Source of the DNA: Psammoneis japonica | Lineage: Eukaryota | Direction: 5' to 3' | Length of the DNA: 64,000 bases | NCBI GenBank assembly: GCA_008632985.1 | Contig: QPGO01000035.1 | Span: forward strand, 297,899 to 361,898 | The notes under the pieces: generated by a model | Told to the model about the DNA's origin: nothing | The model's input: the letters and a program-made list of their open reading frames with translations, nothing else | Database searches by the model: none | Position numbers and translations under genes: made by a program | Part shown: one piece after another, positions 1 through 64,000 of the stretch | Layout: every line of letters begins with the position of its first letter | How positions within the stretch are numbered: the first letter of the stretch is position 1

Positions 1-1800
1 ATCGATTCGGATCTCACCCGCACAGTTTCCTCTTTTGTGGGTGCAAGCACTTGCTGGCACCCACCATGTTTTTGAGTTTTTTGGTGCCACTGCTTGCTTG
101 TGATGCTGCCACCATGCGAGTGCTGGATGCGGAGAAGAGGGTGATGAGCGGATTCGAGGATGACAGATGACAAGTTCAAAGCACAACCAACGTTCGGACC
201 CAAGCTAGAGTGGAGATTGTGAAATGCCCCACCAATTGATCTGGGCATGCATCGACGTGCCGCTGCCTGGTCTTAGATGTGAAACTGCAACAACTTCCAG
301 CCAGGGTCAGGGCAAGGGATCGACCGAGTGGGCTGCGCACTCGCAAACACCGATGGAGGTGGTGGGGTGGCCCGGGTTCTGTGGCCTCATGGCGGCCGAA
401 GGGGGGCATCCCCGGAACAAAATGACAGCAGACATGAACTTGAGCCAATGACTCAACGACTGGGCCCGAAGGTTCCGCCGTGTTTTGGAGGAGGGGCGTG
501 CGACACAGCGCCTTGGCTCCTTGCTTGAGGAGTTTGCTTTTGAGGAATGTGGATTGGTGCCTGGTGTCAAGTTCCAGGAGCGGTCGAATGAGCTCATCGT
601 GGTGGCACCAGACCTTGTTGCGATGTTGCGGAACGATGAGGCACTCGGTGTTGGAGACAGCAGCAAGTGCCGGTCTCCGGAGCCAGGGAAGAGAGTCCGA
701 GTTCGCAGGGGCACACTGAAGATGGTCTGCTCACTGTTGAGATTTCCTTTTGAAACCAAGCCTTGCTGGAAACTTCAGTTCCTGAATCGTCCTGGTGCAC
801 TGGACAACATTGCTTGTCAGTGGGAGATCCCAGACAATTTTGACGTGGAGAAAATGAATGACCACATTTCCCTTCCATCAAATTGGAGTGCAGAAAAGCA
901 GAAGATTTTCCACGTTGTCCACCAACTTTGTGGTCAAATGTGTGCTGACAAATGTTGATGCGGAATCTTGCATGTGTGCGAATGCTTTTTCTTCTGCAAG
1001 CAGACAACAGAAGGTCATTTTGTGATCTCTCCAGCTTTGAGTCGCACAGCAACATCGCCTTCGGTCCCACAATGCATCAAGAGCATGGTGGGGTTTGATG
1101 ACCATGAATTAGGACGTGGAGTCATCCATCCAAAATCTGCTTCGAAAGCCGCTAAGAAACTGAAGAAGCCCCACGGGCTGCCCCGTCCCCCTCCTGCTTC
1201 CCAGGGCACTCCTGGTGGATCTGCTGCTTCTGGAAGGCAGGGCCAGCAAGGCACCCATGGCAGTGCACCCCCAAAGGGGGAGAACTTGGCAGCCAGCCTT
1301 TGCCTTTCGGACCATGCGCTCTTCGATGCCACCAACAACGTTCCACTGATGACGACCTCAAAATGTCCGTCCGTCCTCATGAAAATGCAGCGGAGCTCAC
1401 GAAAGCATCACGTCGAGGATGAAATGGCTCACGAAGCAGAAGTTTGCGCCGCCCTTGCAGACTGTGAAGCCGCACAGGAAGCCATCGTTGCCTTTCACGG
1501 CCACAGCTCCCACCTTGGAGTGGCCATGACCTGTCTCGGATGGGAAATGGACGACCTGGATGACATCGGACTCGAAAATGTGTCGGAAGCGTTTCAAGTA
1601 CTCCGCGGTTCGCGCGGTTGGCTTGTTGAGCGACGCCCGGTGTCCTGCACAACGACCTGGAACTTCACAACATTGTCCAGAGTCGGGACGACCCCGACCG
1701 GGCCAAAATCATCGATTTCGGTAGGGCGGTCTTCACTTCGAACCAGCGCCTCCTAGCGGAGCAAGTGGAACGGGTCAAGATTCTCTTGGGGGTCCAGTAA
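1..1800 (+). pseudogene. Degraded protein-kinase gene (possibly Crinkler-like multicopy family), TpA-hypermutated, left end outside the window
   Basis: An alternate frame at 1642-1722 reads VLHNDLELHNI...KIIDFG (kinase catalytic loop and DFG), ending at TAA 1798-1800. Upstream EMAHEAEVCAAL...IVAFHGHS resembles kinase subdomains III-IV with Y->C/H. There is a frameshift near 1600-1640 and almost no TpA in 1-1590. Confidence 0.6.
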
Positions 1801-2778
1801 GAAATTAGCTGCGCTATACTGAGCTCAGAAGTTTGGTAGTAAAGAACAAGTCAGCCAAAATAAGCCTACAATTTTGTAGATTGGCCCTCTGGCGTTGTCA
1901 CCCCAAATTACTTGAATTTCAGGAACCGCAGACGAATGTGACGGTTGTCTTGGTCGGTGCTAGGGCCTATGCATTACAATCCCGCCTCGATTGCCTTGGC
2001 AACCAGGACGGTGCGTGACTTGGGGCCAAAAGGGAAATCTGGGGCGCCGTCGTGGCGGAACAATGCGATATTCGTTGGAACAAGACGCTGCAACTAATAA
2101 AGGAAAAACAATACTCGGAGGCAATTTACAAAAAGGTGTTGACCAACGAAATGCGTGCTGCCTCACCTGTGATACAGGCCTTAGAGTACAGTCTTCCCGT
2201 CATTTTGGGTGATCAACTTCAACTCGTCTATGAGCGACCTGCTTTCACGAAAGCGGTGACTATGAAAAAATGATTCAGTCATTAACATCCACGACTGACG
2301 CCTCTTTTGAGTCATCCAGCGAACTCGGCTGGGACGGAACAAGCAGGCTATTATCTCCTGCTAACTGAGAAAGAAAGGCTACCTGTTTTCTAGTTATCAT
2401 TCTTACTTTCACCACTTATTGCGATGCCTCTTGTGCCTGTGAATCAGCTGTTTCACGGTATCGGTGTCAGGCTTGAAGAAGAAGAACTTTCTTTTCTCGA
2501 AAAACAAAGGACTTCTCGGCTTCTTTCGGTGCCTTTACAATAGAGTTGTCTTGGATATCGGTTTGCTGTCTGCTATAGGAAATCAAGCTCTACAGTAAGC
2601 GAACTCTTTCATGAAGCATCCAGGAAACCGTCTATTTGCTTCGCATCCAACGGAGCAACTCGTCTCCCACGAGAATCATTCTCCGTTAAGATTTGCATAA
2701 TTGCAGATAAAAATGAAACTTAGTTTTCAACTGATTCTTAGCAAAATACGAGTGCTGTCTTGAGGTAACCACCAACTC

Positions 2779-3849
2779 TTAGTTCTTGGGAAGTGTCGAT
2801 GCGCGGAGGCTGTCCCTCTGCACATTAAAGTTGACCTTGCAGTTGGGGCACTTGACGGATGCAACGTCATCAAAGCCCTCCACAAAGAGGATATCTCCAA
2901 AGTAGACACGGTTCTCCACCTCGCAACTCGGACACGGACCATAGGCGATGAACTTTTTCTGAAAGATAAGGTCTTCCGTGATGGCTTTGGTGGCAAAGAA
3001 AATCAGGGGTGACCCAAGCAAGAGCAGAACGAGCGGATTAAATCGATAAAGTGGTGCCAAGAGCTCGAAACCAAGTCCAAGCCACAAGGTGGTCAGAATA
3101 CCACCGGCTGGGAGGTACAACAGATTTGAACGGAAAAAGTCTTCTTGAAAGGTAACGGTGCAGATACCGGTGTCAATATAGCACTTGGGTTCGGTAGAAA
3201 CTGCAAATTTTGATCCAGAATCCTTCAATTCTTGCTTTAGTGCATTGTACTCTTCGTCTCCCATGATAGGGTCCTCTCCTTTGAGGTAAGCAGACACGGC
3301 GGCTAAATACATTGCTTCTTTACGGTTCATCACAACCATGTCTGACCCACTCCACTGCAGATCCTCCTTGAGCAAATCAAACTCTCCGTCGTCAAGAAGC
3401 TGTCTGCCACTGACATAGTAAGACTGAACGTTAATGATGGTGTTGAGAAAGACAAAATGTGAGGGACACTGAATCGTCTGGTCGTTTGTTTCATGAAATT
3501 ACAACGATTGTAACGATCATGATGGACGCACCTGCAAGGCATCCATAAAGATTCGCTCTTTCTCTTCCAACGTAAGACGAATCATCTTTCCGGTTTTCTT
3601 GTCGACTGCGCAGTACTCGTCTTCGGGAATGCAATCCGCACCGCCAAGCTTGCCTTCTTCTACGAATTTACCTGTTTCATCATCGTAAACGAGATCGTCT
3701 TTAGTTTTTGTGTCTTGATCTGCCATGAAGAGAGGCGCTGCCTTCCCAAACGCCCTTTTATTGTTGTTCACCAAGGATGGAGTAAAAGCATCATTTCTAC
3801 CGACAAGCAGCAGTGCAGCAGCTGCGAGATACAACCACCTCACCGCCAT
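2779..3849 (-). CDS. PGRL1: PGR5-like protein 1 (cyclic electron flow), plastid-targeted; exons 3849-3532 and 3423-2779
   Basis: Signal peptide ending NDAFTP, then LEEKERIFMDALQ|SYYVSGRQLLDDGEFDLLKEDLQWSGS. Two TM helices and C-terminal GPCPSC...VKCPNC. GT-AG intron 3531-3424. Confidence 0.92.
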
Positions 3850-4205
3850 GTTGATGTTGTTGGATTTACAAATCATCACAGCCAAAAAGCCTTCCGCTTC
3901 GCTCGGTGGCGGGATGCTGACGTACCAAAATGAATTTTGTACCAGGGTCATGTAGAATCTACGGCTTCCGCGCGCCACGCGACCACGTCGTGCACCCACG
4001 GGTACACCCCGCGCCGCTTTTCAGATGGCATGGGCAACTTTATCTATCTGATCACAGACAAGCGTTCTCACAGACCGATTCCGCGATGATTCCAGCTCAG
4101 TACTGAATCTCCGTAGCGGTTCGCGTAGAAAATTGGATTGAATCATGTCACGCACTCATAGACCGCAGACGGGCGTTTATTTTGTTGTTCTGTCAAGTGC
4201 CGACC

Positions 4206-6710
4206 ATGACGACAACCAGGACAGCCGAAGAGGCGTCCCAAAAGCACAAGGACTTTCTACTCTCCAAGGTTGAACGTTCTATTTCTGTGGTACCGCCTGA
4301 AAAAGCGGTAAGTGAGAACAACTCCTCTATCATCTAAAGAATGAATAGAACTGCATGTCGGCGGCATGATGTGCGGTATTTGTATTGTACGCACGTAGAT
4401 TCGTACCGGGGTCTACGCCAAGTTGAATCTGCCGCCGTTGAATTTTGATTTTTTTCTGTGAAAGTTACCATTCGTCCAACATGACTCTAGGCATCAACTT
4501 CACACTTCTCTTTCTGAATCATTCTTTTGATAGCCGTCTAACACATACTCCTAATCTGCTGCCTTTCCTCTCTCCATCAGGACGGAAATATCGAATACAA
4601 ACGTCAAGTTCATCATTCTGCAACCACAAGATTACGTTCGCTCGCCACGCAAATGAGTTACCGCCTCGACCAGGGGCACGGATGCTGCAAATATCGTATT
4701 GGAGTGGAAGACGATGGGTGTCACTCATTACTCGACTACAACTCGGTAGCAGAATCGGCTCGCATGTTGGAGGGTATTGCGCGCAACTTGAATGCAATTG
4801 TTTTGGAGCGCAACATGATTCAAAACGAAATCATATTACAGGATGATGGAGAGCCTGCGAAGAACGCAACAGGGGATGCAGTGACTGTATCAGAACCGCC
4901 TATATTAGGAAGTCACATTACCAGGGTCAACAGTGAAGATGAAAAGGAAGAGAAAGATTCGGATGATGTGAGATTATCCGTTGAACTTGACAAGCAAGCC
5001 GGTGTTTACACAAGGTGCGAGCTCACGATTCAACGAGTCGAGACGCATCTCTTGGACCCTTCCCCTGTCTCTCTTGCGGCTTTGGCAAAGTCTGCTTCGA
5101 CCGTGTCTGACATTTCTGTGGAGGAGATGAAAGTGGACGGGCCACCACCGTCTTCGGATGAGGAGGAAACGCCGGAACCAAAAGAGAGTGCGAAGAAAAC
5201 GCCACCAGAGACTGCCGAATCCAAGCCAGGCACTTCCATTTCGGAAACTCTTTCATCACGAAACCTTCGGATTGCTGTTGTTGGTAATGTGGATGCTGGC
5301 AAGAGTACGCTTATTGGAACGCTGACTACATCTTCGCTCGATGACGGACGAGGAAAAAGCCGGACGTCCATTATGAAACATCGTCATGAGATTGAGAGTG
5401 GAAGAACGTCAACGGCAACGACTCATCTCATGGGCTTTCGGTCGTCGGGAGAGCCTATTGCGGGTAAAGATCAGATTCGAGCAAACAAATGCAAGACCGA
5501 AGATGAGGTGGCACGGGAGTCATACCGCATCATTACACTGATGGACCTGGCTGGCCACGAAAAGTACCTCAAAACCACTATTCACGGAGTGTCCTCGGGC
5601 ATGGCGACTACGCTCTCATTCTTGTCAATAGTCGTCATCCACCAACGCACATGACGCAGCACCACTTGAATCTCTGCTGCAGTTTCGGTATTCCCGTCAT
5701 TGTCGTGTTCACAAAGATTGATGGCTGTCCAGAGCATGCCCTCAAGACTTCCAAACAGGAAGTGGTCAAGCTGTTACGCGCTCCGGATATCGGTAAGAAA
5801 CCCTTTCGCGTAAAGAATGAGCAGGATATTTCCACTTGCATTGGCAAGCTCCATACACTTGCACCCATGATTGAGACGTCTTGTGTCACCGGCGAGGGCA
5901 TTGACTTGCTCCAAAAGGTGCTTTTTGCGCTTCCCAAGCGACGGCGTCATGAAAACAAGGTGAATCGCCCCTTTGAATTCCTGGTGGAGGATATTTTCAA
6001 CGTTCCCGGAGTGGGCGCTGTCGTTTCTGGATTCGTGAATGCCGGAGAGCTGTCTGTCGGCGCCCATTCGCATGTCTACGTGGGACCAACGGACGATGGC
6101 TCCTTTTAAAGACGGTGGCCAAGTCTGCTCATATTGCCAGAATAAATACCTCGTTCGTCACGGCGGGTCAGTCGGCGTGTTTAGCTTTCGCTCTCAACAA
6201 GGAATTGCGTAAGAAGCTGCGACGAGGCATGGTGGTGCTAAAGGACTCTCCCACGTCGACTCGTGAGTTTGACGCTGAGATTTGCGTCCTCAAGGGCGAG
6301 GGGACCACCATTCGTCGGTCTTACCAGGCATATGTGCACATTTTAAATGTGCGCCAGAGTGCGTTTGCCCGCAGCATTGAAATCGTAAACCACAACGCCG
6401 TGGGTTTAACCCCCAGCCATCATGCTGTCCAAGACGAGGAGGACGAAGGAATTGTGCTTCGTCCTGGTAGTAGGGCAAAGGTTCGCTTCGAGTTTGCAAA
6501 ACGACCGGTATGTATAGGTTTACGAGTCTTGTGATGGTGTTCAGCATTGTCAAGACTGTGTTTTTTTTCTGACGATTCGCCCTTTTGCTTCTTTGTTGCT
6601 GCAGGAATACATCCGTCCTGGAATGCGTATGCTCTTTCGTGATGGTCGTGTCAGGGGGGTTGGGATCATTACTGGAGTACCTGCATTACAGACGGTGAGC
6701 TAGTAAGAGA
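4206..6710 (+). CDS. GTPBP2: GTP-binding protein 1/2 family (translational GTPase); intron-containing, with apparent frameshifts
   Basis: DGNIEYK motif, G1 VVGNVDAGKST, HRHEIESGRTS, DLAGHEKYLKTT, FTKID, VPGVGAVVSG, and terminal EYIRPGMRMLFRDGRVRGVG. 3' end is approximate. Confidence 0.85.
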
Positions 6711-7458
6711 ACCTGGGATTCCATTTCTGAAGTTTTCGAGGTCCATTTTTACGTTGTGTAGAAGATTTAGAGAGGTGAATGAGTGCATCAGTGAATAATG
6801 GTTGTTCCTTTTTAAAAATAGGACAGATAATGAACCTCTAATACCTACCTCTTCCTTCGACAAAAAGTATAATGATACCGGTAGCACCAAAGGGCCCAAA
6901 GTACTTTGCCGGGGCACCACACACACGGCTTGGGAGAGGTCTGCGTGCGGGAGCACCAGAACAGAATGAGCGGTTTTTCAATTTTTATTCATGAATGTAT
7001 TAGCTATGATTTTGCCACATCAGGCACGCGTCACAGCGATGACGTCAAATCAAACCGCGTGACGTAGAATATTCAAGCTCCCTAATTATTTCGGAAGGAC
7101 TTTAAAGCTAGATCCGGGTTTGTTGACATTGCATTCTTCATCAGATACCGCTTGGTACAAATTTTCGTTGAAATCAAGTATGTAGGATGCTACAGAGAAG
7201 TGTACCAAAACATCCGATAAGTTGCATGCACCGCTGATAAGTGAGCCGTGACGCATTGAGCGAGCGAGGAACCGCATGCAGTGCAAGATCACGCACTCGC
7301 TTCGTCAGAACGATCTTGGAACACTTGTTGACCGAGTCATAAAATCCACATTGACTCATCAAGCCTTCCAAGCCAACCACACCCATCAACACCACATCTC
7401 CCCACTTTTCCCCACCTCACACAGTAACGCGATAAAAGCTTTCAAAGAAAAATTGACA

Positions 7459-8453
7459 ATGACTTCCCGACTCGATAGAAGAGGACTCTCCAGACCGGCG
7501 ATCCGAACCGTATCGTTGGCAACGATGGTTGCGATTCTGTGTGTATGCATGTTTCAAACGAACGCTTTTCAAATGTCAATGGTGGCATCACGAGCACCGT
7601 ATTTGCCTGGCTTTGGTCAGGGTCTTGGCAGTGCTGGCTCACAAGTTACAGGCGGCTTAATCTCCAACCTGGCAGTCGTTGCTCTCAAGATGCGACTGGC
7701 AAATCAGGCAGGGGTCAAATGTGATGTTACGGCTAATTCAGCCGATTTGTTACTTCGTGGCAAGGTCGGACCGGTACTGTGAGTGGACGGGGCTGGCAGA
7801 GTCGATTGGGCCTCACCTGCAGAGCTATTGAAGCTACTGTCGATAACTGCAGCCTGGATATTGGACGAGTGCTGTCCGACCAGAAGCTTGTTTTGAACAC
7901 CGCAGGTGAGTTAGCTCTTGTGTCATGTGTTTGCAGGGTACGTGGTAGTCACAAGTCTCACTTTCGAACGTTGCTCTTCCGTTTTACAGCCAAGGGTAAC
8001 GCAATGATCGCACTCAACGCTGTCGATTTCGGCAACTTCATTACACACCCTCTCATGAAGGCACCAGGTCTCCCATCAGCCTCCTCCGATTTTGGCAACA
8101 TTCAATTTCTAAAAGAAAATGTCAAGGTTGACCCAAAACGAGGAACAGTCGAATTCTTTGGCGACTACGCTGGTGAAACATGGAAATGCACACTTCAACG
8201 TGCGGGACCCAAGAGCAAGCAAAACGCAATGGTTACCGTTGAACCAACGAAGGTGGACTCCGAACACAAGGATCTGTCCATGGAGCTGTCAAGAACAGTG
8301 ACTGACTTTTTCAATGAAATGGTTTTCGCTTTGGATGGGACGTACTTGATGTTTCAAGACCTCATGGTTACGTCTAAAGGAGCCGCACCCAGCATAATGC
8401 TGTCGCTGAAGATTGTGGTGGAGAAGTTCCCATCCAGAGGCATGGCATTCTAA
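7459..8453 (+). CDS. Signal-peptide protein, DUF2993/LmeA-like
   Basis: Hydrophobic leader ending TNAF, then VKCDVTANSADLLLRGKVGPV-[frameshift]-SGRGWQSRLGL. Intron at about 7906-7989. Confidence 0.55.
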
Positions 8454-9068
8454 GCATGCAGGCAACTACATCTACACCTACACTTACACGATTTTGATAT
8501 TATACATGGTTTTGCACACAAATGGATAGACTGCATGGTGAGGGTCGCTGCCTTGCGAGGGCTGACCCCTTTTGTTTGCTGCTACGGCGCTACTTTTATT
8601 TTAACTCCAATAGACAATCACTATATTTACTACACGCATTGCTATGTTCTGCAAATAGAAACTATCTGTATCAGTTAACTCCACTCCATGATATGATGAT
8701 CGATGCAACGTATCTCTAGCTTGCTTCTACTTTCGTTATCCCTACATCGTCGCAGTTATCTGATCTACTCGATGGAGTATAGCTTGTGAGAATGAGGCAA
8801 GTACATAACATCAACTCATACTGTGAAGGCCTGCCCCCTGAGATGAATGCCATAATAGAACAATATAACGCTCAAGGCAAGTCGCTATACGGTAGTTTAG
8901 TTACTACGGAGTATTAGTCGATTTCATTTAAGTTTATTCCCGTCGTGTTCACTTATCGATTGGTCGTATTTTTGCTTTTGCTGCTTCAGTTTTGTATTTG
9001 CTAGCTAGAGTATACTGCGATTGATATCTGCCTTTTTTTTTAATGCAGTGCATTTTGAGTAAGTCATT

Positions 9069-10106
9069 TTATTCCGCCTCGCCTCTAGCCGCCTTGGAGC
9101 GGTCCTTGGTCCAGGACGTCCCTCCGACCGAACTAATGCATGGCGCCTTGCCAATGTAGGGAAAGTCGTCCAATGTAATGGCATCCAGGCAAAACTGGGC
9201 AACATCTGCACGAGTAATGGATCCAGCCTCTCCTTCAATCACGTTGATCACCCCCGTCGGTGGATCCACAGTCAAACCACCGGGTCGCACAATACAGTAT
9301 TCCAAGCCGCTCTCCTGTACAACCTTTTCTTGAGCATTCTTGTCAATAAAAATCTTTTTCATGGCAGTCATCATGAGTACCTTGAAGAGAAAGGGCGCTT
9401 GGTTTTCCGAATCGCCCGCTCCAATCGACGTAACGACCGCGATTCGTTTGCAGTCTTTTTCCTTCATGGCATTGATAATGTTGGTTGTACCTGAAACAAA
9501 GGTAACATCGAAGTATGTGCGCCGACGACAACAAGGGCATTATTTTAAACCGAGTCAGTCTTTGATTTTTCAAACGATAATGCGATACTTATGGAGATGG
9601 ATCCAATGCATACAAACACTGCGAACAAATACAAACAACATCTAGAGTGACTCACCATCCGTCAGCATTGTTTCACCCACATCTGCCGTCTTGCCTCCCA
9701 AGGCAACAACTACGCCATCTACCTTTTCGTCAGCAAACACCTTGGCAACGTCCTCTGCCTTGGTTACATCACCAGCTATGCACGTCAAGTTGGGATCGGT
9801 GAGGGGTTGACCGGCCTTGGAACCACCAGATCCCTTGGGAACTACCAAGTTGGACGGATTGCGCGTAAGACCAATCACCTTGTCGCCGTTTTGGAGTGCT
9901 TGATAGACACATTCCGATGCCGTCAGACCAGAAGCACCAAAGACGGCAATCGTTTTCATGCAAAGTGCCGAGGAACTAAACTTGATATTGTTACCAAGCC
10001 CGCTTCCGCCTACAAAGGATGAAGCGGGTGAAAAGGCGTTGGACGCTGTCCACAGGGACGTAGAAAGGATGAGACCAATGGTTGTTTTAGCTTGAAACTT
10101 CATCAT
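9069..10106 (-). CDS. Plastid-targeted NAD(P)-binding (NAD_binding_10 / flavin reductase-like) protein, 2 exons
   Basis: Presequence ASNAFSP, Rossmann motif IAVFGASGLTA, YCIVRPGGL and ITRADVA. Intron at about 9491-9655. Confidence 0.85.
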
Positions 10107-10583
10107 GATGGGTACGTAGGTAGCAAAGAATACAAGAAAGTCTCAATGCAAATAGGCAGAGCAGGATAGTAGAAGTATAATGAAAAGAGGGTGAGCGGCA
10201 GGTGAGCGGTGACTGAATCATCATCGATCATCGCATCGCATGATCCGCGATTCGCGATCTTTCTCGCGCTGACTCAATTTGAATCACAGGACTAAAACAA
10301 CGTCGTGCTCGGATGGGAAGCTGTAAAGTTTAGTTCGAACGTTTGTCCAACGGCCGGCCGGGGGTTATGGCTTCAAACACGTGGAAATGATGTGTCTTCT
10401 TGTGCTGATAACCCATCAAATGTGCGTTCCAAAATTTTTTCTTCAAAAAGTGAGCGACACACGTGTTGCTTTGTTGCTAGAGTCGAATCATCTCATTGTT
10501 TGTCGTTTGAGTCCAACAAACAGAGTAGTGTAGAATCAACAGGTTCAAGGAAAAACTTGAAAAGCACAAGGGTCACGAATAAA

Positions 10584-11650
10584 ATGGCTGAAACGAAAAT
10601 GATACAATTCAACATGCGCAACCTTTCTGGATTGTTGATTTTGTTCCTCGCAACTAGTTGCTTCACGGTTGACGCCAAAATATCGCCCTTCTCCCTGCAG
10701 CGACAACGAGGAGCATTTGATCCTTTTCTTCAAGAAACTCAGGAGCGACTGTCGAATGGGATTTCTTCCAGTTCAATTTTGGACTTGAGAGGTGGAGAAA
10801 CACGCAGACGGACGCAAAGGAAGCGAAAGGGTAGTCGCACCGCTAGTCTCCATTCGTCCGCACAAAAGACAGCGACGGGAAAGAAAAAGGTTGGAGCCGC
10901 CAAAAAGGAGGAAGAAAAGAAATCAGCCTTGTCTGATACGTATCAAAAATACAAGAAAATACTGCCACTCACGAGAATTTACATCTCCATGGTGGGTTCA
11001 CAACCGTGTTGGGTCTTGTTCTTGGAGAAGAAATGGCGCAGGCCGTGTTGGCCTTGGATCCAACCCGTCTCATGTATGGAATAGAGATTTGGAGGCCCTT
11101 CACTGCAGCCACATTTTTGGGGACACCCTCGATTGGGTGGCTCATGAGTGGATACTACTTGTTTCAATACGGATCATCGCTCGAGAGAGCGTACGGGACA
11201 GCTCAGCATTTAATCTTTCTCCTGACACAAATTACCCTGCTTACCGTGCTGAGTTGTTTATTCCGACAGCCCTTTTTTACAAACTCTGTCATTACAGCCA
11301 TGCTCTATGTGCTTAGCCGAACGAAACCCAGAGAAAAGGTCAAGTGGTTGGTCTTTACCGTCTCTTACTGGATGTTGCCCTATGGACTCATGATTTCAGA
11401 CGTACTGCAAGCCAAGAGTATCATGGCGGCTCTTCCTCACATTTTGGGGGTTTTGTCGGGCCACTTTTATTACTTTCACAAGGATGTGTGGCCCCAGGTG
11501 AGCGGCGACAAGGTCGATTGGCTGCAGGCACCGGACTTTTTGGTTCGAAGGTTTGATCCGGATGCCAAGAAGACAAGGGCAAGGATGCTGTCAATAGCGC
11601 TCTCAAGTCAAGAAAGAGAAAACCTGGCAGAAAGCTTGGTGGGAAGTGAG
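10584..11650 (+). CDS. DER1: Derlin (Der1-like), probably the symbiont-specific SELMA sDer1; frameshifts near 11000 and 11580
   Basis: Signal peptide plus transit-like region with LRGG. Derlin motifs ILPLTR, EIWRPFTAATFLG, YGSSLER and GVLSGHFYYF. Confidence 0.8.
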
Positions 11651-11855
11651 TTGCACAGAAGAAGCGTGCGTAGCTTTTGAGTTTCCTGCAAACCCACGCA
11701 CAGACAATGTTGCAATTTCACGTGCACCTTATTGCTAGTTTTCTAAACCATGCTGAGTTACTAAAGTACGTTTTATCTAAATAATATGATTGCCTGTTTA
11801 GCCAGCTACTGCACATGTTGTCATGCTCCTACTGCTGTAGCGAGAACGCAACGTG

Positions 11856-13438
11856 TTAGAGATCCCAAATGTCTCCGTATTCATGGCGCTTCCCACAATA
11901 CTTGCACGTGAAGGTTTTATCGGTGCGGTAAAAGCTTGGCAGAACATTCTGGTACGCGTCGGGTCCCGTGATGCAATTGGGATTCTTGCAAGAGATTTCC
12001 TTGAAATTGTAAATCTTGGGTGGCATGTCAACCCGGTACTTTGCCTTGACGGATCGGTCGGCAATCAGATTGACCGTGCAACCGGGAGACACGGCTGCAA
12101 GTTTCTTGAGCTCGTTGGGGCTCATTTCGAACACATCAGGCAAGGACATGATGCCTTTGTATTCCTCGTCGGGGTCGCTCGTGTGAAAAACACCATGAGA
12201 GCCTCTCACATTGAGCTTGAGGATGCGTCGAATCTTGGAGATGCGATCCCAAATAATCTCGGGAGACTTGCCCTTGGCAATGTGGTCAATGACCGTGCCA
12301 TCGTCGACGGGTTTAATGCCCACCTTGAAGCGGTCTTCGACGTGCGTCTTGCGAGTGACAGGAATCTCTGTAATGAAATGCTTTTCCTCGCTCTCGGGCT
12401 CGAGGCCCTTGCCGGTAAAGTCACCGCCGAGTTTGCCAGCCACGAGCGAGAGCTCAATGACTCGCGTAAAGTAACCATTCATGGCTTGCTCATCCCATCC
12501 GTTGAGAGGGAGAGCATCCAAAAAGGTTGGAATAACGGGTCGCTCGCGGTGTCGGGGAAGTGGGTGGTAAAAGCGGGTGTTTTCTGGAAGCTCAGGCAAC
12601 CACTTTTGTTGAAAGGTAACAGCCTTGCGGAGATCCTTTTCGCGATCGCGAATCTCATCTCCCATGCGCTCCAACTGAAGGCGAGTAAAGTACCAACAGT
12701 CACAAACCTTACCGGACTTGAGGTATTCTTCAATGCTGTCATACTCTCGAATCTCAAAGCCGTGTTGCAGCATAAGCGTCTTGTACGATTCTGGCATTTG
12801 AAGCTCGGGAGGAGCCACAAGATCGACAATTACCTCTCGAAAAACGCAGAGTCCATCTGCCTTAGAGTGGACGGTACGACCGTGCAGCAAATCTCCAATG
12901 AGCGCCACATGAATCTTGGAATCGTCCCATTGACGCTGTTCGAGAAAGGTGAATTCATCGAGAAACTCTTGCGTGGGATGCTCGTGACGTCCGTCACCCG
13001 CATTGATGAAAACGGGCTTTTCCCGACCGATCCGTTCGGCATACTCGGCGAGTTGTTCCTCCAGCGCCAAGCAGACGCCTTCCATTTTGGTGCGCATGAT
13101 AAAGATAGACCGACGGCCATAACCCACCAGCATCTTGATGGTATCCACAAGACTTCCTTTTTGGTAAAGGACGATGTGGCCGCGTCGAAAATGTTGAGTT
13201 TGACCTCGTGAAAGTTGGCAGCGCTTCGGAAGGACTCTTTGGTACGTGTGGAGGCTTCTAGAAACATGAGATAGACATTGAGGTCTGGGTCGACAATGCG
13301 AAACTCCGTCATGTCCTTGCCTGCCGTCCACGCAGCTTTGAGCTCACGCGTCTTTTGATACAGATAACGCTGCTCATCCACACTCAAATCACCCGCTGCC
13401 GCCAGAGTGCGGCCATGAAAAGGATTCGAGCCAGACAT
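11856..13438 (-). CDS. pyrBI: Aspartate carbamoyltransferase catalytic chain fused to the regulatory chain (PyrB-PyrI); frameshift near 13150
   Basis: ATCase motifs FLEASTRTKESF, INAGDGRHEHPTQ, GDLLHGRTVHS, YFTRLQLER and YHPLPR. These are followed by PyrI motifs DGTVIDHI, KGIM, TVNLI and the Zn ligands CKNPNC...CKYC. Confidence 0.92.
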
Positions 13439-13796
13439 GTCACTGAGAATTGGATTGGCTTCAGTGTGAGATGCAAGAACGTACTCCGAGACTTTTCGGG
13501 TGGTAAGAAGACAATGTTGTGGTTTGTGGTTGACACCAACCTTCAACTGAGAAAGTGAGGCGCGAAACCGATCTTTTTGCGTGGTCCGCCATCGGACGGT
13601 TGCGACGAACGCTTTTTCGCGCGCTTTTCGCACGATCGCGATTCGTGTTGCGCGACCTGTCAGACCGTCGTCCGAAGCAGCCACTCTACATACAAAAAAA
13701 TACGCAGGATCAATGCAACGCAACTGCACCATAGAGTTTATGAATGGTATGGTACCGTATTTCACCCTGTTGCTGCTATCATCTTATATTTCGTTT

Positions 13797-15412
13797 TCAA
13801 TCTAACACAGCAATGACTTCCACTTCATACTTGATGGTCCTTGGCCGGACCCACGAACTCTTGTTGGACCACATCAACGTGCAAGCATTATCCACTTCAA
13901 ACGCGCTTTCCGTTTCGCCTGCTGCACCACCCGTGACCAATCTTGAGGAAACAAAACCAAGCTAGCATGAGAAACAATACTTGGTAACTATCTGTAATCA
14001 ACGACAGCAAAGTACACATTTTCACTCACCGATCCTTGATAAGAAAGGCTCCGACAGGCTGGTTTTCCGGATTGCTCTCACACTTGCCTCGAATCACATT
14101 GTACTCGACACTCTGGTCATTGGGAGTGACATCAAACTTCCACTTGAGCACGGCACGTTCACCCTTGGTCAGTTCCATGGTACTTTCCAAAACCTTGAAT
14201 CCAACATCGCCGGCTCCAATAACAAGAGAATTGACTTGACGAAACAACAATCGACCTTCCTTGATGAGACTGCCCTCTTGTGGGACACTCTGAAATATCT
14301 TCAATTGTCGTTCCAGTATATCCACTCGTTCTTGCGCCAGCCGCTTGGCTTCGGCCGACGCAGTCGCCCATTCTTGCAAAGCCGCGACTTGTGCCTCCAA
14401 ATGCAACACGTGCTCTCGATCCGTCTTGATGGTCTTGGCAGCCTCCTTTTCCTTTTGCGCACGCACTTGAGCACTGACACTGGCCTTGGTTACCAAATCA
14501 ATTTCCATTTGCATCTCTTGCAAACTCGATTCCTTGTCTTGCAGCGAACGCGTGGCGTGGTGGCTTCCATCTGGGCCATTTTCAATTCCAACGCAAGGTT
14601 GGACAGCGACTGTTGGAGGGCGTCTCGTTCCTTTTTGAATTCCTTGGCGTTTTGTTCGAGTTGAGACGAACGGTGCAACAGAGCGGAATTGAGGGATTCC
14701 AAGCGTTCAACGCGATTTTTCGATTCGTTCAACTCTTGCATCAACATGCCGTCCATGACGAGTGACGAAGAAGCAGCTGCGTCTGCAGACGGGACTCTGC
14801 AGAAATCATTGTTGCGGAAGCGTTGGGATTAGCAGAAGAGGAATCCTGTCCTCCCGATTGTTGATTGGGAGCTACGCTCAGTAAAGCCCGGTCAAAATTG
14901 GTTTCAAAGTCCGCCAACAGTCCATATGAGTCGGTCGCGTTGCCAGATGATCCACCTTTTTCGTAAGCACTTCGACGCGATGCAGGGCTTGTTCCAACTT
15001 TCGTTGCGTCCCTTCCAACTCATTCTTGGTTTCACGCTGCGCCTTGGCCGAGCGGCCCAGTAGTGACTTGAGTTTGGTAACCTTTTCTTGAAGCGCCACG
15101 TGCTGACGCAACACACTCTGCAAGCCGTTGACTTGCTCCATGGTGACCTTACCGGATTCCAACAGAGACGCAATTCATTGTTGGCTTCTTCCAACGAGGG
15201 AGGCGGTTTTGATTTTTGTGGATTGGAAGTCACATGAGTGGCCGACGGTAATTGTTGAGTATTTGGTGGAGTAAGTGCGGCTGGGGCTGGTGTTTTATCG
15301 GGTACAGTCGCTACAACGGGCTTTTCTTCAGAATCAGCAGTAGGAGCGGTCACTGCAGGCTTGGCTCCGTTGCAGCGTCTGGTGAATTCGATTCAGGGCT
15401 TTCCTTCTCCAT
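13797..15412 (-). CDS. Coiled-coil protein with a C-terminal GOLD-like domain; multiple frameshifts, intron at about 13942-14029
   Basis: Consecutive heptad-rich ORFs 14878-15162, 14490-14756 and 14026-14523. Motif LKWKFDV and a last exon CTLMWSNKSSWVRPRTIKYEV typical of GOLD domains. Confidence 0.6.
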
Positions 15413-15658
15413 TATGCCTGCTATGGGTAAAATAAGAGATAATTACAAGGATAGAGCAGCTCTATGGAGACTTCGACAGGGTCAACAACCCATCAACAGA
15501 CACGCGGTGTGAAGCGTTTTGTGTTTTGTGACTTTTCTCTGTGCTCTCGCGTCTGTCCGCCCTCGCCTCGCGTTGGGTTCGTCCAACGTCACCCGGAAAT
15601 CTCGCCAAAACCGGAGAGGTAACAAAAAATCTCATTTTTTCTGGATTTGCGGATCACA

Positions 15659-16387
15659 ATGGTGAAGCAGGGTCCTTTCAGCGCGCGGCTTGTCCATGCC
15701 GACACCAAGGCGAAGTTCCAGGAACACACGGCTACCAACGGCCAAGTCTATGTAGAAGTCGAACCTGACGCAGAGTACTTTATCCAAATTCGCTCCAAGT
15801 TCTCGCGGGTTGTGGTCGCTCTTCTGGAGGTAGACGGAAGTGATCTTGGATACAAGGCTGTTCTGAAGCCAAACCGTGGATACAAGAAGAAGGGCTTGTT
15901 TTCCCACGATGGAGTGAATGAAACCTTGCGAGCGCTCAAGTTTGTCAAGGCTCCTGTTCAAATGCAAGGCGATCCCGCAAACGCCCCTCCATACTGGACC
16001 GGAGAGATCAAGGTATCTTTCTACGAGTGTAGTACCATTACGGTCGATCCGCGCCGCAAGAAAGCAAGTAAAAATTCTTGGACGGGGAAGGACGTTGGAC
16101 ACATGAATGGAACCGATCCAAGCAAGAAAAAGGGACTCAAATCGACCAAGGGGGAGTTCAAAGTGGTGAAAAAGATGTCGTCGGCACCCAGGACACACAA
16201 GCATAAGAGGGGTCAGCTCCTCGGCACGATTGTGTTGAAGTATTGCTCGGCGATTGGCTTGATTCACGCCGGGATCTTACCCAAACCCCCTGAATGGGAG
16301 CTTCACCGCATGAAGTGGCCAGGAAACACGGCTCCGGTGGATCCAGAAACCGCCGCAGACATGACTGTGGATCTGACGGCCAGCTGA
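15659..16387 (+). CDS. Hypothetical protein (possibly DUF7918-like beta-sandwich family)
   Basis: Intact ~242-aa ORF with YVEVEPDAEYFI, LEVDGSDLG, GEIKVSFY and IVLKYCS, and ordinary codon composition. Confidence 0.65.
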   Translation: MVKQGPFSARLVHADTKAKFQEHTATNGQVYVEVEPDAEYFIQIRSKFSRVVVALLEVDGSDLGYKAVLKPNRGYKKKGLFSHDGVNETLRALKFVKAPVQMQGDPANAPPYWTGEIKVSFYECSTITVDPRRKKASKNSWTGKDVGHMNGTDPSKKKGLKSTKGEFKVVKKMSSAPRTHKHKRGQLLGTIVLKYCSAIGLIHAGILPKPPEWELHRMKWPGNTAPVDPETAADMTVDLTAS

Positions 16388-17197
16388 AGGGTCGAGTTCA
16401 TTGTGGACTTAGCTGTACTATAAGGTTTCAAACTCCAGATCTCTGTAGTGTATGCCATGTACAGATACGCGGATGAATTTTGTTTCTCCCCATATGAAAA
16501 GAAGCTGGGTTGTCTCGAACCGAACGATTCGCAACGCAAAATACTGTTGAGTGCTTAGGACGTTCGAACAAGCTAGAAAGAGTAGAAAACCGAAAGCGCA
16601 AGGATCAGTGATCAACATCAGTCAGGTCTTTCAGAAGAAAGGGAAGAGATACAATGCAAAGCTTTCGGCAAGCCTGCGGTCCTACATATTGTCGTAGGTG
16701 ACCATTGCGAGAAGCGACTCGATGAAGCTACTGTGTATGGATATGTGGATAGAGGCTTCATGTTAGTAGATTGACCAGATATTCGAATACACTACACCTT
16801 AATTGGGTTCCATGCAAATGAATGCATCCAGTGTCTTCTTCTCTTCCTCGTCGAAAAAATGAATATGTGCAACACGAATGCTCACAACGTCTTCTTACGC
16901 ACCTTGTCGCATGTCACAAAAAATATAAAGGTGTGCAACTAAGTATTTTTGCGAACACTTCAAAGGCAGTGCGGGGTATGTGTCCCACCCTTACGATAGG
17001 AATTGTTGTCCGTACACTACCCTTCAAAGCAATACAAGGGGGTGTTTTCACAGAGCTACGATTCACCCAGTAAGCACTGTCGTGCTCTTCGGTCGGTTTT
17101 ACCTCGGGTTATCCACCATAGACTAGTGCCATTCCCGATTCAGAATCGCGCAAGAATCAGACAAGTTGACCGGGATCACGTGAAGAATATGTGGGGC

Positions 17198-20000
17198 TTA
17201 AGCCATGTCGAATCCGAATTGAGCCAGCTCCATGGTTGTTACGAGTTTCTTGAAGAACACTTCCATGTCAAGATCATAGCAAGTGGAAGGAATTTTGATA
17301 AGGTTGTCACAAGTGTGTACAGAGGGACAATGATCGTGCCTGCACTCAGTATGATTGAACTCGAGCGTGATTCTGAAATCAGTGTGGACTTTTGGGTCAG
17401 GCAAATAAGCCTGCCCTGTACACAAGTGAACGAACTTGTTGAGGAAGGTGGGATCCTCTGACGCTTTCTTTGAGAATGCTTCATGCAGTTTCATTTGAAA
17501 TAAGCCGTGCTTTTCTTCATCCTTCGCCAACTCGCTTTGAACTTTTTGCCTCCTGTCATCGGTTAGATGCGATAGGTTTTCTACTACAAAGTCCATTACC
17601 CCAAACAAATCATCGACGGTGATTGTCGGTCGCGCAAGGAATACCTGCTTGATGACTTGTGGAGGGACTAAGCCAAACATTGACGGAAAATCAATCTCAC
17701 CTCCCAGCGACAAGCCGTTCCTCATACTTTTCAAAAACATGCTTCGACCTTCGACAAAGAAGTCGTGAATGGTTTCCCTGGCAATTCTTTTAGCAACATT
17801 GACATCGTCTGTCACGTTGATCCCAAGCATCTTGAACAGCTTCGTCTCGAGATCCTTGCCGTTGTTTCTGTCGTCAACGGATGCCTCGGCTTCAACGCCA
17901 AGCAATGGCGCGGCTCCGTCAATCAACATAGTGATACTACAGAACTTATTCTTTGGGAACAGGCCACACAGCAGAACTAGCAGCGGAGTGAGTGAGCGGG
18001 GAACGATGAGAACAGGGCACATCCGAAAAGGAACTTACTGTTCCAGTAGAAAGTTGGCAAGGCGTTGGACGGAATGGTGATGTGGTGAAGAAAACAGTAG
18101 GCAAAGATCCGCCCAATCGCGCGAAAGTACAGCTCAATCTGCTCAGACACTGCTTCTTTAGTCGGCTTTCGTCGCATTTCTGGTTTAAAAAGTCATCAGG
18201 TAAAGGAATATAACCATACTTAGTCATCTCGAAAAGCGGAATCCCGTCTACAGTCAAGGCGCCGAGTTGTTCAAAAAACCTCGAGAAGAACTCTCGACTT
18301 GGCCCTCCCTCGTCGACTGAGGTGGATTCTTCAATCATCGCTTTCGTACCGACAAAATCGTTCGCTGAAGAGTTGAATCGTCCGTTAGTAGATTGATCTC
18401 TGAATGTCTTTCAACTGCATACATGCTTAACTTACATTTGAAAGTAACGCACCACTCGGAAAGGACCAGTTTGCTGATTCCGGCAAAATGATCCGAGAAT
18501 AGGGTGTTGGCCACTTTATCATCCTCATCATTTGTCTTCCAAGTAGCGTACCACTCTGCCATTACATTCGATAACGAAAAGTTCGTTGGCACTTGGATTT
18601 GAATGCCGCGTTGTTGGACGCTGGGACCCATCTTGGTGACGTTGCTTGCAAGCCTCTTACAACATCCCAAGCAGTGGTCCCTGTATCTCTCCAAGGCTTC
18701 ATCATCTAAAGGGACTTGGGTTTTTGCTCCAACTTTTCTCTTAAGATCATCAATGGCACTTTCTAGGATCTGGCTCCTACTTTTCAACTCTTTAATATGT
18801 TTCGTCTTCATGGCGTTGAGCGGCTCTTGCCTCCATTTTAGCCAATCCTTCTCTTTCACTTTAGCCCGCAGAAAGTCCACTTTATTTTCCAAGCTATGTC
18901 GCTCGTAACGCTCAATGCGTGCTCTCTTTCTCAACTGATCTGCCTCATCATGCATCGACTGGACGAGCTGTCGACGATACTCCAATTCAAGCTTCTTGTT
19001 CAATATATGAGTAGACAGCTCCGCCATTACATATTCCATAAGAAAGGGAATATACAGAAGTTCCTTCAATTCGCTGGGTGAAAAATTCTGTTCTAATTCA
19101 GCACTCTCTTTTGTTTTACTCCGAAACCAACAACCCTCCAAAAGGCCAATCCGTTGCAAGTCGTCGAAGTCTGCTTGCCGTTTATTGTAAATCGTAGCTA
19201 GTTCATATGGCCAGAGACGCAAATAAAGCTTTGGCCTTTTCTGAAAGTCCGAATCATTCGGCAACTCAACCAAAAGTTTGTGAGCTGCGGCCTTCATTGG
19301 AATGTACATGGTAGATTTGCACTCTTTAAATTTGCAGTCATCAATAAGAGCTCGACGACATATTACTTGGTGGCCTTTTTCTCGAAAACAATTGCTTTGT
19401 ACTTGAACATGGGATCGCTTTCTCCATTCTCGTGGCGCATTATCTGGCAAATGTAATCTTGTGGAAAACTTACGAGAACTTCTTGAGCGAAGAAGAGACT
19501 CAATGAGAATTTGGCTTCACCTATTAGACGCCTCTCATCGATGGCTTTCTTTGCATTGGCCAACCAAACGTGTATGTTTTTGACGAATCGTTGGCAATAT
19601 TCAACCTCGTAATCTCGGTCACATAGTCCCCATCCATTCAATTTATTTTTCACTCGTCGGCAATTCCAATACTGAGAAGTACCACTCCCAAAATTAAGAC
19701 TCCTATTTTCAGCTTCATCGCAGCCCTCGAACCAGTACCAACCACTTGCCCGAAAAAGACTTTCACTGACAAAGCTTCCTTCATCGTCCGAAGAATCCAT
19801 CGACTCAATCGCATCCTCATGGCTTTTCTTGGCGGCAGCGCGGTGACGGGTGACGGGCTCTTCGCATCCTTCTCGTCATCGGAGTTCGTGTCACTCATTT
19901 CACTGCCAATGCTTTCCTCATCTTCCGAAGAATCCATCGTCTCAATCACATACTCTTGGCATTTCTTGGCAGCTTGAAGCCGCCAAGAAGAGCGGGACAT
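17198..20000 (-). CDS. Large protein with a C-terminal HECT-like E3 ligase domain; introns and frameshifts
   Basis: VDEGGPSREFF, YFRAIGRIFAYC, FVHLCTG and CPSVHTCDN (catalytic Cys). GTAAG donors near 18435 and 18040. Coiled-coil middle region and acidic N-terminus. Confidence 0.7.
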
Positions 20001-20495
20001 GGCACCCTTTCGTAGTCGGAGTTCGCGTCACTCGTGTTGTGTGTTGTTCTTTTGCCCAAAACCTCACAATTTCTTCTTTCTCGCTCAAGACTGAGCCCAC
20101 ACAAGCCACTATACTCTAGAGAAACTGGAGCCAGCAGATGGGTAGATCAAAAGGGCGAGGGGGCAACAAGGAAAAGAAAACAGAACCAACAGCAGTGAGT
20201 GCATGTTCAATGTGCGGGTGCTGTCAGGTGCAGTAGTTTTGGAGTTCGGAGTTGTCAGTAGTTGTTGTAAGGGCGGAGGGCGGGGGCGCGGGGACAAGTC
20301 AGGCTGTCACTCCCCAGCGTTCGGAAGCTTGTATCCCTACGGTATGTACAAAGCGGGGTCTACTAAAATACCCCCCCCTGCTCGAGTGGGGGGTTGTTTC
20401 CGAGCACAGCAAGCTATCTTCAATTTTTCTTTCATCAACGCAGGACGACAGCACCTGTAACTTCGACAAGAACAATAAGCAACGAATCATCAATC

Positions 20496-21012
20496 ATGGC
20501 TTCGGTCGACGGAGGTATACTGCCGAGTTCCTTACAGTTAGCGTTGCAAAAAGTGGTGGATCGCGTTAATGATGCTCATGGAGGAATACAAGTCATAATG
20601 TTGAGTACGTCGGAGGGCGTAGCGCTCGGACGCATTTATGCGACAGACAATTTATCGGAACAAGTCTTGGCGAGTATCGAGTCGACATGGGCACCAGCGT
20701 CGAAGCAATTTCCCCTGCTGAAGAGCGGAAAAGAAATCAAGACAGTGACAGCCATGTATGATACTGGAAATCTTATTCATGTGTATCAAACGCCACTGGT
20801 ATGTTTTTAAGAATCCTTGCGGAATATCTACATCGATCAATTCGAAAACCTCTTTTTCTAACATTCTTGTCGTTTGTTAGGTTGTCACTATTCTCACAAC
20901 TCCGCATTGCAACTTGGGCGCCATTCGATCGACCTGTCTACCGCTGGTGAAGGAGCTGCTGGAACCCCTTTGCCAAACGCTGTTGAATAGCTTAACCCCG
21001 AATCCAATGTGA
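20496..21012 (+). CDS. LAMTOR3: Ragulator complex subunit LAMTOR3/MP1-like; exons 20496-20798 and 20881-21012
   Basis: Roadblock-type sequence GIQVIMLSTSEGVALGR...KTVTAMYDTGNLIHVYQTPL|VVTILTTPHCNLGAI with a GT-AG intron. Confidence 0.75.
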
Positions 21013-21639
21013 GCGAGTTGGTGCTCTGACTGCAAAGCTACACTACTCTAGGTGGAGACAGTTTATCCTGGTTTTGTCTTAGTTTGTGGCCTTTGTCTTT
21101 TCTCACCTTGATGCGAATCTGATCGGCTGAAGATAGCCTGCTATTCATGGCACATTAAGCTGGTAGTTCCGTCAGTCATTCTCCTCTCTCACGAAAGGTC
21201 ACACTGGTACAGTAATGTTGGAGTGAGTCGCCATATCACCCATCCCTTGTCAATGGCACCAAGACTAGCTTGCTTTTCGCACGGCATGCCTTCGCCTCCA
21301 CCGCAATGCGTCCATCTCGGCGTGGCGAGATTGTTGCTCTGACCGTTCGTTGTAGAACACAATCGACCCGGCAAATATCAAATATCGGTATGACTGAAAA
21401 CGCTTATATGTGGCATGTCGGATTAATCTTCTCCCTTGCTTTCACCATTCCGACTCCCTACTCTATTAGGGCCCTCTAGGTACTATAGGTATTACCACGA
21501 GACCGCATGACATTGCGTTGGCATTTTTTACATTGATCCAACGTTTCGACGAATCTGGAGCCAGCTAACTTCTTTGAAACAAATTGCTGAAACGCGTTCT
21601 AGCTAGAGATACATGACAAACAACTGACGTAAGATCCCT

Positions 21640-23007
21640 CTACTCGTTGGGTTCCAACGATTTGAAAAAGTCCTTCCATTTCTTGTCCTTCAGCACCTTT
21701 TTTGCATCGACAGAACAGAACTTGGTGGTGTTTTTCAGTGCCTCTGCAATATCTGCTTTTATTCGTCTTTTGGATGAAGCGTGTGGCAACAGTTTAGATT
21801 CTAGTTTCCATGACCACCGTCGGAGGGTTCTAATCTGACTTTGGGAGAGGCACACCTGAGGAAAGTGTGATTGGACTAGTAAGACCCAACTTGGAAGCAT
21901 GCGTCTCCACCGCTTGTCGAGCGTCAGGTCTCGTCATGTTTGGATGCATCCACCCTTGTTGTTGTGCTTCAACAGCAATCATGTCGTGGTGCAACACTTT
22001 TGACGAGGAAGGATTTCTGGTCACAGTCGCGTGCATTTCTTGAAACGCCCGACACAAGTGTTGCGCTTCTGGTAACATCTTACAGAAAAAGCTTGTTCTG
22101 TAGTCTTCACTCTCATGCATGTTAAAGACCCAAACATCCGGAAAGTATTGCGCCCACTTGTCTCGAAGCGCGAGCAATCGGTGATAGTGTAGTTTCATAA
22201 TTTCATCAAAGTATTCGGGAAAGGTTGGAATGCGTTTCCCTCCTTCGGGACTTGGCCACATTCGGTGCTTTTTCTTGTCCTTTGGCTCATTTAACTGCGC
22301 GTAGTAGCTTGGCGCCCAATCATAAAAATGACGATACGTCAAGACGACTCGAACATGCCACTTGTCTAGAATGGGCACGAGATATTTCCACAAGTGGTTT
22401 CGCTCGTCCTCTTCATTCTTAAAGTGTGAAAAGAGTTCTTCGGATAGAAATGCAATCGTTTGTTTTTGCTGCTTTGCTGATAGAGCTTTTGACTGCTTTG
22501 TCCAGGTCATTCCATTTTTCGCGCATTCGTCTTCCCTACCCTGCGTACAGGCCCAAACTAGCTGATGTCGCTTGTCTCCTGTCGCTTGCCATAGTGGCCT
22601 AGATAGTGTATGCCATCTTGTAGCAGCAGCTCTTCATTTCGTGCTGCACCCCATTGAGCCGTAGTTGTTCCAGTCTTGGGAGGACCAACGTGCAAAATAA
22701 ACAACGGCTTGTCCTTGTCTTCCTTTCGCGGTGTCTTCTTTTTGTTTGGTTCGCCTTGATTCGCCTGTCTTTTCTCTTTTGCACTATCAACAATCTTTGC
22801 ATTTGCTTTACTCTTTGTTTTCTTGAATGAATCATCGTCTTCTTTGACTCTTTTGTAGACTTTGTCGATTGGTTTGAGCACGACGCCATCCTTTCCGATT
22901 GATGTTTGTCGATGGATCAGTCGCTCCTCGCGTCGTCCGCAAAGAGCAAGCCATATTACAAGTGGCAGCCCTAGAACGGAGACGATTTTCCCAACCCATT
23001 TAGACAT
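21640..23007 (-). CDS. Type II membrane sulfotransferase-like (P-loop) protein, frameshifted
   Basis: N-terminal TM helix, LHVGPPKTGTT, AFLSEELF and VVLTYRHFYDWAPSYY, split across three ORFs. Confidence 0.65.
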
Positions 23008-23409
23008 TGTTGAGCTTCAAGGATCGTTGTTCGAAGGCTTTGCAACTTGAATGGCGCCAACGCAATCCACCCCCCTATTAGGTTACCAACAATAGTGCGA
23101 CAGAATAATACGTGATTTGAGGTTTTGGAGAGATGGTGTTGAGGTTGGAGTCATCTTTTGAAGACGAGTCATTTTGTGAGGACATTTCAGTCATTTTTGT
23201 ATCCCTTATACAAGAAATGAATATTATCCAGCCAGACCAACTGAGACACACGACTTCTTTTGATGATGCGAAGCCTGTCATGCGAAAGAGCGATCAGAAC
23301 CCAGAGAACGTGACACCTGTTTTTCTGCAATGTTGGCCATAAATGCGAATTCTCGCCAACGTAGAGATGCGTACAATTCATACCACAAAAAAAACATAAG
23401 GAATCAAAA

Positions 23410-25120
23410 ATGAGCGACGACAGCAACACCCATTCTGAGAGCGACGATAAGTCTCCAGGAGACTCTCCTTTGTCTAACAAGAGGGTAAATAACGCAGAGG
23501 AAACGGAGGAAGCGTCTTCGGGCGATTCACGAGCTTATGGACGCATTGAAGGAGACTTTTTCGACACTGAAGAGACTTCAAGCGATGAGAACACCATTTC
23601 AAAGACGAGGATGATTCTCAGGCCCCCCAAGAGGCCTTCCAAACCTCAGCGCGACAGTGAACCTCCCAAAAAGAGGGTGGCGCGTGTGAAGGGTTCGAAT
23701 TCGAGGCCCCCTCTTAAAGAGCGAAATGTCAATCACCTTCAAACGAAGCTCGCTTCTGTCCAAGAGCAGCTGGCCACTGCGATCAAAGAACGCAAAGAAT
23801 CTGCCAAGACGTTGGCTGACGCCGAGCGGAAGCTTTCCAAGATGACCGAGCAGCTGTCCGAGAAGAACTTGAAGCTCCTTGGATGCAGGAAGGACGTGTC
23901 GGCATTGACGAAGGCGCTTGGAGCTGAGAAGTCACGCGTTTCGCAGCGCGACAAGAGCATCGCTGACAAAGAGCGAAAGATCGCCGCAGCTCAAGTGAAA
24001 CTTGACGCTGCCGCTGACTCCAAGAAAGAACTTGCATCCAAGCTTCGGACAGTCAATGGAGAGCTCAAAAGAGAAAGTAGAAAGGCTGCCAAGCTGGAAG
24101 AAGCAGCTGGCCAAGTCAGCTTCAAAGACGCCGAGATCAGTCGTCTCCGAGCTGAGGTCAGAGCGCTGGGTGCACTGCAATCAGAAAACAGGCGCCTGAA
24201 GCAGTCCATCAAGGACGAGGCTGTAGCAAAGAGGCAACACGAAGAAAAAATGGCGGAGTTGAAGCTTCAAGAGATCAAGGCAATCTCCAACAAGCGCGCT
24301 GAAGAGCACCAGTTCAAGCGCGATGCTGCAGCCGCCACTGCACACGCCAAGTCTGCTCATTTAGCAAGCAAGCATCACTTCACCACAGAAGCAAAAGAGA
24401 AAGAGCCAAACAGAAAAGAAACAGAGCGACAGAGGCGTTTGGAGACTGCACAAAGTGGAATTTCAGTGGCTTCTCAAATGCAAGGCCTTGGCTTTGGAAA
24501 CCAAGGCATTCTCCAAGCGGTGAGTGGCATGTGTTTGTTTTGTGCACGTGTTGTTTTGGTTGCATGTGATGCATGACTCACTGCTCCTTTTCCTTTTGAA
24601 TGCTTTCACTTTGTACAAGGCATTGGCGGATCGCCAGCGAGCAGCAAACAGTGTGAGCACCTCGTGTCGACTTGCAGTGCAAAGTCTGACTGATGACATT
24701 GTGCACACAAACTGACTGACATCATTGTGCACATTGTGTCTTTTCATGTTACACCAGGCATTGACGGATCGCCAGCAAGAAGCTGGAAGCATTCCACCTC
24801 TTGCTGTCGCAACAGACGGACTCCCCAGTGGTTGGGAGGAAGCCGATGACCCTTCCACGGGGAAGAAGCATCATTGCAATCGGTTGCTCGGAAAAACCAG
24901 GTGGACGAGGCCTGTTGTTGCGCCTCCAGCTCCTTCCAATCCTCCTCCACTGCCACCTCCGCCTGCGCCTCTTCCGCCGCCTCCTGAAGAAAAAGATTCG
25001 GGCAAGGAGAGCCATGCCGGCAGTCAGCATGAATCGACCTCGCAGGCGCAGCTTCAAGAAAGGTTTCCACATTGGCAAAACAAGTGCAATGCGATTGTCT
25101 TTCTCTTGCGGCAGAATTAG
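23410..25120 (+). pseudogene. Transposon cargo gene: long coiled coil, WW domain and proline-rich tail; spliced, TpA-mutated
   Basis: 388-aa coiled-coil ORF with a GTGAGT donor near 24520. A later exon reads LPSGWEEADDPSTGKKHHCNRLLGKTRWTRP (WW domain), followed by PPPLPPPP. Confidence 0.7.
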
Positions 25121-25318
25121 ACATGACAGCACAGTTAGATGACATTTAGGACACCTTGTTTACATTGCGTATAATCTGCCATTAAATTGCGACTCCCAAT
25201 CCATTCTGTAGCTTGCTGCTGCCGCAGTGAGTGGTGCGACGGTGCGACGGTCCGTTTGCAAAAAATTGAACAATGCTGCTGTACACTCTAGCTAGAGATG
25301 ATCCTAAAACCAATGTCA

Positions 25319-26449
25319 CTAACACAAGCAGCTGCTCCAGCAGCCGCAGAAGATCATGCTCTTAAGCATGAGATCTGTTGTCATTTCATTCAGGATCTGT
25401 TGCACATGAAAGATCACCACGTCCGTGTGGGGGCGCGGTTCGAATAAGCTGACAGTTTTTAGGCGCTGCGTCAGAGTCTGAAAGATGAGCTCTATTGGAT
25501 TCAACTTGGGTGAATAAGTGGGAAGGTGCCAAACGAGCACATTCACAGGCAAGCCGTCGGGCCCGGGAGTCGTCCACATTGGATCTTGAAGTGTGTCGGA
25601 TTCCGCACCTTTGTGGATGACAGCATTGTCCAACATTAAAATATCTCCACGATTGAACCACCCTTGAACAAGAAGCATTTCCACAAATGCCATGAAAGCC
25701 GCGCTCGTGCCATTCTCCACTCCAACACTGTGCTTGATGGGCGCTTTTGTCTCATCCACTCCCATGCATGCTGTGAGATTGTACCGCTGCCGACAGTCAC
25801 CATCAACAGCCACATTGTCAGCTGTTCCTGTCAAAGGATTGACTCTCCCTTTTCTGGAAAAAATGTTGGTTCCTTCCACATGCTTTTCATCTGCAAATTT
25901 GAGTCGACGAGGGTCAAACTGTGAGATGAAACGTGTGAACTCAAAGCAATGCACGATGTTCTCGGGTTTAAACTTGTCAAGTGGCACAAGATTGCTCTTT
26001 TTGAATGATGCCTTGAAATCAAACCGAGAAGCAAACCATTCTGAAATAAAAGATGGGGAAACCAATTTGCCATGCGTCACGAGCAGCTCTTCCACATGGC
26101 TCTCATTCGACCTTGAGGGTTGTTGGAAACGAAGCCACAAAAGGTGGCATTCCTCCTCTGGAGTCAAAGCAATGGAACCAACACCTCTTACTCGCTCTTG
26201 ACTGCGAGCAATTATATCAGGATCAACCACACAGCCATCCAAATCAACTTCATCCATTGCTTTCTTCGCAAAGTTCCGAGAAACACGGCCCAATCTTGCG
26301 ACCTCAGCAACCTTTGGCTCCTCGCCTGTGACTGATGTCAATTTCAGTTCTTCACACACCCTTGCAATCTCAAGCTTCTTCAACACGTCATATGACTTGC
26401 CACGCCAGTAAAATCTGCCATTGGCATTCACGTCAAGCCCCGACGCCAT
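25319..26449 (-). CDS. DDE transposase (IS630/Tc1 superfamily, DDE_3-like), probably inactivated by Tyr->Cys/His changes
   Basis: HTH-like N-terminus and catalytic motifs KFADE, MLDNAVIH and LPTYSPKLNPIE. Confidence 0.88.
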   Translation of the reverse strand: MASGLDVNANGRFYWRGKSYDVLKKLEIARVCEELKLTSVTGEEPKVAEVARLGRVSRNFAKKAMDEVDLDGCVVDPDIIARSQERVRGVGSIALTPEEECHLLWLRFQQPSRSNESHVEELLVTHGKLVSPSFISEWFASRFDFKASFKKSNLVPLDKFKPENIVHCFEFTRFISQFDPRRLKFADEKHVEGTNIFSRKGRVNPLTGTADNVAVDGDCRQRYNLTACMGVDETKAPIKHSVGVENGTSAAFMAFVEMLLVQGWFNRGDILMLDNAVIHKGAESDTLQDPMWTTPGPDGLPVNVLVWHLPTYSPKLNPIELIFQTLTQRLKTVSLFEPRPHTDVVIFHVQQILNEMTTDLMLKSMIFCGCWSSCLC

Positions 26450-27087
26450 GCTGCCGAGAATGCAAGTGTCAAAAATCCCAACTGGTGCTTTGCGTCCTCG
26501 ATGCGTCCTCGAATCTCAGGCACACACCAAATTTCTTTTCAAGTCAGTATGATATGAACAAAGATAAATTGTCTGATGCATTTGTGAAGGGTAGTCTTAT
26601 CTGTATTGAACGTTTCAGACGGCATGCCTTTACCGCAGACGTCCATTGCTTCTGGTGTCACACTTCCAGTAAATACACGTAGAAAATGTACTGATGTCTA
26701 CGCACCCCAAATGGGGCTTCGGGTCGCTTTCGAGGATTTTTAGCGCGCACCGCCCTGGAGGAAATCACGTGAAGCCACCCGCTTCACAGCCGAACCCCAT
26801 AGAAATTTGCGCGTGTGTCAGTTGGTCTGGCTGGATAATATATTTTAATAATAAAAGATTAAATAACGCATATATACAATATTGAAATTCCAAAAAATTC
26901 CGCGCGTTTGCACTTGATCAACGCGATCTTTCTGGAGAAGAATCTTTCGCCAAAATAAAGCCAAAGCATATCTCATCCATCCATCCATACGGTACAGTAG
27001 GCCTAAGATCCACTTGTTGCAGCCAACGTCGCTCAGCACACTGGAATTGCATTGGACAGACGCGTTCTCGAACACTCATCCATCGCC

Positions 27088-29247
27088 ATGTCCCAGCCCA
27101 CAAAGAAGCGCCGTCCAAACGAAGATGGTGATGGCGAACAAGACAAGGACGCGCTGATTGAAGATCTTCGTGCCAAAGTTGCAGCCCTGGAAGCACAGGT
27201 GAATTACCAGTCCTCCAACAATTCGACGTACTACTGCTCTCCCTTTGCCACCGTGTCGGGTAGTCATTTTGAGATTCCCGAACATGGTACTTCGGCACGT
27301 CATATCGCCGAACGTCTCCAACAGTCGCGTCAACTCGACTTTTCCCCTCGGCTCAACACGTCTTCCTATGTCAATGTCGTGTCGGAACCCGAAGAACGCC
27401 ACGTTGCACTCTTGGGCGCCGAGGTTAACCTTGCGGATGGGAGCGTCTATCCGGCAAGTGTCAGGGTTCACGACAAGGTTGTGGATGCCATTGCCAAAAT
27501 GTGGAACGCGCCGCCACCTCCACAAGGCAGCGGGGGAAAGTACTGTGGGGCAGGAACCGTCGGGTCGACCGAAGCGTGCTTGTTGGCCGGGTTGGCTCTC
27601 AAGTTTCGTTGGAGAAAGTGGTATGCTAAAAAACATGGCATTCAGGAAGATTCGGAAGCCATGATGTCGGTTCGACCCAACCTTGTCATTTCGACATGCT
27701 ACCAAGCGGCGTGGGAGAAGTTCTTTCGCTACTTTGAAGTGACTGCCAAGTTTGCCAAGCCACAGCTCGTGGTACAAACCAACGGCGGCAGTAGCCGCAG
27801 TATGAGCGTGAATCCCAAGGATCTCGCAGACTTGTGTGACGAAAAGACCATTGGCGTCGTGGCGATTTTGGGCAATCACTACAATGGTGTGTACGACCCT
27901 GTCTGGGAAGTCGATGCCGAGTTGTCCCGTATCAACAAGGAACGTGGACTTCAAGTGGGTATTCATGTGGACGCGGCAAGCGGAGGATTCATTGCTCCCT
28001 TTCAGGAGGAGATGAAGGACAAGCCCTTTGACTTTCGTTTGAAAAACGTAATGTCAATGTCGACGTCCGGACACAAGGTACGTGCGTGCAATTGTGGTTC
28101 TAGTAGCGTTGTTCGTCTCTTTATTGCTAACCATTGTCTTTTGCATCAGTTTGGAGAGTCGATCTGCGGCACAGGCTGGATTGTCTTTCGTCAGCGAGAG
28201 GATCTTGCGGAGCACATTGCAGTTTCTGGTACGTTCCAAATGAATCGGTTAATTTTGCTTTACGTGTAATCGTTCTTTGGTCTGACTTTTCTTACTTCCG
28301 TTTGTCTTTTTTGCAGTAACTTACCTTGGAGGTCACAGCGACTCCATGACCTTGAATTTCTCTCGCCCTGCGTCTGGAGTCTATGTCCAGTTTTACAAGC
28401 TGGTGAGTAGTAGCCTACCTATCCTGATATGAATGTGGTCAAAGCATCGAACTAATTCTTTCCCGTTTCGTTTGCTACAATTGATATTATAGCTGCGTCT
28501 GGGCATGGCTGGGTATCGCCACAAGGTTGCCAATCAAATGAAGGTAGCCAAGTACATTCGGGACTATCTCAAGAATCAGACTTATGTCGATTTGGAGAAT
28601 CCTGATTCGGAACTCAACGGCAAACCCCGTTTTGAAATCTTGGACGGCGGTGACGATTGCTGCCTTCCAGTCGTGGCTGCACGTCTCAATCCTGAGCTGA
28701 AACTCAAGTACGATGACATTGATCTTCAGCATGCACTTTCTGAAAGGTATGTGTGAAATTGTGTGGTTTAGATGTTAGAAAAGGAATAACTGTGGTTTGG
28801 ATCTCACTTCGTTAGATGATATTTTTGGTTTTCCTCAGTCACTGGTATGTGAGTGGATACACCTTGTCATTCGAGAACTTTTGCAATCACGGTGAAGAGG
28901 AATGCCTCTTTACCGACACTACCGGCGATTCAAGCATGTTCCGCGTGGTGTGCAAGAGCAATCTCACCATGGCTCTTGCTGAGGATTTGACTGCGCAGTT
29001 TGACACGGTTATTCCCGCCCTCGATAGGCTTCAGGATGGATATCAGTCCATGCATACCGCGAAAGCCACAATTGAGGCTGGACAAGCTGCGATCCGCAAA
29101 TTGCAGAAAAATGTAAACGAGTTAGAGACTGCAAAGACAGTTGTCCTAGCTGCTCGAAAGTGGCTAAAGCAGTCCAAGAGTGCGAGAGAAAAGGTTGCTG
29201 GATACGACGGCAAGGGGCGTCGTGGTTCTTTTTTTACCACATGTTAG
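27088..29247 (+). CDS. GAD: Glutamate decarboxylase (PLP-dependent), about 5 exons
   Basis: PRLNTSSYV, GTVGSTEA, WEKFFRYF, DEKTIGVVAILG, IHVDAASGGF, SGHK (PLP lysine) and LNFSRP. GT-AG introns near 28078, 28230, 28403 and 28747. Confidence 0.92.
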
Positions 29248-29703
29248 AGTCTCACTTCGGAAACTGCCGGATAAGGGGGCAGGCGTCGTCATCGTTCCCA
29301 CTTGACAACTTGTTAGGCTCCACGTTAGAGGATTTTTTTTTAATCTGAATTCTACTAGATCCAAGTTAAGAATGAGCTCATGTCTCGATCTTTTGGTGCT
29401 TCTCGGCTAATTTTTTTCAGACGACAGGACAGGAGCTAGATTATCGAAACAGTAGGAACTACACAGCAGTTGGGAGGGCCTACCATTTTGCTTGTTGAAG
29501 TACGACACATTTACAAGTTGCTCGCTTCGAAGAATCGGGGAAGCCATAACGTATCGTACAGTAGGATTGTATGGCCCCACCACGGTGTGAGCAGGTTTAG
29601 GTCGTCGATGACAGCCTCTTGCAAGCAACTTCGCGCCTACAACCACGTCATCCAAAAACACGTCAACATCGGGGAAACAAATAACCGCAAAGTTGAAGAG
29701 TAT

Positions 29704-29798
29704 AACGTCACAATGACGGCATCGCACAGTGACGTTTCATAAATAACCTAAGAGCACAACGTCACAATGACGACATCCCTCAGTGACGTTTCAAATAT
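29704..29798. promoter_or_regulatory. Duplicated ~40-bp element (54-bp period); each copy carries ACGTCA...TGACG...TGACGT, candidate bZIP sites
   Basis: AACGTCACAATGACGGCATCGCACAGTGACGTTTCA at 29704 and AACGTCACAATGACGACATCCCTCAGTGACGTTTCA at 29758, about 210-300 bp upstream of the ATG at 30006. Confidence 0.5.
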
Positions 29799-30005
29799 AA
29801 CATATGTCGATGGATGTCTCTATTCCTAAGTAACTCAAGCTGCAAGTTGGCAGAACAACACGTCACCCTTGCATCATGATCCCATTTCAAACTCAAAATA
29901 CTCCCTCCAACACACACTTCTTTCATTTTTTGTCGACATCGGCTTCGAAACAAGTTTGTTTCATAGCACTGCAGTTTGTTTACGTGAAAAGAAAGTCTTT
30001 CCACC

Positions 30006-31178
30006 ATGCCAATCTCCATCAGGTCCATGTCTTCCAATTCACTGGTCTCCTCCGGGAGTACCGGTAGCGGCGGCGCAGATAAAACCTGCGAAGGATGCGG
30101 TGTCCGCACGCACAAGAGCAAGAAGTTCGGCGTAAAGCCCGTCACGAACGCCTTCGTTTACGAAGGAATCTGTATGAAGTGCAACCCTGAGAACGTCCCT
30201 GAGGATGTACGCGATGCACTCCAGTGTTATTACGTCAAGCAGGAGAACAAGGCTCAGGAAAGCGCTGCTAAAGCGGAAGCGAAGAAGCTAGCCAAGTCCT
30301 CGAGTTCAGTGAGCTCGGACGAGGATGCCGGAACCTGCGAAGGATGCGGTGTACGTACGCACAAGAGCACGAAGTTTGGCACAAAGCCTGTCACTAACGC
30401 CTTCGTCTACGATGGAACCTGCATGGCATGCCGCCCACAGGATGTCCCTCCGGAAGTCCGCGATGCACTCCAGGGCTATTACACCAAGCAAGAGAAGAAG
30501 GCCGAGAAGAGCGCTGCTAAAGCGGAAGCTAAGAAGCAAGCTAAGGCCCTTTCCAGGTCCTCGAGTTCAGTTGTCTCAGACAGTGACGACAAGACCTGTG
30601 AAGGATGTGGTGTCCTTACGCACAAGGCCAAGAAGTTCGGCACGAAGCCCGTTACTAACGCTATGGTCTACGAAGGAACCTGTATGAAGTGCCAACCAGA
30701 CAAGGTCCCCCAGGACGTACGTGAGGCACTCCAAGGATACTACGCCAAGCAAGAGGAAAAGGCCAATGCCAAGGCGAATAAGGTCTCTAGGTCTTCTTCT
30801 ACGAGCAACTTGACCAAGCCGGTTGAAGCTCCTCCCGCTAATGAGTCGCCGGTCAAGGGCGAAATCACGGCTGATCAAGGCAGTGTCAGTACTTGCACTG
30901 AAATGGAGACTTCTTTCGAAGACTCGGTTGCAGTCAAGGTCGAGGACCATAGCGTTGTCACTGAGAATACCGACGATACTTGTGAGCCTGCTGATCCCGT
31001 GGATGACGCCGCTGATCCCGTTGATGAGCCCGTCGTCACCGAGGGACGTCGTACTTCCAAGTACGTCGCTGGTGCTGCTGTTGTAGCGGCGGGTGCGGCT
31101 GCTGCTCTCATGTTTGTCTCGGATGGAACTTCGAGCAAGGGCTCATCGCTTCGTAGGACTCAGACACGCGCTGTGTAG
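30006..31178 (+). CDS. Hypothetical protein with three CxxC-x~23-CxxC repeats and a C-terminal hydrophobic anchor
   Basis: Three copies of TCEGCGVxTHKxKKFGxKPVTNAxVYxGxCMxCxP followed by a helical segment. Tail YVAGAAVVAAGAAAALMFV. Intact 390-aa ORF. Confidence 0.85.
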   Translation: MPISIRSMSSNSLVSSGSTGSGGADKTCEGCGVRTHKSKKFGVKPVTNAFVYEGICMKCNPENVPEDVRDALQCYYVKQENKAQESAAKAEAKKLAKSSSSVSSDEDAGTCEGCGVRTHKSTKFGTKPVTNAFVYDGTCMACRPQDVPPEVRDALQGYYTKQEKKAEKSAAKAEAKKQAKALSRSSSSVVSDSDDKTCEGCGVLTHKAKKFGTKPVTNAMVYEGTCMKCQPDKVPQDVREALQGYYAKQEEKANAKANKVSRSSSTSNLTKPVEAPPANESPVKGEITADQGSVSTCTEMETSFEDSVAVKVEDHSVVTENTDDTCEPADPVDDAADPVDEPVVTEGRRTSKYVAGAAVVAAGAAAALMFVSDGTSSKGSSLRRTQTRAV

Positions 31179-31598
31179 GCAGAGTTCAGAAAACCAATGT
31201 GTTGGCGCGTACAATGTGTACAAGTGTGAGCGCTCACAGTAGAGTATCGATATTACAACATACTTCATAGAACGAAATTATTTACTGTACGTACTTCTAG
31301 TCTGAAGTTTTTTTCTGATACCTACGGTACGGTACTCTCTGCCAGAGGGTCGACAAGGTACAGTAGGGCTAGAAACCAAGTGGAAGTATGGTTGGCTCTA
31401 CCGGTACCGTACGGTAACGGCCGACAAAAGCGCGCAGTGACCATCCGCGCGACCAACAGCGGCTATCTCTTTTTCACAGCTATTGTTGTTTTGTTGTTGC
31501 TGCTGCTGTGGCAACACTGTCCCACTTCACTTGTATTGGTTTATTGTTGCAAGTTTACGAGACGATTGTTGTTTGATTTGAAAACATTATTTAGAAAA

Positions 31599-32259
31599 AT
31601 GAGTAAGTTCTCGATCCGTAAAGACGTGGCATAGCAAATGCTGATGTTTGACGTGACGCTGATACCTCTTGTATTTGTGCACTGTTTTGTTTTGACGCAG
31701 GCAATGTCGGGGTCCCAATCCAGCTCTTGTTCGAAGCCGAGGGCATGAAAGTAACAGTGGAGGTGAGTCAGCCAGGTTCGTGCATGGAAGAACTTTTGAT
31801 GCGTGCGTGTTACGGTAAGATCATCTCATTTTCAATTTTGTTTTCAACTTTTGTTTCTTACAATCTCCAGATGAAAAACGGAGAAATCTACCGCGGGCTC
31901 TTATCAAGTGCCGAAGACACCATGAATATGACACTGTTGGAAGTTATTCGTACCGCTAGAAATGGACAAATTTCCAAAATGCCCAACGTGTATTTGCGTG
32001 GCAGTGGCATACGATTCATTGCCTTGCCGGATTTGCTAAAGAACGCTCCCGTCTTTCAAAAGGTAAAGAGCATGAAACGCAAAATGGAACAAGCCACGGC
32101 AGCAAGACAAGGTGAGCTTTTTCTTCATAATAACGGGGTGGTGGATGAGTTACCTGCAACAGTGTTAGCCTCTTTCTTGTTTGCAACTTCCTTAACATGC
32201 TTTAATCGCTTTCTTTGTACCGTACAGGTGGAGGAACCAAGCGAAAGCGTGGCGAATAA
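31599..32259 (+). CDS. SNRPD3: Small nuclear ribonucleoprotein Sm D3, 4 exons
   Basis: Spliced sequence M-SNVGVPIQLLFEAEGMKVTVE|MKNGEIYRG...EDTMN...VYLRGSGIRFIALPDLLKNAP. Introns 31603-31700, 31763-31870 and 32112-32227. Confidence 0.92.
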
Positions 32260-32633
32260 GATCCGTAGATATATGTCTTTCTTTCCTGGGACTACCTTAT
32301 TGACTCATGGGGTGGCTTGTTTATCGAAAGTTACGAGTCAAATCTTTTTGGGAATTTACACGAGTTGAGATGGAAAAATATGTGATAGACTGCAATTATG
32401 AATCTAAGTGCGGGCAACTATTCGGTTCATCAGTTGAAAGGCGTTTAGTGATTGACTGTAATTGCGTTATGATTTTGTTTTCTGACTTGGTGATGATTCC
32501 CAAAATGATTTTCTTTCAGATATACATAGACCACATCGGTTCGACAGTTTTCAACTTCCCAAATTTTCAGCGCCCACTGTCAAACAATGAAAGTCCATGA
32601 ATTTCAGCTCTTTCCCTTATCATCTCTCCTTTC

Positions 32634-32923
32634 TTACAACGGCTTTGCTGGTTGGTCCGGTAGGTAGATACCAAATCGCTTCTTGCAAGCTACTCGTTGA
32701 CGGCTGAATTTATCATCAGGTGAAAAACGTGCTGGATGGGCGCTTTCTGTTGTCTTTCCGTCTGGATTCTCCTTCTACTCCAGGACGATGAAATACAAGT
32801 GTATTGTCAGAGACATGAGTGAAACAGACAAGGACAGATCAGTACTCTAGCCGACAATTTCTCGCTCACCTTGAGTGTGTAAATCCGGTTGCCCTTGGCA
32901 TCAAGGTAGTACATTAAATGCAT
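32634..32923 (-). CDS. NOP10: H/ACA ribonucleoprotein subunit NOP10 (not in the ORF track); exons 32923-32870 and 32774-32634
   Basis: Manual translation gives [64 protein letters not shown], with a GT-AG intron. Confidence 0.95.
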
Positions 32924-33859
32924 CTTTCTTGACACAAAACTTCTTTAGAAGGCTTCACTGGTAATCACAAGACCTCCTTGGATGACTCGACAACTGCGAC
33001 GCAAGTGGAAAGGCAATAACGCTGCGTTGATTAGTTCGTGGGGTCTTGTAGTTTCAACGCTCTCAACTGTGAGCAGCCGCAAGCGGTGTTGTCGAGCGAG
33101 CGACGCGACGCGACGGTGAGGGTCGAAAGAATCTGTCCGTCATGCGAACATTCGATGGGGCGCCATTTTGATCCCAGCATGTCCAAACGAAATCAATGTC
33201 AAAGTCAGACTATGAAGTTGACCAGCTCCGAAGAAAAGGTGAGGGTTTTCAGTGGGACAATTCTGAGTGGTTTGAAACATGAGGCCAAGCTGTGCCAGGC
33301 CCTTTCAAGACGTGCTCTCGGACAGGCTCTGGGTGGGGCCAGAGGAGCTTGCATGCAGAATTCCATGTGCTCAACATTGCATGCAGCCCCAGCACCCAGG
33401 GCTGGTGGGACATGTCTCCAAACAAGGCATGAGCCTGATTCATGCCACTTTTGGGCCCACTGGTGCTTGGTGCTGGGGGGTCATTGCCGCTGGTGCTTGG
33501 CTTGGTGTGTGCGAAGCGGCGGGACCCAGTGCAGTTGCCAGCCAAAACTTGCAGTGTTCACATGTCACTGCGAATCAGGGCATGTGTTCAACACCACAGC
33601 ACTGCTCTTTGATGGCCAAGAAGGCACCACACTTCTTGTCAGCTTTTGCGACCTCTTCACGCACCTCAAAATGGGGTCGGCAAAACAGCCCCCCATCAAC
33701 ACCTCATGGCACAAAAGAGAAAAAAGACCCAAGATTGTGCTGGAGTCAGATTCTTGAAGGTGGGGGATGGGGCTCAAAATGTTGCAGGAGCATTGATCTC
33801 ATCAATGAGTGCAGCCAACCTCCAGGACTTGATCTGAGCTGCCGTGTCAATGTTGCGAG

Positions 33860-34226
33860 TGCACTGTGCTCGAAGAACGAGTGCAAACGAAAGTAGAACA
33901 GTGTGCGAAAAGTGGAAATTATAAGATTAAATTTTGCTCTGTGATTTTTGGTTTCTCCGAACGAGTTCTCAATGGCCTAAAGCTTCTGTACTGCTTCTAC
34001 AGACAAAAGGCCTTTCGGAGAATGTGTTCGTGACAACAGATTGTCCGGATGCGATTGCTGTTGACACGCAAGATGTCAACATCGTCAATCGATCGTATTT
34101 GCAATTCTCGACATCCGATCAACTCTGTGTGATCGTTCTGTCCTTTGTACGCATCCACGACTGTGGTGCGATTGACACACAAATAATGTGCAATCACAAA
34201 CATGCACGTGACAGTCGCGTGCTGCA
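33860..34226 (-). repeat. 3' LTR of the Gypsy (the more TpA-mutated copy)
   Basis: Colinear without indels with 38232-38598 and adjacent to the PPT. Confidence 0.93.
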
Positions 34227-37200
34227 TTCGCCTCCCTAATTGCACATTAGAGTCATTTGTAAGTGGATCATTCGACGGACATCGACAGTGTCAACAATGT
34301 CTCCACTTTCACTGCATTGTGCCATTGGCAACAACTGTTGTTGTTTTGTATGGGCAACATGGGGCCGTTCCAATTTCCGAATGTCTTTTGAGAGTGACAT
34401 TGTTTGTTTCTCACTTAACATGCACACAAGCAGTGTTGCGTCGAGTGTTCTCATTGACGTTCTTGTTGATGTGAACACAAGGACTAATTGTCCTGGAGCA
34501 AGTGTTTTTCCTGATGTCGATTGCACATGGCATCGTGCCCAGCACTTAATGTGCGCTCTTAATCACGGCGTTCACTTGCTTGCTTCTTGTGGATTTCATG
34601 TAGTTTGGCGGGCTTGCTTTACATGCCATGTTGCTCTGCTGCACTGCCACGTTTCACAAGCAACAACAAACGATGGTCAAAGACATTATGACCATTTCGT
34701 CTTGATGATCAATCCTGTGATGGTTGTGAATTCCATCATGGATTTTTTTTTTTGCACTTCAACCATCTATCAGTTGGATTTTAATCGTCATTTGGACGTT
34801 TCTTTCTGACATGCCGGTGTCATTTTGTCATTCCGAAGGCACTGGTTTTGTGCACCAAGTGGGTGAATGTCCATTTTTCTTTTCTTTTTCTAGATCTTTG
34901 GCACATCTCGTGTGTCGACATGATGCACATTTTAATGTCTTGCCTCGTACATTGTACAATGCAACCGTGCGGGTGTTGTGAGATTGTCTTTTGCCAGTGT
35001 GAAGTGGATGCGTATAATGTGCACCAATCTGTCACTGTTTTTTCCTAAATCGTCCTTTAAAAAGGCGATTTTATCCTTGTGACATGAGCATTTTTCGATC
35101 TCGCTCGCCTCCACGAAAAGTGTTCGTATGATGTGTCGCGTCCGACAATTTGGAGGGAATGTCTTTATCCCGTTTTAACGGCAGGACATTGTCGTAGGAT
35201 TCAATTTTCTATGGTGAGTCGGCTGATCGTGTCTGTCGCGACGATGTTCGCCTTGCCCTCGTTGCACTCTAATTCGGGACTGAAGTTGTCAACGTATGAC
35301 TTTGTCCGTTGTGTCTTATGATCCGTGTGTGTATAAATCTGTTGGCCAAACAGTGTGTTTTGGAATTTTACAAGTGTTTTCACTGTGGACAGAAGTTCTT
35401 TTTTCCGTTGTAACGCACAACATTGAAATCCGTGCATGACAACAACATGGTTTTTGATTTGACACACTCCACATTTTCGGAGACTTTTCATTCCGTACTT
35501 GCACTTTTGCCGTTTGACCTTTATTGAGGTGAATTTGGCTGGCATTGCACAGGAGATCGTTGAGACTACATGTCTCGACAACAGTGACGTATGACAACGA
35601 GATGTCGCAGTGTTCTTTGCGTTTTTCTCGTGTTGCGATTGCTTGAATCGCCTCCATTTTCTTTGTAATCGATTGCACATCGTTACGCATGGAAGTCTTG
35701 ATAGTTTATTTCAAGTTAAATGGTGAAGGACTTTTGTTGTTAACCTTCTAAGCGACTGTTCTAGTCGTTTGAATGCCGCACTAAGCTGTCACTTGCACAG
35801 GTGACATTTTGAAGTTACTTTTGTCAGGCACAAACGATCACATGTGGTCGTTCTGACAACTTCAAACCTGTTGTGAGTTCACTCAAGTGTTGCACAAAAA
35901 TGTCTGGGGCTCCACAGATTCTCATTGGAAGTCCACAGTGCTCATTTTCTCCCCACGGCATGATTTTCGTGTGAGCACGACGTGTGCTTTTTTCATTTGA
36001 CATGGTGGCATTCCATGTTTGAATCAAATAGATTACACACATGAAACGTTCTTGCTTCAATGGTATTTCCTGAATGTTGGGTAAAGGATGCACCACCTGT
36101 ACGAACCTTGTGCTGAGCTTCTGAGTGTCGGACACGGTCGAACTCGACCTGTTTTCTTTAGACAATGAGTCTCAGAGCGACTCATTCAGAGCAATTTCAT
36201 TCTTAAGACTTCAATCTTTCATAATAGGTCAAACTCCTTTTGATTGGACGCCTCCAAAGACTGTGATAGGAGAAGGTTCTCACGCGTCGTGGAATCGCGT
36301 CAGATTTTCCACGATGAGATCCACTGATGCTTCCCATGCATTCGTCTGAGGAACTTTTCAAAACGATTTCAACCTCTTGAGAAGAAGATTGAGTTGGTTG
36401 TGTTCATTTGGGTTAGATGCATCGCCGTAGTTGTCACTTGATTAAGATCGATGGCGTGATAATGTGAGTCGAGGACCATTGGTTCCATTATTAACTCTAT
36501 TCACGGCGTCATATTTTTCAATGTGATCGGTTTTCAGCTTGAAAACATCGGCATCGAAGAGTGTATGAACATTCTTCATAAGGTAATTGCTTCTTCCCAT
36601 TAGATTTCTTCATTTGCGTAGTCCAATATGACTTGCAGGACTGGACATTAAGTCGCGTCCCATGATCATATCATTCGAACCTGAAGAAAATTTGGTGTTT
36701 TCAACATATACTGTTTGAATATCAGTATGCCTTAAATTTTCGCATAGTGAGAACTGAATTCGGTGTTTACTATCAGTCGTAAAGAGCTCACCCTTGGTTT
36801 CCCAAGTTTTTGGTGGCGGATTCTTGTGTTCTCAACTTTCGCACGAATTTGCGCAAAATTATGGTTGACGATGTTCCGTTATCGATAGGAACACGTAGAT
36901 GCTTTTTTTTTTTTTTTTTCTCTCCTTTCCCAAGGAAGTATTCATATAAATGATGACTCCTGGACTAGTATGAATTATTTCTGCCTTTTTTCTAGGCTTC
37001 CTAATATCCAGTAAAGCATATAATTCGTGAATAGACCAAAATTATTCTTCGGATTCAGTCTGGATCATCCGATCAAATTGGTATTTTTCTTCACTGAGGG
37101 TATCAGAATCTGATTCTTTGCCCTTATGCTCTTTTTCTTTGTTCAAGGAACTCGCTTTGAGTATTTTTTGAACCGCCTGATCAATCATGACGTTCATCTC

Positions 37201-38231
37201 TTTTTTTGCGAGCGGCATTTTCGTTATCGCGACGCGACCGCGTGCGATTGCCATTTGAACGGCGCATTTTTGGGTCTCTTTCAGAGTCACCCTTGCACTC
37301 TTTTGCTAGTTCATTTTTAGAATAGCTTCAATCCGTGATGTAGGTATTCTTTTTTCAAAGATAAGACCTTGCATTCACTTTGGATTGTTCTGGTACCATG
37401 TGGGAGACCATTTTTGGAACCAAATTTGGAACCTTTTTTATTTTGGAACCAACTGCGCTATCAGAGCCTGAGTTGATATGTATTTTCGTCACGGACGTCA
37501 TGAACGACCTTTAGATGACTCAAAACTTAATCAGCTCATCAAGGATGAGTTGCAATAGTTGATTGTTTTGGACAGTAGACTGATGCTGCCATCCTTGCGG
37601 TGCGAGTGATAGCCAACAGCTCACGGCTCGGTTTCCCGCTAGATTCAACATAGAATCGATTGAAGGGTCGTATGGACGCTCTTCATTGACCTCTTGGGTC
37701 GAATAGGCACTCTCTTGCTGCTGAGAGCCTTGGGTTTCTTCAGATCATCTCGAAAATAATAATTCTGATTCTGAAGTGCAATTCTTGGAGGACATGAGAT
37801 AAGAGACTCTTAAGGTACTTTCCAACGGTTCCATCTTGCTCTTGGACTCGAGGCTCGTCGATTCGGTCTCTAAAAACTCTCCAATAGTCTCTCCTTGCAT
37901 GCCAGACGTATTTCTCGGACCTGATCGACTCAAGACTTGAAATTCTACCCAACCATGACTTGGTGTGGATATTTCGACAATGCTGTGCTCTTGTAGAGTC
38001 CTTGGTCCTGAGACACTTGGAATGGATCGTATTAGAACGAATCTTGTCATTTGCTAGACGAAAAACAGCGTTCCATCTTGAGGTACTGCTCGGATTGAGC
38101 TTCTTCCGCTCGGAAATCGATTCCAGCAGAACTGATGCGATTCGTTCCTGTTTATAGAAGAATTTACAAAGGCACATTAGTTAAAATTTTCATTTTCCGT
38201 GCTTTTTACCTTCTGAGGTGTGTATACACAA

Positions 38232-38598
38232 TGCACTATGCTCGAAGAACGAGTGTAAACGAAAGTAGAATAGTGTACGAAAAGTGGAAATTATAAGATT
38301 AAATTTTGCTCTGTGATTTTTGGTTTCTCCGAACGAGTTCTCAATGGCCTAAAGCTTCTGTACTGCTTCTACAGACAAAAGGCCTTTCGGAGAATATATT
38401 CGTGACAACAGATTGTCCGGATACGATTGCTATTGACACGTAAGATGTCAACATCGTCAATCGATCGTATTTGCAATTCTCGACATCCGATCAACTCTGT
38501 GTGATCGTTCTGTCCTTTGTACGCATCCACGACTGTGGTACGATTGACATATAAATAATATATAATCATAAATATGTATATAACAGTCGCATGCTGCA
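38232..38598 (-). repeat. 5' LTR of the Gypsy (the less mutated copy)
   Basis: Colinear with 33860-34226 and retains the TATATA-rich tract at about 38548-38582. Confidence 0.93.
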
Positions 38599-40377
38599 CG
38601 AGAGAAGCTGAGAAGAAGTGTGCTGATGACTGGTGGCTGCACAACAAGAGGAAAAGAGCAAAGGAGCTGCCCAACAGCAAGCAAGCCATGACCCACTTTT
38701 TTGTTCAAGTTTGTCACCTCAAATGCCTGAAACAAAAGGACTTGTTCTTTGGAAATGGCGCCAGACTTTGCCCCCTTGTTCTCTGGCCCCAAATGAGAGA
38801 GCACACTTGGATTGACACGGGCATGAGAAGAGCCTCCAAGCCTCCTCTCATTGTTGCTTCATTTGATCTTTTCAGACCAAGCTCAACTTTTAACTTGCAT
38901 CACAGCATCATCTTCTGTCAACCAATGTCGTTCAATTGCAAGTGCTCAACAGGACGTCCAGGAATGTCTCGGTCAGTCACTTGACGTTTTTCTGCATGTT
39001 GGACAAATTGATGACAATGAGCTTCCACGCAGACACCTGCATGCTTTTTGTACGAGCAAGGGTCGCTGATGGAATCTTTTTTGGTTTTGGAGTTTGTTGA
39101 CGCATCATGCATCATCCCAACCACATCAAAATCTGCATCATTGGCTCAACTTTGATGAGAAACCCACCCAACAATTGGGGTTGACGAGGCATCTCATCAT
39201 GATGCACATCCAGGAAGTCTTTTGGCAGAGCACTGTGTGTGCTGGTCCATCTCAAATCAAGTGGATGTTGGCCACCAGAACAGCGGTCAATCGTTGTCAC
39301 CCTTCCTCAGCAGCCAGCAGGGGGGCATGCAATGGTGGAATGACTGGAGGAGGCCCCGTGTCTGGTGCCACTTTTGCAGATGATGGAAGTGCCGCCACAG
39401 CTCCCACCTCCCATGGAGTGCACAATTGAGACGAAAAACCCTTGTGGCCCTCAACAATTCTTTCTTTGACCCACTGGTGAGCTCTGGAATCTGATGGAAT
39501 CTCTGTGACCTGCAAGTGTTTGAACCTGCGAGTGTTTGAGCACAGAACAATGGAGTCAAATCTGCAAAAACTGTGCTTTCTGCAGGAGAAACACTTCAAT
39601 GATGCCCGCATCATTTTTGTTGTTGTGTTGTTGTTGCTGTTGTTTGCAATGCAGCATTGGGTGTTGCTCTGCAAGGAGTCCTCCACACAGGATTTGAGGC
39701 CAGTTGCTTCTCATGCCTTCAGGCCACACCAAACACTTTGATGGATGTGCGTGCTGTGAGCATCCCCCCAAGCAAGACGGAGCGAGGAGCGGCTCGGCTG
39801 CTGCGCCACTCCCTTGCTGCATGAGGAGAGCCTCCAAGCCTCTTGGCTGAAGCTCAGTGGTCTGCTTTAACACACCATCATTGTTGCTTCATTCGATCTT
39901 TTCAGACCAAGCTCAACTTGCAACTTGCATCATGGCATCATCTGTCAGCCGATGCCTCATTCGATCGATTTCAAGTGGTCAGTCATTTGACGTTTCTGCA
40001 CGGACATTCGAACGATAATGAGCTTCCACATAGAAATCTACGTGCAAATGTACGGGCACGGATCGCTGCTGGAAGAGAATCTTTTCTCGGTTTTTTCAGG
40101 TTGACGCATCACCCCGCATCCGCATCCCATTGCATTTTGCATGCTCGATTCAACACTCAACACCATCGCGTTCAAAAGACGTCAATCCCCACCCACGGAA
40201 CACGGGGTTCACCCAACTTGCTCTACCCAGCCTCATTGTTCGAAGCAGGAGCACCAGTGACGAAGTTTTGTCGAAAGGCCGCTTGCTCTTGAACGATTCA
40301 GATTCGTTCATCCCGAAAATCTAAGTTCGCGTTTGAGCAGATTCTACACAAGAATTATAGTAAAACCTTATTGACTC

Positions 40378-43317
40378 ATGGACTGGCCAGAGAACAACGG
40401 CCCGCTTCCAGCTACGCGAGATGAATTAGAAAAGGCACTCGAGGTGGTGGAGGAGGAAATGATGGATGCAGGGCGAAAGAAAGATTTTGCGCAAGCACAA
40501 GAAAAGGAACAGTATCTTTTGCAGCTAGAAGCGCTGAAAGAGCTCGTGCAGTCCAACAACAAGGAGGAAACAATCGAAACGTTAAACCAAGAAATAGACA
40601 AGTGCGTCCAGGAACGACATTGGAAAAAAGCAAAATGGCTTGATGACGCTTTGCTCAAAATGACGCAGCCTAAATCGCCAGAAACGAGCACCATTGAAGC
40701 CGTTGGAGAGGATGACTGTAACAGCTGCATCCTTCGAGATCACATGACAGTCTTACAGTCATATCCCTTGGCGTGGAGGGATAGGGACAAAGTGATACAT
40801 CCGTTCCCTCTTCCACCGGACTTTGAGCGAGAAGAGAAAACCGTTTTGCAGGCACTGCGTGATGCGACTGCAGACAGGCCACTCGAGATTGGAGTGTCTT
40901 TCTTTGGGGCGACCACCTATCGACTGGCAGCGTTCCTCGCTGCTCCAGGCAACCGTATTTTGCATTTATCGGGACATGGTGATGAAGGAATTCTTGCCAT
41001 AGAAAGTTGTGGAGCCTTGCAGTATTTGACAAATCATGAATTGAAAGAGTTGGTGGAGAACGGACCAGGGCATTTGAAGTTTGTCTTTTGTTCTGCGTGT
41101 TTTTCTCGTACCGCAGGGGAGGCCTTTTACCAAGCCGGGGTACCTCATGTCGTATGCTGCGAAGATAATGTGGATGACATGGCAACCATTGAGTTTACCC
41201 GTAATTTCTACCTGCAGCTTGCCAGTGGACAATATTTGGACGACGCGTTCAAACTGGCCAAGGCTGCTCTCAAGGTAGATGCCGCGGTCGGCGATGCCAA
41301 AGTCATTCTCTTACCCGAGAAAGACGAGGACGATCCTTATCACCATGTACAGATATTTTTCAAAGCATCTGCGGGAGAAAAGAACATCGTGAAGACCCCC
41401 GGAATGGTCAACCGCTCCATGCAACTACCTTCTTCTCCGCCTGGATTCTGTGGTAGACAGTTGGATATGTACAAGGTGATTGACTATCTCAAGAGCTCGA
41501 ATTTCGTCCAAATTTCAGGAGTTCCAGGTATCGGAAAGACGTCTCTCGCCCAAGCTGTGTGTGCCTACATTCACAGACGCATGGACATATTTCTGCTGGA
41601 AGATATCTTTTGGTTGCCGCCTCTGAGCAACAACCACAGTGGCAATGGTGTTGCTAGGTGCCTCCAGGAGGTCGTGCAATCAATAATGTCCAACGAAGTT
41701 AAAGCTGATTGTCACGGCTACAAATTATGCTGCGAGAAGGCAACCGGCCTCCTTCAGTGCATTCGTGGGCTGATATTCATTGATGCTTGCAAAATGCACA
41801 CTACATCTGCATTGGCAAAATTACAGCTGTTTCTCGAGATTGTTTTTCGTGGTGCGTTTCGAGTCTCTGTCGTTCTTATCACCCCTGCAGGTGAAGAGAT
41901 AAGAAGCTAGATTCTACCATTTGACGCGCGCATGGAGCTTGGTCCTATAGATATGAAGGCATCGGCGCTTCTATTTGGCAACCAATGCCAATTGGTGCGC
42001 CAGGGCCGGGATCCGGCAATTCGTACATCACAAGAACTCAAAAATTTGCTTGTCCTCCCAACCTACGCCAGCGCAACGGAAATCATGCCTTCCATGTCAA
42101 AGCGATGCTCTGAAATATTCAGTCGGATCGGAGAGGGGAATCCAAAGTGGATACTCGAAGCAGCTGACGCGATGACAGCAAACCCGCTCTTGTACGACGA
42201 ACTAATTAAAATCGGAATGAGAGAAGAATTTGACCGTGGGAACTTTGAGACTCGTGCTAGGGTGGACCGTGAATGCAAGCGCATCAAAGAGAAATTAGAG
42301 GCTGCGGCCGAACGTTTTGACTATGGGCAAGCAGCACAATTGGAATCAGAATTAGAGGAGCTGGATCAGCTAAAAAAGGTGCTGCCTACTTTAGGAAGAC
42401 TCGAACGTGAGGAAAAAGACTTGTGTGAACGCCTAGCGGAAGCGGACAAATCGAAACATTTTGATACGGCGAAGGACCTCTACTCTGGACTGGTCGAACT
42501 CAGAGAAAAAATCAGGAAAGAAAGGGAAGCCCTGGCAGATAATGAGGTTAGAAAAGACAAGCAAGATGGTGCTCCACCGATTCAGCAAAAAGATTCACAA
42601 GATGATGAGCGACCTCTATCTCCTAGCGCGATTGAAACCTTGTCCGGAATTTGCTCGTTCACCGTTTCTGCTAGCAATCCTGACCCCGAGGACTTCTCCT
42701 TTACGTTGGCCATAACCCAGTCTTCAGTTGTGGATTTTGACTTTGACTGCTCGGGCGGCGTTTCTGCCATTGTTTGTGCCACAAACGAAAACTGCCACCC
42801 TGTTACAGGCACTGCTATTGGGGCCATTAGTGAAGCCGGAGGCAAGGAATTGCAGGATGCTGTAGATGGACTCGAGTCAACAGAGGAGAGCAATTGGGGC
42901 CCCGTCCGGTGTCCGACGGGTGAAGCCAGAATAATTGGGCCTCCCACAGAGACACGGCACTATGGAAGTCTCAAAGTTGAGCACGTGATCTTTGCTGTAG
43001 GACCGACCTATGCAGATGATGATGGACCGGATGCCCTGTCACACAAGGATGAGCTGCTTCGCCTCGCCTACAGGTCCAGCCTCGAACGGGCAAAGGAACA
43101 CCACGTCGTAGCAGTTGGATTTTCCCTCATTGGAGCGGGTCACCGAACCGGTGGTAATTTGGAAAGGCCTTTGCGCATTGCGATTGAGACAATCTCCGAC
43201 TTTCGAGGATACAAGGAATTGAGGCACGTTGAACTTTTCGCTTTCAAACATCGTGAAGCCCTTCTCCTGAAGCGAATTGCTCACGACGTCGCGAAACACA
43301 CCGAAACTCTAAACTAA
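40378..43317 (+). CDS. Multidomain UVR-CHAT(caspase-like)-P-loop NTPase-UVR-Macro protein, interrupted by one in-frame TAG at 41908-41910
   Basis: CHAT His/Cys motifs ILHLSGHG and VFCSACFS. FCGRQLD...ISGVPGIGKTSLA (NB-ARC/STAND-like). UvrB/C-like helices such as LEAAAERFDYGQAAQL. Macro motifs CPTGEARI, HVIFAVGPTY, LAYRSSL and GFSLIGAG. Both ORFs are in the same frame. Confidence 0.8.
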
Positions 43318-43747
43318 ATGCCTCCAGAGTTTCGTTACATCAACGTATCCGGCCGACGCATTTTCATTGTTGAAATAGTGCTTTGTGAAAATAGCGGGGC
43401 CGCCCATTTGTTAACTAAAACTTGTAATATTCATGTCACTGCGAATCGGGATGTCTATTTCAACGCCATAGTGTTTAATCTGGCCTGCGTCTCGTCGTTG
43501 ATTAGACGGATCCAATCATATGGTGACGTACCAAGAAACACCCGACTAAGAGGAAGTCCCAATTCCTCAAAGTCGCCCATAAAATTTCCGAACCTACATG
43601 CACAGCTTTTTTCCAATATATTCCATGATTGCAGAGTCTCGGCAACAGGGTCGAAGGCCTTGCACAGGCAAGGACGAGTCAATTGCCGATATGCAAAATA
43701 CTCTCGCAGTGAAGTAACTTGACTGCAGGCACACAAAGTGAAGGAAG

Positions 43748-45013
43748 TCAAGCTATCTCTCTGCAGATGAATCTTGAGGCATCTGGCGATGTATTTCGTG
43801 AGAAAATGACTTTATTCCTTCCGGCAAAAGGAAGGAAGTCTACTTCGAAAGGCTCGTCGGTAGGAGCCTTGTCTAATAGGTATCGACAAAGAGCCCAAAC
43901 GGTTGTGACTGGATCACCACTCTTTTTCTGTCGTCGATGAGGGAAGAGCTTCTTCATCACACAACAGGGAGAGACTGCAAAGGGCTTTTCTAGACGCATT
44001 GCCATGTCGACAACAGCTTCGGTGGCTTGATCAGGATGCAACCCAACAATTATGGAACAGTCTCTCACAATCTCCGACTGCGGGTGATTGGGCGACGTGA
44101 GATGTTGCCCGGCCTCTTTGAGCGGTTCTGCAATGATTCGAATACCAGGAGATTCCTGACAAGTAGGTTGCGGATCTAGAATCGTACAATGGACCCCTAG
44201 TTTCGTCAGAGCTTTACCGAGCTTGCCATTGCCTCCTGCGACGTCCAAGACCCCGGAACCACGCGACAAGGTCTCTCGTCCAAAGGTGTCTACTAACCAT
44301 TTGGCAAAATGGCAGTGACGGGTCAATCGGTCTTGCAAATCAGACTGTTTAATTGTCAGAATATCATCATTTTGAGCTGAATAGGACGCAAAAGAGGCGA
44401 AGCCGTTGTTGCTCATGTTTCGTTCATTTTCGTCTTGCAAATCCCAAATGCCTTGGAATTCTCCCTGAAAGTCGAGGCAGCGAATCCCACCTTTGTTCAC
44501 GTTTAATTTCGAGGCATCAAATCCTGGTCCTCCAATGGGGATCTTGACTTTGGCAACTAGACCGTATAGCTCATGGCGCATCCATCCTGTGGAAAGCGTC
44601 GGGCGTATGCCTTGTCGTTCTCGAGCAATGTTTTCAGGGATCAGAGCGTGATGGAGAGCAGGAATTTCTTTGCGGACAGCCACAAAGCACATACTTCCCT
44701 TCTTCAAAAACCAGTCAAACGATGAACTCTCGCAAACCTGACTGTTTATGGTACTTTTGTCTACGGCGTCATCACTTTGGACGGAAACTGCAACAACATC
44801 TCCCTCCAAGAGAGCGTAGTTCGGACCAAAGAATTTAGACTTTTCGACATCCAAGTAAACAGTATACCACATGAGGGTTGAAAATCTGTCCGTGGAGTTT
44901 GCATCTTTACGACTGCTTCCTTTCTCTGTTTCGCATAATGTGCCCGCATCGAAATCAGATTCTGTTTTTGCCCTCGTTTCGCATCCCATACGATTCTTCA
45001 TCTCCTCGGGCAT
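43748..45013 (-). CDS. Protein with a C-terminal class I SAM-methyltransferase-like domain
   Basis: VLDVAGGNGKL, IVGLHPDQATE, PFAVSPCCV and FAGRNKVIF in an intact 421-aa ORF. Confidence 0.72.
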   Translation of the reverse strand: MPEEMKNRMGCETRAKTESDFDAGTLCETEKGSSRKDANSTDRFSTLMWYTVYLDVEKSKFFGPNYALLEGDVVAVSVQSDDAVDKSTINSQVCESSSFDWFLKKGSMCFVAVRKEIPALHHALIPENIARERQGIRPTLSTGWMRHELYGLVAKVKIPIGGPGFDASKLNVNKGGIRCLDFQGEFQGIWDLQDENERNMSNNGFASFASYSAQNDDILTIKQSDLQDRLTRHCHFAKWLVDTFGRETLSRGSGVLDVAGGNGKLGKALTKLGVHCTILDPQPTCQESPGIRIIAEPLKEAGQHLTSPNHPQSEIVRDCSIIVGLHPDQATEAVVDMAMRLEKPFAVSPCCVMKKLFPHRRQKKSGDPVTTVWALCRYLLDKAPTDEPFEVDFLPFAGRNKVIFSRNTSPDASRFICREIA

Positions 45014-45200
45014 GCTTTTTTGTCAACTTGCTATTTTTGACATTCTGTGGAGCCATAACGGTGCCGGCAATTAGAGGATGCTGTTTTGCATTCGTTCCCT
45101 AGCTACATTCGAACATGGCAGGGCGATGTGCCGTTGTGGATTGTGGAATTCCAGAATGGTGCGGTGTGGTGGTGCGGGGTGCGGACGGATCGACAAGGCC

Positions 45201-47387
45201 GGGAGTTGCATGAAATGTCAAAATTTTCATTTTTCCCTGCAAAAACGCACAGAATGTCAGAGAGACCTGCCTGCACGTGAGTGCCGCCACAGTCTGCACG
45301 ATGCTGCGAAAGTTTGTGCACTTGCCACCAAAATGCTGCTCGCACTTTTTGCCAGGGGACATGCCACAGACACACAATGTTGCATTTGGCTGCAGGACAA
45401 ATCCTGTGTTTTTGGGGCTCTGTTTGATTTGACAAAATGTCGAAATTCCATGGAAGGTTTCTCAACAATTGCCTTTTTTCCCAACCAGTGCTGAGACAAA
45501 ATGCCCCCAGAAATGCAGGTGGTTGTGTCTTCACCAGACCCCGCCAAAATTTCTCGTTGAGAAGACAACCCACTGGATGGAATGAGAATGTTTAAATGAT
45601 GTTGCACAGTGCGTGAAAAATGACAACCTGCACTCACTCAATTGGGTTGGCATGGTGACATCAAGCACTGAAATGAACGACAAAACGGTGCGACAATCGA
45701 TGATGACGACACCTTCTATCGGTGCCTGCCTGTGCGCTCATTTTCTACTGTATTCAAATTTGTATATCCATATATACATCATAAGTAGTTGCCATGAGCA
45801 CATCACGTTGTCGGTCACGGCGTTTCTGCACGCATGATGATGCGCATGGCACCGTACGACTGCAAGAGACGCCGTTGAGTTCCCTTCTCGATCCCGAACT
45901 CCGATTTGAACCAGTCACGACTGTCTCAACCTCATCGCTTCGTGCGATAGTACAATTTCAAATTCAAACCCGCCAAATAGCTCCAACCGCCAAAACCAAA
46001 AAAGGCCTCTTGGGGGGGACTGGGGCTAGAGACTATTTTGGATTATTGTCGTTCAAGATTCCCTTGCGTGCCGTTCCAAAAGCGTTCCAAAAGCGTTCCA
46101 AAAGCGTTCCGAGAACGTTCTCATATGCACTAATTCGCGCGGAAATCAAACTTTGGAGCCGGTCAATTCGCCAATGAGACATGTGATGCATTGTAATTAG
46201 TGCACTATTGTTAGAACTATTTGAGTATGGCACAATAGTGTAAAAGTTTAACAGATTATATGGATTTATTGCAAAAAGGTACACCCGTCAAAACAGGTTT
46301 CTATTTTCTCTAAGAAAAAGAACGGCTGGTAGAAGTCTCAATAATTTTGAGTTACAGTGGCTATAAGTTGAACTATAAGGGTGTGTTGTAACTACTAGTA
46401 TTGTTTGACAATAAACCATATCTATAACAACCGCCAATAGCTCCAACACGGAAATACCATTCGACGAAATAGGCATTTCGTCATTCCCGTGTTTCCACCG
46501 TTCCGGGACCGTACCAAAAGCGTTCCCGAAGGGAATCTCTCTAAAAGGCCTAACATCAAAACATTGTTTTTAGACGTTGGAAACGAATGAGAACCCTGCC
46601 CGATAATACATGGAACCATCAATCCACCTACGGCAACAAAAACACTGCTGTATGGCAATAGCGCGGTATCAATCATTTTAGCATAGTGTAAAACATCAAA
46701 TGCGCAACACACGACTGTACCACTCACCATGCAAATGCGCCTGCCCAGAGCCACAGTAGATTGTCTTGCAAGGACAGTCATTCAGAGGCAGACAAGATCG
46801 GAATGGATTTGGAACCAATGGGTTCGCGTCATACTTGAGCACTTTGCAGGACATACAGTAGTGTGCGAGTTGTGGGGCCTTCTTCAAGATGAAGGCAACC
46901 TTTCTCATGGGTTCCTGCCCACTCACTTGTTGTGTGCCCTTGTTTTCTGAATCTGCATTGTTCTGAAACCATTTTGCCGGGAATCTGTGGTGGAGCACAC
47001 GAAGACACGATAAGAAAATGGTTTTGTGTCGGAATAGAGTTAATTGTAAATCTGGACTTGTTGCGTACCATCATTCCAATCTCTTTTTGAAAATCAACGT
47101 ACTGGCATTAGCTTCACCATCTTATCATCTTAGATTGACTGGTAACACAGGTTTATGGATGATAATGGCATGCACGGTGACGGTGGACGGCACTGACTTT
47201 CGCTTCGCATCAACGAACCATCGCCGCGTTCGCCGTTCGACCCCATCTTCTATCTGGTGTCTGGTGTTCGCATAGCCCAAAATGCAACGTTTTAGGGGAT
47301 GTGTAAAATGAATTATCGTCACGAAAAAACACGAAAAACCACGAAAAACAGGGAAAAACGAAAATTTCGACATTTCATGCAACTCCC
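45201..47387. mobile_element. Putative non-autonomous TIR element of about 2.2 kb with 39-bp imperfect TIRs
   Basis: GGGAGTTGCATGAAATGTCAAAATTTTCATTTTTCCCTG at 45201-45239 matches the reverse complement of 47349-47387 with 2 mismatches, both CG/CA. No transposase recognised; TSD uncertain (possibly CCG). Confidence 0.7.
46072..46110. repeat. Short tandem repeat (CGTTCCAAAAG) x ~3.5
   Basis: Read directly: cgttccaaaagcgttccaaaagcgttccaaaagcgttcc. Confidence 0.8.
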
Positions 47388-47519
47388 CGGAATCCCCAAA
47401 CGCACTGACAGGCAGACTTTTTTCCCCAGCGCGCACGGCGCGCGTCGCGTAAAAATTAGTTGCTTGCTCGAGACTTGAGCGAGAGACGAGCGAACCAGAA
47501 CTCCAATCTTCACAACTTC

Positions 47520-49600
47520 CGTTTTTGTGTCTAACCTGTTGTTATGTGTCAGGTTGCAACGGAGTCCAACCAGAACTCCAATCACCACATCTTCCTCTAT
47601 TTTCATCGGAAGCATGACAAGGGTGCCTGCTCAATTGTGCAGAGGGCATGGGAGGTGGGATGCGAACTCCCTTTTCCTCTGGTCGGATTTTGGCGAGAGC
47701 CTTTTCATTGACCACTCAGTGGTTGATGATTGCAGACTTTTTCATGTCTGTCAGGCAGTCGGGGGGTCGGGCAGTCGGGCAGTTTGTCCTTCAGAATTTG
47801 AGAGTGTGTCCCTCGGATTTTGGAGCGGCATGTGTTGTTCAGCACAAATTGATTCTTCTGATTTGGAGAATGATCATCAAGGACATTGGAGGTCATGGGG
47901 GCATCCTAAAAAATTGATGAATTCTCTACGATGGGTGCATGGGGAGCTGTTTTTCAGATGAGCTCGAAAGCACTGTGAAACTGGGATTGCCAGTGCGGCA
48001 TGTTGAAAACTGCACTCAGCTTTGAACGAAGACAATTTGTCATGGATTGCACACAAAAAAGTCACATTGAAAAAAAGCATGTTGAAAAATGAGTGGGTTT
48101 GTGCGATGTGCCATTTCAGCGATGAATTGAAAAAAAAGAGTGTCCGTGCACCTCGCTGCAGCCCCAAAAATGGCATGATCCATCAAATGTGACCGTCATC
48201 CACGTGGCCACTCTGCCACTGCAATGCCAGCCCCCTGTGGCAGGGCCCTGCACAAGCACAGGCAGTGCAGCATGCAATGGCACACACCCACACCCACACC
48301 CACAAAGAAAGACAAGTGGTCAATGCTCCCCGTGGGCCTGGTTTCTGGCTGGCCGGCAACTGCCTCACAAAAAGCAAAAAGTTTCAAAACAATGATGCCA
48401 ACAATGCCATCAGTGGCCGTTGTCCCTTTCCACAAGAAGCAGTCATTGGGACCCAACAAAATGCCAATGTTTTGCATTGTCCATGCAGTGGGTGCCTTGA
48501 TGCTGTGCAGTGACGGGGTCTCCTCAAAGGGTTTCACACAATGACTGTGACTGGGACAAGAACAATGCAGCAGCAAAGCCCTCTTCAGGGTTCTCAATCA
48601 ACTTGGGGCTTCTTCAATGGCAGTTCCCTGCCATGATTGTCACAAAACCAGAAAGCAAAGGGTGGCAGTCTACAAGCTGATTGTCTTCAATTGCTCTGCA
48701 GTGAGAAAAACAGTGTGAATGCATTTGGTGAGTGTGAGAAAAAAGCAAAGAAGGAAAACAAAATGAAGTGCAGCACTGGAGTAAAAAGAGGAAAGAAAGG
48801 CAAGGCCAAGAAAGGAAGAAAAAAATGAGGAAGGAATGCAAAACAAAGAAGAGCATCAAGAAGAAGAAGAAAATGCACAAGAAGACACAGAAGGACTCCT
48901 CCACCATTGTCTTCACCAACATCTCCACCAACGTCTCCACCAACAGATGCCCCACTCTGCCACCAAGTCACGGCAAGCAGCAAATTGCTTGAAAAGGCAT
49001 GAGAGAATCAAGAATGTCCTGGTTGTGCTTTGTTTGTGTGAAACCTTCTCTCACACTTATTTCTTCTTTCAAAAATTTAACTGTGCAAGTGCAGCCTTTT
49101 GTTGGAGCAACTGATGCAGCCAGCAGGTTGCAGAGCATTTTGTGGTTGGGCAAAACACCAGAGGAGGCAAATTTCAAGTGCAACAGTTGACATGCTACAA
49201 GATGAAATGTTTGCAAGATGCAGTGAAGCTGGGGCACCAAGAATGCAGGGCTTTGTTGTTGTTCCTGAGAAAGACCAGTTGACAATTCACATTCATCAGC
49301 AGAATCAGAGTGCAGTGGGTGCCGCTGTCATCCCGGAGGCATCCTGATCTTAAACATCAAGCAGACAGGCCATAGAGTGTGTGCAAAAGGCTGTGATCCA
49401 AAAGCACTTGGATGCTGGTGCTGGATGAGAGTTCATGAGAAAGCAGCAGCTGCGTGCATGTCAGCCTGTTGCCCATGTGAGAGCTTGAGAAAATCAGGCT
49501 CATGCATGGTGCGTGAACAACAAAGCTGCTAGCACATGTAAGAAAAAAGAAGAAAAACAAAGATGACAGATGCCCAAGTTTAGCCTGGCTCTCTTGAGTA
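47520..49600. repeat. Heavily degraded, unclassified repeat relic (TpA- and CpG-depleted)
   Basis: Very few TA or CG, an excess of TG/CA, and overlapping Cys/His-rich junk ORFs in all frames. Confidence 0.55.
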
Positions 49601-49793
49601 ACGCACAACCACTTTGCATCTCACTTGACGCATCGTAGTCGACCCCTGAGTCCTGATGAGTTTGATGGATGTCTGCCACTCGTACTATTAGTACTCCGGG
49701 GCCGCATATTTTGTAAAAAAAGCATTCTCTAGAGTAGATCATGTTGTTGTGAATACGAATATCTACACTTCAAAGCAGCGGAGCTTCTGACAA

Positions 49794-51686
49794 TCAGAGG
49801 TACTTCTCCAGTGGATCAAAAAAATTCCTGGGAGGAGGTCTGCGCCTCGTCGTTGACTTTTCCAAGACGGATCCAATTCGAATCAGCTTGTGCTCTGTCC
49901 ACGCATCTCCTAGGATTTGAAAACCAATTGGAAGTCCAGTCGCCTCTTCGTATCCAACAGGAACAACCAATCCTGGCAACCCCAACAGGTTAGCGAGAGG
50001 CACAAAACGCATCGTCTTGTACACCAAGGCGTTGTCCGACTCTCCGTATCCACGATAACCCGGTTTTGGTTTCGGCACTCTATTACCAAGCATTGGTGAC
50101 ACGATTGCATCTAACTTCTGTCCACGGAAAAGATCCCGTAATATTCGCATGCCATATGTTCGGAGCTTTTCTGCCGCCAAGACCTCTACAGCAGTTACAA
50201 TTCGTCCCAAGGCAACTGTGATTGCTGTACTTGCCTCCAAATTGTAATCTGGGTTGAAAAAGGGGGCTTCCCACGATATGCCAAACTCTGTCAAAGTCTT
50301 GGCGGCGTGACTCATATGCAATTCGCGCAAATGAGGAATGGTGATATTCACAATCTCCGCACCTTGGCTTTCCAAATAGCGCACCGCTTCTAAACACGCC
50401 TCGTAAATTTCTGAGTCGGTATGTTGAAAGTGATCCCAATAGACACCCAAACGTGTGCCCTTCAGATTGCTTGCTCCAACAGGAACTGTTTCATTTTGAT
50501 TCTGAATAGCAACCGTGTCCAAATGGGGTGGTGGCAAGTACGCCTCGCCAATTAGCGTTGCAGCAAAACTTTCTGGTTGAATCTGTCCCAATAAGAGATG
50601 GCTCAAGGCGATATCCGTCATGGTTGCCGCCAGTGGACCAGCCTTGGCCATGGTGGATCCCGCGCTCTCCTTATACGCTACACGTCCAAAGGTCGTCGCC
50701 AATCCCAACGTTCCCGACATGCTTGCTGGTACTCTAACCGACCCACCACCATCCCATCCAAGTGCCATGGGAACAAGCCCAGTGGCAACGGCCACAGCAG
50801 AACCACTTGAACTTCCGCCTGGATAATAATCCTCATCGAATGGATTAAAGGGACCGTCAAACGCGACACAGTATCCGAGAGGCGACATACCGCCTTCGAC
50901 CATGGTAGTCATCCCAATAATTATTGCCCCTGCTTGTCGAAAGATCTGGGCCGGGTAGTCATCTTGATCAATGTCCTCTCTACACTGCGAAGATCCGCGA
51001 CACATTGGAAAACCGCGAACTGGTGATTGGTCCTTGATGGCAACAGGCACGCCATCCCATACGGACAGCGGTTGCCCTTTTTTCCATCGTTGATCCGAGA
51101 GTTTTGCTTGCTCACGAATGTTGTCAGGCAAAAAGGAAGCAAACATGTGCAAATGCTCCAATCGCTGCGCTCCCTCCATGATTTGTTCCATAACTTGAGA
51201 AGGAGTTGCCTTGCCGGATTGGTAGACATGATGATAGTCCATGATGCTTCGATAGTTCGACAATTTCGGTTCAATCTCGAGTCCCTCTTGAAGAAAGCGG
51301 CTGTGTTTTTCAGCCATTTCTCGCGCGCGCTCCATGTCTGTTGTGTTTGTCACACGGTGGGCTGGATGATGGGTCGGAGGCAACGACTTGCAGGCGGGTG
51401 ATGCCGCCAATTCTCGAATCAAATGAAATCCATTCTTGTTGAGCAGTGAACGAAGAACAAAGGGACTTAAAAACGATCGAGCAAAAAGCCAGCTGGCGAA
51501 ACGGAGTTGCGGACCTGACACTGCCGGAGCCTTGACATCCACAAGGTTGTAGGATGTGTCAAGGTCCGAATCATCGAGTTGTCGAATCGGGATTTCTTGC
51601 AAGATTTGAAACAGAGGGACGACAAGAGATAGCATAACGACGCCGAACCACATGCGGGTGTTCCATACGGCCTTTGGAGGAGCCAT
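49794..51686 (-). CDS. FAAH: Fatty acid amide hydrolase-like amidase
   Basis: Amidase signature DGVPVAIKD, PGGSSSGSAVAVA and GWDGGGSVRVPAS. N-terminal TM segment. Intact 630-aa ORF. Confidence 0.88.
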   Translation of the reverse strand: MAPPKAVWNTRMWFGVVMLSLVVPLFQILQEIPIRQLDDSDLDTSYNLVDVKAPAVSGPQLRFASWLFARSFLSPFVLRSLLNKNGFHLIRELAASPACKSLPPTHHPAHRVTNTTDMERAREMAEKHSRFLQEGLEIEPKLSNYRSIMDYHHVYQSGKATPSQVMEQIMEGAQRLEHLHMFASFLPDNIREQAKLSDQRWKKGQPLSVWDGVPVAIKDQSPVRGFPMCRGSSQCREDIDQDDYPAQIFRQAGAIIIGMTTMVEGGMSPLGYCVAFDGPFNPFDEDYYPGGSSSGSAVAVATGLVPMALGWDGGGSVRVPASMSGTLGLATTFGRVAYKESAGSTMAKAGPLAATMTDIALSHLLLGQIQPESFAATLIGEAYLPPPHLDTVAIQNQNETVPVGASNLKGTRLGVYWDHFQHTDSEIYEACLEAVRYLESQGAEIVNITIPHLRELHMSHAAKTLTEFGISWEAPFFNPDYNLEASTAITVALGRIVTAVEVLAAEKLRTYGMRILRDLFRGQKLDAIVSPMLGNRVPKPKPGYRGYGESDNALVYKTMRFVPLANLLGLPGLVVPVGYEEATGLPIGFQILGDAWTEHKLIRIGSVLEKSTTRRRPPPRNFFDPLEKYL

Positions 51687-54543
51687 GTTGTTTATGATAT
51701 ACCGCCAGTTTCTTTTAAAAAAATGTGTGAATCTAGGGCCCTACTGCTTTTGCGGCTCTGCTCACATGGCCTTCACCTCTGCCCGATTGACTTCACTTGT
51801 CTCGATGAGCTTGACAGCTTGACTTTGACTTGGCCGAAGAGCGAAGAGCGAAGAGCGATTGACGAGAATTTGAAGATATAGCATTTCAAACTTGAGGGGA
51901 ACAAGAGAAAGATACACACGTACGACGTTCAGACGTCGATTGAGGCGGGTCGCGCTCTTACGCACGACGCACGCACGCTATCATAGACTCTAGCTACACT
52001 CCGTGAAAGTTCTATGTTCTATGTGAGAGTTGCATTATAGCTCGAATAATTCGACTAAATATTTTTGTTTTTTGCTTGTCCGTCATCCGCGTTCTCCGTG
52101 CTTTTTGTGTGGGGAAAAAAAGCCGTCGACCATGATGAATGTACTGTTCCGAGGTCGTCAATGTTGAAAATTGAGGAGAAATCGGGTTATAATAGTCTCT
52201 CTTACCCCCAATAGAAGGACACTAAGTGGCGATTCCTCCTCAAAGTCTCGATTTGAGTGATGTTTTTTGCATTTCACTGACTCACCTACATTCGCCTGTT
52301 GCCGTTGCCGCCGACAGAGTGCGAATGTACCCAAGACGTCATCAGCAGAGGTACATGCCACCATTGACTCCTTTATTACCATGAGGGGTCAATGGTCAAT
52401 GGTAATAACTATTGGTGGTTGGAATAAACAACAAAATTTTTCAAGTGCTTGAGATGCCGGAAGCTGTTGGAATGGAGATTTTTGACGGATCGGGCTCATC
52501 CGACCAAACTAATATAAGAAGTTCTTTAATTGATGTTGTAACTATTATCATTCCATTATTGATGCATCACATACCTAAGCTAGTCATCTAGGGCTCTCAT
52601 GCTGGTTTATCTAAGAAAACAGTGACAGCTACTGCAAGGAGAAGCTCCTCAAACGTTTGGTTTGAGCCACGAAACGCACTCTCTAGGTTTCGCTACGCCT
52701 ACGATGCAGTAGGGGAACCAACACCTTGCCAAAGCATTTGAACCCATCACCTAAACTAGTAAGACAATTAGAAGCACCAAGACTTCTCAGTGGGTAGCTG
52801 TCTTAATGAATGTGTTGCCCCAGCACTCGTTGCGCACTTCGACATCTTCAGATTGGGTCTGGGCTCGATGGAAGAGCTAAATGCAACCTAATATACAGCC
52901 AATTCTACAATTGATGCTTGAGTATTTCGATAGAACTATATATAGTGCGAAAAGACTATGCTTTGGAGCTTATCTAGCCTTGACGATGGTCGTCTCTGTC
53001 CGAGTGTGTCTTTCCAGCCACCACGTAAACATCCGAGTCTGATCCACTTCTGCGAGATGACAGTGCCCTTTTGATCTGTTTCTTTCTATTAAGAAAGACC
53101 TGAAAGTATCAAAGACGCCATATCGAACTCGAAAACGATAGAGTCTCTTAGAACAACAACTGTTGGTGTGATACTACCGGCCCTCGAATGACTCAAGGTT
53201 CTGACGTGCCAAAAAATGAACGAAAGATACTCCCTTCGGCCTGTAGAACTCTTCTGATTCTTTTTCTTTATGAAACAAGAGGCTAGAAAGCTCCATCCTA
53301 ACAGTAAAGAAGTCGAAAACAAACGATTTTGTGAGAAAAACAGAAGAAAATGTTATAAGGCTTGCCTTCGAGTGCTCACCTCACAACACATGTTCCGGCA
53401 TCTGACTCATGAGATCAGAAGCATCAAAAGGGATGCTCTCGTCCATATTTCACGACGCTTCTCTTCAGAACTAATTCGAAAGATCAATCGGGCACAAATC
53501 CATTGAATCATTGAAGTTTGGGCAACTAGAACTACTATCTAGATGCAACTTCGACTTGTGACAAGGGGGATTTTGCACGGGTCCTCCAGGTTTGCAAGCC
53601 GGAAACAAGATGTTTTTGACTGTTTTCAACCAAAATAGTTACATGTTTCAATGAAGGAAAGGAAATATGGTAGTTATATAATGTCCCGTCGAGAATAAAC
53701 TTACTGCTTACCGCCAGAATCGATGCGTATTCATCATGGTCGCCCACCAAAAAACTCCTTCGGCTCCTTGCGCAAAATTTTGGAGAGTGATGACGTCATG
53801 GGGCGACGTGATTTACACAGTGTCGTGGTACAAAATATACGTGTGACGTCAACATACCAGGCCTACGGCTATAATGCACCTCTTTCACGGAGTGGCTAGC
53901 GCTACTCTAGGGAGTAGAGCTAGGAGCTAGAGAGTAGACTTCTCTGCTGGGAAATTATCGAATACAAGGGCATTCTTATGTCGTAGTGGATGCGTTGTGT
54001 CTCTCGCTCACTTTAAAAGGTCTGGAGAGGGCTTATTTCTTTTTTTTTTCATGGGCACCCTCTAGCTTTCCTGCCATTTAAGTGAGCGTTTCTGTCACGA
54101 CGCCACACCATTTTTCAAATCATTGTTTGACCGAACGCCGTCGGCTACAAGGCTGAGCTCGAGCCAAAAAGGTAAGATCATGCTAGGTTCACCTGGCAAA
54201 CCGCAACGATTGGTCCGACACCATGCATGACAAACAGGCTACCGTGCGATTCCAGTTAATAGCAGTAGGTAAATCCTATTGTACGTTGAGAGATAGGCCG
54301 CCAACATCTCATCAGCATGTCAGAGCATTTCACTCCCACGCCTGCATGGGTTGCGGAGCTTGAGACGGCTTATGGAGATAGGTAGTCTATTGCACTCAAG
54401 GCACAGATAGCTAACTTATGAAATGACGTTTATCTACATTAAACTTCTACATCATCCGACTCTAGATCGGTTACCGTAGCCTTTTGAACGAGATTCTTTT
54501 TAACTTTGTACCGGGTAACTTGGTGAATGACAGTTGGAACTCG

Positions 54544-55391
54544 TCAAAAGGTATCGCTACGGAGACCTGGTGAATCCGAACCCCTGACTGTGTCGTCTTC
54601 CAGCAGCCCCCCATTGAACAAGTCAAAGTCATTCCCTTCCCCTTGAATTTCACCCAAAATGACGCCCGGAGAGTCAAAGTCCGGATTCGCTTGCTGAACA
54701 GGATATGGATCGCTTGACCGAACTACTGAAGGCTTTTGGATCGGACTGCCCGGTACTGGAAGGTGATAGAACTGGTGCGGGTTTGTGGTAGGAGGTACAT
54801 AGCGTCGTCGTTTTGAAGCGGACGTAATAGTTGCTGGCGTTACCGAAGGAAGATCTCGGGGAGTTGAATAGACCGGTCGGCCTCTCGAAGAAACAAAATC
54901 TGGTTCTGCTGCTACTGCTGCCTGATGGATCTCACGCCAGTCTTCATTGTAGTTCCTACTCCGCTTACCATCTGGCTTTGGACTTGAACTCATGCAAGGA
55001 TCTGACGAAGATCGTCTGTGCTCGTGCGATATAGCTTCCATGCTTTGATCCAGTTGCTCGGGGCTCGCGTTCTTTGGGTTCGTCATTTGTGCCGACACCG
55101 CATCTCGAAGTGCCTGCGAAGCTTTCTCTCTCGCAACGTCGTCTCCAACATCCTCCCATACCTGGGTGATACTGTTTTTCTTCAAGAATCTTCCGGTGGA
55201 TTCATATTTCGAACAATTCGCACGAGATCTCGTGATATATAAGACTTTCCCTTCTTGGTAGACATTCGGTAGTTACTGCACTGACTTCTGGCTAGAGCTC
55301 GTAGCTTTTCATTGCCAATGTGCTGGTTATTCTTTCCTCCGCGCCCCATGAGCACATCGTTGTCGTGCGGTACAATTGGTAAATCATCCAT
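54544..55391 (-). CDS. DUF6824-domain protein (family expanded in diatoms); frameshift near 55190
   Basis: PHDNDVLMGRGGKNNQHIGN...WEDVGDDVAREKASQALRD, followed by a low-complexity tail. Confidence 0.82.
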
Positions 55392-56716
55392 TGTTTTGAC
55401 TGTTGATCAAATTCAAACGATTGCCAATCGCGCCGTGAGGTCATTTCAGTATTAAAAGACGCGACCACGGCAAAGCTATCAATAGAGTGGAATGACTCTT
55501 GATGTGCTTCACTTACTACTCTTGTGCTCTTCACTTTGTCTGGTGTAAAGAGCACCTCAATACAGCATTCCGTCGTTGGCTTTCTCCTCCTGATGATGAA
55601 TCGACGGGACGAAACGTTCATGTGCATCGGTCAGGATGACATTCGTGCAACGAAAAATTTTGTGAGAAGTCTCCCGGAAATTCTTCGCGGTTGGTGGTCG
55701 ACGATATCATTTAACTTGTGTTCAGACACGAATAAATTGGTCATTACAAAATATTCGCACATACAAAAGCTAACCGTTGGTCATAAATAACTTTGAGTCG
55801 TGAGTTAACATAAAATTCTACAATTATGTTTGTGTCATAACATGTCCATCAAGAATTGAGTCACATGAACATGCTCGCAGGTCACGGAATGACGGGATTT
55901 ACGTGATGTCGACATCGGCCATGGCGTAAGAACGCGACCATGGCGTGACAAACACGCAACTCACAAGGGACAATTGCAGGGAGGCAACGATGAGAGGAGA
56001 TTCAGAAAAATCCCCGCCCTGTTCGCATTGTCAATGTAGGATTTGGCAAAAAATTCACAGGCACTTTTTGACTCGTGCCACGAGTCGAGAACATGTGTAA
56101 CATCATCAACGACTCACGCAGCTCGAGCAACCGGGTATTACACCGCGGATTGGTGAAATGTTGAACATGAGGACAATCAACTCAACAATAATATCATGAA
56201 TGAATTTTTAATGTGAAAGGGAAAAGCAGTTGGTAGCAAAGGTCACTATTGTGCGGGCTCCAACGGGCAAATGCATTGCAATGCGCGCGATCTTCGAGAG
56301 TCGCGATGAAAACGAATGATGCTCACTCACCCCATCAAGCAAGTCAATTCCTTGGAAACACACGCCAGATTCTTCAATACATAGAGAAAAACTGGGGATG
56401 GATGACCGCTATCGACCGCAATAAACAGTTCCCGACAACCCCCAGATCAAGTTGATGAGATCAGTGATCTTTGTGACGCGTATTCTTTGCTCCTTTCGCA
56501 CGCGCGTTTTCCAGTTTTCCAAATGCGCGTTCCTATCCTTTCGCTGCGTCTTTTTGTCTGTCCATGTTGCCGCGTGAGGGAACGACCATGGATCAAAACT
56601 CGCTCTCTACTCTAGAGTAGTAGTAGAGACTGATCTAATGAGCGAAACCTGCGAACGACCCAATAGGTGTAAATTCTGGTGTGATGTAAAACAGTCGCAA
56701 AAAAGAACAACTCATT

Positions 56717-57583
56717 TTATTGCTTACTATCCATCAACACGGGTGCAGCTGCTTTAAAGTAAACACTCCCACTCGTGACTGTCACAACCGCACACGCATA
56801 CAGCATGACTAATCCCGGCGTGTACAAGCTACTCAAAAACGTTGTGCTGCTTTCCGTTGTTGTTGGTTTTGGAAATGGCACTAGCAACAGAACCGTCAGC
56901 GCCACCATGGTGAGTGCGGTTTTGAGTTTTCCTTGAAAGCCCACCTTGACCGCATCCCGTTGTCCCCGTTGAGCCATCCACTCGCGCAGAGCCGACACGG
57001 CAATTTCACGTGCCAAAATAATGGCTGTCGGAATGGCCAACACGGCCCCGTACCGACCCGCCAATAGCACAAGAGACGTGCTCACCATGAGTTTGTCCGC
57101 GACAGGGTCCAAAAAGGCACCAAACGCACTGGTTATGTCCCAGCGACGAGCCAAGTACCCATCGAGCCAATCGGTAAAGGAAGCAAAGGCAAAGAGTGTG
57201 CCAGTAGCTACGTGCTGGTTGGGTTGTTGAAAGAGTACCATAAAGATGGGAATAGCGACGCATCTGAGATACGTGAGATAATTGGGAAGCTTGTGCCATG
57301 GAAGTGACGGGAATGCGCGGCGTAAAATTCCTGGAGGAGTCGCTTTTGAACCCATATAGCCGCTATTGCTAGTGGTACTTGCACTCTCTACATCTACAGG
57401 TGGTGGTGCTTGAGGCGGCGTCTGTGGAGTGCTGTTTGGCAAATTATTGTTTTCACCCCCACCACGCAACGACGTCATGCGCTTCATGCTTGATTTTGGA
57501 GCAAACGAAGCCGCTGCTGAAGACAAAGTAAGCAATAATGCCACTAACAAAAGAGATGATACGAATGCAGTAGTTCCTCTCAT
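56717..57583 (-). CDS. pgsA: CDP-diacylglycerol--glycerol-3-phosphate 3-phosphatidyltransferase with a bipartite presequence
   Basis: LPNYLTYLR, CDP-alcohol phosphotransferase motif TDWLDGYLAR...GAFLDPVADKL, REIAVSALREW and GKLKT. Leader ending AASFAP. Confidence 0.92.
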   Translation of the reverse strand: MRGTTAFVSSLLLVALLLTLSSAAASFAPKSSMKRMTSLRGGGENNNLPNSTPQTPPQAPPPVDVESASTTSNSGYMGSKATPPGILRRAFPSLPWHKLPNYLTYLRCVAIPIFMVLFQQPNQHVATGTLFAFASFTDWLDGYLARRWDITSAFGAFLDPVADKLMVSTSLVLLAGRYGAVLAIPTAIILAREIAVSALREWMAQRGQRDAVKVGFQGKLKTALTMVALTVLLLVPFPKPTTTESSTTFLSSLYTPGLVMLYACAVVTVTSGSVYFKAAAPVLMDSKQ

Positions 57584-57923
57584 AAGGTCTTTTGTTTAGC
57601 AACAAGCAACGTCAACAACAACAACACCGCGGCCGACTTGTCGTTTGTGATTGTGATGTGTGATGTGCGGTGCATGTGTGCGCGATCTTTTTGATTTTTT
57701 GATGTCAACTACTGACGTCACATATGAGATCTTATGTAGAAAGCACGTGCGGATGATCTACGATTAATCTCAGTATGTCACGAGCTCTCCAATAGCGCTC
57801 GAGGTCTCCTCAATCTTCCCAGTTCCATCGGGTTCGGGTCAGGGTCAGCGCCGCAAAATGCTGTTGAAGACGCTGTGAAGGTTCAGCGTTATCAATTCAG
57901 AGTTTGATTGTGTCGATAGAACC

Positions 57924-58643
57924 ATGGATACAGTGTTTGGAATTCAGTACAAGGGAGGAGGTATGTGAGCATACAGAAAATTGATGGATTGACTGGCGTG
58001 TGGAGTTTGCGTTGTGCGAGGTGCTTCTCTTCCTTTCTATGATTTCTTACGCTCTTCGCTCTCTGTTGTAACAGTCGTTCTGGCTGCGGATCAGGGCAAT
58101 GCTCGTTCAATTCTAGTCTATCAAAAGAACTTGGACAAGATTACGGAACTCTCATCTCATTCCGCCATGGGCGTGTCGGGCCCGAACGCCGATTATGTGA
58201 ATTTCACAGAGTACATTGCCAAGAATCTCGCGCTCTACGAGCTGGCACACGACGGCACCAAGCTGTCGACGCATGCGCAAGCCAATTTTTGCCGCAACGA
58301 ATTGGCCGTGGCGTTGCGTAAGGGACCCTATCAAGTCAATGTGCTGTTGGGTGGTTATGACAAAAAGACGGACAGTTCGTCTCTGTACTTTTTGGATTAT
58401 CTCGCGTCTCTTCAAAAGGTACCCTTTGGGTGTCAGGGCTATGCTTCCAACTTTTGTTTGTCAATCATGGATCGCGAGTATGTTGAGGGCATGACGGAAG
58501 AACAAGCCATTACGACGATTCAACACTGTATGGAAGAGCTGAAAAAGCGATTCCTCATTGCGCAGGATAATTTCATCATCAAGGTGGTGGATAAGGATGG
58601 AGTGCGAGTTGTTAGCTGTGATGCAGATCCGGCTGACTCGTAA
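57924..58643 (+). CDS. PSMB2: 20S proteasome subunit beta type-2 (beta4); exons 57924-57960 and 58075-58643
   Basis: MDTVFGIQYKGG|VVLAAD...ALRKGPYQVNVLLGGYD...LYFLDYLASL...ELKKRFLI. Confidence 0.93.
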
Positions 58644-59327
58644 ATAACATAAAAGTAGTTGAGTTTTTTGAGGTCATATTTGAACTTTGAGTTTGCTTCG
58701 TACTGTTACCTTGTGTTTGTTATTTGTTAACTTGTTCCGTTTGTAATGAGTGTCGGTGAAGTGGATTGATACCGGTGTTTGCTCTAGAAGTACAAAGCGA
58801 AGGATTCTTTTGACGATGATAATAGACTTCTGGTACTCTTTCAACTGCTTATCATCGCCTCAAATAAAGTGACATTTTAATTGTCTACTATAGCGTGAAT
58901 TGCAACTACATCTTGTTCAAGCTTGGACACGGTAAAGACCTCGAAATGAGCCTCAATGTAGCGGTGAGTAAACATTGGGTTGGCGTTTACGCGAAATGGA
59001 TGTTGTCATTGGCCAGAATCGTGTCAAAGTCCCCGTGCGAGAAAAATTCACATAATATCCATCTGTTCTGAAAATGGTTGCAAGTCAATATCAAGCCGGG
59101 TTACAGTCAAAAGTCGTGCAGTGGACGCCGTTTTGATCCGCGACCTTCCGACTAGGTAGTGCTATCGACTCCAAGCAATTCTGAAGCCCGAAAACCCGCT
59201 TCAATTGAATAGACAGGAACAACCTCTACCAGGCAAGGAAGCTTCAGCAAAAGATCATAATGTTGATGGTGATGATCCACCGACAGCACTTGACAACCCG
59301 ATTGTTTTGCCTACAAGAAAGTTTACT

Positions 59328-59766
59328 GGACGCTTCCAGCTTCGTTTCGGAAGCTTCTTGAAGATAATGTGCGTGCAATGCTGTTTGGGCGACCTGTCAA
59401 GAAGATTTCTCAGTCCCAAGGCGTTTGCCACTCCTGCCCGTACAAGAAGCTACCAGGACGATGCATCGGCTCGTCCAACAAACTCAAATGGCAGTAACGC
59501 GACCTATGAATCCTTGGTGGTAGGAAGTACCACATCATCAAGGTCTTCATTTTCTACTTCACAAGAGGCGGAAAAAGAACGATTGCCAAACGTTTTCGAT
59601 GAAGTATTCCTACGGTAATCCGATGAATTGGAGCCATTGCGATTCTCAACGGGAGAAGATATTGATGACGCTCTTCTTCTCATGAAGGACGTAAGTGATT
59701 CGACGGACGCTAAACGAGTGCGCGTTGGTGACATGCCTCGTCAGGAGCCCACTGAAATCGACTAAG
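59328..59766 (+). CDS. Possible small Ser-rich hypothetical protein with a likely frameshift near 59615
   Basis: ORF MCVQCCLGDLSRRFLSPK... with coding-like composition continuing past the stop. No recognisable domain. Confidence 0.3.
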
Positions 59767-60478
59767 ACCTGCATGCGAAGAATCGAAAAAGAAGCAGATC
59801 AAGGAATCAAATCGTAAAGGCCGGTGAAATTCGTCTTTGGTCAATTTGTACAAAGAGCGTTCACAGAACAAATTCAAAATAGCAATACGGAAAGACAACA
59901 GAACTGATATGATGAAATATGCCGCACAGGTCACGTACCTGGATACTCTTTTACTCGCACGGTAGAGAGACAAAGCACGTACTCGCATCCCTTCCCAATC
60001 TTTCTTGGTAACATGACGTCTCTCTGCGGCATAAGAATAACACATGCCTCTCGTTGCCCGCTTCAGTAAGGGAAATGCGTTCAACTTCGTGTACTCCAGT
60101 AAGTTAAGTCGGATTTGTGATTGGTGTGCAGACCCCGAGGGCTTGTCCAGAATGAACCGCGGAGGCCTCCTGAAGCTTCTTCTACTGTTCCCTTATTCAT
60201 AATATTCTGAATCATCAATTTGGCCCTATGACGGTTGGCAAAGGCCCTCACAGGCGCTTGGACTAACCAATCGAATACGCCCGACATATCTTCCATTGCG
60301 CATCTTGTCTTCAGGCCAGTTTCGGTCGAGTTGTTTCGGTGCTGGAATTTGCTAGAGAAGAGGAGGACTTTGGAAAGTCTTCAAGTAATTGTCGTTACCC
60401 AAAAATGCAACAATGCGTGCATGTCTGCTGTAGCTTGAATTGCTGGTACCTTATGTTATCGTTCTGAGGTAATTCTTC

Positions 60479-61702
60479 TCAAACAAAGAAACGAAGCAAC
60501 CAAAGAAGTGTAACGCCGGTGATCCACAATGTGCTCCCTTGCAACGGATTTGCGATTCCACTTGGAGGACTGGACGGGTTTGGTGTAGGTCCAGCAGAAG
60601 CGCCTTCATCAATGACACAAAAGCGTTCCGCAATGACTGCGCCACCAGCCTTTTGGCATTGAGAAACCGTGTTGCTGGTGTAGCAAGTATCACCATAACA
60701 TGTTGGACCCACAACCTTGTTGTTGCTGCCCAAAAAGACACAAAAATGACCTGCAATGTCTGTGCCTCCTGCAGAATTGCAATCTTGAGTAGTTTGACCC
60801 GTATAACAAGTGCTGCCCCAGCACGTGGGTCCAGCCATGGCAGCCTCTCCCTCCAAAACACAAAACGTGCTTCCAACGTTTATTCCTCCAAGAGAATTGC
60901 AGGCAGAAGCCGTGGCTCCGGTGTAGCAAGTGCCGCCGTAGCAAGTTGGTCCGACACTTGTAAACTTTTCTTTTCCAGACACAACGCAAAAGACGTCGCC
61001 AATATTGACACCGTTCAGTGACGAGCACATGGATTGCGTTTCACCAACGTAGCAAGTGGTTCCAGAACAAAAGGGCCCCAAAACAGAATAATCTGTGCCT
61101 TCCAGGACGCAAAAGTAGTCTCCAATGTTGGTACCACCCAGCTGCTGACAAGCGTTGTTTGTTGCGCCAGTATAGCACGTACTACCAAAGCATGTTGGAC
61201 CGACGACTGTGTGCTTCTTGTCCAAGACGCAGAACCGATCGCCAATGTTGGAACCTCCAAGTGAAGTGCAAGCTGATGCAGTGGCACCCGTCAGACAGGT
61301 TCCACCAAAGCATGTGGGTCCTACGACAGTGTATTCGGTCCCATCAAGGATACAAAAGCGTGAGCCAACGTTTTCTCCCTCCAACGCAGTACACACCGAT
61401 TCTGTGACCCCGTAAAGCACTCATCCTTCCAACAAGTGGGACCAACAATTGTCTTATTGGAAAAGTAGCACATTTGTACATTGGAAAACGAGATGCCTCC
61501 CATCTTCACAGTTTGTCACTACGTCATAGCAAGCCCCATCGTAACAAAATGGCCCATCTGCCAAGAAGTCAGAACTTGGCCAGCTCCACCCTCCGCGGCG
61601 TACTTCAAATTGTCGTGCACGACTGTAGAATTCTGGCGGTTGGGCCTCAAAGGATGGATAACCCCAACGAGCCACTTCATCGTCGTCGGTGATGTTGCTC
61701 AT
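60479..61702 (-). CDS. Cys-rich tandem-repeat surface protein (~8 x 41 aa) with a hydrophobic C-terminus; frameshifts near 61415 and 61500
   Basis: Repeat consensus VGPTCxGxTCYTGxTxxxCxxLGGxNIGxxFCV, a Pro/Ser linker and tail LWITGVTLLWLLRFFV. The start codon is uncertain. Confidence 0.78.
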
Positions 61703-61935
61703 GGTTTACACCTGCGGCCACTTGTTTGATCTTACCGGTACTTTAGAAGCTTAGAAGATATATCATATAAAAGATCTGAGATCGAGATCGATGCGCACGC
61801 ACATGCGCGAAAAGATCCATGAACGCAAGATCGTGAATGCTGCAATCATTCTGCGGGGAATTTGGAGTCTGCAGCTGCCACTCTACTAGAGAGTGGAGCT
61901 CTAGAGCTCTGGCTCTAGAGAGAGAGTACGAATAG

Positions 61936-64000
61936 CTGGCTGCCGGCAGCAGTGGCAGCACATGCATTGAACACCTCAAAAGACAGTGTGACTCAGTGAC
62001 TCATGACTCATTGGGCACGATGTCAGCCAACAGCCGGTCCCCACCAAAGTCACCCCAGCGGACTTCAGTGGATTGCAGCCATTGATGGGTGCATGAGCTC
62101 CCATCAATGTTGAAGGTGGCCAGCCACAAATTGTTGACGGATGGCAAGATGTGCCATGATGCCATGTCTGACCTCCAAGATGACCCTCTGCTGCTGGCAT
62201 CTTTGACGAGTGTGGGGGCTGCTGCTGCCAAATCTCTCATCAAGGACTTGTGTGTGGGGTGCCAAAGCCAACAAGCGAAAGGAGCTTGCTGGAGCTCTGG
62301 AAGACAACAACACTCACAAGAACCACAGTGCTTCCTCCAAGCTCATCAGCAACCAGGCTCAAGTTGAGATCACAGCCTCGAGATTCTCTCTCTGCGCTCT
62401 CTCTGAGCCCTCTTCTTCTCCAGTTGGCAGAGCAACCCCACCTGCTGTGCCAGAACTTTGCCAATGAGCACAACTGCTTTCATTGTCACCAAACATGCAA
62501 GCCACCAGATGGCCTTCAAGATTCTCTCTGACAAGACACTTGGAACATTTTGCATCAGCCTGGCATGTGTGCCCTGCCACCCATGATCCTTCAGCTTGCA
62601 ACGTGTGTCTTTGCTCTCCCAGCAATGGGGAGCTTGCTTCGCCTGCCATCAAATCCTGCCACAACAGCTCTGCTGGTTTGCCAGATGGGGAAATCAGGGT
62701 GCACAAGACACCAGTCTTTGACCCCTCAGACATTGTTGAGGGTGCACTTTTCCGGCAAGGGAAAAAAAGACTGACAGCATCATCACCAGGCTTGCATCAC
62801 CACCATGACAGCAATGTTGTCAACAACCCAGAGCGTGCTGCAGCAAGTTCATTTGTTTGGTCAATGGCATCAAGTGACTGCACAAAGAGAAGTTCTTGCC
62901 TGCAATGGCATTGTTCATTTGGCAAAGCAAGAAGAAGTTCTGCCACATGTTGTTGCACAAAGGGCTGCCAAAAAAGCCTTGAGGCATCACTTCAACTTGG
63001 GAAGGTTTGAGGTGCAATGCCATGCTTGGGGGTGGGAGAGTGGGGGCTTCATGGCAGAGACTTTTGGCTGTCATCATCAAGGGCAATCTTGTCACATGTG
63101 CCATCTGCTGTGCTGCATGTCCCGTGAGAGTGACCTTCTTGTTGATGCTGAGGGCCAAAAACATTTCCATGCCACTGCAAGAAACCAGAAGAAGCTCCTC
63201 CACATGGCCAACCAAGCTGGGCTGTGGTCCTCCCACACTGTGCCTTGCTGCAAGCATTGTCTTGAAGCCCCTCCTTGGGACCACAAACATGCGCCATGAC
63301 CCTCAACAAGTGTGGCAGCAACTGCAAATGGGGAGAGATGCAGCGGATCTTCAGATGAGCCAACTTGATGAGTGATCTGTCTTCCATGACTGGAGCTGCT
63401 GCAAGGGCTCTAGGAGCATCCCAGCTGGATGCAAGAAGATCTGAGTGCACCTGGTGTGTGTGCAGTGTGCAAAGCACAACAGCACATTGTGGGACATGAC
63501 TTGTGGTGGACATCACAGCATCTGCTCTGGTGGAGCAGCATCTCCTCATGGGCTTTGCCTGGTGATCTTCATGGCCAAGCTCAATGAACTCAAGATTCAG
63601 GCCACCGGCAATGGCAGCGCACCACACCTTAAAGCTGCAGTGAAGAAGAAGTTGCACATTGTTGTGGACCCTGAGTTTGAACAAGAGAGCTTGAGGGTCA
63701 CATCCTTCTCATTGCTCACAAGGCTCTGTGTGGCCTTTGCAGCTCTGGAATCAGGTTGCTTGTGAGTGCTTTCCTGATTGCCTGCATGCTGAAAACACTT
63801 CTTCCCCCATGCCTTTCCAACAAGCCTGACATCTGGACACACAGGCAGGGAGACCTCTGTGAGTGCACTGCAGTCTGTGTCAATGACCTGGATGTGATCA
63901 CTGTGAAGGGTCCCCAGGAATTCATGGATGCTGTGTCAACATGAAGTGCAAACACTCAAGCTCAAGGGCACTGGACCAATTGCGTTGGCACTCCATCTTG
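61936..64000 (+). mobile_element. Ty1/Copia (CoDi-like) pol relic, extremely mutated, continuing beyond the window
   Basis: Remnants GCKKI*VHLVC, KALCGLCSSG, KPDIW..GDLCECTAVCVNDL and KLKGTGPI correspond to the Copia RT motifs GYKKIRVHLVY, KALYGL, YVDDL and KLKGTGP. Confidence 0.85.

Follow-up and report, generated by a model that had tools for sequence, protein, structure and literature searches.

The bodies of the two genes in a 3.6-kb DNA transposon have probably been subject to mutation of TpA to CpA or TpG, with slower CpG decay on the same DNA. The element is bounded by terminal inverted repeats (TIRs) and lies at about positions 23224-26838 of the window, by which we mean the whole 64-kb stretch of DNA that was analysed. 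Within the window, the dinucleotide signature is limited to this element together with other blocks that look foreign, and the effects of the signature on the proteins are on display as replacement of Tyr by His or Cys, of Ile by Met or Thr, and of a stop by Trp. The proposed process would consist of A:T to G:C transitions at TpA, on either strand, in both gene bodies. Tyr codons (TAY) would become His (CAY) or Cys (TGY) codons, ATA Ile codons and TAA and TAG stops would also be lost, and new stops could not be created. CpG would decay to TpG or CpA at a slower rate.

A two-gene transposon present in several copies

The two TIRs (23221-23252 and 26810-26841) are each 32 nt long and 94% complementary. 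The arms agree at 30 of 32 positions, and, when they are read by eye, the perfect repeats described in the original prediction are limited to the outermost 24 nt. A 21-nt terminal word is matched exactly at both element ends and nowhere else, where 0 matches are expected. The dinucleotide TA flanks the element at 23222-23223 and 26839-26840, and this pair is likely a target-site duplication, as judged from the occupied site rather than from an empty one.

Positions 25319-26449 of the reverse strand encode a transposase of 376 amino acids that matches Pfam DDE_3 (PF13358) with an E-value of 1.5e-11 and 44.8 bits, compared to a cut-off of 28.6. The same domain is present in all 20 transposase homologues found. 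Residues D187, D274, and E320, which we take to be the catalytic DDE triad from the family motifs DE.., DN..H, and NPIE, occupy invariant alignment columns and are intact. With a DDE_3 profile match above the cut-off, aligned D, D, and E residues, short TIRs, flanking TA, and a repeated unit, the element is a transposon of the IS630/Tc1-mariner type. It differs from these relatives in carrying a second, intron-containing coiled-coil/WW gene within the TIRs, and in having several conserved Tyr residues swapped for His or Cys.

This second (cargo) gene lies on the forward strand, convergent with the transposase gene. Our gene model, which was read from the sequence alone, begins with exon 1 (23410-24519), an open frame of 370 codons that encodes a coiled-coil region with one Tyr. 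The interval from 24520 to 24757 comprises two introns (24520-24619 and 24653-24757) and an optional 33-nt exon (24620-24652), assigned by gt...ag boundaries and frame, and a 42-nt internal duplication covers both acceptor sites. Exon 3 (24758-25120) encodes a probable WW domain, then a PPLP-rich tail and a stop. The cargo ORF of 388 amino acids that was originally reported is indeed open, but it corresponds to exon 1 plus an 18-residue read-through into the intron. The only Pfam matches of exon 1 are to coiled coils, all sub-threshold, and a search of proteins 203-648 amino acids long gave no homologue with an E-value of 0.001 or lower. The WW domain (about 24821-24913) scores 23.8 bits (E 4.7e-5) under a Pfam cut-off of 26.9, and has both Trp residues and the C-terminal Pro, with HH as its aromatic pair. 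In the PDB, the WW exon matches NEDD4-like WW chains at E-values of 4.6e-6 and above. Among the 150 matches listed for this exon, which are mostly multi-WW proteins, none is a full-length orthologue.

The element exists as several diverged copies. This evidence comes from contigs of the one sequencing run found to contain the element, which is not recorded as RNA and is possibly the source of the assembly itself. Contig depth inside the element is 87-359, whereas most of the flank bins lie at 50-62 and the outermost at 84; from TIR to TIR, depth is two to six times that of the flanks. At the right end, depth drops from 178 to 61 outside the element. The flank contigs break at the TIRs, the left one at 23249 and the right one at 26811. 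Neither the element nor the transposase occurs a second time within the 64-kb window, and a scan of viral contigs revealed no relative.

Loss of TpA and of tyrosine

Between 23700 and 26450 TA is scarce, as originally noticed: there are 34 such dinucleotides, giving an observed/expected ratio (o/e) of 0.20. The whole window has a value of 0.49, and sliding 2751-nt segments have a median of 0.52. Comparably low values occur elsewhere in the window only at 46.7-50 kb. The loss is patchy, being deepest in two cores. Core A (23541-25117) has 6 TA (o/e 0.07) and a CG o/e of 0.76, and core B (25516-26547) has 10 TA (o/e 0.14), with o/e values of 0.71 for CG, 1.56 for TG, and 1.42 for CA. The middle segment (25118-25515), which lies between and over the 3' ends of both genes, has 17 TA (o/e 0.60), and the two element ends have TA o/e values of 0.51 and 0.76; ends and middle are thus at host level, which is unexpected under a simple process acting on the whole element. 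In all six frames of core A, 67 TGA trinucleotides are accompanied by only 5 TAA and 3 TAG. In DNA of this kind, the presence of long open frames is no evidence for selection or youth, and annotators should be aware that a block without TA gives rise to spurious long ORFs in each of the six frames.

The count of a single Tyr in the 388-residue ORF and four in the transposase was correct, and comparison with relatives reveals how unusual the latter value is. In 55 metagenomic homologous segments, TA o/e is 0.65 +/- 0.12 (minimum 0.27) and Tyr makes up 4.0% of residues (minimum 1.8%); the transposase examined herein, with values of 0.21 and 1.1%, falls below all of them. Its TG/CA o/e is 1.47, compared to 1.13 +/- 0.14 in the same relatives, and its TG+CA content is 7.4 sd above the expectation from its own protein sequence. 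No identical entry was found in the protein collection for the transposase, nor for a host CHAT protein, whose hits share just 33-40% identity; a host amidase was placed no more precisely than Eukaryota.

Tyr is found in half or more of the other sequences at nine alignment columns, and at these consensus-Tyr columns the transposase carries three Tyr, two Cys, two His, one Leu, and one Met. In 13 homologues, the same columns hold Tyr in 72 of 97 cells and His or Cys in 5 of 97 (Fisher p 0.018 and 0.0026, respectively). Codon 118 (CAT, His; 26096-26098) lies at a column that is Tyr in all 13 homologues. Further codons at Tyr columns on this strand are TGT for C32 (26354-26356), TGC for C168 (25946-25948), CAC for H240 (25730-25732), and CAC for H308 (25526-25528). 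Four strings had been singled out as plausible Tyr sites, and all four, including SHVEELLVTHG and WHLP, are present. Homologues do not share the Cys or His at these sites but have consensus Tyr in RVCEE (9/13) and SHVEE (13/13), as well as in HCFEF (6/13), KHSV (8/13), and the C-terminal GY (12/13); EECHLL, however, lies at a consensus Phe. The C-terminal site is also where a stop may have been lost. Cys370 and Trp371 (TGC TGG, 25337-25342) are located such that Cys370 occupies the column with Tyr in 12 of 13 homologues, and Trp371 is found where 5 of 13 homologues end, directly after G-Y or G-C. The frame past Trp371 extends for 6 residues to a TAG at 25319-25321.

The tabulation suggested by the original prediction was conducted against the homologue consensus. 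Departures of TA-loss type (Y>H, Y>C, I>M, I>T, and V>A) from the 50% consensus number 10 of 64 here and 19 of 826 in the homologues (p 1.2e-5), whereas departures of CpG-loss type number 3 of 64 and 11 of 826 (p 0.07); the homologues are distant (32-63% identity), and their consensus does not amount to a reconstructed ancestor. On the sense strand of the transposase, T>C and A>G replacements occur in roughly equal numbers. With TG and CA o/e similar in both gene bodies as well, a bias tied to the transcribed strand was rejected. A homologue that is 62% identical, P0001, also has His or Cys at two of the Tyr columns, and some I>M states are common to P0001 and P0003; thus, part of the change predates this copy. 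Inactivation of the genes by missense change rather than by stops had also been proposed. A process of this kind indeed could not make stops, but inactivation is unsupported; the aligned D187, D274, and E320 are intact.

The WW domain provides a second case. The aromatic site reads CAT CAT TGC (HHC; 24869-24877, forward strand), as originally reported. In the alignment of WW chains, HH pairs with YY of NEDD4L and C with V. Among the nine nearest relatives, for which the comparison covers the WW part, position 1 is Tyr in all nine, position 2 is Tyr in eight and Phe in one, and position 3 is Cys in five of nine, such that the nearest relatives read YYCNR. The original proposal that Tyr was lost here therefore applies to HH, which replaces YY; the C is ancestral. 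The WW exon has a TA o/e of 0.06 and contains 0% Tyr. Collectively, the comparisons with homologues support the conclusion that, for the transposase and the WW exon at a minimum, the TA loss is mutational, by TA to CA or TG change.

Differences between copies of the element point in the same direction. Transitions account for 134 of 152 such places. The types of change were examined in the 40 listed differences, 37 of which are within the element, and 33 of these 37 are interconversions among TA, CG, TG, and CA. They include 8 TA-type singles and 8 CA<->TG doublets but also 9 CpG-type singles, a mix that does not support TpA loss preceding CpG decay. Of the 37, 19 are located in the 0.4-kb middle segment and 12 in the cores (about 2.6 kb). 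This uneven distribution suggests that much of the TA loss in the cores is common to the copies, and it raises the possibility of inheritance, in which the gene bodies arrived in a TA-poor state, through horizontal transfer from a donor genome poor in TA or by descent from an already depleted master copy, with no change to this copy in place. The His or Cys states of P0001 would fit such a history. This reading nevertheless appears somewhat improbable, since copy-specific TA-type changes and doublets exist, and unrelated TA-free blocks in the same 64 kb point to a host process. Furthermore, even a loss common to the copies would be the product of this mutational process, at an earlier time in the history of the family.

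CpG loss on the same DNA

The CpG of the element was initially considered abundant, which is true only in relative terms. From 23700 to 26450, CG o/e is 0.73, and the transposase has 44 CG compared to the 71.8 that its own protein and the codon usage of the host predict (z -4.4). The two introns each have 1 TA (o/e 0.16 and 0.13), CG o/e values of 0.24 and 0.37, and TG/CA o/e values of 1.7-2.9. The claim that TpA loss precedes CpG decay is therefore not upheld, because the same cores have already lost CpG, and in the introns this loss is as deep as that of TA. Rather, TpA loss outpaces CpG decay that has already begun: the per-site ratio of log-decay for TpA to CpG is 9.0 and 2.9 in the two cores.

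Similar losses are found elsewhere in the window. Eight blocks (about 11 kb) have o/e values of 0.06 for TA, 0.46 for CG, 1.54 for CA, and 1.67 for TG, with other dinucleotides near baseline; outside the blocks, the TA o/e of the window is 0.56. Low TA (<0.25) and low CG (<0.7) occur together in 7 of 8 TA-poor 1-kb segments and in 1 of 56 others (p 1e-7). The TA-free blocks, which include 1-1700, 33101-33900, 38601-40000, 45101-45700, 47501-49500, and 62001-64000, contain no host Pfam domains, and the old ones have no relation to the element and hardly any to each other. In the listed blocks, TA o/e never exceeds 0.18, whereas CG o/e spans 0.13 to 1.10. The log-decay ratio varies between blocks from 9.0 to 1.4 and is generally smaller in those with greater CpG loss; both losses affect the same blocks in proportions that shift with the CpG lost.

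One explanation for this strict co-localisation, and for the equal depth of TA and CG loss in the introns, is that a single process causes both, with one deaminase or one silenced-chromatin state promoting transitions at the self-complementary YpR steps TpA and CpG. A preprint on the alga Bigelowiella natans mentions ADAT2 enzymes with deaminase activity on A as well as C in DNA (bioRxiv 10.64898/2026.01.13.699255). However, according to the same preprint, the de novo mutations that arose in two integrated viral regions of B. natans in mutation-accumulation lines number 231, of which 230 are A>G or T>C, all at TpA (Mettrop et al.). The range of log-decay ratios between blocks also fits an early burst and a slow clock better than one rate, and we regard a single cause as unlikely. 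The original prediction held TpA loss to be both faster than 5mC deamination and separable from it. The greater speed is borne out by the log-decay ratios, and the text of the preprint reports B. natans mutation accumulation in which hypermutation occurs only at TpA without matching CpG changes, such that the two processes are separable in that species; the losses examined herein are not separable.

The TA poverty might instead be compositional or selected, reflecting the amino acid usage of coiled coils, codon or codon-pair bias, avoidance of UpA in mRNA, or a lineage that is simply Tyr-poor. Host sequences lend this some weight: besides the low TA of the window outside the blocks, host ORFs mostly fall below the TA simulated from codon usage (observed/expected 0.54-1.06), and a host-like coiled-coil gene at 14301-14900 has a TA o/e of 0.18 (observed/expected 0.40) with normal CG. 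Cargo exon 1 (TA o/e 0.16, Tyr 0.3%) shows no TG/CA excess (o/e 1.14, the baseline), and because it also lacks homologues and the host coiled-coil gene is equally TA-poor, its TA and Tyr poverty may be compositional. For the element as a whole, composition is very unlikely to suffice, given ten host ORFs with TA o/e values of 0.42-0.71 (Tyr 1.4-3.4%), a transposase below all 55 relatives in TA and Tyr and far above its protein-based TG+CA expectation, a His at a column that is otherwise invariably Tyr, TA-loss-type replacements in excess of the 2.3% seen in homologues, TA-poor introns rich in TG/CA, and CA<->TG doublets between copies.

Comparison with known mutational systems

Fungal repeat-induced point mutation (RIP) converts CpA to TpA, which enriches TpA and creates stops. 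The process proposed here resembles RIP as a mutational defence on repeated or foreign DNA that acts through dinucleotide-specific transitions, possibly copy by copy. RIP itself is ruled out, because the blocks have a TA o/e of 0.06 and a CA o/e of 1.54, meaning that TpA is destroyed, CpA and TpG are enriched, and stops are removed. Deamination of 5mC causes CpG decay and is unable to remove TpA. It is alike in the CpG depletion and TpG/CpA gain of transposon-like blocks, and we infer that it accounts for the CpG decay of the element, but the TpA loss is beyond its reach. ADAR-type hyper-editing changes A to G in general, on a single strand and with a preference limited to the 5' neighbour, and it needs an RNA intermediate. 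It is ruled out because AA and AG are not depleted in the blocks (o/e 1.25 and 1.04, compared to 1.18 and 0.94 outside), both strands are hit, and the target is a DNA transposon. Searches of the literature yielded nothing relevant on further defences directed at TpA or on methylation of cytosine in Bigelowiella.

It is tempting to speculate that a RIP-like defence operating in the opposite direction (TpA to CpA/TpG) exists in a second eukaryote, although we offer this only tentatively. An early, near-saturating burst would have struck transposon gene bodies, with termini and inter-gene DNA spared and GTA/TAC preferred over TTAA, and slower CpG decay would have followed. Because such a process cannot make stops, the family would keep intact-looking, Tyr-poor genes and might still be transposing. 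The element is a compact, well-bounded transposon with a protein family that can be used to polarise changes, which makes testable the order and independence of the TpA and CpG processes, the rule of local targeting, under which gene bodies are hit but ends are not, and which sequences the enzyme prefers.

TpA-targeted DNA hypermutation has one prior report, the 2026 preprint on B. natans, whose text names no established enzyme; an ADAT2-like adenine deaminase acting on DNA is proposed there without a test. The de novo rate is described as episodic and about 1000-fold above background (bioRxiv 10.64898/2026.01.13.699255). We infer that the process acting on the transposon is of the same kind. 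There are differences. The target here is a small multi-copy DNA transposon, compared to a giant-virus or virophage insert in B. natans, and the loss is confined to gene bodies. TA makes up about 3.4% of dinucleotides here (the window value noted above) and 6.0% in the B. natans genome, and the long uninterrupted ORFs of the host genes can be counted as a further difference. CpG loss also accompanies TpA loss here, with a G:C to A:T excess evident from the CG o/e of the cores (0.71-0.76) and introns (0.24-0.37) and from 9 of the 37 listed differences being CpG-type, whereas none of the terms "CpG", "tyrosine", and "stop codon" appears in the main text of the preprint; the TpA process may have another one superimposed on it.

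The resemblances are nonetheless specific. Both systems exhibit TpA to TpG/CpA change on both strands, seen here as an excess of Y>H/C, I>M/T, and V>A replacements, as TA singles and doublets between copies, and as shifts in TA, CG, TG, and CA only. In both, blocks of foreign or mobile DNA are affected, the one exception in the window being the host-like coiled-coil gene. Finally, the TpA-depleted coding sequences of B. natans are reported to be enriched in DDE endonuclease and reverse transcriptase domains (bioRxiv 10.64898/2026.01.13.699255), and a DDE-endonuclease gene is likewise among those depleted here.

Architecture, copy number, and TA scarcity of the element

The element is bounded by 32-nt terminal inverted repeats (23221-23252 and 26810-26841; 30/32 complementary), whose 21-nt terminal word occurs in the window only at the two element ends (0 expected). 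Both ends are flanked by TA, as is observed for IS630/Tc1-mariner elements. The minus strand encodes a 376-aa DDE_3 transposase (26449-25319; PF13358, E 1.5e-11, above the cut-off), and alignment with homologues indicates that D187, D274, and E320 are kept. A convergent cargo gene on the plus strand is predicted, from our own reading of its exon boundaries, to comprise a coiled-coil exon 1 of 370 codons (23410-24519), an optional 33-nt exon (24620-24652), and an exon 3 (24758-25120) carrying a WW domain (23.8 bits with Pfam, slightly below the cut-off; PDB WW chains from E 4.6e-6). A 42-nt direct repeat (24604-24645 and 24742-24783, 81% identical) copies a cargo intron end and exon start, so that the gene has two alternative acceptor exons, both in frame, starting ALADRQ and ALTDRQ.

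Of the words sampled from the element, 76% are present in a single sequencing run, from which the assembly itself may have been built. Contig depth in that run is 87-359 over the element, 50-62 in most flank bins, and 84 in the outermost flank bin, and the left flank contig ends at 23249 while the right one begins at 26811. The rise in depth and these contig breaks indicate that the whole unit, including the cargo gene, is repeated a few times in the genome.

As originally observed, TA is rare in the core of the element, with 34 occurrences in 23700-26450 (observed/expected ratio, o/e, 0.20) versus an o/e of 0.49 for the window and a median of 0.52 for equal-sized sliding windows. The reported scarcity of Tyr also holds, with four in the transposase and one in a 388-aa cargo ORF (first 370 codons computed, 18-residue tail read by eye), although this ORF is not a single coding unit but exon 1 continued into the first intron.

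Three controls establish that this scarcity is not merely a property of coding DNA. First, ten host ORFs in the window have TA o/e values of 0.42-0.71 and 1.4-3.4% Tyr. Second, 55 same-family metagenome transposase segments, retained from 80 returned loci by our own choice of a match of roughly at least 900 nt (25 set aside), average 0.65 ± 0.12 for TA (minimum 0.27), 4.0% Tyr (minimum 1.8%), and 1.13 ± 0.14 for TG/CA, versus 0.21, 1.1%, and 1.47 for the element transposase. Third, relative to expectation from its own protein and host codon usage, the transposase gene has 15 TA versus 41.4 (z -5.3), 44 CG versus 71.8 (z -4.4), and 208 TG+CA versus 155 (z +7.4); the TA observed/expected value of host genes under host codon usage is 0.54-1.06. 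Cargo exon 1 found no homologues in a protein search, and its TG/CA o/e of 1.14 equals the baseline. The control used for this exon, a host-like coding region at 14301-14900 (minus-strand coiled-coil ORF 14026-14706), is equally TA-poor (o/e 0.18) with normal CpG (1.10), and thus coiled-coil composition alone is able to mimic TA poverty.

The host genes of the window are long ORFs without interruption. At 11856-13343 on the minus strand, a single ORF unites the catalytic domains of aspartate carbamoyltransferase with both domains of the PyrI regulatory chain, and is a fused catalytic-regulatory ATCase.

Direction of change in the encoded proteins

We aligned the transposase with 13 of 20 homologues, omitting the shorter or weaker P0011, P0013, P0015, P0016, and P0018-P0020. 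At the nine columns in which 50% or more of the other sequences have Tyr, the element has three Tyr, two Cys, two His, one Leu, and one Met, whereas the homologues have Tyr in 72/97 cells and His or Cys in 5/97 (Fisher p 0.018 for Tyr kept and 0.0026 for His/Cys, rough values given that the sequences are related). Four motifs had been proposed as sites of lost Tyr. RVCEE (Tyr in 9/13 homologues, His in P0001) and SHVEE (13/13) bear this out, WHLP lies in a mixed column (5/13), and EECHLL aligns mostly with Phe, with Tyr in P0001 only. Tyr is also found opposite KHSV (8/13) and HCFEF (6/13, with Phe in 4/13). The conserved C-terminal ..CGY has Tyr in 12/13 homologues, five of which terminate directly after it. 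The element instead ends ..CGC-W-SSCLC, as would be expected from a change of TAY to TGY together with a TAG stop to TGG.

Counting Y>H, Y>C, I>M, I>T, and V>A as TA-loss replacements, departures of the TA to CA/TG type from the 50% consensus amount to 10/64 in the element versus 19/826 in the homologues (p 1.2e-5); one I>T codon does not fit, as it reads ACT, and the element shares some I>M states with P0001 and P0003. The corresponding values for CpG-loss-type departures are 3/64 and 11/826 (p 0.07).

The sequence CAT CAT TGC is found at 24869-24877, where it places HHC at the WW aromatic triplet. The two His align with YY of NEDD4L, and nine near WW relatives have Tyr in 9/9 at the first position and in eight at the second (Phe in one), consistent with the predicted Tyr loss. 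However, Cys occupies the third position in 5/9 (YYCNR), and thus the Cys is ancestral. Overall, the evidence that TpA was lost by mutation is good for the transposase and for the WW pair.

The same process makes no stops, as had been proposed, and it removes TAA and TAG: six frames of 23541-25117 contain 67 TGA, 5 TAA, and 3 TAG, versus 2616, 993, and 932 in the whole window. The abundance of overlapping ORFs is thereby explained, and open frames here are uninformative on age or selection.

TpA loss, CpG decay, and differences between copies

TA loss is uneven along the element. The two cores have TA o/e values of 0.07 (23541-25117) and 0.14 (25516-26547), with CG at 0.76 and 0.71, whereas TA and CG are 0.51 and 1.11 in the left end, 0.60 and 0.75 in the middle (25118-25515), and 0.76 and 1.02 in the right end. 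The two cargo introns retain one TA each (o/e 0.16 and 0.13), with CG at 0.24 and 0.37 and TG/CA at 1.7-2.9. CpG decay has therefore already started, and in the introns, which offer few sites but presumably neutral ones, it has gone as far as TA loss.

Eight TA-poor blocks totaling ~11 kb of the window show o/e values of 0.06 for TA, 0.46 for CG, 1.54 for CA, and 1.67 for TG, with other dinucleotides near the level of the remaining window (TA 0.56 and CG 0.97 there). Low TA and low CG coincide in 7/8 TA-poor 1-kb windows versus 1/56 others (p 1e-7), and the window holds no block of low CG with normal TA. The log-decay ratio of TA to CG is 9.0 and 6.8 in CpG-rich blocks, and 1.8 and 1.4 in the CpG-poorest. 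This pattern upholds the claim that TpA loss is faster than CpG decay, but not that it precedes it, since CpG is already depleted in the cores and introns. The trend suggests that TA was lost in an early burst and that CpG then decayed more slowly.

Copies of the element differ at 152 places, and transitions account for 134 of them (36 A>G, 42 T>C, 27 C>T, and 29 G>A). Forty of these differences were listed, an incomplete and possibly biased set, and 37 lie inside the element: eight adjacent CA/TG doublets (16 rows), eight TA-type singles (TA retained by the window in six and lost in two), nine CpG-type singles (CpG lost from the window in seven), and four others. A CA/TG doublet is one self-complementary dinucleotide resolved differently in two copies. 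We infer from the listed differences that doublets and TA-type singles, being about equally frequent (~1:1), agree with a TA process close to saturation; CpG decay as modest as that observed here would not be expected to give such a ratio. In plain counts, however, CpG-type singles are as common as TA-type singles (9 vs. 8, listed), which tells in part against the original prediction. By place, 19/37 fall in the 0.4-kb middle and 12/37 in the depleted cores, and thus a large part of the TA loss in the cores may be common to the copies and older than the last amplification.

Elsewhere in the window, the segments at 1-1700, 33101-33900, 38601-40000, 45101-45700, 47501-49500, and 62001-64000 are complex, non-repetitive, and nearly devoid of TA and CG; the last has 2 TA and 18 CG in 2 kb, with TG/CA at 1.85. 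These segments bear no relation to the element and, for the most part, none to one another; the ORFs tested in them carry no Pfam domain, and they probably represent mobile or foreign DNA that is old and has eroded fully. Adjoining 38601-40000 are two plus-strand ORFs (40375-43317), one with CHAT protease and STAND NTPase domains and the other with a Macro domain, which resemble a pair of eukaryotic immune-type genes, or one such gene. In the protein collection, no entry is identical to the element transposase or to a host CHAT protein.

Among the 42 TA surviving in depleted blocks, TTAA accounts for 9/42 versus 93/2088 outside (4.8-fold over-represented), ATAC/GTAT for 0 versus ~5 expected, and NTGC and NTGG words are enriched ~1.7-2-fold in these blocks. 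These small counts, which are confounded with CpG decay, hint at a flanking-base preference in which GTA/TAC is hit and TTAA spared.

A 39% identical metagenome relative (L011:241-1080) has core o/e values of 0.15 for TA, 0.47 for CG, and 1.58 for TG/CA, with flanks at 1.0 and 0.69 for TA. It carries His at one consensus-Tyr column also altered in the element, and its Tyr content (2.1%) is within the lowest three of the 55 loci. Judging from these sequence features, the TpA process may be active in its source organism too. Three other relatives (L014, L016, L040) have CpG at 0.41-0.66, TG/CA at 1.29-1.38, and normal TA (0.57-0.62), indicating CpG decay without TpA loss in other hosts.

Relation to known mutational processes

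ADAR-type editing does not fit, because AA and AG are unchanged in the blocks, and the signature runs in the reverse direction to fungal RIP. Our literature search found no TpA-directed defense besides that in a preprint on Bigelowiella natans, and no work on methylation of cytosine in Bigelowiella. In B. natans mutation-accumulation lines, 230/231 mutations in an integrated giant-virus region and a virophage region are A>G or T>C, every one of them at TpA, with a rate of ~6e-7 seen only in some lines; DDE endonuclease and reverse-transcriptase domains are over-represented in TpA-depleted coding sequences, and an ADAT2-like deaminase is the authors' untested proposal (bioRxiv 10.64898/2026.01.13.699255). 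TA makes up ~3.4% of dinucleotides in our window by our own arithmetic (o/e 0.49), versus 6.0% quoted for B. natans, and the host may well be a different species.

The signature of the element matches this TpA-specific process. Because such a process was already described in that 2026 preprint, the element adds a further case. "CpG," "tyrosine," and "stop codon" are absent from the main text of the preprint. Relative to that text, the element adds a protein-level signature, restriction to gene bodies, nesting with CpG loss, and doublets between copies.

Follow-up and report, generated by a model that had tools for sequence, protein, structure and literature searches.

The window analysed here, a stretch of 64,000 nucleotides of Psammoneis japonica DNA, very probably records a hypermutation that acts at the DNA level, converts TpA to TpG or CpA (A:T to G:C, on either strand) and works in regional patches of mobile-element-derived DNA. 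The comparisons below demonstrate its spectrum, its specificity for TpA, its use of both strands, its polarity and its regional pattern. The polarity from TpA to TpG/CpA, which the initial annotation of this DNA had proposed, is supported because the abundant variant of an LTR family carries TA, because tyrosines have been lost from a DDE_3 transposase, and because the window holds islands that are depleted in TpA and enriched in CpA and TpG (Table 1).

The LTR element shows Ty3/gypsy-type hallmarks: LTR ends of the form TG...CA, a 4-bp CGAG duplication, and a purine run beside the left LTR. The presence of the duplication on both sides of the LTR pair makes a single insertion event likely, and the polypurine-tract-like run indicates that the element is oriented on the minus strand. 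By tblastn the RNase H remnant is 32-43% identical to 16 proteins, and PF17917 was found in all four of those that were scanned. Neither reverse transcriptase nor integrase was found in the six frames of the internal region (Pfam, E <= 0.01), and no primer-binding site was recognised in the element, which is probably a degenerate or non-autonomous gypsy-like copy. There are no further copies at the DNA level within the 64-kb window, and a 24-base word from the LTR gave 0 matches in a metagenome scan.

Table 1. Positions of the LTR element, the transposase frame and the TpA-poor islands, counted from the first letter of the window (o/e, observed/expected).
Feature	Position	Strand	Remarks
left LTR	33860..34226	-	3' LTR in element orientation; converted copy; 10 TpA remaining, TpA o/e 0.35
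right LTR	38232..38598	-	5' LTR in element orientation; near abundant family variant; 30 TpA, TpA o/e 0.86
internal region	34227..38231	-	without intact gene
RNase H remnant (gypsy-type, RT-associated)	35177..35491	-	PF17917, E 0.003, below cut-off
target-site duplication CGAG, left copy	33856..33859	.	4 bp
target-site duplication CGAG, right copy	38599..38602	.	4 bp
polypurine-tract-like run AGGGAGGCGAA (minus strand)	34227..34237	-	adjoins left LTR
DDE_3 (Tc1/mariner-like) transposase frame	25322..26515	-	TpA o/e 0.19; stop lost
left-flank island	33041..33859	.	~3 TpA in ~880 bp; CpA/TpG o/e 1.6; CpG o/e 0.55; X1 contig agrees up to 33640
right-flank island	38599..40030	.	5 TpA in 1,450 bp; CpA/TpG o/e 1.7; CpG o/e 0.39
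TpA-poor island with DDE transposon copy	23491..26540	.	segments 23491-25140 and 25641-26540; depth 2-4x unique sequence
TpA-free island	1..1750	.	6 TpA in 1,750 bp; extends beyond window
TpA-free island	45081..45740	.	4 TpA in 660 bp
TpA-free island	47541..49520	.	11 TpA in 1,980 bp; CpG o/e 0.27
TpA-free island	61921..64000	.	4 TpA in 2,070 bp; CpG o/e 0.14; extends beyond window

The LTRs of one element are identical when it inserts. Alignment of the two 367-bp direct repeats (33860-34226 and 38232-38598) confirmed the 22 substitutions and the absence of indels that had first been counted, and the example strings given in the initial annotation agree with it. Each of the 22 differences is a transition that sets G/C in the left LTR against A/T in the right, the one-way polarity that had been described (P = 4.8e-7 for a single polarity at every site by chance). 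As had also been claimed, 21 of the 22 lie inside a TpA of the right LTR (P = 5.6e-16 for at least 21 by chance); these fall on 20 TpA dinucleotides, one of which is altered at both bases. Counted by position, 21 of 60 members of a TpA are altered as against 1 of 307 other positions, a difference of about 107-fold (Fisher 2e-17), the sole exception being 34219/38591, which is CpG on the left and CpA on the right. The left-LTR products at the 20 altered sites are 10 TpG, 9 CpA and 1 CpG; since the LTRs of one integrated copy differ, and differ by both TpG and CpA, the process must have worked on DNA and hit either strand. Only a single change is seen at 19 of the 20 sites because one hit abolishes the TpA on both strands. 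Conversion has reached 20 of the 30 TpA sites of the LTR, and the altered sites are clustered (9 runs, shuffle P = 0.023). About 20 shared CpGs had been noted as unchanged, and we find that each of the right LTR's 21 CpGs is intact in the left. Along the element, TA/(TA+CA+TG) is 0.07-0.21 over 33860 to ~36360 and 0.19-0.45 from ~36360 to 38610, and the lower internal values on the left indicate that this part is partly converted.

The state of the LTR family was read from three sequencing runs (X1, X2 and X3) of one sample in one study, with no RNA run among those listed; the sample may be the source of the assembly. Contigs of X2 and X3 amount to only 0.44-0.47 Mb each and, within the window, their coverage is confined to the high-copy LTR element, so we read them as shallow runs in which only high-copy sequence assembled. 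Among the 19 of 5,055 contig pieces listed, these contigs show 0-2 differences from the right LTR, with matches at 38239-38360 (1 difference), 38331-38389 (1), 38362-38419 (0), 38390-38598 (1) and 38335-38598 (2). Two of the contigs matching the right LTR continue into the sequence next after the left LTR, and their crossing of that junction indicates that typical copies carry the TA alleles there, with 21 of the 22 sites covered. Had the family carried TG/CA, the change would have been an ordinary CA to TA, as the initial annotation pointed out; the abundant contig variant carries TA instead. Evidently most copies of the family, which comprises roughly 150-450 copy equivalents, keep the TA-rich form. 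Differences between the window and the X2/X3 contigs in the internal region, scored by base alone, are G/C in the window and A/T in the contig at 31 of 39 places and the reverse at 8, with 0 transversions. The family as a whole has 758 variant places, of which 639 show transitions; 373 have A/T in the window and G/C in the other copy. One family difference runs against the predicted direction: position 38295 is TpA in both LTRs and TpG in 81% of the family depth.

The DDE_3 transposase frame records the same polarity in its codons. Tyrosine is kept at 3 of its 9 conserved Tyr columns, and the other 6 read His (CAY) or Cys (TGY), with 102 of 137 other conserved columns kept; among 11 distant homologues there is no His or Cys at the conserved Tyr columns. 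The loss of Tyr codons in nearby element proteins, from which the direction of change had originally been argued, is thus borne out. The frame also carries changes from Ile to Thr (ACA) and from Ile to Met (ATG), its stop is read through as Trp (TGG), and no premature TAA or TAG interrupts it. Coding TpA o/e in 39 closer metagenomic relatives is 0.48-0.95, well above that of this frame. The RNase H remnant has a single clear Tyr-to-Cys column, too few for a test of tyrosines.

Fungal RIP (CpA to TpA) and decay of 5-methylcytosine (5mC; CpG to TpG) both lower GC. Like fungal RIP, the changes described here are transitions that cluster in mobile elements, fall on a single dinucleotide of either strand and arise after integration. 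RIP, however, turns CpA into TpA and leaves AT-rich DNA with many stops, whereas here TpA is destroyed, GC goes up, and both TAA/TAG stops and Tyr codons are lost. With the polarity reversed, the same 22 differences would fit a change from CpA/TpG to TpA, and position 38295, where most of the family differs from the element, is in line with such a reversal. Fungal-type RIP (C to T) is nevertheless ruled out by the TA alleles of the family, the Tyr to His/Cys changes set against 11 homologues, and the lack of premature stops. The broader reading, a RIP-like or deamination-type C to T change at CpA on the right LTR with the left LTR ancestral, is extremely improbable, as the abundant family variant carries TA, conserved Tyr codons have become His or Cys, and the DDE frame has no premature TAA/TAG. 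The usual cut-offs of the RIP indices are ~0.89 for TpA/ApT and ~1.03 for (CpA+TpG)/(ApC+GpT); the right LTR, at 0.77 and 1.04, bears no clear RIP signature, and the surrounding composition is opposite. RIP gives a high first and a low second index, and the islands have values of 0.00-0.23 and 1.65-2.24. RIP would also require a fungal host with RID/Dim-2-type enzymes, and the host is not a fungus: one protein, an amidase, has its closest named relatives in diatoms, and one Pfam family also speaks for a diatom.

Over a total of 11,271 bp, the islands have an o/e of 0.07 for TpA, 1.54 for CpA and 1.65 for TpG, as compared with 0.56, 1.18 and 1.17 in the 52,729 bp of non-island sequence, and their GC is 0.509 versus 0.469 elsewhere. 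The interval 61933-63411 contains 0 TpA in 1,478 bp where 58 would be expected at the window's background rate. Island borders are sharp in composition. CpG is also depleted (o/e 0.49 overall, range 0.14-0.7), and 5mC decay has probably been active in the old islands as well. Five further short segments low in TpA (4921-5310, 13371-13680, 14321-14880, 19711-20100 and 51241-51620) were left out of the set because their CpG o/e is near or above 1 (0.91-1.35) and they lack the joint rise of CpA and TpG seen in the islands. No recognisable protein was found in 6 of the 8 islands, which leaves the DDE island and the LTR element as the sole cases in which a mobile origin is established. For three islands a six-frame Pfam search had no match at E <= 0.01, island ORFs matched only below threshold, and ORF 23401-24573 lacked a homologue when 8,000 candidates were scored. 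A transition-blind (purine/pyrimidine) self-comparison, for whose two-letter alphabet E-values are invalid, turned up only known repeats in the islands, and the autocorrelation of the remaining TpA is flat, without nucleosome-like phasing. An old duplicate (38848-39107 and 39878-40111) has too many indels to be informative.

The fully converted flanks of the LTR element are approximately single-copy. The idea of a repeat-targeted mutator acting on both strands, as first put forward, stands for the strands (10 TpG, 9 CpA); a targeting of repeats is not supported, since most family copies evidently are TA-rich and converted flanks are present about once. The right LTR is almost untouched although it adjoins a fully converted flank; a spread from that flank does not account for the pattern.

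All reads come from a single sample, and the alleles of the left LTR are on no bridging contig among the 19 of 5,055 pieces listed. It might accordingly be asked whether modified bases in silenced DNA were miscalled as G/C, or repeat copies mis-polished. We regard such an artefact as very unlikely. X1 contigs, at a k-mer depth of 51-61, reproduce unique sequence almost perfectly, and the one over the TpA-free stretch 33041-33640 has four other letters in 3,653 bp; their depth and contiguity suggest that the reads are accurate. There are also dinucleotides that read TG in one paralogous copy and CA in another (7 cases among the 40 of 758 variant places listed), and a systematic miscall would not yield both. 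The codon changes in the DDE frame are, moreover, coherent.

The left LTR may instead have acquired its alleles by gene conversion or recombination with a converted family member, in which case the mutator would be real and the LTR pair would not be its clock. The family is large and variable: of 4,992 contigs placed on the window, 1,076 are less than 90% alike, contig joints such as 38505 to 34097 reflect other arrangements of the family, and the blocks formed by the converted TpAs would suit a transferred tract. The matching 4-bp duplication, however, argues against an exchange between elements, no foreign tract is marked by differences outside TpA (1 in 307 positions), and the gradient extends ~2.5 kb into the internal region. 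We therefore consider this origin unlikely, and favour mutation of the left LTR in place.

Other known systems share single features with the process. ADAR editing (A to I in retroelement RNA) and APOBEC editing (of cDNA) likewise leave deaminase-type clustered transitions in retroelements, and ADAR prefers a 5' U, according to a recent preprint (bioRxiv 10.64898/2026.01.13.699255). Both act before integration and on one strand, so that little difference between the two LTRs, and a preponderance of one product, would be expected. Editing of either kind, fixed by retrotransposition, was rejected: the LTRs differ, TpG and CpA occur 10 and 9 times, and a DDE transposon is affected as well. Decay of 5mC from CpG gives the same end products, TpG and CpA, but is unable to remove TpA; with every right-LTR CpG intact, at most one LTR difference fits it.

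The process, which the initial annotation did not know to be described, has a precedent. The same spectrum is found in Bigelowiella natans, where Mettrop et al. describe a two-strand A:T to G:C hypermutation at TpA only that arises de novo (bioRxiv 10.64898/2026.01.13.699255). In two hypermutable viral regions of mutation-accumulation lines, TpA was the site of every A to G and T to C change, and such changes made up 230 of 231 mutations; some of the lines acquired them at ~1e-7 to 1e-6 per site in each generation, and the authors propose an ADAT2-like deaminase (bioRxiv 10.64898/2026.01.13.699255). To judge from that account, nearly all changes in both systems are A to G or T to C, at TpA only, with TpG and CpA as products. 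The B. natans changes are confined to blocks with normal sequence elsewhere, and sharp blocks are seen here too; the long-term trace in B. natans is also depleted in TpA and enriched in CpA and TpG, with DDE endonuclease and reverse-transcriptase domains overrepresented. The hosts differ, B. natans being a rhizarian and ours a diatom. The de novo events in B. natans fell on two inserts, one from a giant virus and present in single copy, the other from a virophage, whereas here we see an LTR pair, a DNA transposon and islands of 0.7-2.1 kb. Our islands are nearer saturation (TpA o/e 0.07 versus 0.45 for the B. natans viral region), the old ones are also poor in CpG (o/e 0.49), and they are known from sequence, as opposed to mutation-accumulation lines. 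The thresholds given in that account, with mean CpA and TpG o/e in place of the combined Rho, are reached in scan segments starting at 34001, 39001, 45001, 48001, 62001 and 63001. No run of three such segments lies inside the 64-kb window, where islands span 0.7-2.1 kb or extend beyond its ends. Our literature search found no report of TpA to TpG/CpA change in diatoms; as far as that search extends, the 2026 B. natans preprint is the sole report of the process so far.

We propose the following course of events. A gypsy-like element would have inserted, on the minus strand, into an island that was already nearly without TpA. Partial conversion of the left LTR and of roughly 2.5 kb beside it would have followed insertion, while the right LTR would have remained near the family's abundant form. 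Chemically, a deaminase requiring a 5' T may have turned adenine into hypoxanthine. The substrates of ADAT and TadA present the target adenosine in a U33-A34 context. Adenine deamination by a 5'-T-requiring enzyme appears the most likely route, though we would put it somewhat short of even probability; it agrees with the proposal of the B. natans authors and with the substrate context of ADAT/TadA. Scans of 127 distinct ORFs within the 64-kb window (30 of at least 200 aa, 18 others, and 79 of the 97 of 110-199 aa) detected no deaminase or TET/JBP domains.

As TpA is self-complementary, T to C and A to G are indistinguishable from sequence, and the same products could arise from thymine. Oxidation of thymine at TpA by a TET/JBP-type enzyme to 5-hydroxymethyl- or 5-formyl-uracil, which mispairs with G, would give T to C with no deamination of adenine. 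Hydroxymethyluracil in dinoflagellate DNA prefers TpA, and base J prefers the TpA steps of trypanosome telomere repeats, which lends this route some plausibility. We know of no TET/JBP-type thymine-oxidising enzyme or oxidised base in diatoms, the window offers no evidence relevant to oxidation, and the B. natans authors favour an ADAT2-like deaminase, as a proposal. Thymine oxidation is thus possible but rather doubtful, and adenine deamination remains our preferred route.

A mutator that works from A:T to G:C at one dinucleotide is the mirror image of the well-studied mutational defences (RIP, APOBEC, 5mC decay), and the signature hints at a base editor of DNA that occurs in nature and obeys a strict sequence rule. 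Its occurrence in a diatom suggests a wide distribution across the SAR supergroup, beyond one species. Islands free of TpA and rich in CpA and TpG offer a cheap genome-wide marker, and LTR pairs, being identical at insertion, offer a natural timer, on which TpA positions here run ~107 times faster. Genome annotation is affected too, as converted elements keep long open frames once TAA and TAG are erased and lose similarity to their family. We tentatively raise the possibility, which we hold at clearly less than even, that diatoms and B. natans have in common an ancient defence by DNA editing, guided by chromatin, in which invading DNA is stripped of its TpA. If so, the loss of TpA would remove every TAA and TAG stop and every Tyr codon. 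The defence would act in patches of tens of bases within single integrated copies and would run to saturation, leaving islands between ordinary genes. Its enzyme would naturally edit adenine (or thymine) in DNA that is double-stranded or, for a short time, single-stranded, and would strictly require a 5' T.

The two long terminal repeats (LTRs) of the retroelement at 33860-38598 show that TpA dinucleotides are converted after integration, because the LTRs of a single insertion differ. A 4-bp duplication, CGAG, stands on both sides of the pair and a minus-strand purine run adjoins the left repeat, so the LTRs belong to one minus-strand insertion whose left LTR is the 3' LTR. Alignment over 367 bp agreed with the initial annotation in giving 22 substitutions and no indels. 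All 22 are transitions with G/C on the left and A/T on the right (P = 4.8e-7 for a single polarity by chance), and 21 lie inside a right-LTR TpA (P = 5.6e-16 for at least 21 of 22). Changes fall on 21 of the 60 TpA positions, these 21 lying in 20 dinucleotides, and on 1 of 307 positions elsewhere, the latter a left CpG opposite a right CpA. The left-LTR products are 10 TpG, 9 CpA and 1 CpG; both strands are struck about equally, and TpA specificity is near-absolute. Editing of ADAR or APOBEC type before integration is ruled out by the strand symmetry and the LTR difference. All 21 right-LTR CpGs are also present in the left LTR, in keeping with the roughly 20 unchanged CpGs first noted. In this young element TpA conversion is faster than CpG decay; in the old islands, window segments almost free of TpA, CpG is depleted too.

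Read evidence on the LTR family comes from three runs (X1, X2 and X3) of one sample, possibly the assembly's own source, compared with the window as assembled contigs. X1 gives a word depth of 51-61 and near-perfect contigs over unique parts of the window, and a summed depth of 8,574-25,102 over the element; the family comprises about 150-450 copy equivalents at a likeness of at least 80%. X2 and X3 yield 0.44-0.47 Mb of contigs per run and, in the stretch compared, cover only parts of the high-copy element, and so are probably low-coverage runs in which high-copy sequence alone assembles. Five of their contigs (38239-38360, 38331-38389, 38362-38419, 38390-38598 and 38335-38598) have 0-2 differences from the right LTR and jointly span 21 of the 22 difference sites. 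Two extend further, into sequence that comes after the left LTR; the typical family member therefore carries TA alleles at the junction where the left-LTR copy has G/C. A family consensus with TG/CA, which the initial annotation had named as the outcome that would overturn its TpA to TpG/CpA polarity, is not what these contigs carry, and the polarity is upheld. Among 39 differences between the X2 and X3 contigs and the window, 31 have G/C in the window and A/T in the contig, 8 are opposite, and none is a transversion. Divergence declines from left to right (Table), in agreement with the element's internal composition gradient.

The X1 family variants are transitions at 639 of 758 places, with A/T in the window and G/C in the others at 373 and the opposite at 266. 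Among the 40 listed of the 758 variant rows, 7 are double differences, TG against CA at a single dinucleotide, the pattern predicted if copies vary in the strand on which an ancestral TpA (or CpG) decayed; another 5 set a window TpA against CpA/TpG, 2 are the opposite, and about 9 involve CpG. At 38295 and 33923, both LTRs have TpA and 81% of family depth has TpG; the site either marks the lineage of this copy or has been converted in most copies. X1 contigs also run from 38505 back to 34097 and from 38269 back to 34267, with internal pieces of 58-615 bp left out, so some family members are deleted, tandem or rearranged in another way. The element itself gave no Pfam domain in six frames of its 4-kb interior. 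A sub-threshold RT_RNaseH match is backed by 16 weak relatives (4 of 4 scanned have that domain), all 16 of which map by tblastn to about 35177-35491 on the minus strand; the element probably belongs to a gypsy-like family, as a degenerate or non-autonomous copy.

A DDE_3 transposase frame inside an island (25322-26515, minus strand) points to the same direction of change. Aligned with 13 homologues over 146 conserved columns, it keeps 102 of 137 non-Tyr residues and 3 of 9 Tyr. All six changed Tyr are now His (CAT, CAC, CAC) or Cys (TGT, TGC, TGC), changes absent from conserved Tyr columns of the 11 distant homologues in a leave-one-out control, which bears out Tyr-codon loss as the polarity marker proposed at the outset. 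Codons for Ile now read Thr (ACA) and Met (ATG), and the C-terminal Gly-Tyr-stop of the homologues reads Gly-Cys-Trp, with the frame continuing past. Ancestral Tyr codons cannot have originated from CpG, and the direction in this transposon is TA to CA/TG. The observed/expected ratio (o/e) of TpA is 0.19 in this copy, against 0.48-0.95 in coding sequences from 39 closer metagenomic relatives; it is 0.38-0.77 over the whole locus in 41 distant relatives.

Conversion can reach saturation. TpA o/e is 0.49 in the entire window, and 61933-63411 (1,478 bp) holds no TpA where 58 are expected at the window background rate. An island encloses the LTR element, with TA/(TA+CA+TG) of 0.00-0.04 on either flank. 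CpG decay is unable to remove TpA, and fungal repeat-induced point mutation is ruled out by direction, composition and host. A base-calling artefact is unlikely: accurate-read contigs reproduce an island, paralogues differ as TG versus CA, and the DDE_3 codon changes are coherent. A single X1 contig spans 29983-33640, taking in part of a TpA-free island; among the 19 contig pieces listed of 5,055, none bridges into the left LTR. Island 38600-40100 occurs in X1 as two variants, each with a depth of roughly 35-44 where unique sequence has 51-61, and clustered transitions and small indels separate them; they may represent two haplotypes, or a close paralogue that is diverging rapidly in the island.

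Table. TpA-poor islands, LTRs and segments of the LTR element
Feature	Position or extent	Observation
Island	1-1750	almost TpA-free
Island	23491-25140	almost TpA-free
Island	25641-26540	almost TpA-free
Island	33041-33859	almost TpA-free; left of LTR element
Island	38599-40030	almost TpA-free; right of LTR element
Island	45081-45740	almost TpA-free
Island	47541-49520	almost TpA-free
Island	61921-64000	almost TpA-free
Eight islands pooled	11,271 bp	o/e: TpA 0.07, CpA 1.54, TpG 1.65, CpG 0.49; GC 0.509
Window minus islands	52,729 bp	o/e: TpA 0.56, CpA 1.18, TpG 1.17, CpG 0.98; GC 0.469
Left LTR	33860-34226	367-bp direct repeat
Element segment	35045-35277	8 differences in 233 bp from X2/X3 contigs
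Element segment	35451-35753	18 differences in 303 bp from X2/X3 contigs
Element segment	36233-36427	4 differences in 195 bp from X2/X3 contigs
Right LTR	38232-38598	367-bp direct repeat; ~0.5% differences from X2/X3 contigs

Several other frames lie in the window. A plus-strand frame at the edge of the first island (about 1630-1750) has a protein-kinase-like catalytic loop and a DFG-type motif; the long frame neighbouring it has no Pfam match. Repeat units of about 250 bp with 77-80% likeness stand in tandem at 30078-30764, within a long frame (29988-31178) with weak Pfam matches only. At 40375-43317 (+), a CHAT protease and STAND NTPase frame, directly followed by a Macro-domain frame, forms an immune-like architecture beginning some 350 bp beyond position 40030, the end of a TpA-free island. 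An apparent catalytic-regulatory fusion at 11856-13783 (-) joins aspartate carbamoyltransferase catalytic domains and both PyrI regulatory-chain domains in one frame. The amidase at 49794-51740 has a best match of 61% identity; among relatives with a named source, the best come from a Bacillariaceae metagenome-assembled genome (54%), from Fragilariopsis kerguelensis (44%), and from an ochromonad and a haptophyte (39%). The window also encodes DUF6824, a diatom-associated Pfam family. On these matches the window is not from Bigelowiella natans and most probably derives from a diatom that has no close named relative among database sequences.

The mutator, which the initial annotation did not know to be described, matches hypermutation in Bigelowiella natans, as set out in a preprint (bioRxiv 10.64898/2026.01.13.699255). 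There, two integrated viral regions took 231 of the 302 new mutations, which came from 11 of 15 lines. Of the 231, 230 were A to G or T to C and every one of these lay on TpA; coding sequences depleted in TpA were enriched for DDE endonuclease and reverse transcriptase, and the authors propose an ADAT2-like adenine deaminase. Our literature search found no report of such TpA hypermutation in diatoms.

Both DNA transposons and retroelements are affected here. Conversion is patchy, and the converted LTR TpAs fall into 9 runs (shuffle P = 0.023). Within the element conversion is confined to the left part; the right LTR is nearly untouched, though it adjoins a saturated island. The flanking islands have depths of 57-79 (about single-copy), the DDE island is present in 2-4 copies, and most LTR copies are TA-rich, which together speak against a simple repeat-induced rule. 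Adenine deamination by an ADAT2-like enzyme would be one chemistry. ADAT/TadA enzymes edit A34 after an invariant U33, a context that fits a 5'-T rule. Once hit, a site would no longer be TpA on either strand, which fits the 19 single changes and one double among 20 converted sites. Thymine oxidation at TpA is an alternative chemistry, and sequence alone is compatible with either.

Among the closer metagenomic relatives, two loci (L008 and L020) have the lowest coding TpA o/e (0.48-0.49), with CpA/TpG of 1.3-1.4 and CpG of 0.54-0.73, and may bear the signature in milder form. In the leave-one-out control, the nearest DDE_3 homologues, P0001 and P0002, have His or Cys in place of a conserved Tyr at 2 and 1 columns, respectively, out of 7, and the same process may be active in related organisms.

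Follow-up and report, generated by a model that had tools for sequence, protein, structure and literature searches.

A Retrotransposon and Neighboring Islands in Probable Diatom DNA Carry a Signature of Hypermutation at TpA

Until 2026, no eukaryote had been described that mutates its genome specifically at TpA dinucleotides, from A:T to G:C. In April of that year, a preprint reported that viral inserts and other foreign sequences in the genome of the chlorarachniophyte Bigelowiella natans are hypermutated at TpA, and an adenine deaminase was proposed to be responsible (Mettrop et al., 2026; bioRxiv 10.64898/2026.01.13.699255). In that study, 230 of 231 single-nucleotide mutations in two hypermutable regions of mutation-accumulation lines were A to G or T to C, the authors state that the GC-biased mutations were all on TpA, and de novo changes of TpA to TpG or CpA occurred at about 1000 times the background rate (Mettrop et al., 2026). 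This preprint was the only report of a TpA-directed A:T to G:C signature found in our literature search, which had most subscription journals outside its range and returned none on diatoms.

Other systems that mutate DNA or RNA in a defined sequence context resemble this one in part. Fungal RIP prefers CpA, where it changes C to T and creates TpA; it requires duplication and hits both copies over their full length. APOBEC3 and AID carry out enzymatic, context-dependent hypermutation that inactivates retroelements, by converting C to U in single-stranded DNA during reverse transcription, which leaves a strand-asymmetric G to A pattern. TadA and ADAT2-ADAT3 convert A to inosine, and the base immediately 5' of the target is T or U (U33-A34 in the native substrate). 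We compare these systems with a 64,000-nucleotide stretch of DNA (the window) in which a retrotransposon, parts of two genes, and several islands have lost TpA.

The retrotransposon is degenerate and carries the usual marks of an LTR element: 367-nt direct repeats at 33860..34226 and 38232..38598, TG..CA ends, and the sequence CGAG on both sides (33856..33859 on the left and 38599..38602 on the right), which we read as a target-site duplication. The purine tract AGGGAGGCGAA adjoins position 34227 on the minus strand, and the interior (34227..38231, minus strand) contains an RT-like motif read by eye on that strand and, within 35201..35710, a weak match to RT_RNaseH that falls below the cut-off (E = 0.003); all reading frames are broken. 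Because the element lies on the minus strand, the repeat at 33860..34226 is its own 3' LTR, and the sister repeat is its 5' LTR. Contig depth indicates a family of about 200–600 copies. When metagenome contigs were scanned with a 19-nt LTR word for further copies of the LTR, 20 loci were obtained, none of which matched over more than 31 nt, and we attribute all of them to chance.

We compared the two LTRs (33860–34226 against 38232–38598, 367 nt each) without gaps and found 22 differences (94% identity), every one of them a transition. The polarity was uniform, with G or C in the 33860 LTR and A or T in the 38232 LTR at 22 of 22 sites. At 21 of these sites the 38232 LTR has TpA and the 33860 LTR has TG, CA, or (once) CG; the sole difference outside TpA is CAT versus CGT at 34219. 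Counted by position class, the changes fell on 21 of the 60 TpA positions, on 1 of the 166 A/T positions outside TpA, and on none of the 141 G/C positions (p = 7e-13). They are balanced between the strands (12 A to G and 10 T to C): TpA reads the same on either strand, so both are affected alike. The 38232 LTR retains 30 TpA dinucleotides at an observed/expected ratio (O/E) of 0.86, which is near the unmutated state and shows no TA excess. It is the 33860 LTR that is abnormal, with 10 TpA remaining (TA O/E 0.35) and with TG at 1.65 and CA at 1.29.

These counts bear on the possibility that no dedicated enzyme is involved and that TpA was lost through biased mismatch repair, GC-biased gene conversion, or selection against TpA (as UpA in transcripts or as TA target sites). 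The net effect is from AT to GC, as such processes would produce, and TpA is under-represented across the window (TA O/E 0.49), ordinary genes included. However, gene conversion follows no dinucleotide rule that would separate TpA from the other A/T positions in this way, and the context-free AT to GC bias that the initial annotation had named as the expected trace of GC-biased gene conversion was not seen. Selection cannot yield 21 substitutions of the same type, and no others, in one LTR of a dead element, nor can it yield Tyr to Cys or His replacements and stop codons in a decaying gene copy (see below). Ordinary divergence within the window also looks quite different: copies of a tandem repeat at 30083–30809 differ from one another at 39–72 positions, about half of the differences are transversions, and 18%–23% touch TpA. 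The changes between the LTRs are directional, confined to TpA, strand-equal, and graded by context, and this combination excludes GC-biased gene conversion and ordinary replication error, in agreement with the earlier proposal that the signature points away from both. We consider it very improbable that the pattern arose without a dedicated enzyme, and the sequence evidence is best read as the work of an enzyme that acts on both strands at TpA.

Two copies alone give no direction. The differences could be read backward, as C to T changes at CpA that mutated the 38232 LTR and left the 33860 LTR in its original state, and the preference of fungal RIP gives a precedent for such a process. Direction can be read from two genes in the window that have homologues. 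The first (239..1794, plus strand) is a copy, converted throughout, of a gene for a protein of about 525 aa with a weak kinase-like C terminus (phmmer E = 8.5e-33; tblastn E = 7e-114 over residues 4–526 of P0263). It contains two TGA stops (at 449 and 956), one frameshift, and no Tyr in 453 residues. Seven alignment columns that hold Tyr in the homologues have Cys (TGY) in six cases and Phe in one; other residues are mostly kept (for example, Asp at 8 of 9 and Gly at 10 of 11). The second is a partly converted DDE_3 transposase ORF (25319..26515, minus strand; 16 TpA in 1197 nt), identified by Pfam and by alignment with homologues; no terminal inverted repeats were found around it. Its Tyr content is 1.0%, compared with 2.9%–5.6% in homologues. 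At the nine columns in which at least six of nine outgroup homologues have Tyr, the ORF has Tyr three times, Cys three times, and His three times (TGY and CAY codons), and no conserved Cys or His column in this ORF has turned into Tyr. When both genes were pooled, 12 of the 16 conserved Tyr columns had changed to Cys or His, and the reverse count was zero. The direction of change is therefore TpA to TpG or CpA. The initial annotation had described the favored context as exactly the Tyr codons; replacement of Tyr by Cys or His is indeed visible in the mutated genes, but it is a consequence of the process and not its cause.

The outgroup comparison speaks directly against the backward reading, and several other observations do so as well. 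Islands with 0–3 TpA in 1.5–2 kb of complex sequence cannot be unmutated, the 38232 LTR lacks the TA excess that creation of TpA would leave, and all 22 differences run one way, whereas RIP hits both copies. The de novo changes in B. natans also go from TpA to TpG or CpA (Mettrop et al., 2026). We regard a RIP-like process acting on the 38232 LTR as extremely unlikely. The likeness to fungal RIP is one of kind: both are defence-like forms of dinucleotide transition mutagenesis that ruin transposons and duplicated genes and reshape TpA, CpA, and TpG. The direction is opposite, since the mutated sequences have lost TpA (TA O/E 0.03–0.35) and show an excess of TG/CA, and the change has affected one LTR, part of the element, and single-copy flanks.

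Conversion within the element is partial. The share of converted TpA in the 33860 LTR climbs from its outer to its inner end (4/11, 5/7, and 11/12), and the adjoining interior is TpA-depleted from about 34227 to 36400, where TA/(TA+TG+CA) is 0.02–0.26, and not from about 36400 to 38231, where it is 0.20–0.34. In all, conversion covers only about 2.5 kb out of 4.7 kb. The process acts in tracts, on TpA only, and equally on both strands.

The DNA on either side of the element appears to be one old TpA-free island that was split by the insertion. Its left half (33050..33859) has TA O/E 0.04, CG 0.56, and TG/CA of about 1.6, and its right half (38599..40015) has TA O/E 0.04 and CG 0.39. Depth in these flanks is that of single-copy DNA (50–80 at 33000–33710 and at 38688–40100). 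At 38598/38599, TpA density steps from 16–17 to 0–1 per 200 nt, and this sharp edge fits insertion into DNA that had already been converted. We considered whether the assembly had joined two members of the family, one hypermutated and one not, in which case the two LTRs would not belong to one insertion. The family has hundreds of members by depth, no contig of the run that we examined spans the element, and there are many joints and loose ends; against this, the CGAG duplications match, and the left and right flanks together make up a single island of like composition. An artefact of this kind is unlikely, in our judgment. Even if it were real, the LTR differences would still record a TpA-specific process between family copies and the polarity read from the genes would be untouched; the signature would stay intact, and we would lose only the conclusion that a single element is partly converted.

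The best account of these results is that the retrotransposon inserted, with duplication of CGAG, into older DNA already stripped of TpA, and that the 33860 LTR and about 2.5 kb of adjoining interior were subsequently hypermutated from A:T to G:C at TpA only, sparing the 38232 LTR and the remaining interior. The same process would have removed nearly all TpA from several islands in the window, among them the whole gene copy and part of the transposase. Taken as a whole (insertion into converted DNA, tract-wise TpA hypermutation by an enzyme, separate loss of CpG, and a source that is probably a diatom), we hold this account to be probable.

The window contains eight such islands, with TA O/E of 0.03–0.07 and TG/CA of 1.3–1.9. 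The most extreme of them (61928..64000) continues past the end of the window and has TA O/E 0.03, CG 0.14, TG 1.94, and CA 1.77. Others lie at 47544..49057 (CpG-poor; TA 0.05, CG 0.30), at 45101..45716 (TA 0.05, CG 0.66), and at 24225..25135, adjoining the transposase ORF (TA 0.07, CG 0.64). Comparison of the islands with one another and with the window revealed no shared repeats except one internal 107-nt repeat with 81% identity, and none of 56 island ORFs matched Pfam at the curated cut-off.

The initial annotation reported that 20 of the 21 TpA changes between the LTRs have the mutated A in TAC or TAT, and we reproduced this count. Expressed per available site, TAY changed at 20 of 42 and TAR at 1 of 18 (Fisher p = 0.0024). 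Sorted by the base 3' of the altered A on its own strand, the frequencies were 14/27 for TAT, 6/15 for TAC, 1/12 for TAA, and 0/6 for TAG; TAC alone differed from TAR (p = 0.03), and the comparison of TAT with TAC gave p = 0.53. Where a TpA offered one Y-site and one R-site, the Y-site changed eight times and the R-site once (binomial p = 0.039).

To define the islands for the corresponding analysis, we required at most one TA per 300 bp together with an excess of TG/CA, which gave 9388 bp in total. The islands retain 24 TpA, compared with 1917 in 49873 bp of background. The six survivors that had been listed from the most depleted islands (GCTAG ~206, CTTAG ~273, ATTAG ~1110, GCTAA ~1153, CTAG 63411, and TTAA 63630) are all present, and the enrichment for YTAR that they suggested was borne out (12 of 24 in islands versus 337 of 1917 in background; p = 3e-4). 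ATAA, ATAC, and ATAT together account for none of the island survivors and for 649 in the background. The other 12 survivors are GTAC (4), CTAC/GTAG (3), GTAA/TTAC (2), and ATAG/CTAT (3). Survival per A-site in the islands, a ratio that presupposes that the islands started with background composition, was 0.016 for TAT, 0.062 for TAC, 0.098 for TAA, and 0.10 for TAG. YTAR was itself depleted 4- to 10-fold in islands, with 73%–90% gone in those that are fully converted.

The element interior provides a third data set. In its converted half, TAT made up 17 of 94 and YTAR 18 of 47; the corresponding counts in the unconverted half were 70 of 204 (p = 0.004) and 22 of 102 (p = 0.046). Among the 40 best-supported of 745 differences between the element and other family copies, 10 restore TpA, five in TAY and five in TAR. 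The excess of TG/CA in islands, which is confounded by CpG decay and by starting composition, was +26.4 per kb for TGC/GCA, +10.3 for TGT/ACA, +14.4 for TGG/CCA, and +7.7 for TGA/TCA, with a tilt toward TGY. The size of the context effect is uneven, with an odds ratio of about 15 in the LTR pair and an estimated 2- to 3-fold effect by island survival. The preference for TAT is robust in all three data sets, and that for TAC is significant in the LTR pair only. The 3' preference is real and graded: TAT is favored at least as much as TAC, both are favored over TAA and TAG, GTAC is refractory, and every context is eventually converted. The earlier description of the mutator context as TAY therefore holds firmly for TAT; TAC is weaker, GTAC is among the better survivors, and TAR is also converted in the end.

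An enzyme of the TadA type would explain this context in part. The 5' T is near absolute in the LTR pair (21 of 22 differences at TpA), as it would be for such an enzyme; on the 3' side, T (14/27) and C (6/15) behaved alike in the LTRs, and GTAC was refractory in islands. The native site of TadA is U-A-C, which matches TAC and not TAT, which is favored equally or more, and we know of no eukaryotic ADAT2/3 substrate in which A34 is followed by U. Some ADAT2 enzymes act on DNA, and BjADAT2, the one reported to deaminate A in DNA, prefers GAA for A and TCG for C (PMC10354150); neither a GAA nor a TCG bias is present in the window. Compared with APOBEC3 and AID, the putative enzyme would share the context-dependent inactivation of retroelements, but the changes are A:T to G:C, strand-symmetric, and post-integration, and they extend to DNA that is not of retroelement origin. 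No deaminase domain was detected when 124 window ORFs (20 + 56 + 48) were scanned against Pfam.

We propose base modification at TpA, by an enzyme that works on silenced or foreign chromatin. If this enzyme is a DNA-acting deaminase that converts adenine to hypoxanthine, the hypoxanthine would be read as G at the next replication; we put the chance that this is the mechanism at a little short of even. An A to G change at TAY is a T to C change at RTA on the opposite strand, so that adenine deamination and thymine modification are not separated by sequence alone. Read as T with its preceding purine, the LTR counts become 14 for ATA, 6 for GTA, 1 for TTA, and 0 for CTA, and all of the context counts fit "T after a purine" as well as "A before a pyrimidine." A TET/JBP-like enzyme might accordingly hydroxylate T at R-T-A in silenced DNA, yielding 5-hydroxymethyluracil or a base-J-like product, and mispairing with G or faulty excision repair would then fix T to C. 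The hydroxymethyluracil of dinoflagellates and the base J of kinetoplastids sit preferentially at T-A steps, which favors this route, but to our knowledge no TET/JBP-type enzyme or modified thymine has been described in diatoms or chlorarachniophytes. The authors of the B. natans study, too, favor adenine deamination, as a proposal (Mettrop et al., 2026). A thymine pathway is the less likely of these chemistries, though one to be taken seriously.

Adenine could also have been edited in RNA, if an ADAR-type enzyme acted on double-stranded retrotransposon RNA, reverse transcription fixed the changes, and the edited copy recombined into the locus. In favor of this route, the retrotransposon belongs to a family of hundreds of copies, and a U before the edited A is favored by such enzymes, as noted in the Discussion of the B. 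natans preprint (bioRxiv 10.64898/2026.01.13.699255). However, the LTRs of one insertion differ, which requires change after integration, the strands were hit equally (12 versus 10), and single-copy DNA, a DNA transposase, and a cellular-type gene copy were affected as well. ADARs prefer G on the 3' side, the opposite of TAY, and TAG changed at 0 of 6 sites. According to Iyer et al. (2011), ADARs are metazoan specific. We give RNA editing hardly any weight and retain direct modification of TpA in DNA as the preferred reading.

The housekeeping proteins encoded in the window are nearest to those of diatoms, as judged from the named matches of two proteins. For an amidase ORF, the best match has 61% identity, and the named relatives are Chaetoceros affinis (53%), a Bacillariaceae genome bin (54%), and "Fragi..." (44%). 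For a PGP-synthase ORF, the five organisms named among the 120 matches listed are Nitzschia inconspicua, Cylindrotheca closterium, a Bacillariaceae genome bin, "Synedr...," and "Gra...." We take Nitzschia inconspicua, Cylindrotheca closterium, and Bacillariaceae to be diatoms, and the two truncated names look like diatom genera. Neither ORF had, among the matches listed, the 100% protein match expected for B. natans DNA. The source is thus most likely a diatom, which would make it a second lineage with the process first described in B. natans.

The resemblance to B. natans is close. In both cases the changes are almost only A to G or T to C at TpA, they are regional, and the affected regions are TpA-poor and rich in CpA and TpG. 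Clusters in B. natans are mostly unannotated, as described in the preprint, with DDE-endonuclease and reverse-transcriptase domains enriched in TpA-poor coding sequences; the targets in the window include an LTR element and a DDE_3 transposase. Depletion is far wider here: a TA O/E of 0.43 marks the lowest 5% of windows in B. natans, and 23 of the 64 one-kb windows of the present stretch lie at or below it. The targets also differ: in place of a giant-virus insert, we see a transposase, a gene copy of cellular type, and an LTR retrotransposon. The words "context," "trinucleotide," "LTR," and "CpG" do not occur in the main text of the preprint (Mettrop et al., 2026), so that the 3' preference, the partial tracts, and the accompanying CpG depletion go undescribed in that main text.

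Because the same signature is more pervasive in a likely diatom, the process may be widespread among marine protists, with possible effects on their dinucleotide composition, on how their transposons decay, and on their pseudogene content. For annotation, long open frames without Tyr, TAA, or TAG in such genomes are likely to be converted relics and not genes. The preference for TAT and TAC over TAR, the sparing of GTAC, the tracts, and the separate, slower loss of CpG are constraints that a deaminase or thymine modifier would have to satisfy to qualify as the enzyme. Candidate families would include ADAT2/ADAT3 paralogues, the stramenopile deaminase-SAM-Tudor proteins and LmjF36.5940-like deaminases listed by Iyer et al. 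(2011), and TET/JBP homologues. We also raise, as a speculation that is more doubtful than the account given above, a dedicated base-editing defence that lays down tracts of TpA to TpG/CpA change on transposons, viral inserts, and stray gene copies, with a core specificity for T-A-T and T-A-C, not T-A-R and not G-T-A-C, and that is common to, or arose twice in, Rhizaria (Bigelowiella) and Stramenopiles (the diatom). If true, this defence would mark the first case in nature of an enzyme that edits adenine (or thymine) in genomic DNA to counter mobile elements; it would be a counterpart of fungal RIP with opposite chemistry, and its signature would offer a handle for finding the enzyme.

The islands have also lost CpG (CG O/E 0.14–0.71). 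Since none of the 141 G/C positions changed between the LTRs, CpG loss must be far slower than TpA loss. CpG survival in islands by 5' base was 0.42 for ACG, 0.55 for TCG, 0.57 for GCG, and 0.65 for CCG. We considered a single deaminase that would cause both the TpA and the CpG changes, with a TCG preference like that of BjADAT2, and found no support for it: TCG survival lies between that of ACG and that of CCG. The slower course and the lack of a TCG bias suggest decay of 5-methylcytosine, and CpG loss in the islands is most likely a separate, slower process of this kind. As in the CpG decay of methylated transposons (methylation being putative here), the islands combine low CG with an excess of TG/CA; such decay would cover the CpG part of the pattern only. 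The gene copy at 239..1794 fits this picture: four of its seven conserved Arg columns are now His, Gln, or stop.

The 64 kb window is eukaryotic and carries many genes. Open reading frames (ORFs) with clear Pfam matches encode an amidase (49794-51740, minus strand), a PLP-dependent decarboxylase, a CDP-alcohol phosphatidyltransferase, a proteasome subunit, an LSM protein, a Der1-like protein, and an aspartate carbamoyltransferase (11856-13783, minus strand), whose single frame holds the catalytic domains followed by both PyrI regulatory-chain domains, a fusion that is unusual for a eukaryote. Across the window TpA is under-represented (observed/expected [O/E] 0.49), and TG and CA are each in excess (1.25). 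In islands of 0.3–2 kb, TpA is near zero (O/E 0.03–0.07) and TG/CA reach 1.3–1.9.

Direct repeats of 367 nt (33860-34226 and 38232-38598), with TG..CA ends and a CGAG duplication flanking either side, enclose an element of 4.7 kb in which all reading frames are broken. Three minus-strand features, a purine tract adjoining 34227, a weak match to RT_RNaseH (E = 0.003, under the cut-off), and a motif resembling RT, indicate that the element is probably oriented on that strand, which would make 33860-34226 its 3' long terminal repeat (LTR). Contig depth in one run indicates ~200 interior copies and up to ~600 LTR copies of this family; where copies differ from the window, transitions dominate (A>G at 181 places, T>C at 182, C>T at 152, and G>A at 114, with each transversion type at 8–28).

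The two LTRs differ at 22 positions, all of them transitions (12 A>G and 10 T>C) with G or C always in the 33860 copy, and in 21 of the 22 a TpA in the 38232 copy faces TG, CA, or (once) CG. Of the 60 TpA positions 21 changed, compared with one of the 166 remaining A/T positions and none of the 141 G/C positions (p = 7e-13). As a control for ordinary divergence we used three tandem copies of ~250 bp in the same window (30083-30809, plus strand; identities 82% and 69%), which lie within an ORF of 396 aa and among which about half of the differences are transversions and 18–23% touch a TpA. The TpA signature is confirmed, and it is more than chance.

As two LTR copies alone give no polarity, we turned to outside homologues and to composition. 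The protein collection contains 17 relatives of the Pfam-identified DDE_3 transposase ORF (25319-26515, minus strand). Nine columns have Tyr in six or more of the nine outgroup sequences; there the window protein has three Tyr, three Cys, and three His, the latter two encoded by TGY and CAY codons, and in the outgroup alignment it has no Tyr at conserved Cys or His columns; its Tyr content is 1.0%, versus 2.9–5.6% in its relatives. A complete but decayed gene copy of ~525 aa (239-1794, plus strand; phmmer E = 8.5e-33) lies in the island at the window start and aligns to residues 4–526 of a 529-aa protein (tblastn, E = 7e-114). It has no Tyr among 453 residues, two TGA stops, and one frameshift. 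The seven Tyr columns of its family are occupied by six Cys and one Phe, and Asp, Gly, Glu, Lys, and Phe columns are mostly retained; four of seven conserved Arg columns hold His, Gln, or a TGA stop, which reads as the CpG>CpA/TpG pattern. Finally, of the two LTRs it is the 33860 copy whose composition is abnormal (TA O/E 0.35 and TG 1.65, versus TA 0.86 in its partner). Because the transposase columns, the gene-copy columns, and LTR composition agree, we conclude that TpA is destroyed and not created by the mutation process; the same evidence contradicts the reverse, RIP-like direction (CpA>TpA).

The initial annotation had proposed a mutator that prefers TAY, with 20 of 21 TpA changes in TAC or TAT, and we reproduced that count (14 TAT and 6 TAC). 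By the base 3' of the changed A, conversion affected 14 of 27 TAT, 6 of 15 TAC, 1 of 12 TAA, and 0 of 6 TAG sites (TAY versus TAR, p = 0.0024), and where a TpA offered both a Y-site and an R-site, the change fell on the Y-site eight times and on the R-site once (p = 0.039). Within the element, 17 of 94 sites in the converted stretch 34227-35800 are TAT, compared with 70 of 204 where the element is unconverted (p = 0.004), and the TAC share is the same in both (21/94 and 40/204). The strong islands (9388 bp, defined by at most one TA per 300 bp together with a TG/CA excess) retain 24 TpAs, versus 1917 in 49873 bp of background. YTAR accounts for half of these survivors versus 17.6% of background TpAs (p = 3e-4). 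Survival per A-site was 0.016 for TAT, 0.062 for TAC, 0.098 for TAA, and 0.10 for TAG, ratios that presuppose a background-like starting composition. By tetranucleotide, ATAA, ATAC, and ATAT have no survivors in the strong islands versus 649 in background, but four GTACs survive (1599, 24614, 25782, and 39051 among them) versus no ATAT or ATAC/GTAT (background, 156 versus 382). GTAC is the best-surviving island context with a pyrimidine after both A's; a modification of GTAC, for example, might protect it, or it may just be a poor substrate. YTAR, too, is depleted 4- to 10-fold in islands, and among the best-supported 40 of 745 family-copy differences, the 10 that restore TpA split into 5 TAY and 5 TAR. 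These counts suggest that conversion is graded (TAT no slower than TAC, and TAR slower than either); the gradation would show in young cases such as the LTR pair and fade as conversion approaches saturation. The description of a directional, enzyme-like mutator is right in kind, and a strict TAY rule is too sharp in detail.

The absolute requirement for a 5' T, the strand symmetry, the regional action, and the neighbour dependence point to an enzyme acting on DNA at TpA, as had been proposed, and count against replication error, gene conversion, and selection. Deamination of adenine to hypoxanthine is the leading candidate, which we hold tentatively. A thymine-centred modification at R-T-A matches the same sequence counts, and we consider it less likely. 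The preference for TAC agrees with UAC, the native site of TadA, but that for TAT does not. For the single ADAT2 with shown activity on A in DNA, the preferred contexts are GAA for A and TCG for C (PMC10354150); neither bias appears in the window changes (LTR contexts and island CpG survival). The stramenopile-specific deaminases of unknown role catalogued by Iyer et al. 2011 (PMC3239186) would be further candidates. A Pfam scan of 124 window ORFs found no deaminase, and the sequence evidence neither supports nor refutes TadA/ADAT as the responsible enzyme.

CpG loss accompanies TpA loss in islands only, where CpG O/E is lowered to values that vary from 0.14 to 0.71 and lie at 0.14–0.39 in three islands (61928-64000, 47544-49057, and 38599-40015). 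The 5' base has a weak effect on island survival (ACG 0.42, TCG 0.55, GCG 0.57, and CCG 0.65). Because the 367-nt LTR pair shows no CpG change, CpG loss is slower and probably a separate process; we infer that methylated CpG slowly decays where DNA is silenced.

The ratio TA/(TA+TG+CA) is 0.00–0.02 in the element flanks (33200-33800 and 38600-39999), 0.07–0.26 from 34000 to ~36400, and 0.20–0.42 over 36400-38598, and it steps at 38598/38599. The simplest history for this pattern would be that an old stretch of DNA was fully converted, that the LTR element inserted into it, and that its 3' LTR, together with the interior next to it, was converted in a later bout. Across the 33860 LTR the converted share increases towards the element interior (4/11, 5/7, and 11/12), which suggests that the new tract is centred within the element and did not spread from the old flank. 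Depth in one run was 50–80 (single-copy) in the flanks versus 6,000–41,000 in the element; as single-copy flanks are converted, the target appears to be set neither by repetition nor by the whole repeated unit. No contig spans the element, and the assembly is possibly a chimera of two family copies there; the TpA signature would hold even so, and the partial-tract inference would fall. Inside the old island, a 107-nt direct repeat (38848-38948 and 39878-39981, 81% identity, ~1 kb apart) may represent the end remains of an older element. Directly 3' of a TpA-free island are two long adjacent plus-strand ORFs (40375-43317) with Pfam matches, a CHAT protease + STAND NTPase followed by a Macro-domain protein, an architecture reminiscent of immune or cell-death modules.

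The TpA process has been described before in one other lineage, Bigelowiella natans, by the only match from full-text searches (Mettrop et al., bioRxiv 10.64898/2026.01.13.699255). There, 231 of 302 nuclear single-nucleotide mutations in mutation-accumulation lines were located in two regions, one derived from an integrated giant virus and one from a virophage, and 230 of these 231 were A>G or T>C; the GC-biased mutations were all on TpA, at ~1000x the background rate and in some lines only. Genome-wide, TpA-poor, CpA+TpG-rich clusters were enriched in DDE and reverse-transcriptase domains, and an ADAT2-like deaminase was proposed (bioRxiv 10.64898/2026.01.13.699255). In B. natans the lowest 5% of windows have a TA O/E of ≤0.43; here 23 of 64 one-kb windows do. 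The terms "context," "trinucleotide," "LTR," and "CpG" are absent from the main text of that report, beyond which neighbour preference and tract structure are additions.

No protein match of the amidase ORF exceeds 61% identity, and the named organisms among its neighbours are diatoms. Five of the 120 matches listed for the phosphatidyltransferase ORF carry names: Nitzschia inconspicua, Cylindrotheca closterium, and a Bacillariaceae genome bin, which we take to be diatoms, and two partial names. The window thus comes from an organism other than B. natans, and what is new is the signature in a probable diatom, on kinds of target other than those in B. natans. The closest transposase relatives, P0001 and P0002 (62% and 51% identity, environmental assemblies), likewise show His or Cys where Tyr is conserved (columns 57, 342, and 405 of the transposase alignment, A2), which hints that the process also acts in their hosts. 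Relatives of the gene copy (P0263-P0265 and others, a few of them from transcriptomes of marine protists) show only a weak kinase/APH-like C terminus.

Follow-up and report, generated by a model that had tools for sequence, protein, structure and literature searches.

A dead Copia-type retrotransposon from which almost every TpA dinucleotide has been erased very probably occupies the last two kilobases of the window, by which we mean the whole stretch of 64,000 nucleotides that was analyzed. The segment 61936–64000 would be a 5'-truncated, frameshifted piece of a Ty1/Copia-type (RVT_2) pol gene carried in a stramenopile nuclear genome, most likely that of a diatom; the piece would have undergone TpA-specific transitions after integration and, in addition, a slower decay of CpG. 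The assignment to a diatom comes from one gene, for which the best named hits are diatoms with 53% identity. The paucity of TpA is real, and the evidence supports its interpretation as loss of TA from a Copia relic. Likewise supported is the view of the relic as the footprint of a TpA-specific mutation process otherwise known from Bigelowiella natans, a distantly related alga. The features involved are the following.

61936..64000, + strand: island free of TA (two sites excepted) and poor in CpG, a 5'-truncated, frameshifted Ty1/Copia-type pol relic running past the window end (dinucleotide counts, TA-free gap, tblastn colinearity)
61927..61935, no strand: left island edge with the last ordinary TAs, GTAC 61926–61929 and ATAG 61932–61935 (sequence, list of TA gaps, bridging contig 61535–62185)
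62246..62439, + strand: colinear but weak similarity to residues about 900–970 of pol in the relatives of about 1900 aa (six queries at 62246/62252–62374, E 0.001–0.7; two queries at 62407–62439)
62618..63293, + strand: region upstream of RT, pol residues about 1080–1360, in two reading frames (query P0243 at 62618–62836 and 62889–63293, summed E 2e-25; query P0155 at 62889–63293, E 1e-7)
63334..63678, + strand: N-terminal half of the RVT_2 reverse transcriptase (many queries, 35–43% identity over about 120 aa)
63411..63412, no strand: surviving TA in CTAG, a refractory Y-TA-R context (counts, context analysis of survivors)
63630..63631, no strand: surviving TA in TTAA, likewise a refractory Y-TA-R context (counts, context analysis of survivors)
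63687..63993, + strand: central RT in a different frame, with KALCGL, C-E-C and CVND (phmmer, tblastn, motif alignment)
63729..63731, + strand: TGT (Cys) in KALCGL, Tyr of KALYGL in relatives (sequence, alignment to relatives)
63858..63866, + strand: TGT GAG TGC (C-E-C), Y-E/K-Y in relatives (sequence, alignment to relatives)
63876..63887, + strand: TGT GTC AAT GAC (CVND), catalytic YVDD in relatives (sequence, alignment to relatives)

In the 2065 bases of the island, TA occurs only at 63411 and 63630, exactly as an earlier note made from the bare sequence had reported, and the hundred or so occurrences predicted there become 118.6 when computed from base composition (o/e 0.02). The same mean was returned by 2000 mononucleotide shuffles (sd 8.3, minimum 94). 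The Poisson probability of two or fewer TA is 2e-48 at the rate given by base composition and 9e-32 at the TA frequency found elsewhere in the window (3.86% of dinucleotides). A sliding-window dinucleotide count, which the note had proposed, sets the two TA of the relic against at least 14 in every one of the 599 other segments of equal length, taken in steps of 100 bases (median 75), and the run 61933–63411 is free of TA for 1478 bases, compared with a mean TA-to-TA gap of 30 across the window. CpG is rare as well (19 versus 139.8 expected, o/e 0.14), and TG and CA, each present 240 times, are in excess (o/e 1.95 and 1.78). The island edge at 61935 is sharp and adjoins a flank of normal composition. 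Seven TA-poor islands are present in the window, all with a TA o/e of 0.02–0.08 and with a CG o/e of 0.14–0.76; outside them TA is already scarce (o/e 0.55). A Pfam search of 33 reading frames from the other islands and flanks of the window yielded no convincing match.

An assembly or sequencing artefact might be suspected, given that the stretch is present in a single public sequencing run, a DNA run (X1) that is possibly the sample behind the window assembly, and in no RNA run. Yet Logan contigs of X1, built with a different assembler, reproduce 61936–64000 at normal depth: one of 652 bases (depth 59) spans the left edge at 61535–62185 with no other letters and one gap, and one of 2058 bases (depth 61) covers 62157–64000 with one gap and two other letters in 1844 bases. 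Depth in the flank is 58. This comparison of assembled contigs argues against misassembly, although not against systematic read error. Since the same signature also appears in 68 unrelated metagenome loci and in database proteins, we consider an artefact very improbable.

Pfam searches with the reading frames of the relic, including read-through with X at the stops, gave no RT or integrase match, RVT_2 being absent even at E<=10. Membership in Ty1/Copia is nevertheless supported through transitive homology, because the phmmer and tblastn relatives of the relic carry RVT_2. With 63702–63998 as the query, phmmer found nine proteins at E<=1e-3 (best 7e-8); seven of the eight tested against Pfam match RVT_2, three of them above the gathering cut-off. 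The longer relatives, of about 1900 aa, contain PF07727 in 120 of 120 cases among the matches listed. Used as tblastn queries, these 120 PF07727 polyproteins produced 248 segments at E<=1e-3. Every one of them lies within the relic on the + strand, in the bins that begin at 62500, 63000 and 63500, and the strongest extend over 63108–63993; the best summed E is 6e-28. The 120 intact RVT_2 polyproteins match 62246–63993 colinearly, along pol residues of about 900–1590. In four of four full-length relatives, RVT_2 is the only Pfam domain, at about residues 1330–1610 of about 1900, with about 1300 aa upstream and about 300 aa downstream, lengths compatible with the Copia order PR-IN-RT-RH, and with no integrase domain detected by Pfam. 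The 5' portion of the element is missing, homology beginning at about pol residue 900, and the 3' portion lies beyond the window end. The description of the segment as about 2 kb of Copia relic is backed by homology from 62246 onward, the TA-free DNA of 61936–62245 lying ahead of it. With blastn, the relic matched only itself in the window and gave one match, of 34 bases, against the 68 metagenome loci.

The direction of change can be read from the codons. For the relic itself the mutation spectrum comes from a protein-guided codon comparison, with fates scored at 201 conserved columns of the relatives, and the spectrum from DNA pairs comes from the related metagenomic family described below. 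None of the 11 conserved Tyr columns keeps Tyr in the relic: six are TGY (Cys), three CAY (His), one TGA and one TCC. Only one of 14 conserved Arg columns is kept, four being CAY, two TGC, one TGG and one TGA. By comparison, Pro (9/9), Ser (5/5), Cys (3/3) and Gln (3/3) are all unchanged. These fates of Tyr and Arg codons indicate that TA was lost, and that CpG decay came as a second, slower process. The earlier reading of the motifs agrees with this: the active site does read TGT GTC AAT GAC, so that the catalytic position is kept in the alignment but destroyed, and the Cys residues of KALCGL and C-E-C replace Tyr, intact relatives having KALYGL, YEY or YKY, and VYVDD. Native Cys in intact relatives, which would have spoken against loss of TA, is thereby excluded. 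The KAL?GL site was found in 96 of 117 further fragments, with Y in 76, C in 16, H in 4 and no other residue. A step from GTC GAT to GTC AAT in the active site is plausible, as relatives with GTC GAT exist. Reversal of bases alone is unable to reopen the pol frame, because at least five frame changes interrupt the relic; the codon-fate table settles the direction of change with the sequence left unaltered.

The same data bear on whether the composition is native to the element lineage, or kept by selection through avoidance of TA and CG, and not a mutational end state. TA is indeed scarce all along the window, but a TA-less sequence cannot encode Tyr, which makes up 3.1–7.0% of the intact relatives and includes their motif positions, and the relic contains stops in addition to its frame changes. 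The codon fates and the Tyr in the motifs of relatives refute this explanation in practice, and we give it next to no credence.

The specificity of the mutations, visible in the relic as the nine TGY or CAY among 11 Tyr codons, was measured at the DNA level in metagenomic material, which also supplied the data on strand symmetry, on independent hits in paralogues and on T-A-Y preference. This material comprises 68 loci on metagenome contigs, an ascertained sample chosen by Cys/His patterns, and a related Copia family of 12 metagenomic copies that share ancestry. Copy L033 has 146 TA sites, and at these sites L056, which carries the most mutations in the family, shows 66 CA, 64 TG, no TA and 16 other dinucleotides, a conversion to CA or TG of 130/146. 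Private A>G changes in L056 (folded sites) affect 31/64 sites at TpA, versus 16/294 at ApA, 18/322 at CpA and 13/325 at GpA; leakage of A>G outside TpA among these private changes is therefore at background level, 4–6%. Both TG and CA occur among the family copies in 99 of 136 ancestral-TA columns, and TG and CA succeed one another at random in each of the 12 copies (runs tests, none significant), strand-coordinated, kataegis-like clusters having been sought in these copies and not found. By the 3' neighbor of the A, the hit rate in the family is 0.35 for C, 0.34 for T, 0.20 for G and 0.16 for A. In this family, then, TpA hits are independent between copies, strand-random and biased toward T-A-pyrimidine. 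The survivors show the complementary pattern: Y-TA-R accounts for 12/29 surviving TAs in the islands versus 378/2094 elsewhere in the window (p=0.003), and for 42/71 in depleted metagenome loci versus 232/1227 in the least depleted ones (p=6e-13).

The proposal that two processes, TA loss and CpG decay, converge on the same products is supported by the islands, where TA is saturated in seven of seven and CG varies widely. The two processes are separate, because TA-saturated islands and loci retain CG up to an o/e of 0.84; locus L052, for instance, has no TA at all and a CG o/e of 0.84. Methylated-CpG decay through 5mC deamination, which is present in the relic too (CG o/e 0.14), resembles the TpA process in acting on a palindromic dinucleotide, in being strand-symmetric and in yielding TG and CA. 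It differs in the dinucleotide and base affected and in being much slower, with CG o/e up to 0.84 where TA o/e is <=0.08. Diatom LTR elements are CpG-methylated according to the available text of PMC2806351.

The closest counterpart known is in B. natans. As described in the abstract, Results and Discussion of Mettrop et al. (bioRxiv 10.64898/2026.01.13.699255), mutation accumulation in that alga produced de novo TpA>TpG and TpA>CpA changes only in integrated viral DNA, at about 1000-fold above background and in 11 of 15 lines; low-TpA coding sequences were enriched for RT and DDE domains, and the authors propose genome defence by an ADAT2-like deaminase. The changes are exclusively of these two types, on both strands, in foreign or mobile DNA (integrated NCLDV and virophage DNA), leaving TpA-poor clusters rich in CpA and TpG, as here. 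The relic shows the same depletion and excess (o/e 0.02 for TA, 1.95 for TG and 1.78 for CA), and its edge at 61935 and normal flank correspond to the confinement to foreign or mobile DNA, the relic being one island of seven. There are differences as well. B. natans is a chlorarachniophyte, whereas the relic comes from a stramenopile that is probably a diatom; a Copia retrotransposon, and not an integrated virus, was hit here; depletion is saturated (o/e 0.02 versus 0.45 in the B. natans NCLDV region); CpG decay is superimposed; and the rate was measured directly in B. natans, the relic being known from sequence alone. The abstract, Results and Discussion of that report mention no T-A-Y preference, no strand-random outcomes and no paralogues hit independently, although its supplementary tables may hold such data. 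A literature search found no report of TpA hypermutation in diatoms or other stramenopiles within the literature covered, and in their available text two papers on diatom transposons (PMC2806351; bioRxiv 10.1101/2025.10.24.684338) make no mention of TpA, RIP or hypermutation.

Fungal RIP also inactivates repeats and mobile elements where they sit, through dinucleotide-specific transitions with sharp borders. RIP turns CpA into TpA (C>T), enriching TpA and lowering GC. Here TpA is erased and GC is raised, to 0.52 versus 0.47 in the remainder of the window, and RIP was rejected as the agent for want of TpA enrichment; the same contrast with RIP is drawn in the Discussion of bioRxiv 10.64898/2026.01.13.699255.

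After integration, each TA would have been hit by A to G, giving TG, or by T to C, giving CA, the choice being made anew at each site, with chance deciding the strand, until two TAs remained, both in the least favored context, Y-TA-R. The process would have halted sharply at the edge of element-derived DNA, with methylated-CpG deamination removing most CG in a second, slower course that also yielded TG and CA. The left edge could instead stem from a later deletion and not from targeting, because the relic is truncated at 61936. By analogy with B. natans, the agent may be a host defence against mobile DNA. As to the chemistry, we tentatively prefer a putative TadA/ADAT2-like adenine deaminase that would attack DNA at 5'-T-A-Y and leave inosine to be read as G, the sequence outcome being alike for attack on A or on T. 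In tRNA, U33 precedes A34. The T-A-Y preference would mirror U33-A34-C35 of the tRNA adenine deaminases and thus points to a TadA/ADAT2-derived enzyme; in the motif table of PMC10661471, TadA/ADAT2 act on 5'-ACG at tRNA position 34 and ADAR on 5'-UAG.

The sequence element could have been edited before integration, as RNA by an ADAR-like or as cDNA by an APOBEC-like enzyme, and inserted already mutated. Such editing is likewise deaminase-driven hypermutation of parasitic nucleic acid and would account for the untouched flank, and ADAR favors U before the edited A (PMC10661471; bioRxiv 10.64898/2026.01.13.699255, in the portions available). It takes place on RNA or single-stranded cDNA, though, and editing of one strand predicts TG only, CA only or long runs of either; the strand-biased or coordinated outcome expected of ADAR/APOBEC was not found, TG and CA being 240/240 in the relic and 66/64 in the family, in random order by the runs tests on its 12 copies. 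Moreover, ADAR prefers a 3' G according to the motif table of PMC10661471, whereas G is disfavored here (0.20 versus 0.35 for C) and the preference is for a 3' pyrimidine; integration does not normally yield an internal pol piece truncated at its 5' end; and the B. natans mutations arise, as far as the main text of that report describes them, in already integrated DNA. Weakened above all by the strand symmetry, editing before integration is improbable.

More weight, although we still think it unlikely, belongs to a symmetric base modification on TpA in silenced DNA (hydroxymethyl-uracil or a J-like T, or methylated A) that miscodes or deaminates faster, as 5mC does at CpG, with no active deaminase. 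TpA is palindromic, as is CpG; the strand outcomes are 1:1 in the relic (240/240) and nearly so in the family (66/64); site-by-site randomness is expected from the slow decay of a symmetric mark; and TA loss occurs in all degrees among the metagenome loci, with o/e graded from 0.00 to 0.80. In dinoflagellates, 5hmU prefers TpA, which also counts for a modification. Against it, the T-A-Y preference fits the substrate context of TadA-type enzymes, and the rate of about 1000-fold over background in B. natans, with mutations in only 11/15 lines, resembles a switched-on activity more than passive decay, to judge from the main text of bioRxiv 10.64898/2026.01.13.699255. Returning to the deaminase, we advance with some reserve its broadest form: that a RIP-like defence may operate in diatoms, and hence in two or more distant SAR branches, stripping integrated mobile elements of TpA by acting on either strand of the duplex, one site at a time. 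Its agent would be a DNA adenine deaminase derived from TadA/ADAT2, in effect an 'adenine base editor' of natural origin, and saturated relics would be the fossils of this defence.

If the process is the same as in B. natans, TpA hypermutation would not be peculiar to one chlorarachniophyte and could represent a wider algal genome defence against transposons, able to run to completion. TA-free islands rich in TG and CA would offer a simple genome-wide marker of old mobile DNA missed by profile searches, as the failure of Pfam on the relic illustrates, and would account for the 'orphan' reading frames, rich in Cys and His and devoid of Tyr, that are annotated in algae and metagenomes. Fewer enzymes come into question given the preference for T-A-Y and hits that fall on either strand at random, one site after another; for base editing, too, a DNA adenine deaminase found in nature and having a defined motif would be of interest. 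Sharp edges of TA depletion are also seen at the metagenome loci L030 and L023, and at L019 a switch from TA-poor to TA-normal sequence falls within the pol homology, which could be due to chimeric assembly or to partial targeting.

The Copia-type pol relic at 61936-64000 (+ strand) is 2065 bases long and contains 2 TA dinucleotides against 118.6 expected from base composition, which agrees with the earlier note, where TA was seen only at 63411 and 63630 and about a hundred were predicted. In 2000 shuffles of the relic the TA count was 118.6 +/- 8.3, with a minimum of 94, and the sliding-window dinucleotide count proposed beforehand found at least 14 TA in all 599 other 2065-base stretches of the window tested. 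The longest run without TA spans 1478 bases (61933-63411), the mean TA-TA gap in the window being 30. There are 19 CG against 139.8 expected, and TG and CA number 240 each (1.95 and 1.78 times expectation, respectively). The codon readings proposed for three reverse transcriptase motifs (CVND, KALCGL and C-E-C) are all correct on the relic sequence:

63411, surviving TA in CTAG
63630, surviving TA in TTAA
63729-63731, TGT, the Cys codon of KALCGL
63858-63866, TGT GAG TGC, C-E-C
63876-63887, TGT GTC AAT GAC, CVND

Contigs built by a different assembler from X1, a public sequencing run, match the left edge (61535-62185) with 0 other letters and 1 gap, and 62157-64000 with 2 other letters and 1 gap, at a depth of 59-61 over the relic versus 58 in the flank; this argues against misassembly but, because X1 may be the source sample, falls short of excluding read errors. 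The summed contig depth, about 60 elsewhere, is 442 at 62111-62211, up to 2947 at 62313-62615 and 862 at 63121-63221, and 27 of the 45 X1 contigs matched to the region are only 90-95% alike; short parts of the relic therefore resemble high-copy sequence in the X1 sample.

A Pfam search of all relic frames, with stops as X and E-values up to 10, gave no match. A full phmmer scan with 63702-63998 recovered nine proteins at E<=1e-3 (best 7e-8), one of which, the repetitive protein P0126, was set aside as a probably spurious match. Seven of the remaining eight match RVT_2, three of them above the gathering score; two relatives retain KALYGL, YEY or YKY, and VYVDD, and five have Cys or His at the Tyr positions of these motifs and a Tyr content of 0-1.1%. 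With the intact P0129 as seed, a further search, aimed at longer relatives, found 1258 proteins at E<=1e-10; PF07727 is present in all 120 listed of these, many of which are ~1850-1975 aa long. Compared with the whole window by tblastn, the 120 polyproteins produced 248 segments at E<=1e-3, all on the + strand and within the relic (best summed E = 6e-28), the weaker segments carrying the colinear match back to 62246. The matched part, 62246-63993, corresponds to pol residues ~900 to 1590 of ~1900, with at least 5 frame changes, and because homology covers only these residues the relic is an internal pol fragment, a piece of a dead transposon. The relic lacks the 5' part of the element (gag, protease and the front of pol), and the 3' part lies beyond the window end; the TA-free 61936-62245 shows no detectable homology. 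In four full-length relatives Pfam found RVT_2 only, at residues ~1330-1610, and detected no integrase; this position of RVT_2 would fit the Copia domain order.

The direction of change was assessed in 201 alignment columns with at least 20 relatives aligned and at least 70% agreement. At the 11 conserved Tyr columns the relic has no Tyr, the codons being Cys TGY (6), His CAY (3), TGA (1) and TCC (1); the 14 conserved Arg columns hold one Arg, four His CAY, two Cys TGC, one Trp TGG, one TGA and five others. Residues with TA-free and CG-free codons are mostly retained (Pro 9/9, Ser 5/5, Cys 3/3, Gln 3/3, Leu 16/22, Gly 14/20). KAL?GL was found in 96 of 117 further short family members, with Y in 76, C in 16, H in 4 and no other residue, and the three Tyr of Y-E-Y...V-Y-VDD are all present in 55 of 78, 21 of the remaining 23 being Y/C/H mixtures. 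Since intact relatives encode Tyr, a native Cys, which the earlier note had named as fatal to its reading, is removed, and loss of TA stands as the direction. The replacement of D by N in CVND would fit decay of a CpG spanning the codon border, because relatives with GTC GAT codons exist.

Searching metagenome contigs for patterns of the Cys/His motif versions gave 230 matching stretches, 68 of which were confirmed as loci, a sample ascertained for mutated copies, with TA o/e (observed/expected) from 0.00 to 0.80 and 8 of 68 at <=0.13, for example:

L052, 0 TA in 1030 bases
L002, 1 TA in 1372 bases
L056, 7 TA in 3837 bases

As the relic is not similar to the 68 loci at DNA level, the signature is carried by several Copia families, and probably by several hosts. 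Twelve loci of ~78-92% identity form one family, of which L033 is the least and L056 the most mutated. The 146 TA of L033 are in L056 represented by 66 CA, 64 TG, 16 other dinucleotides and no TA. If a state shared by at least 80% of the other copies is taken as ancestral, L056 has private A>G changes in 31/64 cases at TpA, versus 16/294 where the A is preceded by A, 18/322 by C and 13/325 by G; each TA is counted twice, so that nearly every TA was hit once. Private C>T changes at CpG amount to 15/109. Both TG and CA occur among the copies at 99 of 136 inferred ancestral-TA columns, and the copies were thus hit independently; the TG/CA order along the element shows no departure from random in 12/12 copies. 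By the base 3' of the hit A, the hit rate in this family is 0.35 for C, 0.34 for T, 0.20 for G and 0.16 for A. In L019, and in L029 within the family alignment, the pattern is uneven: TA per 250 bases jumps from ~1 to 8-18 near 3000 in L019, with pol homology continuing to 4033, and mutated and unmutated sites are clustered in L029 (40 runs vs 61 expected), which could reflect recombination between copies, a chimeric assembly of the metagenome or targeting of only part of the element.

Besides the relic, the window contains six TA-poor islands:

274-1599, TA-poor island
23536-25118, TA-poor island
33049-33894, TA-poor island
38581-40016, TA-poor island
45104-45593, TA-poor island
47598-49530, TA-poor island

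These have TA o/e of 0.03-0.08, TG and CA of 1.3-1.8 and CG o/e of 0.27-0.76; Pfam searches of their reading frames gave nothing convincing and tblastn with Copia proteins no match, and the islands are probably further relics of hypermutated mobile DNA. Across all seven islands TA o/e is uniformly low (0.02-0.08) and CG o/e runs from 0.14 in the relic to 0.76; L052, with no TA, has a CG o/e of 0.84. Since TA is saturated while CG varies, TA is lost faster than CpG and the two losses can be separated, in keeping with the proposal of two converging processes; "end state" is also a fair description of the relic, the most extreme island of the window for both dinucleotides. The CpG decay is ordinarily explained, because LTR retrotransposons of the diatom Phaeodactylum are CpG-methylated (PMC2806351).

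Given the T-A-Y preference, Y-TA-R is an unfavourable context on either strand, and it is for this reason enriched among surviving TAs: 12/29 in the seven islands vs 378/2094 elsewhere in the window (p=0.003), and 42/71 in eight depleted loci vs 232/1227 in eight little-depleted ones (p=6e-13). R-TA-Y accounts for 2/29 and 1/71 survivors, respectively. Both survivors of the relic, CTAG and TTAA, belong to the refractory Y-TA-R class.

Editing of the element as a single RNA or cDNA strand prior to insertion is argued against by the equal TG and CA counts, their random interleaving, the independent hits in paralogues and the presence of all degrees of depletion; because of these features, the agent would act on integrated double-stranded DNA, at a single TA per event and on either strand. 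The process would be aimed at the element rather than a broad region, because composition edges are sharp at 61935 and similarly in loci L030 and L023, although the relic is truncated and a later deletion could have made the 61935 edge. Palindromes of the CTCTAGAG type are clustered at 61880-61930, just outside the relic island; because most of their TAs lie in refractory CTAG, the left end of the process can be placed only to within some tens of bases. In tRNA substrates of TadA/ADAT2, U33 precedes A34. As T-A-Y resembles the tRNA substrate U33-A34-C35, we tentatively favour a TadA/ADAT2-like adenine deaminase as the candidate, at somewhat less than even probability; A and T as the target cannot be told apart from the sequence. 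The main alternative, a symmetric TpA modification that miscodes, is rated somewhat less likely. A review table gives the contexts 5'-ACG at position 34 for TadA/ADAT2 and 5'-UAG for ADAR (PMC10661471); ADAR prefers a 3' G, which is disfavoured in the family copies.

There is a precedent in Bigelowiella natans (bioRxiv 10.64898/2026.01.13.699255), where de novo mutations, at ~6e-7 per site per generation, are almost all TpA>TpG or TpA>CpA and limited to two regions, one of an integrated giant virus and one of a virophage. That genome has 124 clusters of TpA-poor, CpA+TpG-rich windows, its low-TpA coding sequences are enriched for RT and DDE domains, and ADAT2 was proposed as a candidate; the main text of the preprint makes no mention of diatoms or of wider sequence context. 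In the literature collection searched, diatom transposon papers included, we found no report of TpA hypermutation in diatoms or other stramenopiles. The relic itself is a dead transposon fragment; the data support its reading as a TpA-directed hypermutation footprint that has reached saturation, in an algal lineage distant from that of B. natans, and its value lies in this. Three properties measured in the metagenomic family are additions to the preprint: a preference for T-A-Y, outcomes random by strand, and hits that are independent between copies.

Several other features of the window were recorded:

11856-13331 (-), single ORF with aspartate carbamoyltransferase catalytic domains and both PyrI regulatory-chain domains, an apparent catalytic/regulatory chain fusion
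25319-26449 (-), ORF of 376 aa with a DDE_3 transposase domain (E 1.5e-11), adjoining island 23536-25118, local TA o/e 0.33; perhaps a partially mutated DNA transposon
35204-35710 (-), weak RT_RNaseH match (E 0.003, below cut-off), with TA reduced at 33-36 kb (o/e 0.19-0.40); may be a Gypsy-type relic
40378-41910 (+), ORF with a CHAT protease-like domain and STAND NTPase
41932-43317 (+), Macro-domain ORF directly after it
49794-51686, amidase gene
60482-61420 (-), ORF of 313 aa of Cys- and Gly-rich repeats, a neighbour of the relic with normal composition; Pfam gave no family

The CHAT/STAND and Macro ORFs stand just downstream of island 38581-40016 and resemble a gene pair for immunity or cell death. 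Judged by the amidase gene alone, the host of the window is an alga other than B. natans. The best match of the amidase has 61% identity; among its named matches diatoms rank first, with 53% for a Bacillariaceae sp. genome bin and 44% for a transcriptome entry 'Fragi...', and the other named matches are to a dinoflagellate, at 44%, and to a haptophyte and ochrophytes, at 39%.
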